Of a stretch of 54,550 bases of DNA, positions 1 to 54,550 are shown in pieces. The translations under genes were made by a program, and so were the position numbers. The DNA is from an uncultured virus (IMG/VR IMGVR_UViG_3300031951_000043) (taxonomy: Duplodnaviria > Heunggongvirae > Uroviricota > Caudoviricetes): IMG/VR virus record IMGVR_UViG_3300031951_000043. One strand, 5' to 3'. How positions within the stretch are numbered: the first letter of the stretch is position 1; each line of letters starts with the position of its first letter. The notes beneath the pieces were generated by a model. The model did not search any database. It was not told the origin of the DNA and was given only the letters and a program-made list of their open reading frames with translations.

Positions 1-1
1 A

Positions 2-952
2 AATGATTTAATAAAACATTTAACTAAATTACTAGAACCCGGAATGACCTTAGAAAATTATGGTGAGTGGCATATCGATCATATAATTCCAATATCTAAA
101 TTTAATTACACCTCAACGCAAGATGATGAATTTAAGGAATGTTGGTCATTAAGTAATTTAAAACCCATGTGGGGTCCAGAAAACATTAGTAAGAGTGATA
201 AGATTATTGCGCATCAATATAAAATAAGACAACAAAAAGAAATCGAACAACAAAATGCAATTGATTTTAATATTACAAAAGTAAGTTTAAAGAATTGTGA
301 AATTAGACAGATAACTAGAAAAGAATGTGAACCAATCATAAATGAATATGAATGGTTAGGTTATCTTCCAAGATATACAAATTATTATTTTGGTATTTTC
401 TTTAAGATTGACGATAGAGAAATTCTTGGGGGTGTTGTCGCATATCAACCCGAATATGGTGAGAATATGGGGGTATGGGATAAATATGGTTATACGGGTA
501 AAATAATACAATTAAGCAGAGGTGTTTGTCTTTGGTGGACACCAAAAAATACAGCATCTTTCTTTATTACAAGAACAAATGAATGGTTAAAAAAGAATAC
601 ACACTATAAGGTAGTTACAGCAACCGTGGACTCTTCCGCTGGTGAAATTGGTACTATATATCAATCAATGAATTGGTATTATGTTGGTACGTTTGGTGGT
701 AATATAACAAAAACCGGTAAAGAGAGAATTCGTTATGGTTATATTATAAATGGTAAGACATACAATCAAAGACATATAAGAAGTATGATTGGTACAGCAA
801 AAAAAGAAAATGTGTTAAAGCATTTTCCAGATGTTAAAATGGTTAATTTGGGTAGGAAAAAAAGATATTTTACTTTCTTAGGTAATAAGAAAGAAAACGA
901 AGAACTATTCAAACCAATAAAAAATTTAATTAAGGAATATCCGAAACGATAA
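2..952 (+). CDS. HNH endonuclease-like domain fused to Mom-like (GNAT-fold) DNA adenine-modification protein; 5' partial
   Basis: The frame is open from the window edge (NDLIKHLTKLLEPGMTLENYGEWHIDHIIP...NLKPMW..EN..K = phage HNH motif). The C-terminal part has Mom-family motifs IQLSRG...ASFFI...TATVDSSAGEIGTIYQSMNWYYVG. Confidence 0.75.
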   Translation, partial: NDLIKHLTKLLEPGMTLENYGEWHIDHIIPISKFNYTSTQDDEFKECWSLSNLKPMWGPENISKSDKIIAHQYKIRQQKEIEQQNAIDFNITKVSLKNCEIRQITRKECEPIINEYEWLGYLPRYTNYYFGIFFKIDDREILGGVVAYQPEYGENMGVWDKYGYTGKIIQLSRGVCLWWTPKNTASFFITRTNEWLKKNTHYKVVTATVDSSAGEIGTIYQSMNWYYVGTFGGNITKTGKERIRYGYIINGKTYNQRHIRSMIGTAKKENVLKHFPDVKMVNLGRKKRYFTFLGNKKENEELFKPIKNLIKEYPKR

Positions 953-954
953 TA

Positions 955-1197
955 TTACCAAATTATTTTTTTCCAATCATCAATAAGTTTTTTTCTTTTT
1001 TCTTGGTCAATTCCAAGACTTTTTAAATCGTCCTCAATTTTTTGAACTAGTGTTGTTCTTTGTTCAATGATATTATCAACACCACCACCAAATGAAATTA
1101 CCTTTCCAATTTTTGTTACATTAGATAAAACTTCATGGTATTCTTGGGATGTTAATCCGGTTAAATGAAAGTTTGCTTGATATAATTGTTCACTCAT
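955..1197 (-). CDS. hypothetical protein (80 aa)
   Basis: ATG start, overlaps the stop of the upstream minus-strand gene, typical composition. Confidence 0.7.
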   Translation of the reverse strand: MSEQLYQANFHLTGLTSQEYHEVLSNVTKIGKVISFGGGVDNIIEQRTTLVQKIEDDLKSLGIDQEKRKKLIDDWKKIIW

Positions 1198-1402
1198 TGG
1201 TCATTATATATCTTAAAGCTTTGGATACAACTTCACTCTCCTCAAGAGAAAAGACTCCTCTTGAGTGTGCTGCTTTTATTGCTTGATTTAAACAATAAAT
1301 TGCTTGTTCATTTGTCATTCCATTTGAAAAAGCATCCAAATCATTATTTGAATAATAATTTATTGAATTAAATAACGTACCTATTGGTGTTTTTTCTTCC
1401 AT
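1190..1402 (-). CDS. hypothetical protein (70 aa)
   Basis: ATG start, coupled to the next gene. Confidence 0.7.
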   Translation of the reverse strand: MEEKTPIGTLFNSINYYSNNDLDAFSNGMTNEQAIYCLNQAIKAAHSRGVFSLEESEVVSKALRYIMTNE

Positions 1403-1461
1403 TTTTATTTAAATATATAAAAATTTATCTCGCATTCAAGATATTTATTGTAAAAACTTTT

Positions 1462-3063
1462 ATGAAAGTTAAAAAAGAAATAATTTTTAGATTTTTGGAT
1501 TTAAGATTTAGTCGATATACGTTGGTTAAATCAAAATGTTCTGTTACTGGTGATTTGAGTTTTATCGTACCAGCTTGGGCAATGTATGCAATTGAATGCG
1601 GTAATTACGAGACATTAAGTGAAGAGGAAATTGAAAGTCTTAATGATTTTTTGGATGATTTGGTTAAAACTTATGGTAATGCTGTGTTAGCTTTTGGGGA
1701 TGAATCATATTTTTCAACAATCAATGATATTGATAATTTAGGTGGTGACGTTTTTCAGGCTAGTTTAGTTCCAAGTGTAGTAAATACCTATATTGTGGAT
1801 TTAAATAACGATAAATTAATAATGAAACACGAATTTAAAAGTAATTATGTTTTTTTTAAGGATATAATATTTGAAATGAATTCTATTTTTAGTTTAAAAG
1901 AAGACGATTACAATTCACTTAGAGAAATTATTAATGAGTGGGTTGAGGACAGATTTAATATACCAAGAAGTTTATCGACATTTCATACATTCTCAAAAAT
2001 AAATTATCGTAACGATTTAATTTCATGTATAATGCGTAAGGCAGTTGAGACAAAAAAACTAGATTATCTTAATAATAAAAAAAATAATGTTTCAGAAAAT
2101 TCAAGTTCTAGATTTGCTGGTGAATATAATGGACCGATTGAGTTGGGTTTAAGAAAGTGGAAAAATCCTGAACTTAAACCTTTTAGTGAAATTTCTTCGC
2201 ATTTAGCAAATAACGATAGTAAAAGCAAAACACTTAAAGATAACATAAAACGTATTGTTGGAATGTGGGAAAAAGGTTCAGATGGAACATATGATATACC
2301 AACACATGATGTTGATACAATTAATGAGGATTTAGCTGTTTGGTTTGGTAAGAAAAAGAAACCAAAAGGTAGTAAACAACCACAAGGTCCGTGGGTTAAT
2401 ATTTGCAAAAAAGATAAAAATGGTAAACATCCCCCATGCGGTAGAGGTGAAGCAAAAACATCTGCATATCCAAAATGTCGTGGATATGCTGCTGCTAGAA
2501 GAATGTCAGATGAAGCAAAAAGAAAAGCTTGTTCTCAAAAAAGAAGAGCGGAAAAAAAAGAACCAAAAACTGGAAAAGGAAATAAACCAACAATGGTTTC
2601 ACATAAAAAGAAAGTTAAAATTAAGGAATCCGACCTTTATAATATTATAAAGCGAGTTCTTCTTGAGCAGGAGGAAGAAAAAAGAACTGTTACATTTCCT
2701 GCGGGAGCATTTAAATCTTTCATAACATCATCAAATGAAAAATTTGTTAAGATTCTTAATAACAAATATGATAGAGTTATTGTTAGTGGAGATTTGGATT
2801 TAGATGAGACAGATATTAAGATTTTACCAAATAATCTTGAAGTTAAGGGTATTCTCTTCTTAAGAGGGTCTTTGATTAAAGAATTACCAGAAAATCTTAA
2901 AGTTAATGGACAAATAGATTTAAGAAGTACTAATATTAAATCTTTACCGAATAATCTTGTACATGAAAAAGGTTTTATTTGGATATTAGACACACCGTTA
3001 AATTACAATGAAGAATTAATAAATCATTATGTGGATAAAAATTACGGGTTTTATAGATATTAA
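1462..3063 (+). CDS. multi-module putative virion protein: N-terminal unknown domain, basic Cys-containing domain (WVNICKK..HPPCGR..AYPKCR), C-terminal LRR cassette
   Basis: Long ORF. Start moved to ATG 1462, downstream of ATATTTAT at 1441. C-terminus from about 2611 is paralogous to 29068..29829. Confidence 0.75.
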   Translation: MKVKKEIIFRFLDLRFSRYTLVKSKCSVTGDLSFIVPAWAMYAIECGNYETLSEEEIESLNDFLDDLVKTYGNAVLAFGDESYFSTINDIDNLGGDVFQASLVPSVVNTYIVDLNNDKLIMKHEFKSNYVFFKDIIFEMNSIFSLKEDDYNSLREIINEWVEDRFNIPRSLSTFHTFSKINYRNDLISCIMRKAVETKKLDYLNNKKNNVSENSSSRFAGEYNGPIELGLRKWKNPELKPFSEISSHLANNDSKSKTLKDNIKRIVGMWEKGSDGTYDIPTHDVDTINEDLAVWFGKKKKPKGSKQPQGPWVNICKKDKNGKHPPCGRGEAKTSAYPKCRGYAAARRMSDEAKRKACSQKRRAEKKEPKTGKGNKPTMVSHKKKVKIKESDLYNIIKRVLLEQEEEKRTVTFPAGAFKSFITSSNEKFVKILNNKYDRVIVSGDLDLDETDIKILPNNLEVKGILFLRGSLIKELPENLKVNGQIDLRSTNIKSLPNNLVHEKGFIWILDTPLNYNEELINHYVDKNYGFYRY

Positions 3064-3461
3064 CCCAAAGACTCCAAAATTCTACTTAATGAGTGTTTAA
3101 TATTTGAATTAATTTCCTTTTCCATTTGAAGTCTGCGTTTCTCAACTTCATTGTTAAACTCAGAAATAATTTTTTCATAATTTACGCCCTCCATAAAAAT
3201 AGTATACGAATATACGTGGTTGACAATTTTTACCGTACCATCATGAATTACAATAAAAATACCGAGAGAATCGTTTTTAATATATCTTTTTTCACTAATT
3301 GGTGTTAAAAGGAGTGTAGTATCCTCTTTATGAATTAATTTCTCACAGATTTTAAAACATTTAAATTCATGTTGCTGTTTTTTTGTTAAAGCAACATTAC
3401 CAAATCTTTTAAATTTAATATAATTTTTTTGAAAAAATCTTTTAATTTTATGTAATAGCAT
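3060..3461 (-). CDS. hypothetical protein (133 aa)
   Basis: ORF preceded by a consensus Bacteroidota promoter. Confidence 0.75.
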   Translation of the reverse strand: MLLHKIKRFFQKNYIKFKRFGNVALTKKQQHEFKCFKICEKLIHKEDTTLLLTPISEKRYIKNDSLGIFIVIHDGTVKIVNHVYSYTIFMEGVNYEKIISEFNNEVEKRRLQMEKEINSNIKHSLSRILESLG

Positions 3462-3481
3462 GTTGGTTAATTAATTTAATG

Positions 3482-3512
3482 CAAAGATATGGAATGTTTT
3501 TCAAATTCCAAA
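3482..3512 (-). promoter_or_regulatory. Bacteroidota housekeeping-sigma promoter (TTTG-N19-TATCTTTG)
   Basis: The minus strand reads TTTG gaatttgaaaaacattcca TATCTTTG, matching the -33/-7 consensus TTTG-N19-21-TAnnTTTG, 20 nt upstream of ATG 3461. Confidence 0.75.
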
Positions 3513-3524
3513 ATATTTATGGAT

Positions 3525-5048
3525 ATGAAAAATATTTTAATAAATGATAATCAGTTAAAAAATTTGGTGGAATCAGTTAAACACATTTTAACTGAAGCCG
3601 ATAAAAGAAATGTTATTATAGACAAAATTGGTTATTCAAAAGAATGGGCGGATGAGTTCCATAACTTAAGCGATAAATATTCTGTGTGGATTGCTGACTC
3701 TTATCTAAAAAAGAAAATGTCTGATAATAACCGAACCAAAGAAGAAGTTTTAAAAAAAATAAATGAAAAAGGACCGGATGCAACATACACTTGGTTTAAT
3801 GGAATTCAAGCAACATATCAATATATTTTAGATTGGTTAAAGGTACCAAGAAGAGAAGAAATTGATTTACAAAATTTAACATATGATGATGCTTATTTAA
3901 AAGCGCGTGAATGGCATGAATCATTAAAGACCGGTGAAACAAAAAAATATGAAGAAACGGGCGAAATTATAATTGATTATCGGAATTCAAGAGGGGTTGG
4001 TTATTATTGGGTCAATCGAAAAACAAAGTATTGTAGCGAAGAACAAAAAAGAATGGGGCATTGTGGTAAAACAGATTTGGGTGATACATTATTTTCATTA
4101 AGAAATGTTAATGAATTTGGTGAAGGACAAAGTTTTATTACAATAGCCTATAAAAATGATGGTACCGTTTATGACTTCAAAGCATCGGGTAATCAAAAAC
4201 CATCACCAAAATATCATAAATATATTATAGACATTTTAACTCAGGATAAATATCCAATTAATAATTTATCAAGTGCTGGTCATTCACCAGAAACAAATTT
4301 TAAAATTTCTGATTTAAAACCAGAACAAATTGAATATGTGTACTCGAAGAATAAAGCATTAAAATATAATATTAATGATAAATCATCGCATCCATATATT
4401 GTTAAAGATATTTTAGACGGTAAACTAAATTTATCAAATTACTCAAAATCAGACCAAATTGATTTGATTAGAGCATCGAATGAGAATCCAAAATTAATGG
4501 AAATATTTAAAAACGAATTATCACATTTCAATAATTTATTATTGGGTAACACAAATAATATTAAGTTTATTGTTAAAAACTTTTTGGATGTATTTAAAGA
4601 TTTATTAATTGGTTATATTAATGAAAAAAATTATCCGCAGTTTAAACAAGCGTTGATTGTTATTAGTAGACTATTAAATGATTATAGGATAAATTTAATT
4701 GAACCATTTTGCGGAATTTTAGGAAAAGGTTTTACTAAATTTAAAAATAAGGAACTAGATATTATTAGTACCAGTGAAATTAACAGAGCAGTTTTAAGTT
4801 GCGCTAAAAAATATAAGTTAACCGATAAGTATGCTTATATATCTGATTTAAATAGACTTAATCACAGAATTGTAATTCCGGATGGTAAAGATAAAACGTT
4901 TGGTGTTATAGATGAGAAAGGAAATATAATTATAGGTTTTAATTATGTTAGCTTAAGTCTTAATAAAGATGGTAATTATATTGGTAGAACATTAGGTAAT
5001 GAAATTGAGGTATTGGACAAGACTGGAAATTTAATTATACCGCAATAA
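3525..5048 (+). CDS. putative virion-associated protein with PcfJ-like domain and C-terminal WG-like repeat
   Basis: EWHESLK...YYW...EEQKRMGHCG resembles PcfJ-like domains and FGVIDEKGNIII resembles a WG repeat. Start placed after ATATTTAT (3513-3520). Has the leader-like N-terminus. Confidence 0.6.
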   Translation: MKNILINDNQLKNLVESVKHILTEADKRNVIIDKIGYSKEWADEFHNLSDKYSVWIADSYLKKKMSDNNRTKEEVLKKINEKGPDATYTWFNGIQATYQYILDWLKVPRREEIDLQNLTYDDAYLKAREWHESLKTGETKKYEETGEIIIDYRNSRGVGYYWVNRKTKYCSEEQKRMGHCGKTDLGDTLFSLRNVNEFGEGQSFITIAYKNDGTVYDFKASGNQKPSPKYHKYIIDILTQDKYPINNLSSAGHSPETNFKISDLKPEQIEYVYSKNKALKYNINDKSSHPYIVKDILDGKLNLSNYSKSDQIDLIRASNENPKLMEIFKNELSHFNNLLLGNTNNIKFIVKNFLDVFKDLLIGYINEKNYPQFKQALIVISRLLNDYRINLIEPFCGILGKGFTKFKNKELDIISTSEINRAVLSCAKKYKLTDKYAYISDLNRLNHRIVIPDGKDKTFGVIDEKGNIIIGFNYVSLSLNKDGNYIGRTLGNEIEVLDKTGNLIIPQ

Positions 5049-5466
5049 TATCACCATCTTCTGTTACCATTATACCATCATCATATTTAAACGTTCCGTT
5101 ATTACCCCTTATGTACCATTGATTTTTTTCTTGGTAAATACCAACATTTCTACAATTCAAAAATTTATTTAATCTATCTTTTGTTGTCGGTGTCCACCAA
5201 CCTTTGGTATCTAATTTTATAATATTTGTGGGGTCTATTTTAATGATATATGTGCTATGGTATCTAATACCAATTTCGTTAATATCTGTTTTACTTAATA
5301 AAGTATTGTGACCAATTTTCTTACTTTCTCTATTACCTAACTCTTCTTTTAATTTATCATAATTTAATGATGTGCATGATAGATTAACTCTTTCTTTTAT
5401 TAATCGTTTGGTTGAGTTAATCAAAGTTTCAAGTTGTGATTCTGTTATTATTATATTCTTTTTCAT
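5035..5466 (-). CDS. hypothetical phage protein with IITESQL leader and GWWTPTTKDRLN motif
   Basis: 143 aa ORF with the shared N-terminal leader. Confidence 0.75.
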   Translation of the reverse strand: MKKNIIITESQLETLINSTKRLIKERVNLSCTSLNYDKLKEELGNRESKKIGHNTLLSKTDINEIGIRYHSTYIIKIDPTNIIKLDTKGWWTPTTKDRLNKFLNCRNVGIYQEKNQWYIRGNNGTFKYDDGIMVTEDGDIIAV

Positions 5467-5485
5467 TTTGTTAATAATTTATTAT

Positions 5486-6346
5486 TTATTTATTTCTCCA
5501 ACCACCACCTTGTTTTTTATACCATTTTGCCGCCCAACCACTAGCATAAGCCGAAGGCCAAACTTTATATTTTGATTTTGCTAAAGATTTTGCTTTTGAC
5601 CATAGTTTTTTATTTGTTGGTTCACGTTTTGTTTCCTCATCCAATGGTCCAACAACAAATTCATCGTCCTCTTCATTCATCATAAAATCAAAAACTTGAT
5701 CCAAATTTTCTGTTGCGGTTGTAATGTGGTCATCCGCCCAATCATGTCCATTTTGAAGTATGTCTTCAATCATTTGCGGTTCTAATGATAATAGTTTATC
5801 AATCTGTCTTCGCATTTGCTTCAAGTTGCTAAAAAACATGTAATTACCTGTTTTTTGCTCTTGGATTTTTGCATTTATTAATTCTATTAACTGCGATTCT
5901 GTTAATTTAATTGTTTTTTTCATTGTTATATTTCTATTTTCTTTTATTCCATCTCTTTTCTTTATTAAATCCGAAACTTTACCATGTGGGGGAAATTCAA
6001 TAAACTTAAATAATTCTAATGCCCAACTTTCAACATAAGGTACAATTTCTTTTCTCTCAACACCCATAGCTGATGTGATATTATCTACTAACATACTTCG
6101 CATTGAGACCGAAGTTCTATCATGTTGTGTAGGTTCAAAACCTATTTCACTAAATTTTTGTTTTTCATTATAAAAAACTATTTCATTTTTAGCGTCACGT
6201 AATTCTTCTTCGGTATAGGATGGGTCAGCAAAAAGTTCAGGACCATAAGCTATTATCATAGCATTATAATATGTCATAACTAAACATTTAGATAATATAG
6301 CATCTAAATAAACATAAACCCCCCTCTTTATTTTTTCCGGATTCAT
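5486..6346 (-). CDS. multi-module protein with C-terminal DUF5872-like motif
   Basis: C-terminal KLWSKAKSLAKSKYKVWPSAYASGWAAKWYKKQGGGW. Internal MKKTIKLTESQL at 5923 may be a second start. Confidence 0.65.
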   Translation of the reverse strand: MNPEKIKRGVYVYLDAILSKCLVMTYYNAMIIAYGPELFADPSYTEEELRDAKNEIVFYNEKQKFSEIGFEPTQHDRTSVSMRSMLVDNITSAMGVERKEIVPYVESWALELFKFIEFPPHGKVSDLIKKRDGIKENRNITMKKTIKLTESQLIELINAKIQEQKTGNYMFFSNLKQMRRQIDKLLSLEPQMIEDILQNGHDWADDHITTATENLDQVFDFMMNEEDDEFVVGPLDEETKREPTNKKLWSKAKSLAKSKYKVWPSAYASGWAAKWYKKQGGGWRNK

Positions 6347-7932
6347 TATTTCTTATTAACAATTTGAAATTTAATGGCTCTCTTATAAGTATCCTTTTCT
6401 CCACTAGTATTCACTTTTAAGTCAACAAAATATTCATTCGGGAGCTTATCTCTCATATCAAAAATAAAATAATATTCATTTGGTGTTCTATTAACTAATG
6501 TCCAATCTTGAACCTGAACTTCGGTTTGACCCTCTCTCACATAAACTCTATAATAAACCTCAACATCGGTTAAAAGTTGTTGTGTTGTATATGCTTTTTT
6601 AACAATAACACCAATTTTTCTAACATCAGTATTTAATATTTTTTCATCCTGTTTAATTCCATAAAAATCAAATCCTAAAATCGCGGGTTCTTTTGATTCA
6701 GTACCAATGTTAAAATAACTACCATAAGGTTTTATGATTAAATCATTTTCAACATTTGGTAATGGAATTCCATTGATTGCAATATTGCTCCAAACATCGG
6801 TATATTGACAAGGTGTTGTAATTCCTGTTATAGAGGGAATCGTTACCTCATATATACCTTTTGTTATTAAGCACGTTGTTAACCCCATATAACCAGATAT
6901 CGGGTCTCCATTGGTATCTAAAATTGATACAACTGGATTGTTATCAAAATTTACATAATCACCATTAACATATGCGTAAAGATAAAGTTTGTTTTGTCTG
7001 TACTGAACAAAATTATTTCTATCATCTTGTATTAAATCATCATAAACCGTCTCAAGATATGGTTCATAAAATGTTTGTGTGTGTCTGGTAAAGAATCCAA
7101 CGGAATAATTTTCAGATAAGCCGGTTAAATTCTCAAGTTCAGGTTTAAATGCAATTCCCCAACCTGTAACACCCGTTAATGAACCATTTATAATTGAATT
7201 TATTTCATTTGTCATATCAAATTCAATATCCTCATTTCCAAATTCAAAATGTTGGATATTGACAATGGTAATTGCGCTATAATTAATATTTCCGTTATTC
7301 TCATTGTTATATATTCCCGGTTCAGACCAATAATCTAAAGTTGTTCTTTTTAACCAATTTGAGGGTCTCTGAGAGTATGACTTGTCTTCTGGTTCATAAA
7401 GTGGAACAGAAGCTCCCTGAGTCGAATTTAATGAGGTTGAGAAGTTATTATAATCATAACCAACACCTTCATCCCATAAAGCCAGTCCTTGGTCATAAAT
7501 GCAAGTTGTTATTGCGGTTGGGTTTGGTATAATTGGGTCGCAAGGGTCAATTGGTGTTGGTATTGGATTTCCGCTAATTGTACATGCTGCAATTTGGGGA
7601 ATTCTAAATAAAATTAAATCAAAAGATGTTGCTCTTCTTCTACCGGAAGAATCTAATATATTTAATAGTTCTTTGTCAAAAGCGGATGTATTTGTCATAC
7701 GTAACGTGTGGGTCATCGCTGTTGTACACCCAGTTGAAATTGTTGTTCCAGTTATCTTATCAATTAATGGTTCTAAGTCCAAATCAAAGATAAATCTTGT
7801 ATAACCTTTTGGAGCGATAGAATTGGGGTTTGTACCAAAATACAACTCAGTTACCGGATTTTGTCCGGTGTTTGTGCAATTATTGTAAATAATGGTATTA
7901 TTTCTGCTAAAATATGACCTGTGTATTGACAT
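6346..7932 (-). CDS. putative structural (baseplate/tail) protein, beta-rich
   Basis: 528 aa, Thr/Asn/Gly-rich, preceded by the ATATTTAT motif, close to the spike gene. Confidence 0.6.
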   Translation of the reverse strand: MSIHRSYFSRNNTIIYNNCTNTGQNPVTELYFGTNPNSIAPKGYTRFIFDLDLEPLIDKITGTTISTGCTTAMTHTLRMTNTSAFDKELLNILDSSGRRRATSFDLILFRIPQIAACTISGNPIPTPIDPCDPIIPNPTAITTCIYDQGLALWDEGVGYDYNNFSTSLNSTQGASVPLYEPEDKSYSQRPSNWLKRTTLDYWSEPGIYNNENNGNINYSAITIVNIQHFEFGNEDIEFDMTNEINSIINGSLTGVTGWGIAFKPELENLTGLSENYSVGFFTRHTQTFYEPYLETVYDDLIQDDRNNFVQYRQNKLYLYAYVNGDYVNFDNNPVVSILDTNGDPISGYMGLTTCLITKGIYEVTIPSITGITTPCQYTDVWSNIAINGIPLPNVENDLIIKPYGSYFNIGTESKEPAILGFDFYGIKQDEKILNTDVRKIGVIVKKAYTTQQLLTDVEVYYRVYVREGQTEVQVQDWTLVNRTPNEYYFIFDMRDKLPNEYFVDLKVNTSGEKDTYKRAIKFQIVNKK

Positions 7933-8021
7933 TCAAATCTGTTTTCTAATAAATATTGGGTTTTTAATTAAAATTGATTTGTTTCAAGATATTTATATAA
8001 TACCAAACCAACAACAACCAA

Positions 8022-8438
8022 ATGAAAAAATGTTTAATTTTTTTATTGTTTTTATTATTTGGTAATCTAGCTATATCTCAGGATAATAAAACTATGATGT
8101 ATGTCAGAATAGTTGATAGTAATTTATTAAATCCTGTGGAGTGCGAAGTTCAGATTTGGAAAGAAACTGAAGGAGGAAAATACACTAGAGGGTCGATAGT
8201 TTTTATTCAGCAAGCAAAAATTTCATTAAGTAAAGGTAAATATACTTTTTATTTTAAAATTAACGATAAAATTATACATAAAGACTATATTGAGGTTGGT
8301 CAGTATGATAATAGTATTATATATAATTTATACGCTAACCCATTAAAATTATTGGATGCCGATTTTAATCAAATTTCAATAATTACACCGGAAGTTCATA
8401 GATTTTTAAATCATAGAACGGTTTATATTGAATTATAA
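8022..8438 (+). CDS. secreted hypothetical protein with Sec signal peptide
   Basis: MKKCLIFLLFLLFGNLAIS|QD signal peptide; own ATATTTAT motif at 7989. Confidence 0.75.
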   Translation: MKKCLIFLLFLLFGNLAISQDNKTMMYVRIVDSNLLNPVECEVQIWKETEGGKYTRGSIVFIQQAKISLSKGKYTFYFKINDKIIHKDYIEVGQYDNSIIYNLYANPLKLLDADFNQISIITPEVHRFLNHRTVYIEL

Positions 8439-8439
8439 A

Positions 8440-10005
8440 TTAGTTAATTCTCACATTTTGATTTAAAATATTATCCGCAGCGTTTCTTATTTTATTTAGA
8501 ATGTCTTGTGACTGTATTCCAGTTGTGCTAACAGGAACCGGAGGTAATCCCGGAAATGGATGTACGTGGGTTGTTAAAAACTGAACGATTAAATTTAATA
8601 AATCCATTAATTCCTCACCCCTTACCATTGAATTTGTCTTTGGTAATATTTCTGAATTCATTAGTTCTTGGGAAATTCCATATACCGTTCCATCAATATT
8701 TATCTTTCCTTTACTTGGTATTGTGGAATTATGTGATAATAAGACCAATTTATCTCCACCCATAATACCGACAGTTTGAGTTAATGGACTTACCGATTTT
8801 TCAACATATTCCTCATTTGTAAATTGCAATGGTTTACCAAAACTATTTTTTGTATATAATACACCTGTACCAAATATTTTATCAGATGGTTGTAATTTTA
8901 CATTAGAATAAATATAACTAACATTATTAAATTGAACCGAATATTGAATTGGGTCTTCGGTTGATATCCATTTATATGTTATTTTATTTGGTCTAAATGC
9001 TAACGGAAATACATTTGGTAATGTTATAGTTACACCTTGTGTTGTTGTAATTCTACCCTCATTATTTAATTTCTTTATTGTATCATTAATGAATTGAGTT
9101 GTTAATTCTTTTGTTAAAGAATTAAATTGAACTGAAGTAACTAGTGTTATATCGCTAGGATTTAATTGCGTATCAACAGTAAACTCAACATTTTTTAGAT
9201 ATTCTATATTATCTTTTAATTGATATAAATCAATTGTTCCGGTAAAATTATTAGGTATTGTATTGTTTTCCGGATTAATAATTGACCATTCCAATAAGAA
9301 TTTAACTTGTGGTGAACCAGTTGTTATTTTTGTAAGCTTTCTCGTACCAACACTGTTTTCAGTTGTTCTATATGCGGAAAGTTGTAAGAATGATCTTTTA
9401 TCGTAATATCTAGGAAGTTGATTGATTTTTTGTGGAATGTTTCTACCTGCTCTTAAAATAACATCATCATCTTTGACGATAATATCACAAGTTCCTCTAC
9501 CAATAATTGCGTTGTCTCTTGGTTCAGGATAAACACCTTTACTGAAATTATTATAATATTCATCAGTTCCCGGTTTTTTAATGTCGGGTAATGGTTTAAC
9601 TTGCGTACCCTGTGAGGTGTATTTTCTGGAACTTAAATAACTTTCAAAACTTGATGCAACAGGTGAAGAAAATCCTCCCTGAACGTAATATTTATTTTGA
9701 TATGGAAATTCTTTATCAGCATAAAAAATATTTACAGATTCCTGAGTTTCAGGTTGTTGATTTATAAAAAATGGTAATAGTGGTAAACATAAAAACGGAT
9801 CTCTAGTAGTCCACTTATATAATTCTGGAATATCTTCTTCAGTATCTTTTGTTGTTTTCTTTAATTCTAAAGCATCGCTCCATACAGCTTGAACAATTTG
9901 TACTTTATTGTCTAATTGTGAGACAGCACGAATTCTTCCCAATAACAAAGGATCTTTATTATCAATGACAATTGCGGGAAAAATTATTTGATTTTTATTT
10001 TTCAT
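8440..10005 (-). CDS. baseplate hub/spike protein (gp5/gpV-like OB fold with C-terminal HxH)
   Basis: N-terminal AIVIDNKDPLLLGRIRA...CLPLLP (gp5 OB-fold motif) and C-terminal THVHP metal-binding spike tip. Confidence 0.7.
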   Translation of the reverse strand: MKNKNQIIFPAIVIDNKDPLLLGRIRAVSQLDNKVQIVQAVWSDALELKKTTKDTEEDIPELYKWTTRDPFLCLPLLPFFINQQPETQESVNIFYADKEFPYQNKYYVQGGFSSPVASSFESYLSSRKYTSQGTQVKPLPDIKKPGTDEYYNNFSKGVYPEPRDNAIIGRGTCDIIVKDDDVILRAGRNIPQKINQLPRYYDKRSFLQLSAYRTTENSVGTRKLTKITTGSPQVKFLLEWSIINPENNTIPNNFTGTIDLYQLKDNIEYLKNVEFTVDTQLNPSDITLVTSVQFNSLTKELTTQFINDTIKKLNNEGRITTTQGVTITLPNVFPLAFRPNKITYKWISTEDPIQYSVQFNNVSYIYSNVKLQPSDKIFGTGVLYTKNSFGKPLQFTNEEYVEKSVSPLTQTVGIMGGDKLVLLSHNSTIPSKGKINIDGTVYGISQELMNSEILPKTNSMVRGEELMDLLNLIVQFLTTHVHPFPGLPPVPVSTTGIQSQDILNKIRNAADNILNQNVRIN

Positions 10006-10202
10006 TATTTTACTCTAGAAGTATACTCTGTATGTATTTTATTATAAGTTTCTTCAATTAAATCTAAGTGTTTTGATAATTTAATAATTAAATTTTTTGT
10101 CTCTTCAAAATCATTATTTAATGAATCCATAGCCATCGTCAAGTCTTTATTTGACGAATTTTTATATTCACTAATTATTGAATTTAATTTTTCTTTATCC
10201 AT
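10005..10202 (-). CDS. hypothetical coiled-coil protein (65 aa)
   Basis: Tightly packed ORF in the operon. Confidence 0.7.
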   Translation of the reverse strand: MDKEKLNSIISEYKNSSNKDLTMAMDSLNNDFEETKNLIIKLSKHLDLIEETYNKIHTEYTSRVK

Positions 10203-10207
10203 TTTAA

Positions 10208-12118
10208 TTATGCTTTAATTCCATACAATTTTATTGGTGCTGGTGCTGGTAATAAAACATTAACAACACCATTTTGAATGTCTTCGTTTTGCACTCCAGT
10301 GATTTCAGCAAATTTTGATGCTAACATTAAATTTGGACTACCATCTGGCATCGGTCCTGTTGGTAGTCCTAATCTTTGATATTCAGTGATAACATTTGTA
10401 AATGCTCTAGAATTGTCAAAGCCGGGTCTTAGTGGTGCCGCAGCTAAAAGAGGTGTTGGTATATAAAAAGGAGTACTTCTTGTTGCTAATGATAAAATTT
10501 GTAATATCTCATCAACAACACTCTTACATCTTCTATAATCAGAAACTAAATTTGCAACGACTAACGCTAATTCAATTAAAGATAAAATCATAGCATATCT
10601 TTTAGTAATGGCATTTCTTGCTAAATCACCAATAATCGCTTGCACTAAAATTCTTAAATCTTTTACTATAATATCAAACAATTCTTTAACAAAAATTGCA
10701 AAAATTTTAGAGGTTAAATTAACCATTAATTTAATATTCTTTTTTATAAATTCGGTTAAATTGGTGAACTCATAAACAAATGTTTTACCTAATGCTAATG
10801 ACATAACAACAAAAGGAAAAAGAATTTTTGGTGTTAAAAGTGCTAAAACAACCGCTCTAGGTAATGATTTTAATATATCTGTATTAATACTAACTTCTAG
10901 TCCTGTCGGTAAAGTAATACCGCCCCATCCTTGGCTTTGTAATAAAGTCTGAGTTAATGAATCTGTTATATTATCTTCAGCATTTGGGTCCGAAACAAAG
11001 TTCATTTGATTAATTAAATCAAATAAAGAATCGATATCCACAGGAAATTTAACATTATCACAATCAGTAAATTCAACAACACCTAACTGAATATCTGATA
11101 TTCTAGCATCAATAGTTCTTAAATCAATTTCCGTTAATTCAAAAAAACTTTGGTCAATTGCGTCAACTTCTGGTGTTTTTGCAATTCCGCTAACATCAAT
11201 TTCACGATTAAAATCAAAACATAACCCTAAAATTCTTTGCAAACGAAGTAAAAATTTACTTTGTTCCTCCATATCCGACATAAGTTTAATTGATATTGCG
11301 CCAGTCAATATTTCAATAATTTGAGCTAAGATATTTTTCGACTCAATCACTTTTATTTTTCTAAAGTAGTCAGCAAAAAATTCGGATACTTTTGGGTTTG
11401 GTCTATTACCCAATGTAACAATAAACGATTCGGTTTGATAATTAAATGGTGGTGGTAATGTTGCTGTTGGGTTAAAGGTAATATCAAATAATGATTGATT
11501 AGAGTAACCTAAATAGGATGAACCAAAATTCTGATTAAAATAATTAGGGTTTGTGTTTTGTGTTGCATAATAAAAACTTCTATTTAAACTGAACGGTGAT
11601 GTTCCAATCGATGTACTATCCGATTTTTCATAAAAAAGTTTACCAGTTACTGAATTCGGTTCTTGTTTAAGTTGTTTAAATAAATCAATCGACCAAAGAG
11701 GTACTGTGACCTGTATTCCCTGTTGATATTCTTCTTGCTCAGAACAACCAAGAGCATTTATCATCTCATCCTGTAAAAGTTTCATTATTTTTGGACTACT
11801 TCTATTTGCTGAAGCAATTAATGCTTTTTTAATATAGTTAAGTGTTGTTGAGTTACCCTGAGCACCTCTTCCGTTCGGATTAAATTTCGCAAAATCTAAA
11901 AGTCTATCAAATTGATTTTTTACCTCCTGTTCATATTTTTTAGTCACGTTACTTAACCCATCCGGTAAGCCTTTATTAACGAGCCTATCGGCCTGTGTTA
12001 AGTTATTACCAGCGGACTTTTTTAAACTTTTAATATCGTCAGTGACTTGCTTATATGTTGCATAAGCCTTACTCTTCTCTTCAACTTCCCTATAAGAGCT
12101 TTCTAAATCTGCCGCCAT
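10208..12118 (-). CDS. hypothetical protein (636 aa), probably structural, with hydrophobic helical C-terminal half
   Basis: Long ORF in the operon with the spike gene. Confidence 0.65.
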   Translation of the reverse strand: MAADLESSYREVEEKSKAYATYKQVTDDIKSLKKSAGNNLTQADRLVNKGLPDGLSNVTKKYEQEVKNQFDRLLDFAKFNPNGRGAQGNSTTLNYIKKALIASANRSSPKIMKLLQDEMINALGCSEQEEYQQGIQVTVPLWSIDLFKQLKQEPNSVTGKLFYEKSDSTSIGTSPFSLNRSFYYATQNTNPNYFNQNFGSSYLGYSNQSLFDITFNPTATLPPPFNYQTESFIVTLGNRPNPKVSEFFADYFRKIKVIESKNILAQIIEILTGAISIKLMSDMEEQSKFLLRLQRILGLCFDFNREIDVSGIAKTPEVDAIDQSFFELTEIDLRTIDARISDIQLGVVEFTDCDNVKFPVDIDSLFDLINQMNFVSDPNAEDNITDSLTQTLLQSQGWGGITLPTGLEVSINTDILKSLPRAVVLALLTPKILFPFVVMSLALGKTFVYEFTNLTEFIKKNIKLMVNLTSKIFAIFVKELFDIIVKDLRILVQAIIGDLARNAITKRYAMILSLIELALVVANLVSDYRRCKSVVDEILQILSLATRSTPFYIPTPLLAAAPLRPGFDNSRAFTNVITEYQRLGLPTGPMPDGSPNLMLASKFAEITGVQNEDIQNGVVNVLLPAPAPIKLYGIKA

Positions 12119-12127
12119 AATAAATAA

Positions 12128-12496
12128 TTATTTTAACTTATATGACGTATTGTCAGAAATATTCTCAATATCTTTTTTCATTAAGTTTTCAATTAATGTT
12201 GGATCAATGTCAGCTAAATTATAATCCTCTTGTTTTCCGGAGCTTTTTTCCCAAATGGACGCTTGTAATTTAGCTAAGGATAGTTTTTTTTCAACAACAT
12301 CATTAATTATTTTTTGTTGTTTTTCAATAACCGGCCCAATCGTTTGCATGTCCTCAGGATCCTTTAACATTACCAACATTTTATTTTGAATTCTAATAGC
12401 GGTATTTCTCTGCTCAACGAGTTCGTTGTAGATTTCCTGCATCATTGCAAGAATCGATTCCTTTGTTAGATTTATTTCTTTTTTCTTCCCTGACAT
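12128..12496 (-). CDS. hypothetical coiled-coil protein (122 aa)
   Basis: ORF; TATTTATA-att-ATG directly upstream. Confidence 0.75.
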   Translation of the reverse strand: MSGKKKEINLTKESILAMMQEIYNELVEQRNTAIRIQNKMLVMLKDPEDMQTIGPVIEKQQKIINDVVEKKLSLAKLQASIWEKSSGKQEDYNLADIDPTLIENLMKKDIENISDNTSYKLK

Positions 12497-12507
12497 AATT
12501 ATAAATA

Positions 12508-13239
12508 TTAGTCTAACATATTTTTTAAAGTACCATTATATAGTATTTTAAACTTCTTTATTGAAATTCGTATTTCTTTTGTTGATAAATTTGTTAGTTC
12601 TCTTAGTGTTAATAAAATTAAATTTTTATTAAATTTATTATTTCTTGTTTCATAAAATAAAGATTGATAATTTGAAAATAACTCTATTAGACCATATGCT
12701 AATTTTTTTTCATTCTCATTTAGATTTGAATTTTCCGCAAAATTGATTAAATCAGATAAATATGTTTTAACAATATCTTCTTCATCAATTTCATAATTCT
12801 CTATTAAATAAGACATTTCATAATTATTCTCTAGACTACTACATACATCTTCATAAGAAATTTTTTTATTTTTTTCTTTCTGATCTTTAATGATTTGACC
12901 CATTAAATAATTTTTACAAATTGTGCCAAAATAAGAATATGCTTTCTTTTCTCTTGACGGTTTGAATTTATCAACTTTAGTCATTAAAAAAGAATGTGTG
13001 TCTGTATGAATTTCTTTAAAATCCATATCTTTTCTATATAACTTATATCTTCTTATGATAGAAGATATCATTTTGTCAAGAGGGTGTCTTAAATACTCGT
13101 TGTATATCTTATTCTTTTCTTCAATTGTTGTTGCGGATAAGAACACTCTAACCGCGTGTTCTTGTTCCTCACCAAAATAATTTTCTTTTTCTATTTGTTC
13201 ACCTCCTGTTTTAGTAACCTTTTTTGGTTTTACAGGCAT
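12508..13239 (-). CDS. phage sigma-factor-like protein (T4 gp55-like late sigma)
   Basis: ENYF...KVDKFKPSREKKAYSYFGTICKNYL resembles sigma region 2 of gp55-like proteins; helical C-terminus. Confidence 0.6.
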   Translation of the reverse strand: MPVKPKKVTKTGGEQIEKENYFGEEQEHAVRVFLSATTIEEKNKIYNEYLRHPLDKMISSIIRRYKLYRKDMDFKEIHTDTHSFLMTKVDKFKPSREKKAYSYFGTICKNYLMGQIIKDQKEKNKKISYEDVCSSLENNYEMSYLIENYEIDEEDIVKTYLSDLINFAENSNLNENEKKLAYGLIELFSNYQSLFYETRNNKFNKNLILLTLRELTNLSTKEIRISIKKFKILYNGTLKNMLD

Positions 13240-14045
13240 TAAACTTCTTGTTGTTCATATTTTATGCTTCTATCTTTTGTGAAGAAATATTCTTTTTTAG
13301 CAATATTCACCCAGAATTTAACCTCGTCTTCAGTAAGGACATTTTCACCATTCTTATAATTCCAAAAAATAGAACCTTCTCTTAAATTAATGTGTTTATA
13401 ACCAACTCTAGGTATAGTCATTATTTTTGCTGAGTTATATGTCATTCTTAACAAGAACTCATAAACGAAGGTTAATTTCATTGATGCTTTGAACATTCCA
13501 AATTCCATTACTTTGTCACGTTTAATAACCATTCCAGATGTTTGGAAATTTTGATAATTTTGTAATGTTTCATTTGTTAAAATACCCATTTCCATTGCAA
13601 AGTTCGCAGCAAATGTTGCTTCATTCGTGAAACCCGCAAAAGTACCCTTCGAGTCAACATCAACAACAATTGGAAGAAATGCTTGAACATCTGGATAGAT
13701 TTCAGCATATTTCTTAACATTTTTAAACCAAATGCTAGAGTATTCATCATCAAATTCAAAAAATGAAACCCATTCAGATGATGACGATTCAATACCTAAG
13801 TTAACTTGGGATGCAAAGTTTGGAGTTTCGTTATATTCAACAAGTTTAACATTTAACTCACCAAAATCAGTTTCTTTTAGTTTACCAACTAACTGTTCCT
13901 CAGTTGTATGTACGATAATTAATTCGTTAATACCAACTTGTTGTGTCTGTAATGATTTAATTGCTTTTTCAAAATATTCATTAAAATCTTTTACCAAAGC
14001 TGATTTAATTGGTAAAATGACGGATACGTTTAATTTGTTTTCCAT
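13239..14045 (-). CDS. GT-A fold (GT2-like) glycosyltransferase
   Basis: VSVILPI start, NLGI...WVSFFEFDDEY (DxD-equivalent). Confidence 0.75.
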   Translation of the reverse strand: MENKLNVSVILPIKSALVKDFNEYFEKAIKSLQTQQVGINELIIVHTTEEQLVGKLKETDFGELNVKLVEYNETPNFASQVNLGIESSSSEWVSFFEFDDEYSSIWFKNVKKYAEIYPDVQAFLPIVVDVDSKGTFAGFTNEATFAANFAMEMGILTNETLQNYQNFQTSGMVIKRDKVMEFGMFKASMKLTFVYEFLLRMTYNSAKIMTIPRVGYKHINLREGSIFWNYKNGENVLTEDEVKFWVNIAKKEYFFTKDRSIKYEQQEV

Positions 14046-14046
14046 G

Positions 14047-15114
14047 TTATGCTTCGACTGTTTCGTTAAGTTTATTTAATTGTGAGACAAATGATTCCTT
14101 TCTTGAATTTAAATAAGAATCAAAAAGTTCAATTACTTTATTATCAAACTTTTCAGCATCTGAGAATTGTGCTGCGGTTTTTTCAATTTCATCAAATAGT
14201 TCTGGTTTAATATTATCTTCAATCCAGTTTTGAACAAAATCAGCGGTAATATCAGCTAACTGTGTTGGGTTTTCCAACCAAATACCATTTTCTTCTTTCA
14301 TCCAAGAAGGAACCAAATTTGGGACTTGTCCAATAACCGGAACACCAACCTTCATTGACTCCAATGGGAATGTACCAAAAGCACTTGTTGGGTCAATCCA
14401 AACGGAAAGGAAGCAATCTTTCAATCCATTTGCGAATTCTTTTTCAGTTAAACCTCTTAAATCTCTAAATGTGACCCATCTAAACTGGGGATATTTTAAG
14501 TAGAATGTTTTAATGAAATTTAAACCATCTCTTTGCTCTCTAGCATGTACAGCAACAATCGGTTTTGCGGGAAGAGTTGCTTTTTCAAAAGTGTCGGGAA
14601 TATATGGTTCCAAAATATCAATTGAAGCGGTTTTCATTATTTTTGAAATGAAATCCTTTTGAGTTTCAGAAGTTGTAATACACTTAACAAAACCATATTG
14701 CATCCAAGTTGCACCCGGTTGTAGTGTTTCCATCATATGGTCATATGCTTGACAAAGAACAATTTTACCGCAAGGTAAGTTTTTAACTTGGTCCATAACG
14801 AAAGCAAATATTTCCGGAATTACAAGATAATCTTCGGGTGAAATTTCTAAGCTAGTACCCTCAATAGATTTGTGTGGAAGTTCCTTCATATAATCATCAC
14901 CCAACCAATTTGCAACACCAACATAATCGGGTTTTTCATGAAGAATTATTGCATTATAACCCGCTCTTTTTAAGGTTAACGCCATTTGATAAATATATCT
15001 AATGGAACCTTTAGCATTTCCTTTAGTATCTTGAACAAAGAAATAAATTTTAGAATTTTTTTGTTCTATATTTGAAATAGAATTTTTTAATTTTTCAACA
15101 ACACTATTATCCAT
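14047..15114 (-). CDS. GT-B fold glycosyltransferase-like protein
   Basis: KIYFFVQD..GNAKGSI..IYQMA and AFGTFPLESMKVGVPVIG (GT4-like signature). Confidence 0.7.
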   Translation of the reverse strand: MDNSVVEKLKNSISNIEQKNSKIYFFVQDTKGNAKGSIRYIYQMALTLKRAGYNAIILHEKPDYVGVANWLGDDYMKELPHKSIEGTSLEISPEDYLVIPEIFAFVMDQVKNLPCGKIVLCQAYDHMMETLQPGATWMQYGFVKCITTSETQKDFISKIMKTASIDILEPYIPDTFEKATLPAKPIVAVHAREQRDGLNFIKTFYLKYPQFRWVTFRDLRGLTEKEFANGLKDCFLSVWIDPTSAFGTFPLESMKVGVPVIGQVPNLVPSWMKEENGIWLENPTQLADITADFVQNWIEDNIKPELFDEIEKTAAQFSDAEKFDNKVIELFDSYLNSRKESFVSQLNKLNETVEA

Positions 15115-15115
15115 A

Positions 15116-15376
15116 TTAAATTTTGTTAAGTATTTTATGTTTTATTAATGTATTAAAAGCTAGCTTAAAGGGAATAGAAATTGATTGTCCTTTTAAACCT
15201 AATGTTTCATCAATTTGTTCTTCATTAGAAAGAATGACTTCAATCATCGCTTTAATAACTTCAAATTTAACCGCGCTTATACTGAGTTCAGTTCCACCAG
15301 ATACGCTTGGTAATGCGACATATTCATCAAATTGGTCTATGTCAATGTAATATGCGTCTCCAAAAAGTTTAATCAT
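15116..15376 (-). CDS. hypothetical protein (86 aa)
   Basis: Coupled ORF in the operon. Confidence 0.7.
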   Translation of the reverse strand: MIKLFGDAYYIDIDQFDEYVALPSVSGGTELSISAVKFEVIKAMIEVILSNEEQIDETLGLKGQSISIPFKLAFNTLIKHKILNKI

Positions 15377-16037
15377 TTTTTAATGTTTTAATAATTCCTT
15401 CCAATTCCTTAATTTTATTTATTTCGTATTTTGAAGGAATATGTTTATTATATTCTTGATTGAATTTTATAACTGTTTTGTTGGATGGGTGATTTACGAG
15501 TAAGTCAGGGTTAGCTGTGATTAGAACATCAATTTCATCCCACATTGAATTGATTGTGGAATTACTGTAAAATCTTATGGTCTCAATTAAGCAACCAAAC
15601 TTGGACAAAAAGAATAATGAAGCTGGTTTTGATTTACCGATTTCATCTGAAACAATAACCAAATCATGTTCATCTCGCAAATTTCGATAAATATCATTTA
15701 AATCATTAAATGAGAAGTATTCAATAGAGGGCGCATGACCAAATATTTGCATGGGAAATTCTTCGTACATAAATGAGTATAATTCATCATCATTTCTAAA
15801 TGCGAAATGTTCTTTAAGATTTAAAGACGTTATTGGTCTTTTTATTTCATAGGTAAAGTTATCTTCAGCACTTACTTCGGTAAATGTTGCTTCATCAGTA
15901 TCTAAACTGGACTCACCTTCATGTTGTTTTAATGGTTGTTCTTCAACATCTTGCTCAAGATAGGTTTTTTCATAGATTTGAACAATCTTACCAAGAGTAT
16001 CTCTTAAAACACCATTTAATTCAATACCAATTCTCAT
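15369..16037 (-). CDS. HAD-fold 5'(3')-nucleotidase-like protein with degenerate motif I
   Basis: MRIGIELNGVLRD corresponds to IGIDxDGVL; ending VIKFNQEYNKH is typical of the family. Confidence 0.6.
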   Translation of the reverse strand: MRIGIELNGVLRDTLGKIVQIYEKTYLEQDVEEQPLKQHEGESSLDTDEATFTEVSAEDNFTYEIKRPITSLNLKEHFAFRNDDELYSFMYEEFPMQIFGHAPSIEYFSFNDLNDIYRNLRDEHDLVIVSDEIGKSKPASLFFLSKFGCLIETIRFYSNSTINSMWDEIDVLITANPDLLVNHPSNKTVIKFNQEYNKHIPSKYEINKIKELEGIIKTLKND

Positions 16038-16170
16038 TAATACTTTTTATGAAAAATTAAAAAGTAATTTTAATAACTAAATAGTTATTATTTGTAAAAC
16101 GATATTTTTCTATTTATATCTAAAATATAATTTTTATTTTATATTAAAAATAAACATATAATTTATAATT

Positions 16171-16464
16171 ATGGAAAAAATTGAACAGCATGAACTGTCT
16201 TTAAAAATTAAAGCGATGTTTAATGATGAACGTAACAAGACAAAAAAAGAAGAAAGACCTGAATTCTTATTTTGTAATCACACAAAGGAAGTTAAACAAG
16301 TTTTAATTGATTCAGCGGATGTTATTTTTAATAAGTTACTTGATAGTTTATCTTATTGCGATGAGGGAACAATTAGAAATAACTTAAATTCATTTATAAA
16401 TGATTTGGTTTTGTATGTAGAAAAAGAAGTTAATGCTATTCTTATTGAAGAAAAGAAAATTTAA
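16171..16464 (+). CDS. hypothetical protein (97 aa)
   Basis: Isolated plus-strand ORF followed by a terminator. Confidence 0.65.
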   Translation: MEKIEQHELSLKIKAMFNDERNKTKKEERPEFLFCNHTKEVKQVLIDSADVIFNKLLDSLSYCDEGTIRNNLNSFINDLVLYVEKEVNAILIEEKKI

Positions 16465-16481
16465 TAAAAAAGTTTAAAAAC

Positions 16482-16518
16482 AAAAAATAAATCCCATAAA
16501 TTGTGGGATTTATTTTTT
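16482..16518. terminator. bidirectional intrinsic terminator
   Basis: aaaaaataaatcccata-aat-tgtgggatttatttttt inverted repeat with A and T tails between convergent genes. Confidence 0.8.
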
Positions 16519-16537
16519 TAGAAAAACGAAGCAAAAA

Positions 16538-18358
16538 TTAAGATTGGTATCTTTTTAATATTTTGGATATTATAGGATTTCTGACAATATCTTCTTCGGT
16601 AAATTCAAATAATCCGATTTCATCAATATTTTGTAATCTTTTCATTGCATCATATAAACCCGATTTTTCTAATTGTTTAAATTTATCAGATTGCTCAACA
16701 TCACCAATTATAAAGAATTTACTATTATGACCTATTCTTGTTAAAATAAGTTTCATTTCCGCAGGTGTACAGTTTTGACTTTCTTCAAGAAGTAAAATTG
16801 AATTTTCAACCGAAATTCCGCGAATAAATGAAATTGACATAACTTCAATTATGTTAAAAAACTCTAATTTACCAGCAACACCTTCACCTAATATTTTATT
16901 TAATAAATAAAATGATGCGTACATATATGGGTTCATTTTTTCTCGTTCATTTCCCGGAAGCGAACCTAACCTGCTTTCACCACCCTCTACGGCTGGTCGT
17001 ATAATTATAATTTTTTCATATGGTGTTGTGGGATCTAATATTAATTCTATTGCAGTTCTTAATGTGAGGTGTGAATTATGTGTAACTATAAAATTATCCG
17101 TTAAATAAAGACCTTTTTCTGAATTAACAGTAATACATTTAGCTTCTTTATTACCAATAAATTCAACATTTGTTATATATCGTTTTGGTAAATATCTACT
17201 TTTTGGTTTGACCAATTTTAATTTTCTTTTTAATCTAAAAGGAGTAATTTCGTTTGGTAAACAAATACATAATTCGTATGCTAATAATCCCATAATTTTT
17301 TCGCCTTCTTTATTTCTATAAAATGGTTGTTTTAACCATCTTTTAACAACACCACCTAAACTATTAACTAAAAAAACCATATCATCTGCTAATTTTTTAG
17401 ATGTGGTTGTAAAAAATACTGAACCAGATTTTGAATCTACTGTACCGTCAGTATCCATTAGACCTTGTAATAGAGAAATTCTATTTTCAATCGAATTGAA
17501 CATATATTCATAAGGTATAAATTTATTTTCACTTTTTTTATAAAGTAAATTTAATTGGTTTAGCTCATTCAAAAATTCGTTTTTCCCGTTCTCACCAATA
17601 ATTGAATATTTATATTTACCTTTTGGTTTGTTTAGGTGAATATTTTCTGGAATTAAAGCTTTTATGTTCTCAACAATTTCATTATCTGCACATGTAAACG
17701 TAATGTATTGTGTTAATCCCCCATCACCAATAAGTACCCCCAATATATATGGGTCAATTAATAATTTTTGTTCATTAAATTGAACAGGTTTTGTAACTGG
17801 AATTGAATGATTTTTATCACCTCTTTTTGTTGTTAATGTTTCTTTAATTTTTTTTAGTGTTTTAACACTATAATCTTTTGGTGAAGAAATTCTTTTATTT
17901 AATCTATTTTCACCGACTCGTTTTCTGGCATTTCTCTCATAATAAGTTTTTGTATACCATAAATGATCTTCACATGATTCGGTAAAAGTACCGTCATTAA
18001 ATAATACTCTATAAATCGGCTTTTCCCCTTGTGGATGAACCGCAATAACCTCAACCGGGTTTCCATTTTCATCAATAACAAAATCTCCTACGACTATATC
18101 ACCCATATTAACCATTCCGGTGGGTGTAATTATTTTGGCATCAATTGGTTGTGCTTTTCCTGTACCAGCACTTCCTGAACAAATTGTAATTTCTTTTTCT
18201 TTTAAGAGTTGATAAAATTTTTTTTGGTTTTCGTTTAAAAATTTTTCTTTTGGTCTTTTTGTTATGATATTAGCAATTAAATCTTTCTTATTTATTTCCT
18301 TTGGTTCTTCAGGAACTTGATTTACCGTTTTTGGTTTTGCTTTTTGTTTTGCTGGCAT
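16538..18358 (-). CDS. phoH: PhoH-like ATPase interrupted by an intein
   Basis: GSAGTGK|S Walker A, IIIIRPAVE..LGSLPG, FIRG, EESQN, LTRIG, GDVEQSD, DIVRNP. Confidence 0.9.
   Translation of the reverse strand: MPAKQKAKPKTVNQVPEEPKEINKKDLIANIITKRPKEKFLNENQKKFYQLLKEKEITICSGSAGTGKAQPIDAKIITPTGMVNMGDIVVGDFVIDENGNPVEVIAVHPQGEKPIYRVLFNDGTFTESCEDHLWYTKTYYERNARKRVGENRLNKRISSPKDYSVKTLKKIKETLTTKRGDKNHSIPVTKPVQFNEQKLLIDPYILGVLIGDGGLTQYITFTCADNEIVENIKALIPENIHLNKPKGKYKYSIIGENGKNEFLNELNQLNLLYKKSENKFIPYEYMFNSIENRISLLQGLMDTDGTVDSKSGSVFFTTTSKKLADDMVFLVNSLGGVVKRWLKQPFYRNKEGEKIMGLLAYELCICLPNEITPFRLKRKLKLVKPKSRYLPKRYITNVEFIGNKEAKCITVNSEKGLYLTDNFIVTHNSHLTLRTAIELILDPTTPYEKIIIIRPAVEGGESRLGSLPGNEREKMNPYMYASFYLLNKILGEGVAGKLEFFNIIEVMSISFIRGISVENSILLLEESQNCTPAEMKLILTRIGHNSKFFIIGDVEQSDKFKQLEKSGLYDAMKRLQNIDEIGLFEFTEEDIVRNPIISKILKRYQS
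17075..18154 (-). mobile_element. class 3 intein (360 aa) with LAGLIDADG homing endonuclease
   Basis: Begins Ala (AQPIDAKI) and ends THN before Ser. WCT triad: DHLW, AKCITV, VTHN. LAGLIDADG motifs LGVLIGDG and LQGLMDTDG. Confidence 0.9.
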
Positions 18359-18445
18359 TAAATTTTTTGATTTTTTTAATTATTATTTATATATAAATAT
18401 AAATCAAAACTAAAGTAATAAAAATTATTACTAATGTTTTTTTAT

Positions 18446-19048
18446 TTAATTTTTAAACTTATATAAACATAAACCAACGGAATCAAATTTTAAATTATCA
18501 AAATTTGAATTTTTTTTGTTTGCATGAAGTTGTTCTTGTAAAATCCATTTTTTAGATTTTTCCATGTAATCTTTTATGATTATGGATTTGGTTGAATAAC
18601 CTTTATCATACGGTCTATAATAATCCCAATCATGCATACAAAAATATGTTCCATCTTCTATATTTTGCTCTAATAATATGATATCATCATATGCTATATT
18701 TGGGTCTTCAGGTCCGTCAAACATTATAAAGTTGGGCTTAATATTTGATTCTAATAAATTGACGAGCATTTTTTGTGACTGCTCTTTAAAATACTTTACA
18801 AATGGAAATTCATTAAAAAACTCTTCTGTTGGTTTTCTTATTGGATCACAAGTAAAAATTTTCGAATTTAAATTATTATTTTTTATTGATTGAGATATAA
18901 AATAAGTAGAACCTCCACCGTCACCAGTACCAACCTCAAAAATAATATTAGGTTTTATTTCCGAAATCCAATTATATAATTTATATCTTTCATATGGTAA
19001 CATTTCACCATTATATGTTATTTCTCTAAAATTTATTTTTTCATCCAT
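18446..19048 (-). CDS. class I SAM-dependent methyltransferase
   Basis: IFEVGTGDGGGST, IMFDG, MHDW motifs. Confidence 0.8.
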   Translation of the reverse strand: MDEKINFREITYNGEMLPYERYKLYNWISEIKPNIIFEVGTGDGGGSTYFISQSIKNNNLNSKIFTCDPIRKPTEEFFNEFPFVKYFKEQSQKMLVNLLESNIKPNFIMFDGPEDPNIAYDDIILLEQNIEDGTYFCMHDWDYYRPYDKGYSTKSIIIKDYMEKSKKWILQEQLHANKKNSNFDNLKFDSVGLCLYKFKN

Positions 19049-19051
19049 ACT

Positions 19052-19681
19052 TTAATTTATTTGTAAATTATCAATAAAAAGGTAATCATGTACCACAAAT
19101 TTATCTATTTTAGAATAGTTGTTTTTTTTCATAAAATCAAAAATTTCATCTTTATGTGTCGCCTCTATTAAAATATACTTAGGTCTGTATTTTTTAATAT
19201 TCATTCCCATTAATACTTCTAACTCATGACCCTCAACATCCAATGAAAAAAAATCAATTTTTTCTACTTTTTTTTCGTCTAAAATTGTTTCTAGTTTTTT
19301 TGTTGTTAAACTTAAAACATTTTTTTTTAAACTTTGACAGCGTTCGCCTTCTATTATCCAATCATTATCAGCGTCTTCTGATTTTCTAGAATTTTTTATA
19401 AAAGACATTAGATTAACATCATAAAAAATAATTTCTTCATTTTCTGTATTTGATAGACAACAATTATAACAATTTGAGTTTGGTCTATTTTTTTTCATTA
19501 ATTCAAATTTATGTGGTAATGCTTCTATTAAGATACCGCTCCAATTTTTATAGAATTCTAAATGCGCTGTATTTGATTGAAACATTCCATCATTTCCTCC
19601 AACTTCTATATAAAACCCAAATTCAAAATTTAGGTACCTATCAATAATTTGTTTATCTATTTTTTCAACACCATAATACAT
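19052..19681 (-). CDS. FkbM-family methyltransferase
   Basis: YIEVGGNDG..QSNT, WSGILIEA, IDFFSLDVEGHELEVL. Confidence 0.85.
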   Translation of the reverse strand: MYYGVEKIDKQIIDRYLNFEFGFYIEVGGNDGMFQSNTAHLEFYKNWSGILIEALPHKFELMKKNRPNSNCYNCCLSNTENEEIIFYDVNLMSFIKNSRKSEDADNDWIIEGERCQSLKKNVLSLTTKKLETILDEKKVEKIDFFSLDVEGHELEVLMGMNIKKYRPKYILIEATHKDEIFDFMKKNNYSKIDKFVVHDYLFIDNLQIN

Positions 19682-19683
19682 AC

Positions 19684-20490
19684 TTATAATTCTTTAGATT
19701 TATTTTTTATTAAATTTAACCAATAACTATATTTTAAACTTTCTCTGCTATTATTTTTTACTTTTTTTATTTCATTTTTTATAAAAACAAAATCTTTTAA
19801 TTTTTCTTCATCGTTAATATAAACAACTGGTAAATTTTTATATATTTTTTCATATATTATTTTGTAATCATTAAATGGTCCTACAACTATTGGTATGCCT
19901 CCGAGATAAAGAGTTTCATATGTACGAATACATTCAATTCCATTTCCTCTTGGGGAGATTACACCAAGATATGATTTTACATAATTACTAAATTCTTTAA
20001 AAGAAATTTCATCATAAGAATCTACATAATCAAGTTCATTACAAATATTTTTTATTTTTTGTCTTAAATCATAATTTGTATTTACCCTAAAATTAGAAAT
20101 CAATTTTTCTTTTATTATTGGCTGCGGAATCAAATGTGGGTTTAGTAAATATTCTTTTTTTTCAAAAATACCTTCATTTATTATACCATGACCTAATCTA
20201 ATAGGTAATATATCTATTTCAATACCCAACGGTATTGGAGTGACTTTATCACTATTACAATTTGTGTTAGTTGCAAAAATGTGATAAACATTTTCAGGAC
20301 ATAAAGATAATCGTCTATCGTCAAAAGTTATGTCACCATTTGCTATTATTAGAACACACTTATTATTTTTATTTTTTAATCTTATAAATTCTTTTTCTAT
20401 AAAATCTATTTTACAAAAAACTATTTTTTCGTCATCATGTAAATCATTACAGAACCTAGTCATTTGAATTAACTCATGATTAATCATCAT
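19684..20490 (-). CDS. exostosin/GT47-like glycosyltransferase
   Basis: PIPLG and VISPRGNGIECIRTYETLYLGGIPIV; start moved to MMINH. Confidence 0.65.
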   Translation of the reverse strand: MMINHELIQMTRFCNDLHDDEKIVFCKIDFIEKEFIRLKNKNNKCVLIIANGDITFDDRRLSLCPENVYHIFATNTNCNSDKVTPIPLGIEIDILPIRLGHGIINEGIFEKKEYLLNPHLIPQPIIKEKLISNFRVNTNYDLRQKIKNICNELDYVDSYDEISFKEFSNYVKSYLGVISPRGNGIECIRTYETLYLGGIPIVVGPFNDYKIIYEKIYKNLPVVYINDEEKLKDFVFIKNEIKKVKNNSRESLKYSYWLNLIKNKSKEL

Positions 20491-20965
20491 TATTAATTTT
20501 TTTTTTAATTTTAGCAGGGTTTCCAAAAACTAAACTATTATCTGGAACATCTTTTGTAACGACAGAACCAGCACCTATTAAACTATTTTCACCAATAACT
20601 ATACCGCAAATTATAACACTATTAGCACCAATTGAACATCTTTTCTTAAATAAAGTTTTTCTAAACCTATCATTATTTTTCCAATCACCATCAACTTTTG
20701 GTCTATAATCATTTGTTGTTACCGTATTTGGACCTAAAAATACGTTGTCCTCTAATGTAACACCCTCATAAATTAATGAATTATTTTGTATTTTACAATT
20801 ATTACCAATAATAACGTTTGGACCGATATAAACCCCTTCACCAATAGTACAATTTTTACCTATTTTTGCGTTTTTACAAACATGTGAAAATGCCCATATT
20901 TTAGTATTTTCACCAATATCTTCTGTCTCAACTATTGATGTTTCATGTAAAAAATAATTTTTCAT
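20480..20965 (-). CDS. hexapeptide-repeat sugar N-acetyltransferase (WbpD/WxcM-like)
   Basis: IGENTKIWAFSHV..AKIGKNCTIG...IGAGSVVTKDVP..GNPA. Confidence 0.85.
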   Translation of the reverse strand: MKNYFLHETSIVETEDIGENTKIWAFSHVCKNAKIGKNCTIGEGVYIGPNVIIGNNCKIQNNSLIYEGVTLEDNVFLGPNTVTTNDYRPKVDGDWKNNDRFRKTLFKKRCSIGANSVIICGIVIGENSLIGAGSVVTKDVPDNSLVFGNPAKIKKKINNDD

Positions 20966-20967
20966 AA

Positions 20968-21756
20968 TTAGATAAATTTTGGAATATTAAAAAATAAATT
21001 ATCTAAATAAGTTTTATGATGATTATAAGGTCTACATGCATGACATTCTATAAAGAAATTAGAATTTAATTTTGATATATCATAAGATACTTCATTATGT
21101 CTATGACAATCAATTCGTCTATTTAAAAAAGTTGACGCTAAACTCAAGCTTGAAATTCTTGATTTATCTTCAAACGAGGAAAGTATTTTACAACTATAAG
21201 CTTCATCCGTACCCCATTTATCTCCCCACATTGTTTTAAGATTTAAAGAATTTATTTTTTTTATTTCCAATTCAAATGATTCTTCAAATTTATAAATATC
21301 ACAAAAAGTCTGTCCTTTTGCAATATGATATGCTGAAGGACTAAATCCTCCTTCATCCCATTTTTTGGGATATTTGTTTTCAAATTTATATTGGTCGTCA
21401 ATTAACATAATATAATTATTTTCGTCAATTAAGTTAATAGTTTCTTTAAAAAAATAAGTCCCTAATGGTATTTGATCAATACCCATTATAATACAAGTTT
21501 CACTTGGATAAAATTTAGTAAAATAAAATAAAGCCCAAGTGTATTGCCATTCTGAGATATTAGATATTTTTTTCTCAATTAAAATTTCACCGTATTCAGT
21601 AGATAAATTTGCATTTTTTAATTCATCTTCTTCACCAAAAAAGATTAAAGTTGGGGTTATGCCGAATTTTTCTTTATAAGTATATGATAAATTATTCCAA
21701 AAATCATAATATAAAGGGTTATTATTAGTTACTAATATTACTCTATCTATTTTCAT
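20968..21756 (-). CDS. putative GT-A glycosyltransferase
   Basis: NNPLYYDFW, IMGIDQIP, WGTDE, ECH motifs; cluster context. Confidence 0.55.
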   Translation of the reverse strand: MKIDRVILVTNNNPLYYDFWNNLSYTYKEKFGITPTLIFFGEEDELKNANLSTEYGEILIEKKISNISEWQYTWALFYFTKFYPSETCIIMGIDQIPLGTYFFKETINLIDENNYIMLIDDQYKFENKYPKKWDEGGFSPSAYHIAKGQTFCDIYKFEESFELEIKKINSLNLKTMWGDKWGTDEAYSCKILSSFEDKSRISSLSLASTFLNRRIDCHRHNEVSYDISKLNSNFFIECHACRPYNHHKTYLDNLFFNIPKFI

Positions 21757-21762
21757 TTGTTA

Positions 21763-22572
21763 TTAATTAATTTGTACATTATGACTTGCGTGATAATAAG
21801 AAATTGTTTTACATTCACTGTAATGTTTTTCGTTAATTAGCGTTGATAAAATCATACCCCAAATAGGTAAATCGCCCCATCTATTACTATATATTCCGTG
21901 AGATAAATCAATTTTTTTTAAAATTTTATTCAAAATTTTATTATTTCTTAAAAAGTCAACATTAACAATCATAAAATTAGTATAAGGACATTTGATATTA
22001 TTAAATGTTTTATGTGGCTGAATATTTGTTTCAATTAAAAATTCGTTTAATAATCTTTCAAGACCCACAATAACTCTACTATCATCTTGATCTTGAAATT
22101 TTGGGCTTACAAAATAAATTTCTTTTTCATTCATCTCATTTAAAATATTATTATCAAATTTGGTAATAAAACAATCTTCATCAATTCTTATAATAAATTT
22201 ATAATCCTTAAGGTATTCTAAAAAATCTATTGACCAAAAATGACACATATGTTTATAACCTAACGGAAAATGTGAGGATAAAAAATTAGGAGGACATAAA
22301 TCATTATTAATTATATTTTTATTATTATCGAACGCTTTTTTATTTCCACATTCTTTAACATTTTTAAAAATTAAACTTTGTTTTGAATTATTGGAAATAT
22401 ATAATTGATGATCTTCCGGAATATTTCCTTCATGAAATATTACCATATCAAAATCAAAATTAGATTTACTAATTATATTTTCATAAATTAATGTATTACG
22501 TTTAATTAACGAATTATATTGTGATACATTTTCATAGCCTCTAGTTAAGACTGTTATCGCTATTTTGTTCAT
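21763..22572 (-). CDS. GT15 (Kre2/Mnt1-like mannosyltransferase) family protein
   Basis: GYKHMCHFW, IIRIDED, YTNFMI and GIYSNRWGDLP match the GT15 motifs YRHMCRF / NFEI / RWGDAP. Confidence 0.7.
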   Translation of the reverse strand: MNKIAITVLTRGYENVSQYNSLIKRNTLIYENIISKSNFDFDMVIFHEGNIPEDHQLYISNNSKQSLIFKNVKECGNKKAFDNNKNIINNDLCPPNFLSSHFPLGYKHMCHFWSIDFLEYLKDYKFIIRIDEDCFITKFDNNILNEMNEKEIYFVSPKFQDQDDSRVIVGLERLLNEFLIETNIQPHKTFNNIKCPYTNFMIVNVDFLRNNKILNKILKKIDLSHGIYSNRWGDLPIWGMILSTLINEKHYSECKTISYYHASHNVQIN

Positions 22573-22580
22573 ATCTTTAT

Positions 22581-23306
22581 TTAATTTTTATACATAAAGT
22601 TTAATATATGTAAATCCTCGACATCACAAAAATCATATTGAGTCCTAATCCAATCACTTTCTTTTTTAGGGATACCGGTATCAGCTTGACTTCTAACACA
22701 CCTATCTTTCCAATCATCAAATGTTTTATGGTGATAATGATTTAATTGTGCAATATCGTCAGTCCCATTTTCATTAAATGGTCCAGTAAAATAATTTTTA
22801 GCTGTATTCATAATTTTTACATTCGGATAATGAGGACTAACCATAATACTATCTGATTGTAAATTTAGTATTGTTTTAATATGTTTATCAACATCTTTTT
22901 GTCTTATAGTAAATTGTTTAATTAATGAATTACTATTTTCACTTCTTGTCAACCTACCACAAGCGCCGAAAAAAACCCAATTAATTCCAATACCATAAGG
23001 ATTATTAAACTCGTTTATAAAATCTTTAATATTTTGATGTTTTTTTAAAACTAAAAATTCATCAACATCAAAGAAAGCTACCCAATCATATTTAGTTTTA
23101 TATTTTTTAATAAAATCATTATACGCGGATATCTGTCTAGCAATACCATCATATTTTATTTTTTTAATAAAATCGTGTTCTAAATTACAAATCCAATCAT
23201 TTTCATAAATGATTATATCATCAAAACCTAATTTTTTATGATACAATACCCATTCTTTTATATAGAAATCTTCCATTTTAGCTATACAAACTAATGCAAC
23301 TCTCAT
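22581..23306 (-). CDS. GT92/GT2-like glycosyltransferase
   Basis: YIKEWVLYH..LGFD.IIIYEN, WVAFFDVDEFL, LNHY. Confidence 0.8.
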   Translation of the reverse strand: MRVALVCIAKMEDFYIKEWVLYHKKLGFDDIIIYENDWICNLEHDFIKKIKYDGIARQISAYNDFIKKYKTKYDWVAFFDVDEFLVLKKHQNIKDFINEFNNPYGIGINWVFFGACGRLTRSENSNSLIKQFTIRQKDVDKHIKTILNLQSDSIMVSPHYPNVKIMNTAKNYFTGPFNENGTDDIAQLNHYHHKTFDDWKDRCVRSQADTGIPKKESDWIRTQYDFCDVEDLHILNFMYKN

Positions 23307-23307
23307 A

Positions 23308-24048
23308 TTATAACAATTTATTATAATTATTTATAAACTTTTGTTCACCAATTCCTTGTGTTTGATGACTATCAAATTGAAAATGTGTAATTGTATTATT
23401 TAGTATTTTATATGGTATTTGATTTAACAAATAAAAAACACTAATACTTCTTTCAATCTCATGTCCGGAAAAAATTGATTTTTTAATATCGTTAACTAAA
23501 ATATCAACCCATTCCATGTATTCATTAAACCTATCAAGTTTAAACGTATGATTAGATGTCATACTGCAAATAGTATTTTTAGGTAAAGACTCAATAAAAT
23601 CAATTATATTAATATTATAGTTTTTAATCAAAGAAGTAATTAAATTTTGACTCCAAGGTGTATGACGTAAATATTCATATGAATGAACGTTATGTGGTAT
23701 ATAGCCAAAAATATCAAATTTTTTAGTTTCTATAACTTCATTTAAAATCTCCTCTAAATTAGATATTGTATTTATATCATATTCAAATAAGTTTATATAC
23801 TTACCTTTAAGTAAATTATTTTTCCATAAAGCATACCAACCGGTATATGATGTTAATTTAGGATATTCTTCAATATTATTTTCTAAATTTCTTGCTATAA
23901 TCACATTATCTAAATTTTCTAATTTAGATATATCGTTTTTACCTAAAAAAACATACGTTAAATTACTAAAATTATTAAATTTTTTATGTCTAATAAAATC
24001 TAAAATAATATCTTGATTATGAACAAATATAAATGTTTGAAACGTCAT
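23308..24048 (-). CDS. putative GT-A glycosyltransferase
   Basis: INLFEYD and GHEIER motifs; cluster context. Confidence 0.55.
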   Translation of the reverse strand: MTFQTFIFVHNQDIILDFIRHKKFNNFSNLTYVFLGKNDISKLENLDNVIIARNLENNIEEYPKLTSYTGWYALWKNNLLKGKYINLFEYDINTISNLEEILNEVIETKKFDIFGYIPHNVHSYEYLRHTPWSQNLITSLIKNYNINIIDFIESLPKNTICSMTSNHTFKLDRFNEYMEWVDILVNDIKKSIFSGHEIERSISVFYLLNQIPYKILNNTITHFQFDSHQTQGIGEQKFINNYNKLL

Positions 24049-24056
24049 GAATAAAC

Positions 24057-25556
24057 TTAATTAGTTATGAAAAACTTATTTAATTTTCTCATATTATCAA
24101 TAACAAATGGTGCTAAATTTTTGTTATAGTCGTTATTCATTAAATAAGAATCCTCATCATTTTCTTTTCTAGTCTGAGACTCATAATGATAAGAAACTAA
24201 ATTACCATCCAAATAATTTTCAAAACCTAAAGTAAGGTAATTAAGATTTAATTCGACATCTTCAAAACATGATTGATATGTTTCATTAAACATACCACAT
24301 TTTTCAAATAAAGTCTTTTTAGTCATCATTAATCCGCCCGTATTACCAATTACTTTTTTAAGTGACGTTGAATGATTATAGTATGATTTAAATCCAACGT
24401 GTCCAAGAACAAATTTTTTATTCTTATCGAATCCTGCAAAGATTCCATCATGCTGAACCGTATTATCTCCGAAATGTAATCTACATCCAACAGTTCCAGC
24501 TTTATTATTTTCTTTAAAAACTTTTAACATACCATAAATAACATTATTTAATAACTTAATATCGTTATTGCAAAATAATAAAAATTCATAATCATTTGTA
24601 ACATGATTTTTTACAACATCGTTATTAATTTTAGCAAAATTATAATAATCATATTCAATTAATTTAATATCACCGAGTGGTAAGATATTATCTTTAATCC
24701 ATTCTTTTTCATCCGCCGATGAACCAGTATCTGCAATAAAAATATCAAATAAGTTTGGATTGCAATGGTCATAAAAAGATTTAACACAATCAAATAACAT
24801 TTGAACCTTACCTTTAGTTGGGATTATTACCGCAACTTTACTGAAACCTTTTATTGACTTTTCTTTTATCTCAGGAACGAATATTTTTTCTGGTTTTAAA
24901 TCTAATGGTAATTTACTTCCCCATTTTTCCAAGAATTTATTTTTGCTCTCCCAAAACTCTTGGTTTGGTTGTCCAATTGATTGATGTGTGATTTCAAAAG
25001 AAGATGTAACACCAATTTTAACTCCATCTAAATAATTAGGTACGCAAAATAAATGATCATAAAAATGGAATTTACCTATTGTTTCATCGAATCTATGTTT
25101 GATTTTATTTTTATCAAATGCAATAAACAATCCATCAATTGTTACAACGGGAATTAAAAATGGAAATTTTGGTGAATATTTACTTAACCATTTCTTTTGA
25201 CCCTCAGGGTGATGATAAACTTGACCAACCATTGTTTGTTGCATTCTTTCCCAATAAACACCTGATTCCGGAAAATAACAAGAACCAGCTTTACCAATTA
25301 TACCAAAATCAGGATTTTCATTAAAATCTTTTGATAACTTTACTCCCCAGTTGGTTTCTAATTTTATATCATCATGAATCAAAACAACAATATCATTGTT
25401 TGATTCTGAAATAATTTCATTATAAACAGTTGATAATGATTTAATTCCGGGATTAACTTTCTCAATAACTTGAACGTTTTTTAAACCACAAGTATCGATG
25501 ATGTATTTAGTAAAGTTTGGTTTACTAGATTTTGTACTATATCCGATTGTAATCAT
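24057..25556 (-). CDS. two-domain GT2-like glycosyltransferase
   Basis: Domain 1: VLIHDD...HFYD. Domain 2: VAVIIPT, ADTGS, LFCNND, FEDVEL. Confidence 0.85.
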   Translation of the reverse strand: MITIGYSTKSSKPNFTKYIIDTCGLKNVQVIEKVNPGIKSLSTVYNEIISESNNDIVVLIHDDIKLETNWGVKLSKDFNENPDFGIIGKAGSCYFPESGVYWERMQQTMVGQVYHHPEGQKKWLSKYSPKFPFLIPVVTIDGLFIAFDKNKIKHRFDETIGKFHFYDHLFCVPNYLDGVKIGVTSSFEITHQSIGQPNQEFWESKNKFLEKWGSKLPLDLKPEKIFVPEIKEKSIKGFSKVAVIIPTKGKVQMLFDCVKSFYDHCNPNLFDIFIADTGSSADEKEWIKDNILPLGDIKLIEYDYYNFAKINNDVVKNHVTNDYEFLLFCNNDIKLLNNVIYGMLKVFKENNKAGTVGCRLHFGDNTVQHDGIFAGFDKNKKFVLGHVGFKSYYNHSTSLKKVIGNTGGLMMTKKTLFEKCGMFNETYQSCFEDVELNLNYLTLGFENYLDGNLVSYHYESQTRKENDEDSYLMNNDYNKNLAPFVIDNMRKLNKFFITN

Positions 25557-25644
25557 TAAAATTTATTAAAAATATAAAAAATTTTCTTAAGAAAATCAAT
25601 CTTTTTTTTTTGGATATATTTATAATGTATAAAACATTATAAAA

Positions 25645-25929
25645 ATGAGAACAAAAAATAAAAAACCAACAAGAATAACTGAAAAACAGTTAGTAGCAAT
25701 ACTTAAAAAAGTAATTAATGAGCAAGATTCTTCAGAATATGATGATAATGAAGATGAAAAAGAAGAACATATTAAATTTATTGAAGATGCGGTATATGAT
25801 TCGGCAATGAGTATTATAGGAAATTTAATAGCGGTTATTGATGACAACTATGAAGAAGGTATTGTTTTTGCTTTAGAGGAATTGGATTCTATTAAAAAAA
25901 TTATAATGGATGTAAAAACAAGTTATTAA
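25645..25929 (+). CDS. acidic hypothetical protein with ITEKQL..I.EQ leader
   Basis: ORF downstream of ATATTTAT (25616). Confidence 0.7.
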   Translation: MRTKNKKPTRITEKQLVAILKKVINEQDSSEYDDNEDEKEEHIKFIEDAVYDSAMSIIGNLIAVIDDNYEEGIVFALEELDSIKKIIMDVKTSY

Positions 25930-25930
25930 T

Positions 25931-26344
25931 ATGAAAAATTTATTAAAAATTACAGAAGACGAAAAAAAGCATATTTTAACTATGCACAAAACCAAAATTA
26001 ATGAAAGTGATTTTGGTAGAATTGCTGGCGCTATTGCGGCAACAGGAGCAATAATGACACTAATATTGGCGCAAAGAGCGGTCGATATTTATGATTCAGA
26101 AGGAAATTCTGTTGAGGCTAATGTTGGTGATACATATACTGGTATTGTAACTGAAATGGTAGCAAAACCAAAAATGGGATTTGTTGTTAAAATGGAAACA
26201 GATGATGGTCATACTTTAGATTTCATGACATATTACAATAATTTTGTAACAGGTGATAAAATTAAGGTTGTTATTGGACGAGAATTTAATTCAGGTGGAA
26301 TGATGGTGTTTCCTGATGTAACACACACAGAAAAAGTTAAATAA
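25931..26344 (+). CDS. hypothetical protein with leader, hydrophobic helix and OB-like beta domain
   Basis: MKNLLKITEDEKKHIL..KINE leader and IAGAIAATGAIMTLILA segment. Confidence 0.7.
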   Translation: MKNLLKITEDEKKHILTMHKTKINESDFGRIAGAIAATGAIMTLILAQRAVDIYDSEGNSVEANVGDTYTGIVTEMVAKPKMGFVVKMETDDGHTLDFMTYYNNFVTGDKIKVVIGREFNSGGMMVFPDVTHTEKVK

Positions 26345-26365
26345 TAAGTTTTATATTTTTAATAA

Positions 26366-26403
26366 AAATTCCCCCACTAGTTTTTAGCTAATTGGGGGAA
26401 TTT
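26366..26403. terminator. bidirectional intrinsic terminator
   Basis: aaattccccca...tgggggaattt 11-bp GC-rich stem between convergent genes. Confidence 0.8.
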
Positions 26404-26416
26404 ACTATTAAAAAAT

Positions 26417-26998
26417 TTAAATTCCAGTCGATCCAAACCCGTTTGAACCTCTTGTTTTTTCGTTTATTACGTCAACCTCAGAAACTGAAACATAACCACC
26501 ACAGATTGCAGGTGATAAAACACCTTGTCCAACCTTCATTCCCTTTTTAATAACAATATCATGACCATTGGTGTTAAACAATATAACTTTTACCTCTGAA
26601 GTGTATCCATTATCTATTGTCGCAGGAGAATTTAATACCATTAATCCCTGATTAATCGCTAGACCGCTTTTACTTCTAATTTGTAACTCATGTCCAGCGG
26701 GTAAATCAAAAGCTAATCCAGTCGGAATTAAAGCCCTTCCAAACGGTCCAATTGTTACCTCTTCAGTCGAATGAAAATCAAATCCCGAATCACCATCATA
26801 ATTATATTTTGGTAAAACAGCATCGGGATGAAGTTTCTTAACGTTTAATTCAATTTTTGGTTGCGCCATGCTAAATAATGTTGTAAATTCATCAAGTTCA
26901 GAATCAATTTCATCACCAATAGTTTCTTGCCAATTAGGTGATTGCATTTTCTGTTTAAGTTGTTCTAATTTTTCTCTAAGTTCATCAAGACTATCCAT
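26417..26998 (-). CDS. dut: trimeric dUTPase
   Basis: SGFD, RSKSGLA, TIDNGY, RGSNGFGSTG motifs. Confidence 0.95.
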   Translation of the reverse strand: MDSLDELREKLEQLKQKMQSPNWQETIGDEIDSELDEFTTLFSMAQPKIELNVKKLHPDAVLPKYNYDGDSGFDFHSTEEVTIGPFGRALIPTGLAFDLPAGHELQIRSKSGLAINQGLMVLNSPATIDNGYTSEVKVILFNTNGHDIVIKKGMKVGQGVLSPAICGGYVSVSEVDVINEKTRGSNGFGSTGI

Positions 26999-26999
26999 G

Positions 27000-27698
27000 T
27001 TAATTTAATTTTTCAAGTTTAGATACGACCATCATTAATACCTCGACATCTTTCTCACAATATTCAGCAATTTCTTTAGTCCCCTTGCTCCAATAATGTT
27101 CATGTACTTTACTTCCATTTACTTCACCAGTTTTAGATGAGTCAACACCAAGAGAAGCACACATTAATTCGAGAGTTGCGATTGAGAAATTATTACCATA
27201 TTGCCAAAAATCTTTTGTATCAATTGCTTTAACCTCCCAAGGTTTTGTATCAAATGCGGGAAGAATAGCTGGTGGTTTTATTCCATTAATAATCATTCGT
27301 TTACATAGCATTGGGATATCGAATAATTTAATATTATGACCACACAAACTAAAATCCATTTTTGCAACTTTATTAAGCAAAGCCTTAACTTCACTTAATA
27401 ATGTTTTTTCATCCTCATTTGAAAACGTTTGAATTTTAATTTCTCCATCAGGAGTTATAAAACCAAAGCTAGCAACAATTATTTTACCAAATTCAGGTAA
27501 TAAAGCCGATTTACTTAAATAAAGTTCGTCAATTGTTAAATCTTTATCTTCAGGATATCGTTTTCTAAACCAGTCTTGGTATTTCTCAAACTGAATCGCT
27601 AAACTTGGATGATTTTCCTTTAAGGTTGTGAAGTCTTTTTCAAGCCCAACCGTTTCCAAATCAAAAAAAAGGATTTTACTAATAGGTTTATTAAACAT
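27000..27698 (-). CDS. DEDD 3'-5' exonuclease (stand-alone PolB-exonuclease-like)
   Basis: FFDLET, GHNIKLFDIP, YCEKDV. Confidence 0.85.
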   Translation of the reverse strand: MFNKPISKILFFDLETVGLEKDFTTLKENHPSLAIQFEKYQDWFRKRYPEDKDLTIDELYLSKSALLPEFGKIIVASFGFITPDGEIKIQTFSNEDEKTLLSEVKALLNKVAKMDFSLCGHNIKLFDIPMLCKRMIINGIKPPAILPAFDTKPWEVKAIDTKDFWQYGNNFSIATLELMCASLGVDSSKTGEVNGSKVHEHYWSKGTKEIAEYCEKDVEVLMMVVSKLEKLN

Positions 27699-27702
27699 TT
27701 TT

Positions 27703-28952
27703 TTAAATTATTGATTTATAAAATTCCGCTCTGTTTTTAGTAACAATTGATAATTCATATTTATCTTTGACTGTTTCATAAAGTCTTTCACCAAGGTCTT
27801 TAGCCCAATTTGGATTTTGAATAAGTTTCTTCATGTACTTTGCCCAATCACCATGATTTCTATTTTCATTTACCAAAAGTGCATTACCATCAACAAATTT
27901 ACCATTTTCCAATGCATGGGTCAAGTCAATGGTATATGGACCAACATCTGAAGCTATAATTGCTTTCTTATAGAAACCCGCTTCAATAACTTTAAGCTGC
28001 GATTTCATTCGATTAAACATATGATTCATAATTGGTGCTAAGGATACATCAAATTTTGTATAATTCTTTGCATATGATGTTATTGGTCGGGTCCAAACTC
28101 TTTCATATGGTTCATTCTTAAATTTAGTTGTATCAAATTCAACAAATTTATCCAATTCTTTTTTATATTCCGGTGAAACCAAATTGTATTTATTTGTAAA
28201 AATTTCTTCATATTTAACCCACACCGTTTCATGTGGTTTAATTGGTCTTTTCTTTTGTTCACCAGTTTGCTGATTAATTTCAGTTATTTCACCTCTAGTA
28301 TCAAAACCACAAAGGAAAACTTTCATTTTATCTTTTTCTGATGAAAGTGCGTTAAATGTACCATCCAACAATTTTAAATCATGTAAGTGAGATGAACCAC
28401 CTAACCAACCAAAACGAAGTCTCTCATCTTCTTCTGTAACACCTTTAAATTGTTCTGTTTTTGTATCAATTGCATTTGGAAATACAACAACATCATTATG
28501 GAATTTTCTTATTTGGTCAGCAAAAATTTCTGTTGTTGTTGTAATATATTTTGCATATCTAAGACTTTCAATAATCTTCTCATTAATTTTATGTTGTACA
28601 ATTACCGAATGCAAAGGATGTTCTTTTGTGGGTAACCAATAATCATCGATATCTGCAATCGTGATAATACCCATATTGTTAAGCATTTTAACAATTTCTG
28701 GAGACCTATCATAATCTCTACCAATACTTCGATGGTAGTGAACAATTTGATATTGCTTCCAATAATTTAAATTATCAACTTGTGGGTCGTAATCGATATC
28801 CACATGAAAATCATCCGGATACATGTTTTGTAACATTATGTGGGGGTCTACTGATCTGTAGGAACCTAACCAACCCCCGAACGGTCAGATGGGAGTACTA
28901 AGACTCGAATCTTTTCACGACCGTTAAGGGGCGAAATTTGTGTGTTTGTCAT
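27703..28952 (-). CDS. GT-B (GT4-like) glycosyltransferase whose reading frame is interrupted at 28864-28871 (recoded or frameshifted)
   Basis: ATG 28952 encodes MTNTQISPLNGREKIRVLVLPSDRSGVG then TAG. The second frame continues GSYRSVDPHIMLQ into the 377 aa ORF with ADIDDYW, FGWLGGSSH..DL and KSQLKVIEAG. Confidence 0.75.
28842..28932 (-). promoter_or_regulatory. GC-rich mRNA stem-loops flanking the premature UAG (putative recoding signal)
   Basis: GCCCCU-U-AACGGUC pairs with GACCGUU-C-GGGGGU (inner stems AGAU/AUCU and GAGU/ACUC). It is followed by UGGU-UAG[GUUC]CUA-cag-AUCA. An alternative pairing GGGGGU/ACCCCC is also possible. Confidence 0.6.
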
Positions 28953-29038
28953 CTTTATCTATAAGATATAGTAATAATTTATTGTTTTTATAAATTATAA
29001 TCAAAATTTTTGATTAGTTCAAGTTTTTTATAATTTAT

Positions 29039-29268
29039 TTTTTTAAACCAATAGAATATTTATAATTATGAAAAAGATAAAATTAACAGAATCAGATTTA
29101 TATAGAATTGTTAGAAAGGTTCTTCTTGAGCAAGAGGAAGAAAAGAGAAGTTTTACATTTTCTCCGGGAACATTTGCGTCTTTTATAACATCATCATCAG
29201 GTGAAAGATTTGTTAAACATCTTAATAACAAATATGATGAGGTTATTATTAATGGTGATTTGGATTTA
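29039..29268 (+). repeat. dispersed direct repeat, copy 1 (promoter plus 5' part of LRR gene)
   Basis: Aligns without gaps to 54321-54550 (roughly 90% identical by eye); a more diverged copy lies at about 2611-2810. Confidence 0.9.
29056..29064 (+). promoter_or_regulatory. ATATTTAT(A) putative late promoter (representative copy)
   Basis: Same 8-mer in sense orientation upstream of genes at 1441(+), 3513(+), 7949(-), 7989(+), 12501(-), 18393(-), 25616(+), 32823(-), 32841(+), 41679(+), 42570(+), 50918(-), 54338(+). Confidence 0.65.
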
Positions 29269-29829
29269 GATGGAACACCAATTCAATCCTTACCTGATAA
29301 TCTTCATGTTGGTGGGGATTTGAATTTATATGGAACACCAATTCAATCCTTACCGGATAATCTTTATGTTGGGAGAAATTTGGATTTAAGAGGAACACCA
29401 ATTCAATCCTTACCGGATAATCTTTATGTTGGGAGAAATTTGGATTTACAAGGAACACCAATTCAATACTTACCGGATAATCTTCATGTTGGGGGAAGTT
29501 TGTGGTTAAATGGAACACCAATTCAATACTTACCGGATAATCTTCATGTTGAGGGAAGTTTGGATTTAAGAGGAACACCAATTCAATCCTTACCGGATAA
29601 TCTTTATGTTGGGGGATATTTGAATTTACATGAAACACAAATTCAATCCTTACCGGATAATCTTTATGTTGGGGGATATTTGAATTTACATGAAACACAA
29701 ATTCAATCCTTACCGGATAATCTTTATGTTGGGGGGACAATTTATATTAATGGAATACCTTTAAATGATAATGATAAGTTGGTTGCAAAATATAAAGAAA
29801 AATATAGAATTGATAGAGCACTTATTTAA
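29068..29829 (+). CDS. leucine-rich repeat protein (20-aa repeats) with IKLTESDL leader
   Basis: Repeat unit LDLxGTPIQSLPDNLxVGGx; plus-strand insert within a minus-strand operon. Confidence 0.9.
   Translation: MKKIKLTESDLYRIVRKVLLEQEEEKRSFTFSPGTFASFITSSSGERFVKHLNNKYDEVIINGDLDLDGTPIQSLPDNLHVGGDLNLYGTPIQSLPDNLYVGRNLDLRGTPIQSLPDNLYVGRNLDLQGTPIQYLPDNLHVGGSLWLNGTPIQYLPDNLHVEGSLDLRGTPIQSLPDNLYVGGYLNLHETQIQSLPDNLYVGGYLNLHETQIQSLPDNLYVGGTIYINGIPLNDNDKLVAKYKEKYRIDRALI
29251..29760 (+). repeat. tandem 60-bp repeat, about 8.5 units
   Basis: attcaatccttaccggataatctttatgttgg...ggaacacca recurs every 60 nt. Confidence 0.95.
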
Positions 29830-30409
29830 CCTTCTTAGCCTTTGTAATTTTACCCTCAAAAATTGTTTTACCAACTTTGAACTGGATAGTTTCATTTACT
29901 TTTGATGTATTTTCAATCAATAACCCATTTTCCTCTAAAAGTTCTTCAAATACTTCGCGCATCATTGACTTTAATTCATTTTTATTCGGTAATGATGTAA
30001 TTTGTTTTGATTGAACATTAGACGGAGTTTCTTGTCGTTTTGTACCCATCAATCTGCTAGCTTTCTCAACTAATTCATCAGATAGTGCTGTTGTTGGTGG
30101 TTGCGGTTGCTGAATGGGGTGTTCAATCATTAATTTCTTAATTTCATCTGGAAGTCTTGAATTTAAAATTCTATCCTTAACAGGAACCGCTGAATTAATT
30201 GGTTTTGGTTTTACTTGCTGTTCTGAAAGATATTCCTGTGGGATATTATATTTAACATCGGGAACTTCAAAATCGTCAACCTGAGGTCTTTCTACATTTA
30301 TTCTAGTATTTTCACTTATTCCTATATCACTAGTCTGACCTCTAGGAATTTTATTGTGTTTATCCATTATTTTTTTGGATATCATTAGTTTTTCAATAAG
30401 TGCGTCCAT
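29822..30409 (-). CDS. hypothetical protein (195 aa)
   Basis: ORF in the minus-strand operon. Confidence 0.75.
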   Translation of the reverse strand: MDALIEKLMISKKIMDKHNKIPRGQTSDIGISENTRINVERPQVDDFEVPDVKYNIPQEYLSEQQVKPKPINSAVPVKDRILNSRLPDEIKKLMIEHPIQQPQPPTTALSDELVEKASRLMGTKRQETPSNVQSKQITSLPNKNELKSMMREVFEELLEENGLLIENTSKVNETIQFKVGKTIFEGKITKAKKVK

Positions 30410-30414
30410 AGTTT

Positions 30415-31218
30415 TTAGAATTTAGCATTAATAATAAGACGATTCATGGATTTGTCACCAGTTCTGTTATAATTTGGTCTAACTTCATTAAATTTTTCAT
30501 CGGTAGGGATGTAAGTCATGATTTTATCAACCCTAAATAAACGCCAACCCGGAAGTGGTTGTGTACCCAAAAAATCTGTGTGTGATGCACCCAAAAAGTC
30601 CCAAGCTCTTAATACTTGATTACCAGCTTTTGAGTAACCAAAAGCAACAGGTTCAATTTCTCTATTACCTTTACCTCCGGGTTCATCACCATCATAATAC
30701 ATGACCGTAATTCGTTTATTTTTTATCGAATCCATAATCGAATCAATTTTATTTCCAGTTTTTGGAACATCAGTTGGTATTTCTGGTTCATATTCGTCTG
30801 GTCTAAAATTCTTGATTATAAGTTTAATCGCATCATCGGTATAACCAGCAGATTTTAAATCACCAACTAAATCTTCAGATGGTTCATATTTTCTTTTGAA
30901 TGTTGTTGTATTAATTAATTCTTTTGCAACAGCATCCATAAGATTTTTATCCATACCCGTATTTTTAAGTATGGATGCGGTAATTTTACCAAACTCTTGA
31001 ACAGTAATTCGCCCTTCTTTTATTGCGTCAATAAGTTCTTGACCTGTTTTAGCGACAACTGGATTACCTTCAGAATCTACGTAGGTAATACGTTTAAATC
31101 TTGAAACAGAATCTAATGCATTTTTGACAATATCATCGCTAACCCCCGCAAAAACATCTTCTCTTGCAGGAATTAATTGTTCAATAATTAAACCGGTTAG
31201 CGATTCAAGTAATCTCAT
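30415..31218 (-). CDS. WYL-domain protein
   Basis: C-terminal ITVMYY...REIEPVAFG...LRAWD...WRLFRVDKI; no HTH evident. Confidence 0.75.
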   Translation of the reverse strand: MRLLESLTGLIIEQLIPAREDVFAGVSDDIVKNALDSVSRFKRITYVDSEGNPVVAKTGQELIDAIKEGRITVQEFGKITASILKNTGMDKNLMDAVAKELINTTTFKRKYEPSEDLVGDLKSAGYTDDAIKLIIKNFRPDEYEPEIPTDVPKTGNKIDSIMDSIKNKRITVMYYDGDEPGGKGNREIEPVAFGYSKAGNQVLRAWDFLGASHTDFLGTQPLPGWRLFRVDKIMTYIPTDEKFNEVRPNYNRTGDKSMNRLIINAKF

Positions 31219-31511
31219 TGTCCAAAATCAGGATATGGCTTATTGTTGCTGTATTTATTAAATTTTAAATCACCAATTCTTTCGACATTATCTGTTAAAT
31301 TACCTGCGGCTGTGTTATAAACATCTAAATCACCACCGGTACCTTTACCTTTTTCATCTCCGTCAGCAAGAGCATTTGGATTAACATCCGAATATTCGTT
31401 CGTTTTCTTATAGTCGTTCTTTGGGAACAATTTTGCCCTTTCAGCTTCAGCTATCTTTGAAAGGTTATTATTTTCTATTTGATTTGTATCAATTGGTTCT
31501 AAGTTTGCCAT
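31215..31511 (-). CDS. hypothetical protein (98 aa)
   Basis: Coupled ORF. Confidence 0.75.
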   Translation of the reverse strand: MANLEPIDTNQIENNNLSKIAEAERAKLFPKNDYKKTNEYSDVNPNALADGDEKGKGTGGDLDVYNTAAGNLTDNVERIGDLKFNKYSNNKPYPDFGQ

Positions 31512-31972
31512 TATAGTAATTTTTTCATTAAATCATTTATTCTTTTTAGACTTTCAGTAACCTGATTATCAAATTTTTGAATCATTTTACTGTTATTTGC
31601 ATCGACTTTTGCAATGTTAGGAACAATGTCGATAAATTCACTATTATCAACAGTATATTCTTTTTTTCTATCTTGTGTTGTTTTTAGAGATTCTCTTGAC
31701 GAACCTAATGTTTGTTCAATCCAATTTTTAACTTTGTCTCCACCATTTAATACATAGGGAACATCTTCTTTTCTTCCTTGGTATTTATCGAACCAATTTT
31801 TCATTCTTTTCAATTGCTGATACGTAATTGAATTAGTATTTTGTAGTTCTTGGTTTCTTCTATAACCTTCAATATTAGAATCTGCATCAGGACAAAGACG
31901 GAAGCACACTTTTAAATGTTGTCGAAGATAGTCAGGAAATGGATATTTTTTACCATATAAATTACTGTTCAT
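31511..31972 (-). CDS. hypothetical protein (153 aa)
   Basis: Coupled ORF. Confidence 0.75.
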   Translation of the reverse strand: MNSNLYGKKYPFPDYLRQHLKVCFRLCPDADSNIEGYRRNQELQNTNSITYQQLKRMKNWFDKYQGRKEDVPYVLNGGDKVKNWIEQTLGSSRESLKTTQDRKKEYTVDNSEFIDIVPNIAKVDANNSKMIQKFDNQVTESLKRINDLMKKLL

Positions 31973-32807
31973 TTTTAAGTAAATTAAGTAACTCTTTTAT
32001 TGATAAACCCTCTCTATTAGCCATTTTCTTTAAAGACTTCATATTCTTCATAAGAATTTTGCTAGCAGTTTTTTGTTCTTTAGGTCTTACATCATAATCA
32101 TCAACATATTTTTTAGTTAAGATGTCTTCAACCATTTTAACCATTTTTTCTTTTTGTTTTTCAGAAAGTGTCATTCTATCCACAAAACCTTCTTTATTTT
32201 TTATGCTATTAGGAGCTTTTTTTGTTTTATTACCCGAAGGGTCTTTACCAAATTGTTTTGTTCTTTTTTTAGCTTCATCTGATTCTAAACCCATTTTTTC
32301 TAAATGTTTTTTAGTTTGTTTACCACTCATATTTTTTGTTTCATCATATCCGAAAGCATCTGAAAAATCGGTTTCCGTTATTTCGCCCTCATTATAATAT
32401 GTTCTAAATCCTCGAAGAAGTGGATCATTTGTTTGTCTTGTTGCTGGAATTGTCTGATCAGTTGTTTTTCTTGGATGTTGTGTTAAATCCAAAATAGGAA
32501 TTTTTGAAGAAGATAATGTCCCATCCGCATTTATAAATTCTTCAAGCTCATGTTTATCTTTTATTTTAATTAATTCAAATTTTTTCTTAATGTCGTCTTT
32601 TGAATATTTTTTCTTTGATTTAGCGATTTCATATATTAATGATTTAATTTTTGGTAAATCTGAGGTTGGAAAATCGATTTTTACATCATTTTTTCTAGCC
32701 TCACTTATTGTCGTCTCAACAGAAAAATATAAAGAAATTCTTTCTTTATTCTCTTTTAAGAAGAAATAATAAGGTTTTATAAAATATTCTTTGTTTGTAT
32801 GAATCAT
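31962..32807 (-). CDS. hypothetical protein (281 aa)
   Basis: ORF after the ATATTTAT motif. Confidence 0.75.
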   Translation of the reverse strand: MIHTNKEYFIKPYYFFLKENKERISLYFSVETTISEARKNDVKIDFPTSDLPKIKSLIYEIAKSKKKYSKDDIKKKFELIKIKDKHELEEFINADGTLSSSKIPILDLTQHPRKTTDQTIPATRQTNDPLLRGFRTYYNEGEITETDFSDAFGYDETKNMSGKQTKKHLEKMGLESDEAKKRTKQFGKDPSGNKTKKAPNSIKNKEGFVDRMTLSEKQKEKMVKMVEDILTKKYVDDYDVRPKEQKTASKILMKNMKSLKKMANREGLSIKELLNLLKNEQ

Positions 32808-32875
32808 TTTTCTTTTTAATTAATAAATATCATTCACTTTATATTTATCTATAAATACAAGAAAAAACACTAAAT

Positions 32876-34741
32876 ATGGCACAACAAAATATAAATCAAC
32901 ACGTTTTTGATAAATTTTATTTATCGCCAATTAATGGAAATATGGATTTAAGTTTAGCGACAAATAATAATTATAATGAAGAGATTATATTTTCAAATGA
33001 AGTAATTGCATATCTTGATGGTAATAGACTTCCATTACAATTCGATATTAATGATTTGGATTCTAACCCAGAATATACATTAATTTATAAACAATATAAT
33101 CCAAATAATGTGTTATTATCAACAAATTATTGGAATCCAAATAATTTGGTTTTAACTTGTTCTACCATGTTTAACTTATGTGATATTGGTTTAACTGGAA
33201 CAGATAATGGTTTGGTTGACCAAATGACCGGAGAAACAATAACCGTAACAAATGGTTTATTGCCGGATGTTGATAAATTTAATAGGTTAATGTTTGACAG
33301 AAGAATGAAATTGTTTCAGGTAACAGGATATACTAGTTCACGAAATGAAAGATTTTCTGGCTATTCTGCGACAACATTATATGAGGTGGTTTCAAAGACA
33401 GGTACAACTGAAGGAGTTTATCATGAGCTTTATGGTGGTTTCTATCAAGGATTTTATAAACTATTTGGTTATGATTATCAAACAATGCCAACTAGAATGC
33501 CTAAAGGATGGACGGTTGAGTTGATGTTAAAACCTCGACTATACCCCGAATATTTTCCATCTAGTGGGGAAACAACTCTCAATGGGTATTATCCTGAAAA
33601 TAGTAATATGTTTTTTTATATGGGGACTAGAGCAGAAAATAAATATTATCATTATGCGGATGGTTCTCCTGTGTCAGATTCCGGGTATACTAGAGCAACA
33701 TCTGGTTTAACTTGTTTAAAAACCTGTGCTTGCTCAAATACTGCGGTAACAAATTCTGATTGTATTGAAGTTTATCCACCATCAGCGGTAACTGTTGACC
33801 ATTCTTATGGTGGTTGTGGTTACTATAATGAAGTTGTTTTAGAACCGGAATTAGACCCCGCATGGGATAGTATATCAAATGCAATTTCGCTGAAGTTTTG
33901 TGGCAATTTATCAAATCCTAAACTCGGTGTTAAGGTATTAAGGTTCGTTGGGGATTGTGTTGTTACCGGAAGTTGTGAAACTACTGGTACTACATATACA
34001 ACAGGATACACCGTTACAGAATATTGTTCCCCAAATGGAATTTATGATATTTGTCCATCGGGTAGTTCTTTTGTACAGGTAGAACATTGGGTACAAATTG
34101 ATGTTGTCTTTGAAAGGAATGCTTGGATGGATGAATGTGATTTAATTTATAAAGGAGGATTGGGTTCAATAACAAAATTTGAATATTTAGATTCACTTTT
34201 AGATAATTCTGTAGCGTTGGTTTCACCACCTATAACTCATCAACAAACAACCCCAGAACAAATAGAAATTGTAAAGTTAAATGAAGAATGGTTGCTTGAG
34301 AAGAAGTATAGAATGGGAACCTTAAAGTTTTATGTAAATGGTAAATTATTCTACACAATAGAAGATTTTGAAGAAATAATCCCAAGAGGTGAAAATACTA
34401 GGAAAGAAAGACAAATCGGTGTACCGTTTAATATATCGGTTGGGGGCGGCACTCAAGGATTACACGAAGCATTAATTTTTACTGGGTGTGTAACTGGTTT
34501 AACAACAACATATAAACAAGACCCAGAATTAGTACCTAACCAAATTTTAAGTGCGACAACATTATCTGGGTTATCAACAAATATTTTAATTGAACCCAAT
34601 TTTGCGGGTAATTTTGAAGGAGCAATTGCTCAATTTAGAATGTATATAGAACCATTAAGTGCTGCACAAATCCAACATAATTTTAGAATTTTAAAAGATA
34701 AGTTTTTACTATTCGATTATTTTTGCGATACTTGTAATTGA
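32876..34741 (+). CDS. putative structural protein with a LamG/concanavalin-like fold interrupted by a Cys/Thr-rich insert
   Basis: GWTVELMLKP, LKFYVNGK, FEGAIAQFRMYIEPLSAAQI. Confidence 0.6.
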   Translation: MAQQNINQHVFDKFYLSPINGNMDLSLATNNNYNEEIIFSNEVIAYLDGNRLPLQFDINDLDSNPEYTLIYKQYNPNNVLLSTNYWNPNNLVLTCSTMFNLCDIGLTGTDNGLVDQMTGETITVTNGLLPDVDKFNRLMFDRRMKLFQVTGYTSSRNERFSGYSATTLYEVVSKTGTTEGVYHELYGGFYQGFYKLFGYDYQTMPTRMPKGWTVELMLKPRLYPEYFPSSGETTLNGYYPENSNMFFYMGTRAENKYYHYADGSPVSDSGYTRATSGLTCLKTCACSNTAVTNSDCIEVYPPSAVTVDHSYGGCGYYNEVVLEPELDPAWDSISNAISLKFCGNLSNPKLGVKVLRFVGDCVVTGSCETTGTTYTTGYTVTEYCSPNGIYDICPSGSSFVQVEHWVQIDVVFERNAWMDECDLIYKGGLGSITKFEYLDSLLDNSVALVSPPITHQQTTPEQIEIVKLNEEWLLEKKYRMGTLKFYVNGKLFYTIEDFEEIIPRGENTRKERQIGVPFNISVGGGTQGLHEALIFTGCVTGLTTTYKQDPELVPNQILSATTLSGLSTNILIEPNFAGNFEGAIAQFRMYIEPLSAAQIQHNFRILKDKFLLFDYFCDTCN

Positions 34742-34754
34742 TATCATTATTAAA

Positions 34755-34937
34755 ATGAGTTTTAACAAAAAAATTATTACTAAAGAAAAATTAATTGAAG
34801 CTCTTAATAGTGAGATTTCATTAGAGAAATTTTTTTCTGCGGATTCAATAGTTTTTAAAGATGATTTATCTCATTATGCTTTTGGGTTATTTAAAGAAGG
34901 ATTCTCAAAAGAAGAAATTTTTAAAAAAATCTTGTAA
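34755..34937 (+). CDS. hypothetical protein (60 aa)
   Basis: ORF filling the intergenic gap. Confidence 0.6.
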   Translation: MSFNKKIITKEKLIEALNSEISLEKFFSADSIVFKDDLSHYAFGLFKEGFSKEEIFKKIL

Positions 34938-34954
34938 ATAGTTGATTACTACGT

Positions 34955-34984
34955 ATTATGAGTTAGTTTTAAATAACTCATAAT
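34955..34984. promoter_or_regulatory. perfect 11-bp inverted repeat upstream of the glycosylation operon
   Basis: attatgagtta-gttttaaa-taactcataat, ending 4 nt before ATG 34989. Confidence 0.55.
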
Positions 34985-34988
34985 TCAC

Positions 34989-37721
34989 ATGGAAAAAAAA
35001 CTAAATATTTTAGCACACGCCTCTTTTATTGGTAAAACCGGTTATGCTAATCATGCTAAATCATTTTTTTGCGCGTTAAATAAGTATGCTAATGTTAAAG
35101 TTAGAAATCTGACAGTAGGTGATAGTTGGTGTGGATTATCGGAAAAACCTCATGATAAAGAAGAGTATTTTACCGATGAAATGCGTAATATGCTTATACT
35201 GCAAACATTATACGAACAAGATAATACAAGAAAAGATTATCCAATATACGGTTACGATGGGTCTTTCATTCCTGATATTCATATCGTTTTAAATGATGTT
35301 AATAACCCATATTTTTATGATAACTATGATGGATATCGCATAGCTTATAATGTTTGGGAATCAACGGAATACCCAAAAGATTTTTTTGAAAGATTATTTT
35401 ATTTTCATGAGGTTTGGGTACCATCTAAATGGCAAAAAGATAATTTAATTAAACAAGGTTACCCAAAGGAAAGAATTTCGGTTGTTCCAGAAGGTGTTGA
35501 CCCTGAAGTTTTTAAACCAACAAATGAAATTGATTTATCAGAAAAGTTTACATTTTTACTTTTTGGTAGGTGGGAATATAGAAAATCAACAAGTGAAATA
35601 ATTAGAGCGTTTAATGAAGAATTTAAAAATGAGGATGTTAACTTAGTTGTTTGTGCAAATAATCCATTTGCTAATGATGGGTTTAAAACAACTGAAGAAA
35701 GAATAATTGCAAATGGTTTGGAAAATAAAAATCTTAAAATAGTTAATTTTCCAACTAGAGAAGAATATATTAATTATTTAAAAAATGGTCATGTTTTTAT
35801 TTCATGTGCTAGAAGTGAGGGGTGGAATCTACCTTTAATAGAAGCAATGGCTTGTGGTACGCCATCAATTTATTCAAACTGGGGAGCACAACTTGAATTT
35901 GCTGATGGATTAGGAATTCCTGTTAAAGTTACTGATTTTGTTTCAGCTAAAAACCAAGATAATTCATTTGTTGGCGATTATATAGAACCAGATTTTAACG
36001 ATTTGAAATTAAAAATGAGAATGGTCTATAATGATTATAAATCATTTAAAGAAAATGCTTTATTAGAATCTGAAACAATTCACAGAAATTTTAATTGGGA
36101 TTTGGTGGCTAAAAATGCTAATAATATTTTACAAAAAAAGGTAAATGACTTTGTTTTTGTTACTACCGGTAACGAAAATTATATGCCTCTTATTGAATGT
36201 TTAGTTAAGTCTTTAAATGAGTTTTCAAAATTTAAAATTATTGTTTATGGGATAAATTGTGATGTACCATTTGATTATCCAAATTTAATAAAAAGAAGAT
36301 TAAATATTGAAGAATACTCAGAACATGATAGGTGGTTTTGGAAGCAATACGCATGTATTGAGTCAATTAACGAATCATTTGAAAATTTTGTTTGGGTTGA
36401 TGGGGACGTTGTTGCAAATTTTAATATTGATAATATAATCAATTATTTCCCTTATGTTGGGAATTATCCGCTATCTGACATACACAGACAAAAAGAATTC
36501 TATGGATTTTTTTATGAAAATGGTGTTAAATATGAGCAACTATTTAATGAAAATCTTAGTAAATACTTAAATGTTACACCACATTTACCATTTATGCACG
36601 TTTGTCTTTTCATTTACAATAAAACCTGCAAATGGTTTTTTGATGAGATTATAAACCTCTATAAATCAACAGATTTAAATAAATATAGGCATTTATTCTT
36701 ATGGAATGATGAAGGTGCTGATAATGCAATTAGATCGAAGTTTAATTTAAAAAACCATTTACCGTTATCTAATTTTGATGTTTCATCATATGATGGCGAA
36801 TCATATGAGTTTATTAATAACCAACTATCTGATTTTTATACATTTTGGGAGAAAGATGGTCCATATAATTTTAATAAAATTTATGGACTTCAATATATTC
36901 CTGAAAATAAAAAAGATATTATCTACTTCCACGGTAACAAAAATGTTGACGCAGCAAATAAAATGATTGATTTTATTAAAATAAAAAGAGACAATTCTTT
37001 TTACGAATCAAATAATTTTTATACTTCAAAAAATGTAATAACAGATTTTAGTGATATAAAAAATATTGAGGGCGGAACTATTTGGGTTGCTGAAAATTAC
37101 GGTTGGTCACACGCAATATATCATGAAATTTATAACTTACAGGATTACTATTTAAGTAGAAAAAAACAAATAAATGATGGGGATATTGTTGTTGATTTAG
37201 GAGGTAATATTGGTATCTTCAATAGATGGGCTTATTCACAAGGAGCGTCTAAAGTTATCTCATTTGAACCAGATAGAAGATATTTTGAATTATTGAAGAA
37301 AAACACAAGTCCTAATTCAATTCTTTTTAATGCGGCGATGTCTGATAGGATTGGGGAGTTGAGTCTATTTGAGAGCGACCATTTGGGTGGTTCAAATATA
37401 TTTGGTGTGCCTAGTAACACAAAAAATTACAAGGTCCGGACTTATACATTAGATTTTTTATTTGATACAGATTTAATTACTCACATTGACTTTTTAAAGG
37501 TTGACGTTGAGGGTGCAGAACATCTAATTTTTAAAGGAATTAGCGATAACAATTTATCTAAAGTTAAAACTATTTCAATGGAATATCATCACTCACATTT
37601 TAATTTTGATGAAAAATTACGTGATGATTTTATTAATAGATTTGTTAGTCTTGGCTTCAATTCTTATCTTTTATTTATGGGGACAAATAATGCATTACAA
37701 ATGATATATTTTTATAGATAA
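34989..37721 (+). CDS. trifunctional protein: GT4 + GT-A glycosyltransferase + FkbM methyltransferase
   Basis: RSEGWNLPLIEAMACG; WVDGD...WNDE...FHG; VVDLGGNIG...FLKVDVEGAE. Confidence 0.85.
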   Translation: MEKKLNILAHASFIGKTGYANHAKSFFCALNKYANVKVRNLTVGDSWCGLSEKPHDKEEYFTDEMRNMLILQTLYEQDNTRKDYPIYGYDGSFIPDIHIVLNDVNNPYFYDNYDGYRIAYNVWESTEYPKDFFERLFYFHEVWVPSKWQKDNLIKQGYPKERISVVPEGVDPEVFKPTNEIDLSEKFTFLLFGRWEYRKSTSEIIRAFNEEFKNEDVNLVVCANNPFANDGFKTTEERIIANGLENKNLKIVNFPTREEYINYLKNGHVFISCARSEGWNLPLIEAMACGTPSIYSNWGAQLEFADGLGIPVKVTDFVSAKNQDNSFVGDYIEPDFNDLKLKMRMVYNDYKSFKENALLESETIHRNFNWDLVAKNANNILQKKVNDFVFVTTGNENYMPLIECLVKSLNEFSKFKIIVYGINCDVPFDYPNLIKRRLNIEEYSEHDRWFWKQYACIESINESFENFVWVDGDVVANFNIDNIINYFPYVGNYPLSDIHRQKEFYGFFYENGVKYEQLFNENLSKYLNVTPHLPFMHVCLFIYNKTCKWFFDEIINLYKSTDLNKYRHLFLWNDEGADNAIRSKFNLKNHLPLSNFDVSSYDGESYEFINNQLSDFYTFWEKDGPYNFNKIYGLQYIPENKKDIIYFHGNKNVDAANKMIDFIKIKRDNSFYESNNFYTSKNVITDFSDIKNIEGGTIWVAENYGWSHAIYHEIYNLQDYYLSRKKQINDGDIVVDLGGNIGIFNRWAYSQGASKVISFEPDRRYFELLKKNTSPNSILFNAAMSDRIGELSLFESDHLGGSNIFGVPSNTKNYKVRTYTLDFLFDTDLITHIDFLKVDVEGAEHLIFKGISDNNLSKVKTISMEYHHSHFNFDEKLRDDFINRFVSLGFNSYLLFMGTNNALQMIYFYR

Positions 37722-40456
37722 TGGCGCACGTAGAACAAAGAAATTTTTGCATTAAAGTAAAAGAAAAGTTTCCTGATTTTTTTAAAAATAAAAAAGTCTT
37801 GGATATTGGTTCATTAGACATAAATGGTAGTAATCGAGATTTATTTGAGGATTGTGATTATATAGGATTAGACGTTGGTGAAGGTAGGAATGTCGATGTG
37901 GTATCTGTTGGTCATTTATATGATGCTCCAGATAGTTTTTTCGATACGATTATTTCTACTGAAGTCTTTGAACACGATATGTTCTATGAGGAAACCGTTA
38001 AAAACATAATGAGAATGTTAAAACCCGGTGGCTTATTTGTATTTACCTGTGCCGCACCGGGAAGACCGGAGCATGGAACTAGACGATGTGGTGAAGAGTG
38101 CGCTCCATTATTGATACAAATTTCAGAAGAATGGGCTGACTATTATAAAAATTTAGATAGCCATGATTTTAAAATTATACCAAGTTTTAATGAAACATTT
38201 CCCGATGGTTATTTTGAATTAAATAATTTATATCTAGAAATACCATCTGATTTGTATTTTTATGGTATAAAAGGTGGTGAGAAATATTACATAAATAATA
38301 TTGTTACAGAATACAATAAACCAGAATTTAATGAACATATTTTTGTTATTGATTCTTGGCCTGACGATGAAAAAAAAGAAAATGATTTAGTTAATTTAAT
38401 TAAAAAATTAAAATCATTTAATATTCAAATTTTACTAGCCGGACATTATCCGATTAAAGAAGAAATACAAAAAATGGTGGATTATTATATTTTTGATAAA
38501 AATAATCCATTATTACTTTCTAGTGAATTTAATTCGTTTGATGTTGGTAGTGGAAGATGGGCAGAAACTTCAGAATATAGAATAGATATGTCAATGGTCT
38601 TTCATCATGATTATGCAATATGGGAAACAATGAGAACGGCATTTAATTTTTGTAAATTTTTAAATAAAAAATACATTCATTTCTTAGAATATGATAATAA
38701 TCCAAATGTTTTCCAATATAAACAATGTTTTATTGAACAAATAATTAATCATGATGCAATCATATACGAATATAGTTTAGATTCAGCAAAAAATTTAAAT
38801 CCATATTGTGCCACTTTTATTTTTTCAATAAAAACAGATATCGCATTAAAATTAATTTCACAAATAAATTCAAAAACGGAATATTTTACTAACAAACCTA
38901 AAGGTTGGCAGTTAGAGCGAGTTTTTTTAGAAAAATTAACTAATGTTACAAATAACATAAAACTTTCAGAATATATTGCAAATGAAAATGAATTAAATAC
39001 TCAAGCAGTTTGGAATAGAGATGGTATAGTTAAAAATGGTGCAATATTTCAATCCTACTTAGCTGTTGATTATAAAAATCATTTATATTTAGAACTAATA
39101 TCTGGTTTTGATAGTAAAAAAGCTGATAAAGATTATATTATAGAGATTGAGTATCTTTCAACAAGAAAGTTTATAACATTAAAAAAAGATAACATGATGA
39201 TTGTTCCGTTAGGGGAATATCACGTTGGAGGTTATGTTAAATTATATTATGAGGGGGTTTTAATTTTTAATGAATTTCTATATAAATCAGCAAAAAAATT
39301 TAGAGAAGTGAGTTCAATTATTTTAAAAAATGAGTCACTACCTGAACCCAAAATTAATATTAATTTTATTGATGGGGCGTTTGTTGAAATATTAGATGAT
39401 ATTGATTCTAAATATGATGTTGAATTTATAGATAAGCAAACAAATCGTGTAATTTTTGGAACAACAATAAAAAATAATTGTTGGGCTAAATGTAATAAAA
39501 AATATTTTATTGATTGGAAAATCAAAATTAAATCACAATACGGTAAAGAATATACATATGACTTAGATTTAAAAAATCAAAATGTTTTGATTTCATTTGA
39601 GTCTAAATCCTTAGGGGATACTTTAGCGTGGATGTCATATGTTGAGGCTTTCGGTATCAAACACGGATGTAATGTTATCTGCTCAACATTCCACAATGAT
39701 TTATTTGTAAACCAATATAAAAATATTAAATTCGTTAAACCGGGAAATACAGCTAGTAATATAATTGCTCTTTATAGATTAGGTGTTTTTTATAATGGAA
39801 ATAATTTTAATGAGGAATATCATTTAATGGACCCAAAAAAGGAACCACTATTAAAAATAGCTTCCGACATATTGGGATTAGAATATAAAGAATTAAAACC
39901 AAGTCTTCCCGTTTTATCAATAAAAAAAGAAAAACGAGTTTGTATAGCAACACATTCAACCGCACAATGCAAGTATTGGAATAACCCAACTGGTTGGCAA
40001 GAAGTTGTTGATTTCTTGATAGAAAATGGATATGAAGTTAGATTGTTGTCAATTGAAGAAGATGGATATATGGGTAATAAAAATCCTATCGGTGTTACAC
40101 AACAACCAAAAGGTGAAATAACAGATGTCCTTAAAACATTACAGGAATCGGAATTTTTTATTGGTATTAGTAGCGGACTAAGCTGGTTAGCTTGGGCATC
40201 TGGAATTAAAACAATACTAATATCCGGTTTTACTGATAAATATTTAGAACCATTAAATGATATTTATCGGGTAATAAATAAAGAAGTATGTCATGGGTGT
40301 TGGCACACACATAAATTTGACGCTGGCGACTGGAATTGGTGTCCAATACACAAAGGAACATCTAGAGAATTTGAATGCTCTAAATCAATAACCGCAGACC
40401 AAGTTATTAATTTAATTAAAAATGAAAATTTATGTTCAAATTGCGTCATATCGTGA
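37721..40456 (+). CDS. SAM methyltransferase + putative GT-A domain + TibC/Aah-like protein O-heptosyltransferase
   Basis: VLDIGSLDINGS; HFLEYD; SLGDTLAW...HSTAQCKYWNNPTGW...FIGISSGLSWLAW...CHGCW...WCP.HKGT..FECSKSIT (four-Cys iron finger). Confidence 0.85.
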   Translation: MAHVEQRNFCIKVKEKFPDFFKNKKVLDIGSLDINGSNRDLFEDCDYIGLDVGEGRNVDVVSVGHLYDAPDSFFDTIISTEVFEHDMFYEETVKNIMRMLKPGGLFVFTCAAPGRPEHGTRRCGEECAPLLIQISEEWADYYKNLDSHDFKIIPSFNETFPDGYFELNNLYLEIPSDLYFYGIKGGEKYYINNIVTEYNKPEFNEHIFVIDSWPDDEKKENDLVNLIKKLKSFNIQILLAGHYPIKEEIQKMVDYYIFDKNNPLLLSSEFNSFDVGSGRWAETSEYRIDMSMVFHHDYAIWETMRTAFNFCKFLNKKYIHFLEYDNNPNVFQYKQCFIEQIINHDAIIYEYSLDSAKNLNPYCATFIFSIKTDIALKLISQINSKTEYFTNKPKGWQLERVFLEKLTNVTNNIKLSEYIANENELNTQAVWNRDGIVKNGAIFQSYLAVDYKNHLYLELISGFDSKKADKDYIIEIEYLSTRKFITLKKDNMMIVPLGEYHVGGYVKLYYEGVLIFNEFLYKSAKKFREVSSIILKNESLPEPKININFIDGAFVEILDDIDSKYDVEFIDKQTNRVIFGTTIKNNCWAKCNKKYFIDWKIKIKSQYGKEYTYDLDLKNQNVLISFESKSLGDTLAWMSYVEAFGIKHGCNVICSTFHNDLFVNQYKNIKFVKPGNTASNIIALYRLGVFYNGNNFNEEYHLMDPKKEPLLKIASDILGLEYKELKPSLPVLSIKKEKRVCIATHSTAQCKYWNNPTGWQEVVDFLIENGYEVRLLSIEEDGYMGNKNPIGVTQQPKGEITDVLKTLQESEFFIGISSGLSWLAWASGIKTILISGFTDKYLEPLNDIYRVINKEVCHGCWHTHKFDAGDWNWCPIHKGTSREFECSKSITADQVINLIKNENLCSNCVIS

Positions 40457-41669
40457 CCCGCAATTAATTCCGACAATTAAAAATTTATTAGAAAATTCAA
40501 AAAATCCAGAAAATTTAAGGATTGGTATTGCTAGACAATATCATCCAGAAGATAAATTTGATGATTTGTCTGAGTATGATAACGATGAACGATTTAGAAT
40601 TTTAAATATTCCATATGAAGAATCTTTAGGTGTTTGTTGGGCTAGACATTTGATTCAACAACTTTATGATAATGAGGAATATACCCTTCAGATAGATTCT
40701 CACATGAGATTTGAAAAAGATTGGGATGAAACATTAATTAATATGCTTGAAGGATTAAAAAAAGATGGTTATAGAAAGCCACTATTAACAGCATATGTAC
40801 CATCATTTAATCCTGAAAATGACCCTAATGATAGAGTCAAGGTTCCTTGGCGGATGGTTTTTGATAAGTTTACACCAGAAGGTGTTGTATTTTTTCTTCC
40901 TGAGGTTATCCAAAATTGGAAACAATTAGATAAACCAATTCCTGCTAGATTTTACTCTGCACATTTTTGTTTTACAATTGGACAATTTGCGTTAGAGGCG
41001 CAACATGACCCCGAATATTATTTTCATGGTGAAGAGATTTCTATCGCAGCAAGAGCATATACACATGGATATGATTTATTTCATCCGCATAAGGTCATTC
41101 TTTGGCATGAATATACTAGAAAGGGTAGAACAAAGCATTGGGACGATATACAAAATTGGTCAGCTTTAAACAAAGAATCACACAGAAGAAATAGAGTATT
41201 ATTTGGTATGGATAATGAAATTCAAAACATTGATTTTGGTAGATTTGGTTTTGGTAAATTAAGAACTTTAAGAGATTATGAAAAATATGTTGGTTTATTA
41301 TTTGAAAAACGTGCTATACAGCAATACACGTTAGATAAAAAATATGCACCAAATCCATATACATTTAATGATGAAAATGAGTGGAAAAATAGTTTTGCAT
41401 CAAAGTTTAAATATGATATAAAAGTTCCAAAAATTAATTTACAAGAAAAAGATTATGAGTTTTTTGCTATTGCTTTTCACGACAAAAAAGATGAAACGTT
41501 ATACAGAAAAGATGCAGACAAGATTGAAATTTTTAATTCTTTTAAGACAGTTGATGACTTTATAACAATTAGGAGAGAATTTAATAATGAACAAATTCCG
41601 GCGTATTGGGTTGTTTGGCCTTATAGTAAAACAAAAGGATGGTGCGATAGATTGGTAGGTGAAATTTAA
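40422..41669 (+). CDS. GT60-like (Skp1 GlcNAc-transferase-like) polypeptide glycosyltransferase
   Basis: IYVQIASYRD, GVCWAR, LQIDSHMRF..WD, FHGEE...R.YTHGYD. Confidence 0.8.
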   Translation: MKIYVQIASYRDPQLIPTIKNLLENSKNPENLRIGIARQYHPEDKFDDLSEYDNDERFRILNIPYEESLGVCWARHLIQQLYDNEEYTLQIDSHMRFEKDWDETLINMLEGLKKDGYRKPLLTAYVPSFNPENDPNDRVKVPWRMVFDKFTPEGVVFFLPEVIQNWKQLDKPIPARFYSAHFCFTIGQFALEAQHDPEYYFHGEEISIAARAYTHGYDLFHPHKVILWHEYTRKGRTKHWDDIQNWSALNKESHRRNRVLFGMDNEIQNIDFGRFGFGKLRTLRDYEKYVGLLFEKRAIQQYTLDKKYAPNPYTFNDENEWKNSFASKFKYDIKVPKINLQEKDYEFFAIAFHDKKDETLYRKDADKIEIFNSFKTVDDFITIRREFNNEQIPAYWVVWPYSKTKGWCDRLVGEI

Positions 41670-41701
41670 TTATTTGATATATTTATTATTAAAAATAATA
41701 A

Positions 41702-42067
41702 ATGGAATTCTTTATTAAAAAAAACGCAACACTTCCTGTTTTAAAAATGCAAGTTTTAAATAATGGTAGGCATGAATATAAAACATTTATGAATTTACTT
41801 GAAACTGCGACAATTTCATTTACAATGATTAATGAAGCTACTGGAATACCAAAAATAGCAAATGCTCCAGCATATATAACAGATAAAATTTTTGAAAATC
41901 CTAATGCTGATAGGGAATATTATGTTTATTATCTTTTTTCACAGAAAGACACTAATAAGGTAGGACGTTATCAGGGTCAATTTGTACTAGCCTTGAATAA
42001 CGGGACATTAATTTGTCCAATCAGAGAGGATTTATACATAAATATAACGGATAGTACAATTTCATAA
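41702..42067 (+). CDS. Ig-like (BppU-like) baseplate/fibre adaptor protein
   Basis: FFIKKNATLP.L ... Y.F...DT..GRY.GQF; paralog of the next gene. Confidence 0.6.
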   Translation: MEFFIKKNATLPVLKMQVLNNGRHEYKTFMNLLETATISFTMINEATGIPKIANAPAYITDKIFENPNADREYYVYYLFSQKDTNKVGRYQGQFVLALNNGTLICPIREDLYINITDSTIS

Positions 42068-42069
42068 AA

Positions 42070-42570
42070 ATGAATTTTTTTATAAAAAAAAATGCAACAC
42101 TACCATTTTTGGTATTAAAAATAATTAAAGGTGAGGTAGATGATTTCTATGAATATTTTGATTCATTATCTTCAACCACAATTAATTTCTCAATGAGAGA
42201 TACTGAAACAAAAAAATTAAAAATAGTTAATGATTCATGTAACATAGAAAAAAATGAAAATGAAGAAAGAGATGAATATTTAATTTATTATCAATTTAAA
42301 AATCACCATACCAAATTAATAGGTCGCTACGAAGCGGAATTTAATATTCAAGAAAATCAAAAAAAAATAGGTTTACCATTAAAAAATAAACTCTATATTA
42401 ATGTTGTTGATAGTTTTGCGGCAAATAATCTTTCATATAGTTCTACTACAGCAACAATAGTAAGTAATAATTGTTGTGTAACATCTATAACACAAGAAAC
42501 TTTCTTCTTATTAACAGAAGATAATATAATACTTGCAACTGAAGATGGTGAAAATATTCTATGGATATAA
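42070..42570 (+). CDS. Ig-like (BppU-like) adaptor paralog with C-terminal LLTED..LATED motif
   Basis: Same N-terminus as 41702. Confidence 0.6.
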   Translation: MNFFIKKNATLPFLVLKIIKGEVDDFYEYFDSLSSTTINFSMRDTETKKLKIVNDSCNIEKNENEERDEYLIYYQFKNHHTKLIGRYEAEFNIQENQKKIGLPLKNKLYINVVDSFAANNLSYSSTTATIVSNNCCVTSITQETFFLLTEDNIILATEDGENILWI

Positions 42571-42591
42571 TATTTATATTTAAAAAAGATT

Positions 42592-43860
42592 ATGGCTAAT
42601 AAAAAAATTAGTAACTTACCTGAGTATAACACACCACAACCAAATGATGTGTTACCAATTGTTAATGTTGCTAATAGCGTAACACAAAAAGTACTATTTT
42701 CAGCAATTAGTCAAACAATAACATCAGGATTAGTTGATGTTTTTGTGACTGGTGGTACTTATTCAGCTGGAACAGCAACATTTATAAATAATACTGGCGG
42801 AACGTTTAGTGTTAGTGGCTTTACCGATAGTCAAGCAGGTTCCTCAGGAACATCAGGGACAAGTGGCTCATCTGGCTCTAGCGGAACATCAGGGATAAGC
42901 GGCTCTTCAGGAAGTTCTGGAACATCTGGTACAAGTGGTTCATCAGGAAGTTCTGGTACAAGTGGTTCATCTGGTAGTTCAGGAACATCTGGAACAAGTG
43001 GTTCATCAGGAAGTTCTGGTACAAGTGGTTCGTCAGGTTCTTCAGGAACAAGTGGTTCATCTGGTAGTTCAGGAACATCTGGAACAAGTGGTTCATCAGG
43101 AAGTTCTGGTACAAGTGGTTCGTCAGGAAGTTCTGGTACAAGTGGTTCGTCAGGTTCTTCAGGAACAAGTGGTTCATCAGGAAGTTCTGGTTCTTCAGGT
43201 ACAAGTGGAATAAATGGTTCTTCTGGAACATCAGGAACAAGTGGTTCATCTGGTAGTTCAGGAACATCTGGAACAAGTGGTTCATCAGGAAGTTCTGGTA
43301 CAAGTGGTTCATCAGGAAATTCTGGTTCTTCAGGAACAAGTGGTTCATCTGGTAGTTCAGGAACATCAGGAACAAGTGGTTCATCAGGAAGTTCTGGCAC
43401 AAGTGGTTCGTCAGGTTCTTCAGGAACAAGTGGTTCATCTGGTAGTTCAGGAACATCTGGAACAAGTGGTTCATCAGGAAGTTCTGGTACAAGTGGTTCG
43501 TCAGGTTCTTCTGGTACAAGTGGTTCATCAGGAAGTTCTGGTTCTTCAGGTACAAGTGGAATAAATGGTTCTTCTGGAACATCTGGTACAAGTGGTTCTT
43601 CAGGAAGTTCTGGTACAAGTGGTTCATCAGGTTCTAGCGGAACATCTGGCACAAGTGGTTCTTCAGGAAGTTCAAGTGTTACTAATTTTCCGGTAACTTT
43701 TAATAATTCTGGAAGTGGAAATGCATCTGGGGTTAATTTTGATGGTTCTGTTGCACGAACTGTTAGTTTTAATACAATAGGTGCAAATAAAGTAATAACC
43801 TCTGGTACCGCTGCTCCGACCGGAGGTAATGATGGAGACATCTATTTACAATTTACATAA
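42592..43860 (+). CDS. collagen-like (Gly-X-Y, X/Y = Ser/Thr) tail fibre protein
   Basis: N-terminal KKISNLP fibre-type motif, 93 Gly-X-Y triplets, C-terminal APTGGNDGDIY. Confidence 0.85.
   Translation: MANKKISNLPEYNTPQPNDVLPIVNVANSVTQKVLFSAISQTITSGLVDVFVTGGTYSAGTATFINNTGGTFSVSGFTDSQAGSSGTSGTSGSSGSSGTSGISGSSGSSGTSGTSGSSGSSGTSGSSGSSGTSGTSGSSGSSGTSGSSGSSGTSGSSGSSGTSGTSGSSGSSGTSGSSGSSGTSGSSGSSGTSGSSGSSGSSGTSGINGSSGTSGTSGSSGSSGTSGTSGSSGSSGTSGSSGNSGSSGTSGSSGSSGTSGTSGSSGSSGTSGSSGSSGTSGSSGSSGTSGTSGSSGSSGTSGSSGSSGTSGSSGSSGSSGTSGINGSSGTSGTSGSSGSSGTSGSSGSSGTSGTSGSSGSSSVTNFPVTFNNSGSGNASGVNFDGSVARTVSFNTIGANKVITSGTAAPTGGNDGDIYLQFT
42838..43674 (+). repeat. 9-bp-period coding repeat (GSS/GTS triplets) with higher-order duplications
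   Basis: 837 nt = 93 triplets; the GIN triplet recurs 351 nt apart (43207, 43558). Confidence 0.95.
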
Positions 43861-43869
43861 TCGCTCAAT

Positions 43870-44049
43870 ATGATTAAAATAGAAAAAAATACAGAAGTAG
43901 AATCAAACATAAACTACATAACTTGTGAAAGTGGGGAATTTAACGATACCGATTTAGTTAAGTGTAGACTTAAAACCAAACTTTCAGAAAACACCGTTAT
44001 GTTTCTAGTATCACAAATAAAAAACACAACCAATGAAAGTAGCATTTGA
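43870..44049 (+). CDS. small hypothetical protein (59 aa), absent from the ORF track
   Basis: ATG 43870 MIKIEKNTEV...NESSI TGA fills the gap and overlaps the next start. Confidence 0.55.
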   Translation: MIKIEKNTEVESNINYITCESGEFNDTDLVKCRLKTKLSENTVMFLVSQIKNTTNESSI

Positions 44050-46174
44050 ACAGATATTTAATGGGTCGCTAGACCAAGTTGCAATAGGTGGTGCTTATGA
44101 CGCAACAAAAATAAACAGAGGTAAGCATACAGGACAATTCAATCTTGGAGCAAACGCGATTGATAAATTCGTAGGTCCAGCACCTGTTGGTGTTGCTAAC
44201 TTCGGTCAATCATCATTAGCTATACCCTCTCAGTTTGTTCATCCAGTCAAAATAACAGACGATTTATTTTGGATTTTTGGTGCGGATGTTGCTAGTGCAG
44301 GAGCTACACGTAGAGTCCAATTATGGACTTTTGTCCCTTCTACCAATACGTACACTTTTATAGGCGCAATTACTTGTACATTTCCTACCGCTACTGCTCA
44401 TACAGTAAGAGGCATTCGTGTTATTCTTGAAAACTACACAACAGGTACAGTAGGTGTAAGCGGTACGGCAGTAACAGGTTCGGGAACCACTTGGAATACA
44501 GACAGACTTTCTGTAGGTTCACGCATAGGGTTTGGTTCTACCAATCCTAATAATATTACACAGTGGTTTCAAATATCTGCTATTGGTTCTGATACAACAA
44601 TCACGTTGACAACTTCAGCAGGAACAGTAGCATCAGGGACACCTTATGTCATTCAGGATTTAATGATTGTGCAAGCTACAACCAACGCAACTGTTACTAA
44701 TGGTGGATTGTTTGTGACAAAAGGGTTACAATATGGCGATTTCCAAAATCCAGCAATAGTCATTCCTGCTGCTACTACCGTTGATAGGATAAAGGCGGTG
44801 TATTGGTTGAAAGATGCGGCCACTATAACGAATGACGTTATTGGTGGATGTGCCTTAGGAGATAGAGATAGTTGGACTCAACAATACATCTATTCTACTG
44901 AAGGTGCATCAACTACATTAGCGATTTACCGATATAACATTAGAGCGGCTCTTACTCCAAGTGCGGGTGCATTTACACTTACTGGGACAGATATTGTTAT
45001 TACGGGAAACCAAGCAGTAACGGGTAACATTTCTCAGTTTAACAATGGTAGAGTGGCTACATTGCAACACGGAGCGGGCAGTGGTGTTCCTTCTTTATAC
45101 CTATTCACTACTACTCGTATTATTCGTGTTCCTATTTCAAACATAACAGCAGGTAACACTTCCTTTGTTGCAGATACTATGAGCGAAGTCGTTCCGGGCG
45201 GTACTGAAACAAATGTTGCTATTGGCACATTTGCTACATTTGATGTTGCTCAATCAATGGATAAACTTGTTATCGCTGGGGGGGCAGGCACAGTATCATT
45301 GTACATCACCGATTATTACACAGGGGGTCAGCAAATGGATAGGAGATCAAATATCATATCAACACAAATGGTTTCATCACTGCGTGACGTTGACAGTCCA
45401 ATTTATGTTCACCAAATTCCAAGCCAAGCGCCTTCTGTTTGGGTTGAAGATGGATGGTTATTTTGGATGTATGGTACGACCACAACAACTAATACAAATG
45501 CTTTAAGTGTATATCCACTTGCAGCAGATTTGGATTTTCAAGCTGAAGTAAACAACAGGATAATACTACCTAAAATAACATTGGGTGCTACACCCGCAAA
45601 ATTATACAGAGTTGCTACCACCAGTATGGGAAATGTAGGCGATGTTACAATGGGCGTATCGCCTGATTTTTACAGAATTCAGGTTCGCACATCAGGTATT
45701 GATAACAATAGTGGAGGATGGACTGATATATCACAAGACGGTGATTTATCAGGACTTGGCACACCTTCAACTATCCAATTTGCTTTGCAGTTTAGAACTG
45801 CGGGTGTAATTATGTTACCTGCAAGGGTTTTAAGTTTGGCTTTATTGTACGAAACTGACGATGCTCTACCTTCTCAATATCGTTGGAATTACGCCGATTT
45901 CAACACTTCTAACGGAACATTTGCGTGGGTTCAAGCAATTCTTTTTGGAACGACGATTGGAACACACACCATCAACATTTATCGTGCCGATACGGATGCC
46001 TTGGTGCTTACACAAGCAAGCACATCAACTACCAATGGTACATTCGAGAATTGGGATGGTAGTGCGTGGGTAGCTGGTTTAGGTGCCGATACTGTAGGAA
46101 GAAGGAGAAGGTTTGTTCCTTCAGGTTCATTACCCGGATCAGTTGATTTATATGCTAAAATAACAATTGCTTAA
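44033..46174 (+). CDS. putative tail/receptor-binding structural protein (713 aa)
   Basis: Thr/Gly/Ala-rich beta protein, GTVGVSGTAVTGSGTTW fibre-type motif, higher GC than neighbours. Confidence 0.65.
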   Translation: MKVAFEQIFNGSLDQVAIGGAYDATKINRGKHTGQFNLGANAIDKFVGPAPVGVANFGQSSLAIPSQFVHPVKITDDLFWIFGADVASAGATRRVQLWTFVPSTNTYTFIGAITCTFPTATAHTVRGIRVILENYTTGTVGVSGTAVTGSGTTWNTDRLSVGSRIGFGSTNPNNITQWFQISAIGSDTTITLTTSAGTVASGTPYVIQDLMIVQATTNATVTNGGLFVTKGLQYGDFQNPAIVIPAATTVDRIKAVYWLKDAATITNDVIGGCALGDRDSWTQQYIYSTEGASTTLAIYRYNIRAALTPSAGAFTLTGTDIVITGNQAVTGNISQFNNGRVATLQHGAGSGVPSLYLFTTTRIIRVPISNITAGNTSFVADTMSEVVPGGTETNVAIGTFATFDVAQSMDKLVIAGGAGTVSLYITDYYTGGQQMDRRSNIISTQMVSSLRDVDSPIYVHQIPSQAPSVWVEDGWLFWMYGTTTTTNTNALSVYPLAADLDFQAEVNNRIILPKITLGATPAKLYRVATTSMGNVGDVTMGVSPDFYRIQVRTSGIDNNSGGWTDISQDGDLSGLGTPSTIQFALQFRTAGVIMLPARVLSLALLYETDDALPSQYRWNYADFNTSNGTFAWVQAILFGTTIGTHTINIYRADTDALVLTQASTSTTNGTFENWDGSAWVAGLGADTVGRRRRFVPSGSLPGSVDLYAKITIA

Positions 46175-46476
46175 TGAGTTTACAATTAACATTCGGTGGA
46201 GCAGAGACTGTTCTGGTACGAGATACCGGAACAGCTAATGCTGTGCAAGGATTTGTTAGTGAAGAAATTGTTGTTTCTAAGAACGTAACTGCACTACCTA
46301 CCAACTTTTTATTCCAATTATATGAATACATTCAGGCTCCACTAGTATCAATAACGGGTACAGTTGCTTGGATAAAAGTAAGTGGAGTTTGGAAGCAAGC
46401 CATAGTATGGTTAAAGGTAGGTGGTGTTTGGAAGATAACAACCCCGTTTATTAAAGTAAGTGGAGTTTGGAAGTGA
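46174..46476 (+). CDS. small fibre-associated protein with three KV(S/G)GVWK repeats
   Basis: WIKVSGVWK / WLKVGGVWK / FIKVSGVWK. Confidence 0.7.
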   Translation: MSLQLTFGGAETVLVRDTGTANAVQGFVSEEIVVSKNVTALPTNFLFQLYEYIQAPLVSITGTVAWIKVSGVWKQAIVWLKVGGVWKITTPFIKVSGVWK

Positions 46477-46569
46477 TTATTGACAATACTAATCATAATT
46501 CTTATTTTTAAGAAAAAGGTAAATGTCATTATGTATGACAGCAAATAAACCACTTAAATTTATAAACTT

Positions 46570-49443
46570 ATGATTAGTCAAGAAGAAATTAAGTCCTTTT
46601 TGGAAGGAAGTGACCCAGAAGAGTTTATTGTATCCGTAGAGTTCGATTACGTATCAAATTCGATTTTTAAAGTCAAAGAATTACCTAATGGAGATAAAAA
46701 AATACTCCAAGATAGATTTACCCCATTTGCGTGGGTTGGTGATTTAAAAGGTTTAAATTTTTATGAGAACTCAAAACAAAAACAAAAAGAAGCAATAAAT
46801 AAACATGGTATTGTTATTGAGAAATTAAGAACTGATAGTAACCAGAGGCTTGAAAATGGTTTAAATTTTATTGTTAAATCATTAAAAGGTTACAGACAGT
46901 TAAAACAATTTTTTAGTGAAGGTGGTTTAGATATTTGGGGTTCAGCTAAAGATAAGGTTCTTATGTTATCTCCAGTAGAACAATACTTAATCTCAAAAGA
47001 AAAAAGACTATTTAAAGGGTTTGATGAATATAATGATATTACTAGACTAGTATTTGACTTAGAAACAACATCACTCGAACCAAAAGACGGTAGAATCTTT
47101 ATGATTGGTATAAAGACCAATAAAGGTTTTCATAAGGTTATTGAGTGTTCTGATGATGACGCGGAGAGAAAAGCTATTTTAGAATTTTTTAAAACAATTG
47201 ACGATATAAAACCAACAATTATTGCTGGATATAACTCAGCAAACTTCGATTGGAACTGGATATTTGAGCGTTGCAAGATTTTAGGAATAGATATTAAGCA
47301 ATATTGTAAGACCTTACATACTAAAGTTAGTATTACAAAAAATGAACAAGTTTTAAAGCTTGGAAATGAAGTTGAGCGTTACAGTCAGGTAACAATGTGG
47401 GGTTATAATGTTATTGATATTATTCACTCTGTTAGACGAGCACAAGCAATTAATTCAGGTATTAAATCTGCGGGTCTTAAATATATAACAAAATATATTC
47501 AAGCAGAAGCAAAAGACCGTGTTTATATCGACCATGACAAAATTGGACCAATGTATAAAAATAATGAAGAATATTGGTTAAATATAACAAATGGTCGGTA
47601 TAGAAAAGCGGACAATCCTGAATTTAGTGATTTGGATAAGAAATTTCCGGATGTTTATATAAAGACAAATGGTGTTGATATTGTTGAGCGGTATCTAGAT
47701 GATGACTTGGAAGAAACCCTTAAGGTTGACGATGAATTTAATCAAGGTTCATTTTTGCTAGCATCATTGGTACCGACCACTTATGAAAGAATTTCTACAA
47801 TGGGTACAGCTTCCTTATGGAAAATGATTATGCTTGCGTGGTCATATAAACATAAATTAGCAATACCTCAAAAAAATAGTAAACAAGATTTTGTTGGTGG
47901 TCTATCGAGACTACTTACGGTAGGCTACTCAAATGATGTGTTAAAACTAGACTATTCTTCGCTTTATCCATCAATTCAGTTGACGCATGATATTTTTCCT
48001 GATTGTGATATTACAGGTGTTATGAAAGGTCTTCTATCTTATTTTAGAGATGCTAGAATTCTATATAAGAATTTAGCTAGCGAACTAGCAGAAACAGACC
48101 CAAAAAAATCAAAATCTTATGATAGAAAACAACTCCCAATTAAGATATTCATCAACTCAATGTTTGGCGCATTAAGTGCTCCGCAAGTGTTCCAATGGGG
48201 TGATATGGACAAAGGAGAACAGATTACTTGTACCGGTAGACAATACTTGCGACAAATGATAAAATTCTTCACAAAAAGAGGATATAAAATTCTAGTATTG
48301 GATACTGACGGTTGCAATTTTAGTTTACCTGAAGGTGTTGAATCAAAAAAATATGTTGGGAAAGGTCTAAACTGGAAAGTTAAAAAGGACAAAGAATATG
48401 TCGGCTATGATGCTGATGTTGCTGAATTTAATGACACTTTTATGTCAGGTCCAATGGCTTTAGATTGTGATGGTACATGGGTTTCTTGTATAAACTTATC
48501 AAGAAAGAACTACGCTACTTTGGATGGTAAGGGAAAAATTAAATTGACCGGAAATACAATTAAAAGTAAAAAACTTCCCCTATATATTGAAGGATTCTTG
48601 GATATCGGAATTAAATTACTCTTAGAAGGTAAGGGACAAGAATTTGTTGAGTATTATTATGAATATTTAGGAAAAATCTATAACAAAGAAATCCCACTTT
48701 CTAAAATTGCGCAACGAGCTAAAGTAAAATTATCGATTGAGGAATATATTGAACGTTCCAAAAAGAAGACAAAATCAGGTGGGGCGATGAGTAGAATGGC
48801 ACACATGGAATTAGCAATAAAGCATGGTTTAAATGTTAATTTAGGTGATGTTATTTATTATGTTAATAATGGGGTTAAAGCATCCGATGGTGATGTTCAA
48901 AAAGTCTCTAAAACCGGAATTAAAGAGAATCCGACAAAGGATGATATGAAAAAATATATATCTAAGAATGGTTGGACTGAAGGTCATGGTACGGATAATT
49001 GGTTACCGCCCGGAAATAATAATGATTGGTCTTCTGTTAGTTTAGAAGAGGTGTATGAAACAGCAATTAAAACGGATGTTAAAATAAATTGTTATTTATT
49101 AGACCCAAAAACATTAGAGCAAAACGAGAATTTAACCGGTGAATACAACGCAGCTAGAGCAATAACAACATTTAACAAACGAATCGAACCTCTATTGATT
49201 GTTTTTGATGATGAAGTTAGAAATAATCTATTGGTTGATAATCCGGAAAAACGTGGATTATTCACTAGAGCACAATGTGAGTTAATTAATGGTAAACCTT
49301 TTGAAGAAGGGGACCAAGATACTATCGAGGAGTTGTTGACAATAAGTGATGGGGAAATTAAATTCTGGAATAAAGTTAATATGGACCCGAATTATATCTA
49401 TAAATTAGCTCAACCGGGGTGGGAAGAAAAAATATCAACTTAA
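46570..49443 (+). CDS. polB: family B DNA polymerase
   Basis: ExoI FDLET, ExoII YNSANFD, motif A DYSSLYPS, motif B KIFINSMFG, motif C DTDG. Confidence 0.95.
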   Translation: MISQEEIKSFLEGSDPEEFIVSVEFDYVSNSIFKVKELPNGDKKILQDRFTPFAWVGDLKGLNFYENSKQKQKEAINKHGIVIEKLRTDSNQRLENGLNFIVKSLKGYRQLKQFFSEGGLDIWGSAKDKVLMLSPVEQYLISKEKRLFKGFDEYNDITRLVFDLETTSLEPKDGRIFMIGIKTNKGFHKVIECSDDDAERKAILEFFKTIDDIKPTIIAGYNSANFDWNWIFERCKILGIDIKQYCKTLHTKVSITKNEQVLKLGNEVERYSQVTMWGYNVIDIIHSVRRAQAINSGIKSAGLKYITKYIQAEAKDRVYIDHDKIGPMYKNNEEYWLNITNGRYRKADNPEFSDLDKKFPDVYIKTNGVDIVERYLDDDLEETLKVDDEFNQGSFLLASLVPTTYERISTMGTASLWKMIMLAWSYKHKLAIPQKNSKQDFVGGLSRLLTVGYSNDVLKLDYSSLYPSIQLTHDIFPDCDITGVMKGLLSYFRDARILYKNLASELAETDPKKSKSYDRKQLPIKIFINSMFGALSAPQVFQWGDMDKGEQITCTGRQYLRQMIKFFTKRGYKILVLDTDGCNFSLPEGVESKKYVGKGLNWKVKKDKEYVGYDADVAEFNDTFMSGPMALDCDGTWVSCINLSRKNYATLDGKGKIKLTGNTIKSKKLPLYIEGFLDIGIKLLLEGKGQEFVEYYYEYLGKIYNKEIPLSKIAQRAKVKLSIEEYIERSKKKTKSGGAMSRMAHMELAIKHGLNVNLGDVIYYVNNGVKASDGDVQKVSKTGIKENPTKDDMKKYISKNGWTEGHGTDNWLPPGNNNDWSSVSLEEVYETAIKTDVKINCYLLDPKTLEQNENLTGEYNAARAITTFNKRIEPLLIVFDDEVRNNLLVDNPEKRGLFTRAQCELINGKPFEEGDQDTIEELLTISDGEIKFWNKVNMDPNYIYKLAQPGWEEKIST

Positions 49444-49770
49444 TTTTAAACCATCGGATGACATAATATACCAGTTATTCATCACTAATCTAAATTCAAC
49501 ACAAGCACCCTTTTCAATATTAATTTCATCATATTCCTCATCTATGGAATTATTATCTGGTATAATTATCACGCTAGTTAGTGCTTTAATTGTTATGTGT
49601 TCAGTTGTTTTTGAATCTAATTTTATTTTACACAAAGGAACATCTTTAACAACAATAAATGATTCACCATGCGTATTATATTGATTTTCAGATATAATAG
49701 CAGTTTCTGATACGGTCATAACCGTATTATGTATAACTTTATTTACAGGTATACTTTTGAATATTGACAT
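49435..49770 (-). CDS. hypothetical beta-rich protein (111 aa)
   Basis: ORF downstream of the neck gene. Confidence 0.7.
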   Translation of the reverse strand: MSIFKSIPVNKVIHNTVMTVSETAIISENQYNTHGESFIVVKDVPLCKIKLDSKTTEHITIKALTSVIIIPDNNSIDEEYDEINIEKGACVEFRLVMNNWYIMSSDGLKLS

Positions 49771-49781
49771 ATTAAAATATA

Positions 49782-50897
49782 TTAAATACTTAAAATAGGT
49801 ACAGGGAATGCGCGGAATTTTAATTCTTTATTCAAATTCTCCGCTACCTGTGCTGCTTTTTCCATCACTTTTTCGGGTCTTAATCTTTCCAATCTTAATT
49901 TAAGCTCTTCCTCTAATTTAGATTTTTCATCTTTAGCTTCAGTTAATAAACTCTGATAATCCATTGTTAATTCACTGTCTGGGGTCTTTAAATTACCACT
50001 AAATTTACCTCTAACTCTACCACCTAAAACTTCTTTACAGTAAGCAACAAACCACCGTCTAACCCATTGTTGTGCTGGATTATTTAAATCACCCCAAGAC
50101 AATTCCTCTAACGGAACATCTGAAGGTAATTTTACAATATCTGGATTAGCTTTTAAACAAGCGTCTCTATCAGCACCTTCGACTTCGTAATACCAATACC
50201 AAACTCTGAATCTATTAACCGTGGAATTACCAAAATCAAATCTACCGCCCGGAGTATTATATAAGTGAACTAATCTTTTACCGTCAGGCGCTGCGGTAAT
50301 CCTATATGTTAAATCACCTTGGAAAAGTCTATTTTTAATGTTAATATCTTGTAGTCTCATTAGGATGTCAAATCCCGGAGTCATGAAGTAATTACCTACA
50401 GCCCCTAATTGAGCATAACCACCGGGACCACCAAGACCGGGACCGCCCATAAATCCAAATGACCAAGGATCAAATAGAACGTTATTCATTTCTGCGGTAG
50501 TAAACCAAAGCAATTCATTTATTTCTCTACCAGCAGGAATTTCATAAATTTGTTGATTTTTAACCAAATCGAAATAGTCTTTCTTTAAAACACTATCACC
50601 ACCAGCTTGTAATCCAACAATTTTAGAATATGCATAAGTATATTGCGTTTCATAATTCATGCTTCTGGTAATCAAAGCCTTAGCAACAGACTGTTGGTCC
50701 ATATTTAAACCAGCAAGAGTGGTCCACTGTGACTCAATCAACCAATCTTGTACATACTGAGAATAATCATTTATTGAGAATTCTAAAAAAGAATCCATCA
50801 TTTCATCTTCTAATTCAACAGCACGAATTGGTGCTCCTAAAAGATGTCTAATTTTAGTATATAAACTACTTCTTTCTGGTTCTTGTATTATTGCCAT
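49782..50897 (-). CDS. neck/head-completion protein (T4 gp13-like)
   Basis: IRHLLGAPIRAVELEDE N-terminus and WVRRW..A..KE.LG..RGKF C-terminus; start placed at ATG 50897. Confidence 0.65.
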   Translation of the reverse strand: MAIIQEPERSSLYTKIRHLLGAPIRAVELEDEMMDSFLEFSINDYSQYVQDWLIESQWTTLAGLNMDQQSVAKALITRSMNYETQYTYAYSKIVGLQAGGDSVLKKDYFDLVKNQQIYEIPAGREINELLWFTTAEMNNVLFDPWSFGFMGGPGLGGPGGYAQLGAVGNYFMTPGFDILMRLQDINIKNRLFQGDLTYRITAAPDGKRLVHLYNTPGGRFDFGNSTVNRFRVWYWYYEVEGADRDACLKANPDIVKLPSDVPLEELSWGDLNNPAQQWVRRWFVAYCKEVLGGRVRGKFSGNLKTPDSELTMDYQSLLTEAKDEKSKLEEELKLRLERLRPEKVMEKAAQVAENLNKELKFRAFPVPILSI

Positions 50898-50938
50898 CTT
50901 AATTGGTATTTCTACCAATAAATATCATAATAAAAGAA

Positions 50939-52468
50939 TTAATCTAAAATAAATAATAAGTCCTTATCTTTAAAGATACAAACGCCCTCATCAATTATTG
51001 TGTTAGCGTTTGAAAATACATATGTTTTTTTGTTTTTTTCAAAAATTAACCAATCGGTTTTGTATTTTTTTATTGAAGATGACGGTACTATTTTAATGGT
51101 ATTATTTTCGGTTACAATTTCTTTAGCTGGTTTTATTTGCGCATTTGCCACCAATCCATTAAGCTTAACTTGCACATCAATTCCTCCGCGCATATCATCA
51201 CTATTACCGTAACCAGAAATTTTTGCAACATTGTTTTCACCAAATCGTTTAATTAAAGCATCCACCACTAAATTTTCAATCGAATCCCCCTTTTTTGTTG
51301 TCTCTGAAAGAGCGGTAATTAATTTTTTAAATGTTTTGGACTCCTTACTAAAAATTCTATACTTAAATAAATCAATATGTTCCATTAAAGTGGAAATCTG
51401 TTTTTTTAATTCTTCCTTATTTTGAGAATTATTAAGGAAATCAATAGAATCTTTACCATTGATTTCTAAGACTTTATTAATGTCTTCAGTCAAAATCTTT
51501 AATCCTAAAATGTTTGTGTTTAATTTATTAAGGACAGACCATCCCTTTTTCTCAACATCATAAACACCGTGTATATCATTTATTATTCTAAAATTTTCAT
51601 TAAAAACTTCAGAGAGAACATTACCAATGAAAACTTTATAACCTTCAAATAATTCCTTATTTTTTTTATAAACTTCTAAGTAACTTCCGAAGTTTTCTCT
51701 ACCATAAGATTCTTCTAATATTTCAGAACTATTATTCATACTCTCTTTAATATTTTCATTTTGTTGATTTTCTAGTCGTTCATTAATATATTCCCAATTA
51801 ACGACTCTCCAGAAATTTTCAATATACTTATCTTTCTGGTTTCTATAAGTAAGATAGTAAGCATGTTCCCATAAATCAAGTCCTAATAGGGGAAAACCGC
51901 CATTATCAACAATACCCATCAACGGGTTGTCTTGATTAGGTGTGTTCATTATTTTTAATGTACCTCTTTTTGTTAAAACCAACCAAACCCATCCGGAACC
52001 AAAACGTTCTTTTGCGGAAGCTTCAAATTTTTTTCTAAATTCTTTTATTCCACCAAAATTTTTTTGAATTATTTTAAGAATTGGACCGCTAGCTTCTTGT
52101 TGTTTTGGAGATAACATCTTCCAAAAAATTGCATGATTATATGCTCCACCGGCATTATTTCTAATATCGGTGTTATATTGACTAATTGTTTTGACAATAT
52201 GTTCTAAATCATCCTCTTTTTTTCCGCTTTTTGTTAAAGCATCATTTAATTTATTAACATAACCAATATAATGTTTGTTATAATGGTAACTCATAGTTTC
52301 CGGGTCAATAAATTTTTTTAGCGAGTCAAACTTATACGGTAACTTTTCAATTGGAATTTTACCTTTTACGTTTTTAACCTTTTTTTCTTCTCGAAGGTAA
52401 CCCTTTTTCATTTCTACTCTGTAGATTTCTTCCTCCAATCTGTCAATTCTATTAATTAAATTTTTCAT
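50939..52468 (-). CDS. sodA: Mn/Fe superoxide dismutase fused to a C-terminal PD-(D/E)xK-like domain
   Basis: YHYNKHY, NAGGAYNH, FGSGWVWL, NQDNP, DLWEHAYY; C-terminal KGDSIE...DMRGGID...AQIK. Confidence 0.85.
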   Translation of the reverse strand: MKNLINRIDRLEEEIYRVEMKKGYLREEKKVKNVKGKIPIEKLPYKFDSLKKFIDPETMSYHYNKHYIGYVNKLNDALTKSGKKEDDLEHIVKTISQYNTDIRNNAGGAYNHAIFWKMLSPKQQEASGPILKIIQKNFGGIKEFRKKFEASAKERFGSGWVWLVLTKRGTLKIMNTPNQDNPLMGIVDNGGFPLLGLDLWEHAYYLTYRNQKDKYIENFWRVVNWEYINERLENQQNENIKESMNNSSEILEESYGRENFGSYLEVYKKNKELFEGYKVFIGNVLSEVFNENFRIINDIHGVYDVEKKGWSVLNKLNTNILGLKILTEDINKVLEINGKDSIDFLNNSQNKEELKKQISTLMEHIDLFKYRIFSKESKTFKKLITALSETTKKGDSIENLVVDALIKRFGENNVAKISGYGNSDDMRGGIDVQVKLNGLVANAQIKPAKEIVTENNTIKIVPSSSIKKYKTDWLIFEKNKKTYVFSNANTIIDEGVCIFKDKDLLFILD

Positions 52469-52524
52469 GACCAAAATAATTGTTACCTTTATTATGTGAA
52501 AGTCAACAATTATAAATAGTTTGA

Positions 52525-54300
52525 TTATCTAGAATTATTAATGAAAGAAAGAATTTCTTCAACTGAATCAACTTCATTCATTCCATCTCCCATAACAGTT
52601 CTCACTATTTGCTTTTTTCTATTTAGAATATCATAAATTTTACCTTCAATTGTATTTTCAAAAATTGGATAGTATACCAAAACTTTATTTTTCTGACCAA
52701 ATCTATACGCCCTATCTTCTGCTTGAGCATGATCTGCTGGGACAAAGGATAAATCGTTCATTACAACAACTTCCGCTGATGTTAACGTTAGTCCCACACC
52801 AGCAGCAATAATCTGTCCAACAAAAATCATTGTTTTTTCATCGTTTTGAAACTTATCAACAGACTCTTGTTTTTGTTTCGAATTCATACTACCATCTAAC
52901 TTAACCGCTTTATCACCAAAATGCTCATAAATTTTATTTAATGGTTCAATAAAGTTGGTAAATATTATTATTTTTTTTCCTTGTTCAAGGATATCTTCAC
53001 AAAAATCAATTGTTGACTGTATTTTTTCCAATGAAATTAATTTTCTAACTTTCATTAATTTTGTAAACTGTACGGTCAAAGACGATGATTCTTCTTTTTT
53101 ATTATCATACCAATCATAATATTCACCCATAAAATTTTCATATTCTTTAGATTTTAATCTAAGATAGATTGGTGTAATAATTTTTTCAGGTAAATCTAAA
53201 ATATCTTCTTTATGTCTACGTAAAATGTATTTTGAAGTCCTTTCTCTTAATTCATCTAAATTACTAGCGCCACTAACATTCCATATTTTTCTTTTTCCGG
53301 CTTTAAATTGGAATCCATTACAGTATCGTTTAACATATGCCATCCAATTATTTGCAACAGGACAATCTATCAATTTTAATAAATTAAAATAATTAATCGG
53401 TCTAGACGTAATTGGGGTACCGGAAAGCAACCAAATTTTTTTTATTTTACCTGAAATAGCTAAAATAATTTTAGTTCGTATTGTTTGTGAATTTGCAATT
53501 TTATGCGCTTCATCAATAATACATAAATCAAAATTTGAAATTATTAATTCGGAATTTTCAGGATTATCCGAATCATAGAAATTCTTTAGAATATCATAAT
53601 TTATTATTGTATACGTGACATCATCTTCAATCCAAATTTTACCATCAATTATTGCCACTTTATCATTAGTATATAATTCAATCTCTCGTTTCCAATTTAT
53701 TTTTAATGATGCTGGACAAATTATTAAAATTTTTTTTGCTTTAGACTCTAATGAAGCAATTATTGCTGATGTCGTTTTTCCAACACCCATCGAATCTGCT
53801 AAAATAAATTTATCATTCTTTAATAACGTCTCAATTGCAATTTTTTGGTGCTCTAACGGTGGACGATGTGCATATTTTTCATAATCAACTTCAACCTTTA
53901 CGTTACTTGTTTTTAAAATCGCTACTTTAGGTAACCAAATATCTGTAAGCTCTTCATTTTCAAAAAATTTACCCCAAATATGATAAGATGTATCTTTTTC
54001 AACCAAAAGTTTTTCAACATATATTTTTTCAGGAATTTGAATATACGCTTTATCATTTGCAAATTTTTTTGCAAAATATATATCCAAATCAACCCATTTT
54101 TTTGCAACTTTTGGAACAATAGTTTCATAAGTAATAATATAATCTGCTTGAGTTCTGGTTGGATAAAATTTTTTATTTTTAAGGTATTTTTCCTTTAATT
54201 TTAAAATAAAATTATTCACCCCACGATATTCATCAAGGATTTTTAACGCTTTTTGTTCTGGTATGTTGTTTATATCAATCAAACAAGTAATAATAATCAA
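52525..54300 (-). CDS. SNF2-family (HARP/SMARCAL1-like) helicase; start uncertain (TTG 54300 or 54282)
   Basis: LADSMGVGKT, DEAH, LSGTP, GVGLTLT, QAEDRAYRFGQ. Confidence 0.92.
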   Translation of the reverse strand: MIIITCLIDINNIPEQKALKILDEYRGVNNFILKLKEKYLKNKKFYPTRTQADYIITYETIVPKVAKKWVDLDIYFAKKFANDKAYIQIPEKIYVEKLLVEKDTSYHIWGKFFENEELTDIWLPKVAILKTSNVKVEVDYEKYAHRPPLEHQKIAIETLLKNDKFILADSMGVGKTTSAIIASLESKAKKILIICPASLKINWKREIELYTNDKVAIIDGKIWIEDDVTYTIINYDILKNFYDSDNPENSELIISNFDLCIIDEAHKIANSQTIRTKIILAISGKIKKIWLLSGTPITSRPINYFNLLKLIDCPVANNWMAYVKRYCNGFQFKAGKRKIWNVSGASNLDELRERTSKYILRRHKEDILDLPEKIITPIYLRLKSKEYENFMGEYYDWYDNKKEESSSLTVQFTKLMKVRKLISLEKIQSTIDFCEDILEQGKKIIIFTNFIEPLNKIYEHFGDKAVKLDGSMNSKQKQESVDKFQNDEKTMIFVGQIIAAGVGLTLTSAEVVVMNDLSFVPADHAQAEDRAYRFGQKNKVLVYYPIFENTIEGKIYDILNRKKQIVRTVMGDGMNEVDSVEEILSFINNSR

Positions 54301-54320
54301 TTAAAAATAATTAATCAATA

Positions 54321-54550
54321 TTTTTTAAATCAATAGAATATTTATAATTATGAAAAAGATAAAATTAACAGAATCAGATTTATATAGGATAATTAAACAA
54401 GTTCTTTTTGAACAGGAGGAAGAAAAGAGAAGTTTTACATTTTCTCCGGGAGCATTTGCATCTTTTATAACATCATCATCAGGTGAAAGATTTGTTAAAC
54501 ATCTTAATAACAAATATGATGAGATTGTTGTTAATGGGGGTTTGGATTTA
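54321..54550 (+). repeat. dispersed direct repeat, copy 2
   Basis: Near-identical to 29039-29268. Confidence 0.9.
54350..54550 (+). CDS. LRR-cassette paralog, 3' partial
   Basis: MKKIKLTESDLYRIIKQVLLEQEEEKRSFTFSPGAFASF... runs off the window; not in the ORF track. Confidence 0.9.
   Translation, partial: MKKIKLTESDLYRIIKQVLFEQEEEKRSFTFSPGAFASFITSSSGERFVKHLNNKYDEIVVNGGLDL

Follow-up and report, generated by a model that had tools for sequence, protein, structure and literature searches.

A TibC/Aah-type glycosyltransferase gene beside a Ser/Thr-rich collagen-like fibre gene in a freshwater jumbo phage: a putative virion protein-glycosylation locus

Described systems and the phage locus

The closest described systems are the TibC-TibA and Aah-AIDA-I pairs of E. 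coli (BAHT; 4RAP and 4RB4; PMC4358343). TibC acts on serine and not on threonine, its iron finger recognises the protein substrate, D110, T226, K230 and W305 are named as key residues, and an R286A exchange abolished or strongly reduced the activity (PMC4358343). The phage enzyme described here shares with these enzymes the catalytic domain and the N-terminal barrel region, including the catalytic Asp, the phosphate and sugar contacts and the four-Cys iron finger, and its gene also lies beside that of a Ser-rich filamentous protein. However, it is fused to a methyltransferase and an unknown domain, Arg286 is lost, the thumb is shortened, and enzymes for glycan extension and methylation are linked to it. 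Moreover, a Gly-X-Ser collagen-like repeat is proposed as its acceptor, in place of the beta-helical autotransporter of the BAHT enzymes.

A second enzyme of the locus shares PF11397 with CAZy family GT60, which includes Gnt1 of Toxoplasma and Dictyostelium and the mucin-initiating polypeptide alpha-GlcNAc-transferase of Trypanosoma cruzi (available part of PMC6939170). In relatives of the present phage, GT60 is associated with Thr/Pro mucin-like tracts, but the phage enzyme is soluble and phage encoded, its acceptor and donor are putative and the tracts are vestigial in the present genome. Hydroxyproline-free Gly-X-Y repeats rich in hydroxy amino acids are present in BclA of Bacillus anthracis and in the cuticle collagen of vent worms, with O-glycans as the presumed stabilisers of the helix, and galactosylation converted (Gly-Pro-Thr)10 from a coil to a triple helix (available part of PMC11923368). 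As described there, these collagens carry Thr at Y and usually Pro at X, whereas the phage fibre has Ser at Y, lacks Pro and is linked to a different enzyme family. Phage-encoded transferases have been proposed to coat the virion of mycobacteriophages as well, with glycans on the C termini of capsid and tail-tube proteins (Freeman et al. 2023, as summarised in PMC12619734); here, the proposed target is a long fibre of low complexity, each chain of which offers up to ~180 hydroxyl sites, and the enzymes are, going by that summary, unrelated. In gene content alone, the present phage resembles the moraphages (PMC12619734), jumbo phages of aquatic habitats whose predicted hosts are Bacteroidota: both have a T4-like capsid, portal, sheath, PolB, sigma factor, Clp ATPase, PhoH, DnaJ, a peptidase and several glycosyltransferases (GTs); the terms collagen, heptos- and mucin do not occur in the main text of that paper.

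The source of the DNA is an uncultured freshwater jumbo phage with a T4-like, 85%-complete genome of 256 kb; the window is the whole stretch of 54,550 nt analysed here. Six ORFs were verified at their coordinates, all on the same strand (Table 1). The 911-aa gene and the GT60 gene overlap by 35 nt in the same orientation, which corresponds to the last ~11 codons of the former. The 621-aa flanking gene is without a Thr/Pro tract here, whereas the copies in several relatives have long ones. Many further GTs are encoded elsewhere in the genome and may serve other targets. The motif ATATTTAT was found within 80 nt upstream of 44 ORFs (4.8 expected) and is a candidate late-promoter element common to structural genes; RNA contigs from two studies start at 41701 and 41710, past ATATTTAT, which is a weak hint. 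Coverage by RNA contigs was more complete over the adaptor and fibre genes than over the enzyme genes, although such contigs are unable to rank expression. Contigs from two DNA runs were identical to positions 32500-42954 and 43602-47000, short breaks aside. Since none of the contigs listed spans the repeat core, the exact number of triplets given below rests on one assembly.

Table 1. Features of the locus (positions in the window)
Feature	Coordinates	Strand	Basis or remark
Conserved flanking gene, 621 aa	32876..34741	+	
GT4 + GT-A + FkbM protein, 910 aa	34989..37721	+	Pfam, TIGRFAM, predicted structure
SAM methyltransferase + middle domain + TibC/Aah-type GT9, 911 aa	37721..40456	+	phrog, TIGR04414
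TibC/Aah-like domain of 911-aa protein	39338..40453	+	TIGR04414, 4RAP alignment
GT60 (PF11397), polypeptide GlcNAc-transferase-like	40422..41669	+	PF11397
ATATTTAT motif	41679..41686	+	23 nt upstream of adaptor 1
Adaptor 1, 121 aa, BppU/baseplate-adaptor-like Ig-like beta-sandwich	41702..42067	+	Fold match
Adaptor 2, 166 aa, adaptor 1 paralog	42070..42570	+	BppU_N
ATATTTAT motif	42570..42577	+	22 nt upstream of fibre gene
Fibre, 422 aa, proposed glycan acceptor	42592..43860	+	
Collagen-like core, 93 Gly-X-Y triplets	42838..43674	+	aa 83-361 of fibre
Second tail-fibre-like protein, 713 aa, same variable slot	44033..46174	+	phrog_1591, E 1.7e-7

The fibre and the two multidomain enzymes

The fibre consists of an N-terminal anchor common to the other fibres of the lineage, the collagen-like core and a short C-terminal tip. 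The initial annotation had counted 93 Gly-X-Y triplets with Ser or Thr at nearly every X and Y, and indeed the core is an uninterrupted run of that length, made up of 53 GSS, 36 GTS, 2 GIN, 1 GIS and 1 GNS. Thus, X is Ser in 53 and Thr in 36 triplets, Y is Ser in 91 of 93, and Pro and charged residues are absent. The longest Gly-X-Y run in 1000 shuffles of the core segment was 11, and the fibre matched PF01391 (collagen) with 141 bits. Of the two adaptors, the second matched BppU_N (E 0.005); its linker is short and rich in Thr, and an acidic motif at the C terminus is conserved. The first aligned to the 80alpha baseplate with a borderline Z of 8.1 (rmsd 3.1, 104 residues aligned), tied with unrelated Ig folds, and to TP901-1 proteins with Z of 7.7-8.0, where unrelated Ig folds score alike. 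The Thr/Pro tail found on the adaptor domain in many relatives is missing here.

The 911-aa protein had been described as a fusion of a methyltransferase, a GT and a TibC/Aah-like enzyme, of which the two outer parts stand. Residues 1-184 are a class I SAM methyltransferase (phrog_32762). Residues 200-445 form an uncharacterised virus-specific domain with WavE (0.92) and GT2 (0.91) as Atlas leads; this is possibly a GT, weakly supported, as no Pfam GT family matched and a profile search against the PDB gave no meaningful match. The GT9 domain scored 302.1 bits with TIGR04414 (curated cut-off, 200) and only 21 bits with the WaaC-type model TIGR02193, and TibC (4RAP) matched the protein with a phmmer E value of 2.7e-60. 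By the 4RAP alignment, on which residues were counted by hand, the catalytic and contact residues are kept as D633 (D110 in TibC), T747 (T226), K751 (K230) and W822 (W305), and C857, C860, C874 and C886 align to C339, C342, C358 and C370 of the iron finger, a predicted iron site. S817 takes the position of P300, as in AAH, the thumb is 3 residues shorter than that of TibC, and F265/V266 are replaced by Y/M. Among 81 phage TibC-like domains, D110, K230 and W305 are each present in all 81 and the four cysteines in 78-79, whereas Arg286 is kept in 18.

In the present enzyme, V803 stands at the position of Arg286, and the adenine selector (ADP-sugar specificity) is lost. Moreover, searches for a heptose pathway in the 85%-complete genome gave no gmhA, rfaE or epimerase gene. 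Because of these two findings, the heptose from ADP-heptose that had been suggested as the sugar is doubtful, and the donor may not be ADP-heptose. We also considered loss of Arg286, from a quick tree, as a marker of collagen-linked enzymes; this idea was weakened because the Arg286-positive contigs G100 and G102 (80 and 74 repeat matches, respectively) also hold Ser/Thr-type (S/T) collagens further off. Autotransporter families were not found among the neighbours and 132 further proteins of the genome (two long proteins and ORFs of <140 aa excluded).

The domain order GT4, GT-A and FkbM was confirmed for the 910-aa protein. Residues 1-385 are a GT4 (PF00534, E 2e-14) and residues 690-910 an FkbM methyltransferase (TIGR01444, 87.5 bits; cut-off, 37.7). 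The middle domain (aa 388-672) had no match in a Pfam search, but a GT-A fold is predicted for it (AlphaFold pLDDT 88.5). The model aligned to WbbM (VIA Z 15.9, rmsd 3.9, 237 residues aligned), with LARGE1, LgtC and glycogenin in a tie, and Foldseek matched glycogenin with an E value of 1.6e-7; as modelled, the domain would resemble GT8, GT24 or GT6. It has no detectable relationship to the middle domain of the 911-aa protein. A GT-A gene lies at most 2 genes away in 36 of 82 TibC loci but in 0 of 79 GT60 loci, and the 910-aa protein probably belongs with the collagen and extends and caps its glycan.

Co-occurrence of the enzymes with protein repeats

TIGR04414 exceeded its cut-off in 23 of 45 contigs selected by their S/T collagens and in 7 of the 8 records that were at least 90% complete. 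With Gly-Pro-Gln collagen control contigs, which are shorter and come from other lineages, the counts were 0 of 31 and 0 of 9 complete ones. As background, the model hit 4 of 50,697 GenBank phage records, and in 3 of these an S/T collagen is only a few genes away. When loci were selected by TibC, an S/T collagen was inside the locus in 43 of 79 cases and adjacent in 32, whereas an adjacent Thr/Pro protein was found in 0; in 5 of the misses, the locus ends ~0.7 kb or less from the gene. Serine occupies 50% or more of the Y positions in 41 of the 44 non-redundant collagens of these loci. Contigs chosen by GT60 or capsid only had both genes in 7 cases, one only in 6 and 6 and neither in 31 (Fisher p 0.023; both in 3 and neither in 6 of the contigs of at least 150 kb), the capsid-selected controls being 80 loci, mostly on short contigs, of which only 9 were used. 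As the majority of contigs are fragmentary and many of the loci nearly duplicate one another, these counts overstate independence. The pair was seen in phages of 66-735 kb with capsids that match at up to 78% identity or not at all. Exceptions are G009 (148 kb, 84% complete) with long S/T collagens and G003 with only 12 triplets, both without TIGR04414, and LR756504, which has the enzyme but not the repeat pattern. In cellular genomes, a TibC-like gene was near in one contig (L423/L424, phage-like by eye) among the 122 repeat-pattern loci listed, from which little can be concluded for bacteria. The cultured Microcystis phage Mel-JY01 (PP395634) carries the pair; a literature search returned no paper on this phage, whose host is taken from the GenBank record alone, and a full-text search returned none on the pairing. 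The co-occurrence of the TibC-like and GT4/GT-A/FkbM proteins with S/T collagens, for which the initial annotation had proposed a test across phage genomes, supports its proposal that the phage encodes a protein O-glycosylation system aimed at its Ser/Thr fibre.

Alternatively, the enzymes could remodel surface glycans of the host (LPS, capsule or receptor masking), with fibre and enzymes sharing a common host-range island. GT9, GT4, GT8-like and FkbM domains are indeed frequent in LPS and polysaccharide synthesis, neighbouring genes include Glf, epimerases and GT2, and phage GT clusters have been read in this way (available part of PMC12801897). However, the GT9 domain falls by score and iron finger into the protein-modifying TibC/Aah subfamily, the association concerns Ser-type collagen specifically rather than fibres or collagens at large, and it persists with the genes more than 10 kb apart. 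We therefore regard host-glycan remodelling as rather unlikely.

The GT60-like gene was identified as such with 258 bits (PF11397; cut-off, 21), and a sequence search against solved structures gave no match. D92-S93-H94, which we take to be the catalytic motif of GT60, and E204-E205 are invariant across 58 phage homologs and intact here. The initial annotation had placed this enzyme in the same pathway, with GT60 (GlcNAc) or both enzymes priming the collagen and the other domains extending and capping one glycan. In favour of this are the 35-nt overlap, the intact enzyme despite near-total loss of Thr/Pro tracts, the 36 Thr at X and an S/T collagen adjoining GT60 in 7 of 79 loci. Yet GT60 was found in 5 of 45 S/T-collagen contigs, in 0 of the 8 near-complete records, neither in Mel-JY01 nor in LR756501, and near TibC in just 2 of 82 TibC loci, and it follows another repeat: 75 of 79 GT60 loci have a Thr/Pro tract (adjacent in 47), and a strict Thr/Pro pattern was present in 16 of 18 GT60-positive but 0 of 16 GT60-negative records. 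Moreover, short or poly-Thr tracts on other structural proteins of the present phage would be alternative acceptors. GT60 was thus rejected as the partner of the collagen, and a single pathway is unlikely. Judged from these patterns, GT60 is a resident gene of the lineage and most likely part of another system, one that acts on threonine-rich stalks. Given the overlap with the TibC-like gene, and with 0 matches to the strict Thr/Pro pattern in the present genome, it may have been co-opted here.

Glycosylation of a collagen-like fibre

A glycosylated repeat need not be a triple helix. The usual stabilisers, Pro, hydroxyproline and salt-bridge triplets, are missing, and the Gly-X-X repeats of the snow-flea antifreeze protein form polyproline-II bundles, so the repeat could be a disordered or polyproline-II glyco-brush, similar to mucins or antifreeze glycoproteins, that acts as a spacer, hydration shell or ice/particle binder. 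This is quite improbable in view of the strict Gly register, which holds for all 93 triplets here and for hundreds in relatives, and of the trimer-type Peptidase_S74 fibre chaperone at the C terminus of 6 of the 7 collagens that were scanned from relatives (22 of 90 when judged by motif), although the present fibre lacks this chaperone. Finally, hypermodification of phage DNA by the transferases and methylases is very improbable: DNA is a common assignment for phage GTs (PMC12619734), relatives often carry 2OG-Fe(II) oxygenase genes in the vicinity and a DNA polymerase gene is nearby, but TibC-like enzymes and GT60 both come from protein-acting families and a DNA target would not explain why enzyme presence tracks the type of Ser/Thr protein repeat.

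We consider it fairly probable that the region, in a variable fibre slot, is a junction of two modules for virion protein glycosylation. The first would comprise the two long multidomain genes and the Gly-X-Ser fibre, the fibre probably being decorated by the neighbouring TibC/Aah relative. Its iron-finger GT9 domain would attach the first sugar to repeat serines, the near-invariant one at Y being the likeliest site, from a nucleotide-sugar of the host; a sugar other than heptose is slightly favoured, with heptose a close second. The GT4, GT-A and 911-aa middle domains would lengthen the glycan, modification or capping would fall to the two SAM methyltransferases, and the glycans would coat the Pro-free, charge-free and putatively trimeric shaft and let it fold or stay rigid. 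Shielding of the virion and adhesion, both suggested in the initial annotation, would be candidate functions as well. The second module would be the resident GT60, which would serve Thr/Pro mucin-like stalks in the lineage and here presumably has only short Thr tracts of other structural proteins to act on. More tentatively, and in our view with less than even chances, aquatic phages may use a glycocalyx of two codes: a branch of the iron-finger TibC family, re-tuned to another donor than ADP-heptose, that glycosylates Gly-X-Ser repeats at high density and thus yields a new Pro- and charge-free class of collagen folding only if glycosylated, and a GT60 that coats Thr/Pro stalks, with the present lineage swapping the mucin for the collagen code.

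Glycosylation of virions is documented in few systems of bacterial viruses, and where jumbo phages carry GT clusters, DNA or host LPS is usually taken to be the target. If the pairing of enzyme and acceptor is widespread, such clusters would gain a definite target, and the range of the TibC/Aah family would reach beyond enteric adhesins to viral fibres. A test of the pairing is within reach, since the cultured phage Mel-JY01 has the pair. The pairing would also make it testable whether glycosylation of serine alone can stabilise a Pro-free triple helix, a question of relevance to collagen folding and to recombinant glyco-collagens.

Domains and active site

All six ORFs initially described, from the 910-aa protein to the fibre, are present (see table). 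The 910-aa protein bears the GT4 and FkbM domains assigned to it, as judged from profile matches; its middle domain had no Pfam match, and structure prediction gave a GT8/GT24/GT6-type fold, which agrees with the proposed GT-A assignment. In the 911-aa protein, the methyltransferase and the TibC-like domain (TIGR04414, 302 bits; E = 2.7e-60 for the protein against TibC) held, and the glycosyltransferase suggested in its middle is a weak lead. The 415-aa protein is indeed GT60-like (PF11397, 258 bits).

Features of the window and of one further locus
Feature	Position	Strand	Observation
Mom-family gene, 3' part	2-952	+	PF25680
Second large glycan cluster	13239-28836	-	GT2 (two), GT4-like (two), GT92, GT15 (Kre2-like), RXYLT1-like, hexapeptide acyltransferase, FkbM, another methyltransferase; several families eukaryote-type
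PhoH-like gene, presumed	16538-18358	-	apparent intein, from motifs
Multi-copy family	29068-29829 and elsewhere in the record		about 10 copies; common N-terminal leader, then leucine-rich-repeat-like units
Sigma70-like pair	34932-34959		TTGTAA-16 nt-TATTAT, by eye, 5' of the enzyme operon; differs from the ATATTTAT motif at the fibre
910-aa protein	34989-37721	+	
911-aa protein	37721-40456	+	
TibC-like domain	39338-40453	+	in the 911-aa protein
GT60	40422-41669	+	
First adaptor	41702-42067	+	
Second adaptor	42070-42570	+	
Fibre	42592-43860	+	
Repeat with raised contig depth	42664-43631		run X2
Presumed superoxide-dismutase-like protein	50939-52474	-	from motifs
GT9-like gene, sulfotransferase and 326-aa gene	L317:3608-6284 (G000:C1:185107-187783)		amid Thr-rich structural genes with poly-Thr runs; possibly a third, sulfated-glycan module

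The iron finger is intact as claimed: compared with the residues named in PMC4358343, the TibC-like domain keeps the four iron-binding Cys as well as D110, T226, K230, and W305 (TibC numbering). The P300 position is Ser, as in AAH, and that of R286, the adenine selector in TibC according to the same source, is Val. D110, K230, and W305 are present in all 81 phage TibC-like domains compared, and R286 in 18 of them. Since the catalytic and iron-finger residues are kept and R286 is Val, the enzyme looks active and BAHT-like in its working, yet lacks one defining BAHT feature. Neither gmhA, rfaE domain II, nor the epimerase was found in the 85%-complete genome, and a Pfam scan revealed no heptose enzymes among the 132 proteins outside the window. 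The assignment to the BAHT family is supported apart from R286; heptose transfer from ADP-heptose is doubtful.

Linkage of the TibC-like enzyme to Gly-X-Ser collagen

The proposed co-occurrence of enzymes and repeat proteins was borne out for the TibC-like gene. An S/T collagen (Gly-X-Y with X and Y mostly Ser or Thr) lay inside 43 of 79 enzyme-picked loci (from the best 80 of 141, own record excluded) and adjoined the gene in 32; five loci without collagen end directly after it. In the reverse direction, 45 of the 57 repeat-bearing contigs of at least 40 kb were examined (the seven shortest, all shorter contigs, and one giant-virus bin were left out), and TIGR04414 was above the cutoff in 23 of them and in 7 of the 8 near-complete ones, versus 0 of 31 Gly-Pro-Gln collagen controls (about 25 kb or longer, among the matches listed; complete ones, 0 of 9), which were shorter and of other lineages. 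When 50 contigs were chosen by GT60 or capsid only, collagen and enzyme occurred together in 7, collagen alone in 6, the enzyme alone in 6, and neither in 31 (P = 0.023, with one single GC-rich match scored negative). Two of the "enzyme alone" contigs do carry collagen that the pattern missed, and among contigs of at least 150 kb, 3 had both and 6 neither, three of these six being near-identical.

Phage genomes with the pair measure between 66 and 735 kb, and their capsids vary from 78% identical to unmatched; the cultured Mel-JY01 record is among them. Exceptions are G009, a record with collagen and without the enzyme, and LR756504, with the enzyme and without the repeat pattern. Ser occupied 50% or more of the Y positions in 41 of 44 nonredundant collagens of enzyme-picked loci, fitting the Ser specificity of TibC (PMC4358343). 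Within two genes of the TibC-like gene (82 loci), GT-A was found 36 times, GT4 37, FkbM 37, and the middle domain 48 times; within two genes of GT60 (79 loci), the counts were 0, 2, 1, and 0. These domains are companions of the TibC-like gene and scarcely of GT60.

Several loci deserve separate mention. In Mel-JY01 (L081, PP395634.1; capsid 41 to 47% identical to that of G000, the present record), a single 1226-aa gene, annotated "methyltransferase FkbM", combines GT4, the middle domain, and the TibC-like domain; an S/T collagen of 202 triplets lies two genes away. The 636-kb phage LR756504.1 (L083) has a stand-alone TibC-like gene, and a pattern search found neither a Gly-Ser/Thr repeat nor Thr/Pro there. 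In L061, L067, L071, and L079, Arg286-positive TibC-like genes lie close to proteins with long poly-Thr or poly-Ser/Thr tracts, and a gene resembling those for protein O-fucosyltransferases (PF10250) occurs in L058. L424 (CAZFOG010000090.1), binned as Nitrospiraceae with otherwise phage-like genes, has a TibC-like gene directly 5' of two S/T collagens.

GT60 and Thr/Pro tracts

GT60 is a conserved gene flanked by the 621-aa gene and the adaptor-PolB block. A Thr/Pro tract was present in 75 of 79 GT60 loci (adjoining in 47) and an S/T collagen in 9; conversely, GT60 occurred in 5 of 45 collagen contigs and in none of the 8 near-complete ones. A strict Thr/Pro pattern matched 16 of 18 GT60-positive and 0 of 16 GT60-negative records, and none of five further controls without assigned GT60 status; most positives are one lineage, so the association partly reflects shared ancestry. 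Two positives lack the strict pattern: G000, and RAS14, whose tract is looser. The GT60 family takes in the mucin-initiating enzyme of T. cruzi (PMC6939170). GT60 most likely belongs to a module different from the collagen one, and its placement in the fibre pathway was not supported.

GT60 may have been co-opted for collagen in G000, whose adaptor and 621-aa gene are without the Thr/Pro tails that many relatives have there; what remains elsewhere is a single 42-residue tract and several runs of poly-Thr. TibC-like homologs mostly cease aligning at residues 357 to 365 of 372 (among the best 80 of 141) and the gene of G000 runs 35 nt into GT60, which suggests that the collagen module was recently inserted ahead of a resident GT60. 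The original reading as a fibre O-glycosylation system is partly supported, by TibC-like co-occurrence and without GT60 as a member. Two modules were probably joined: the TibC-like domain would glycosylate the Gly-X-Ser fibre, and GT60 would serve Thr/Pro stalks.

The fibre and its setting

The fibre has the 93 uninterrupted triplets first described (longest run after shuffling, 11), with Ser at Y in 91 and no Pro. Contigs of two DNA runs match the flanks without differences; none spans the repeat core. In run X2, contig depth reached 3308 over the repeat, compared with about 27 for the flanking sequence, so the sampled community must be rich in Gly-Ser/Thr repeats of this kind. The first adaptor is predicted to be an Ig-like sandwich with borderline likeness to baseplate proteins. 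The Peptidase_S74 chaperone, typical of trimeric tail fibres, is C-terminal in six of seven hand-picked collagens of relatives (motif in 22 of 90 complete ones); a profile scan found none in the G000 fibre, whose N terminus is common to other fibres of the lineage. The ATATTTAT motif lies 5' of the fibre and the first adaptor and of 44 ORFs in all, structural ones included (4.8 expected), and RNA contigs of two studies begin at 41701 and 41710, which hints weakly at a late transcript.

The virus record comprises 256,029 bases (GC, 29.9%; estimated completeness, 85%), with the window at G000:C1:62072-116621, and Pfam found a T4-like capsid, portal, terminase, sheath, baseplate, sigma factor, Clp ATPase, and DnaJ among the 132 outside proteins. 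By gene content alone, the set resembles the core genes listed in PMC12619734 for moraphages, whose predicted hosts are Bacteroidota. The stretch was found in three freshwater runs and several "fungus metagenome" runs (among the matches listed).

Neither pairing, TibC-like enzyme with S/T collagen or GT60 with Thr/Pro, was found by full-text literature searches, with subscription journals outside coverage, among the matches listed or in passages of PMC12619734 and PMC12801897. The components (BAHT enzymes, GT60, glyco-collagens, and virion glycans) are of known kinds; their combination is new. In model collagen peptides, glycosylation can stand in for hydroxyproline (PMC11923368), and by analogy, Ser glycosylation may likewise replace hydroxyproline in the phage fibre.
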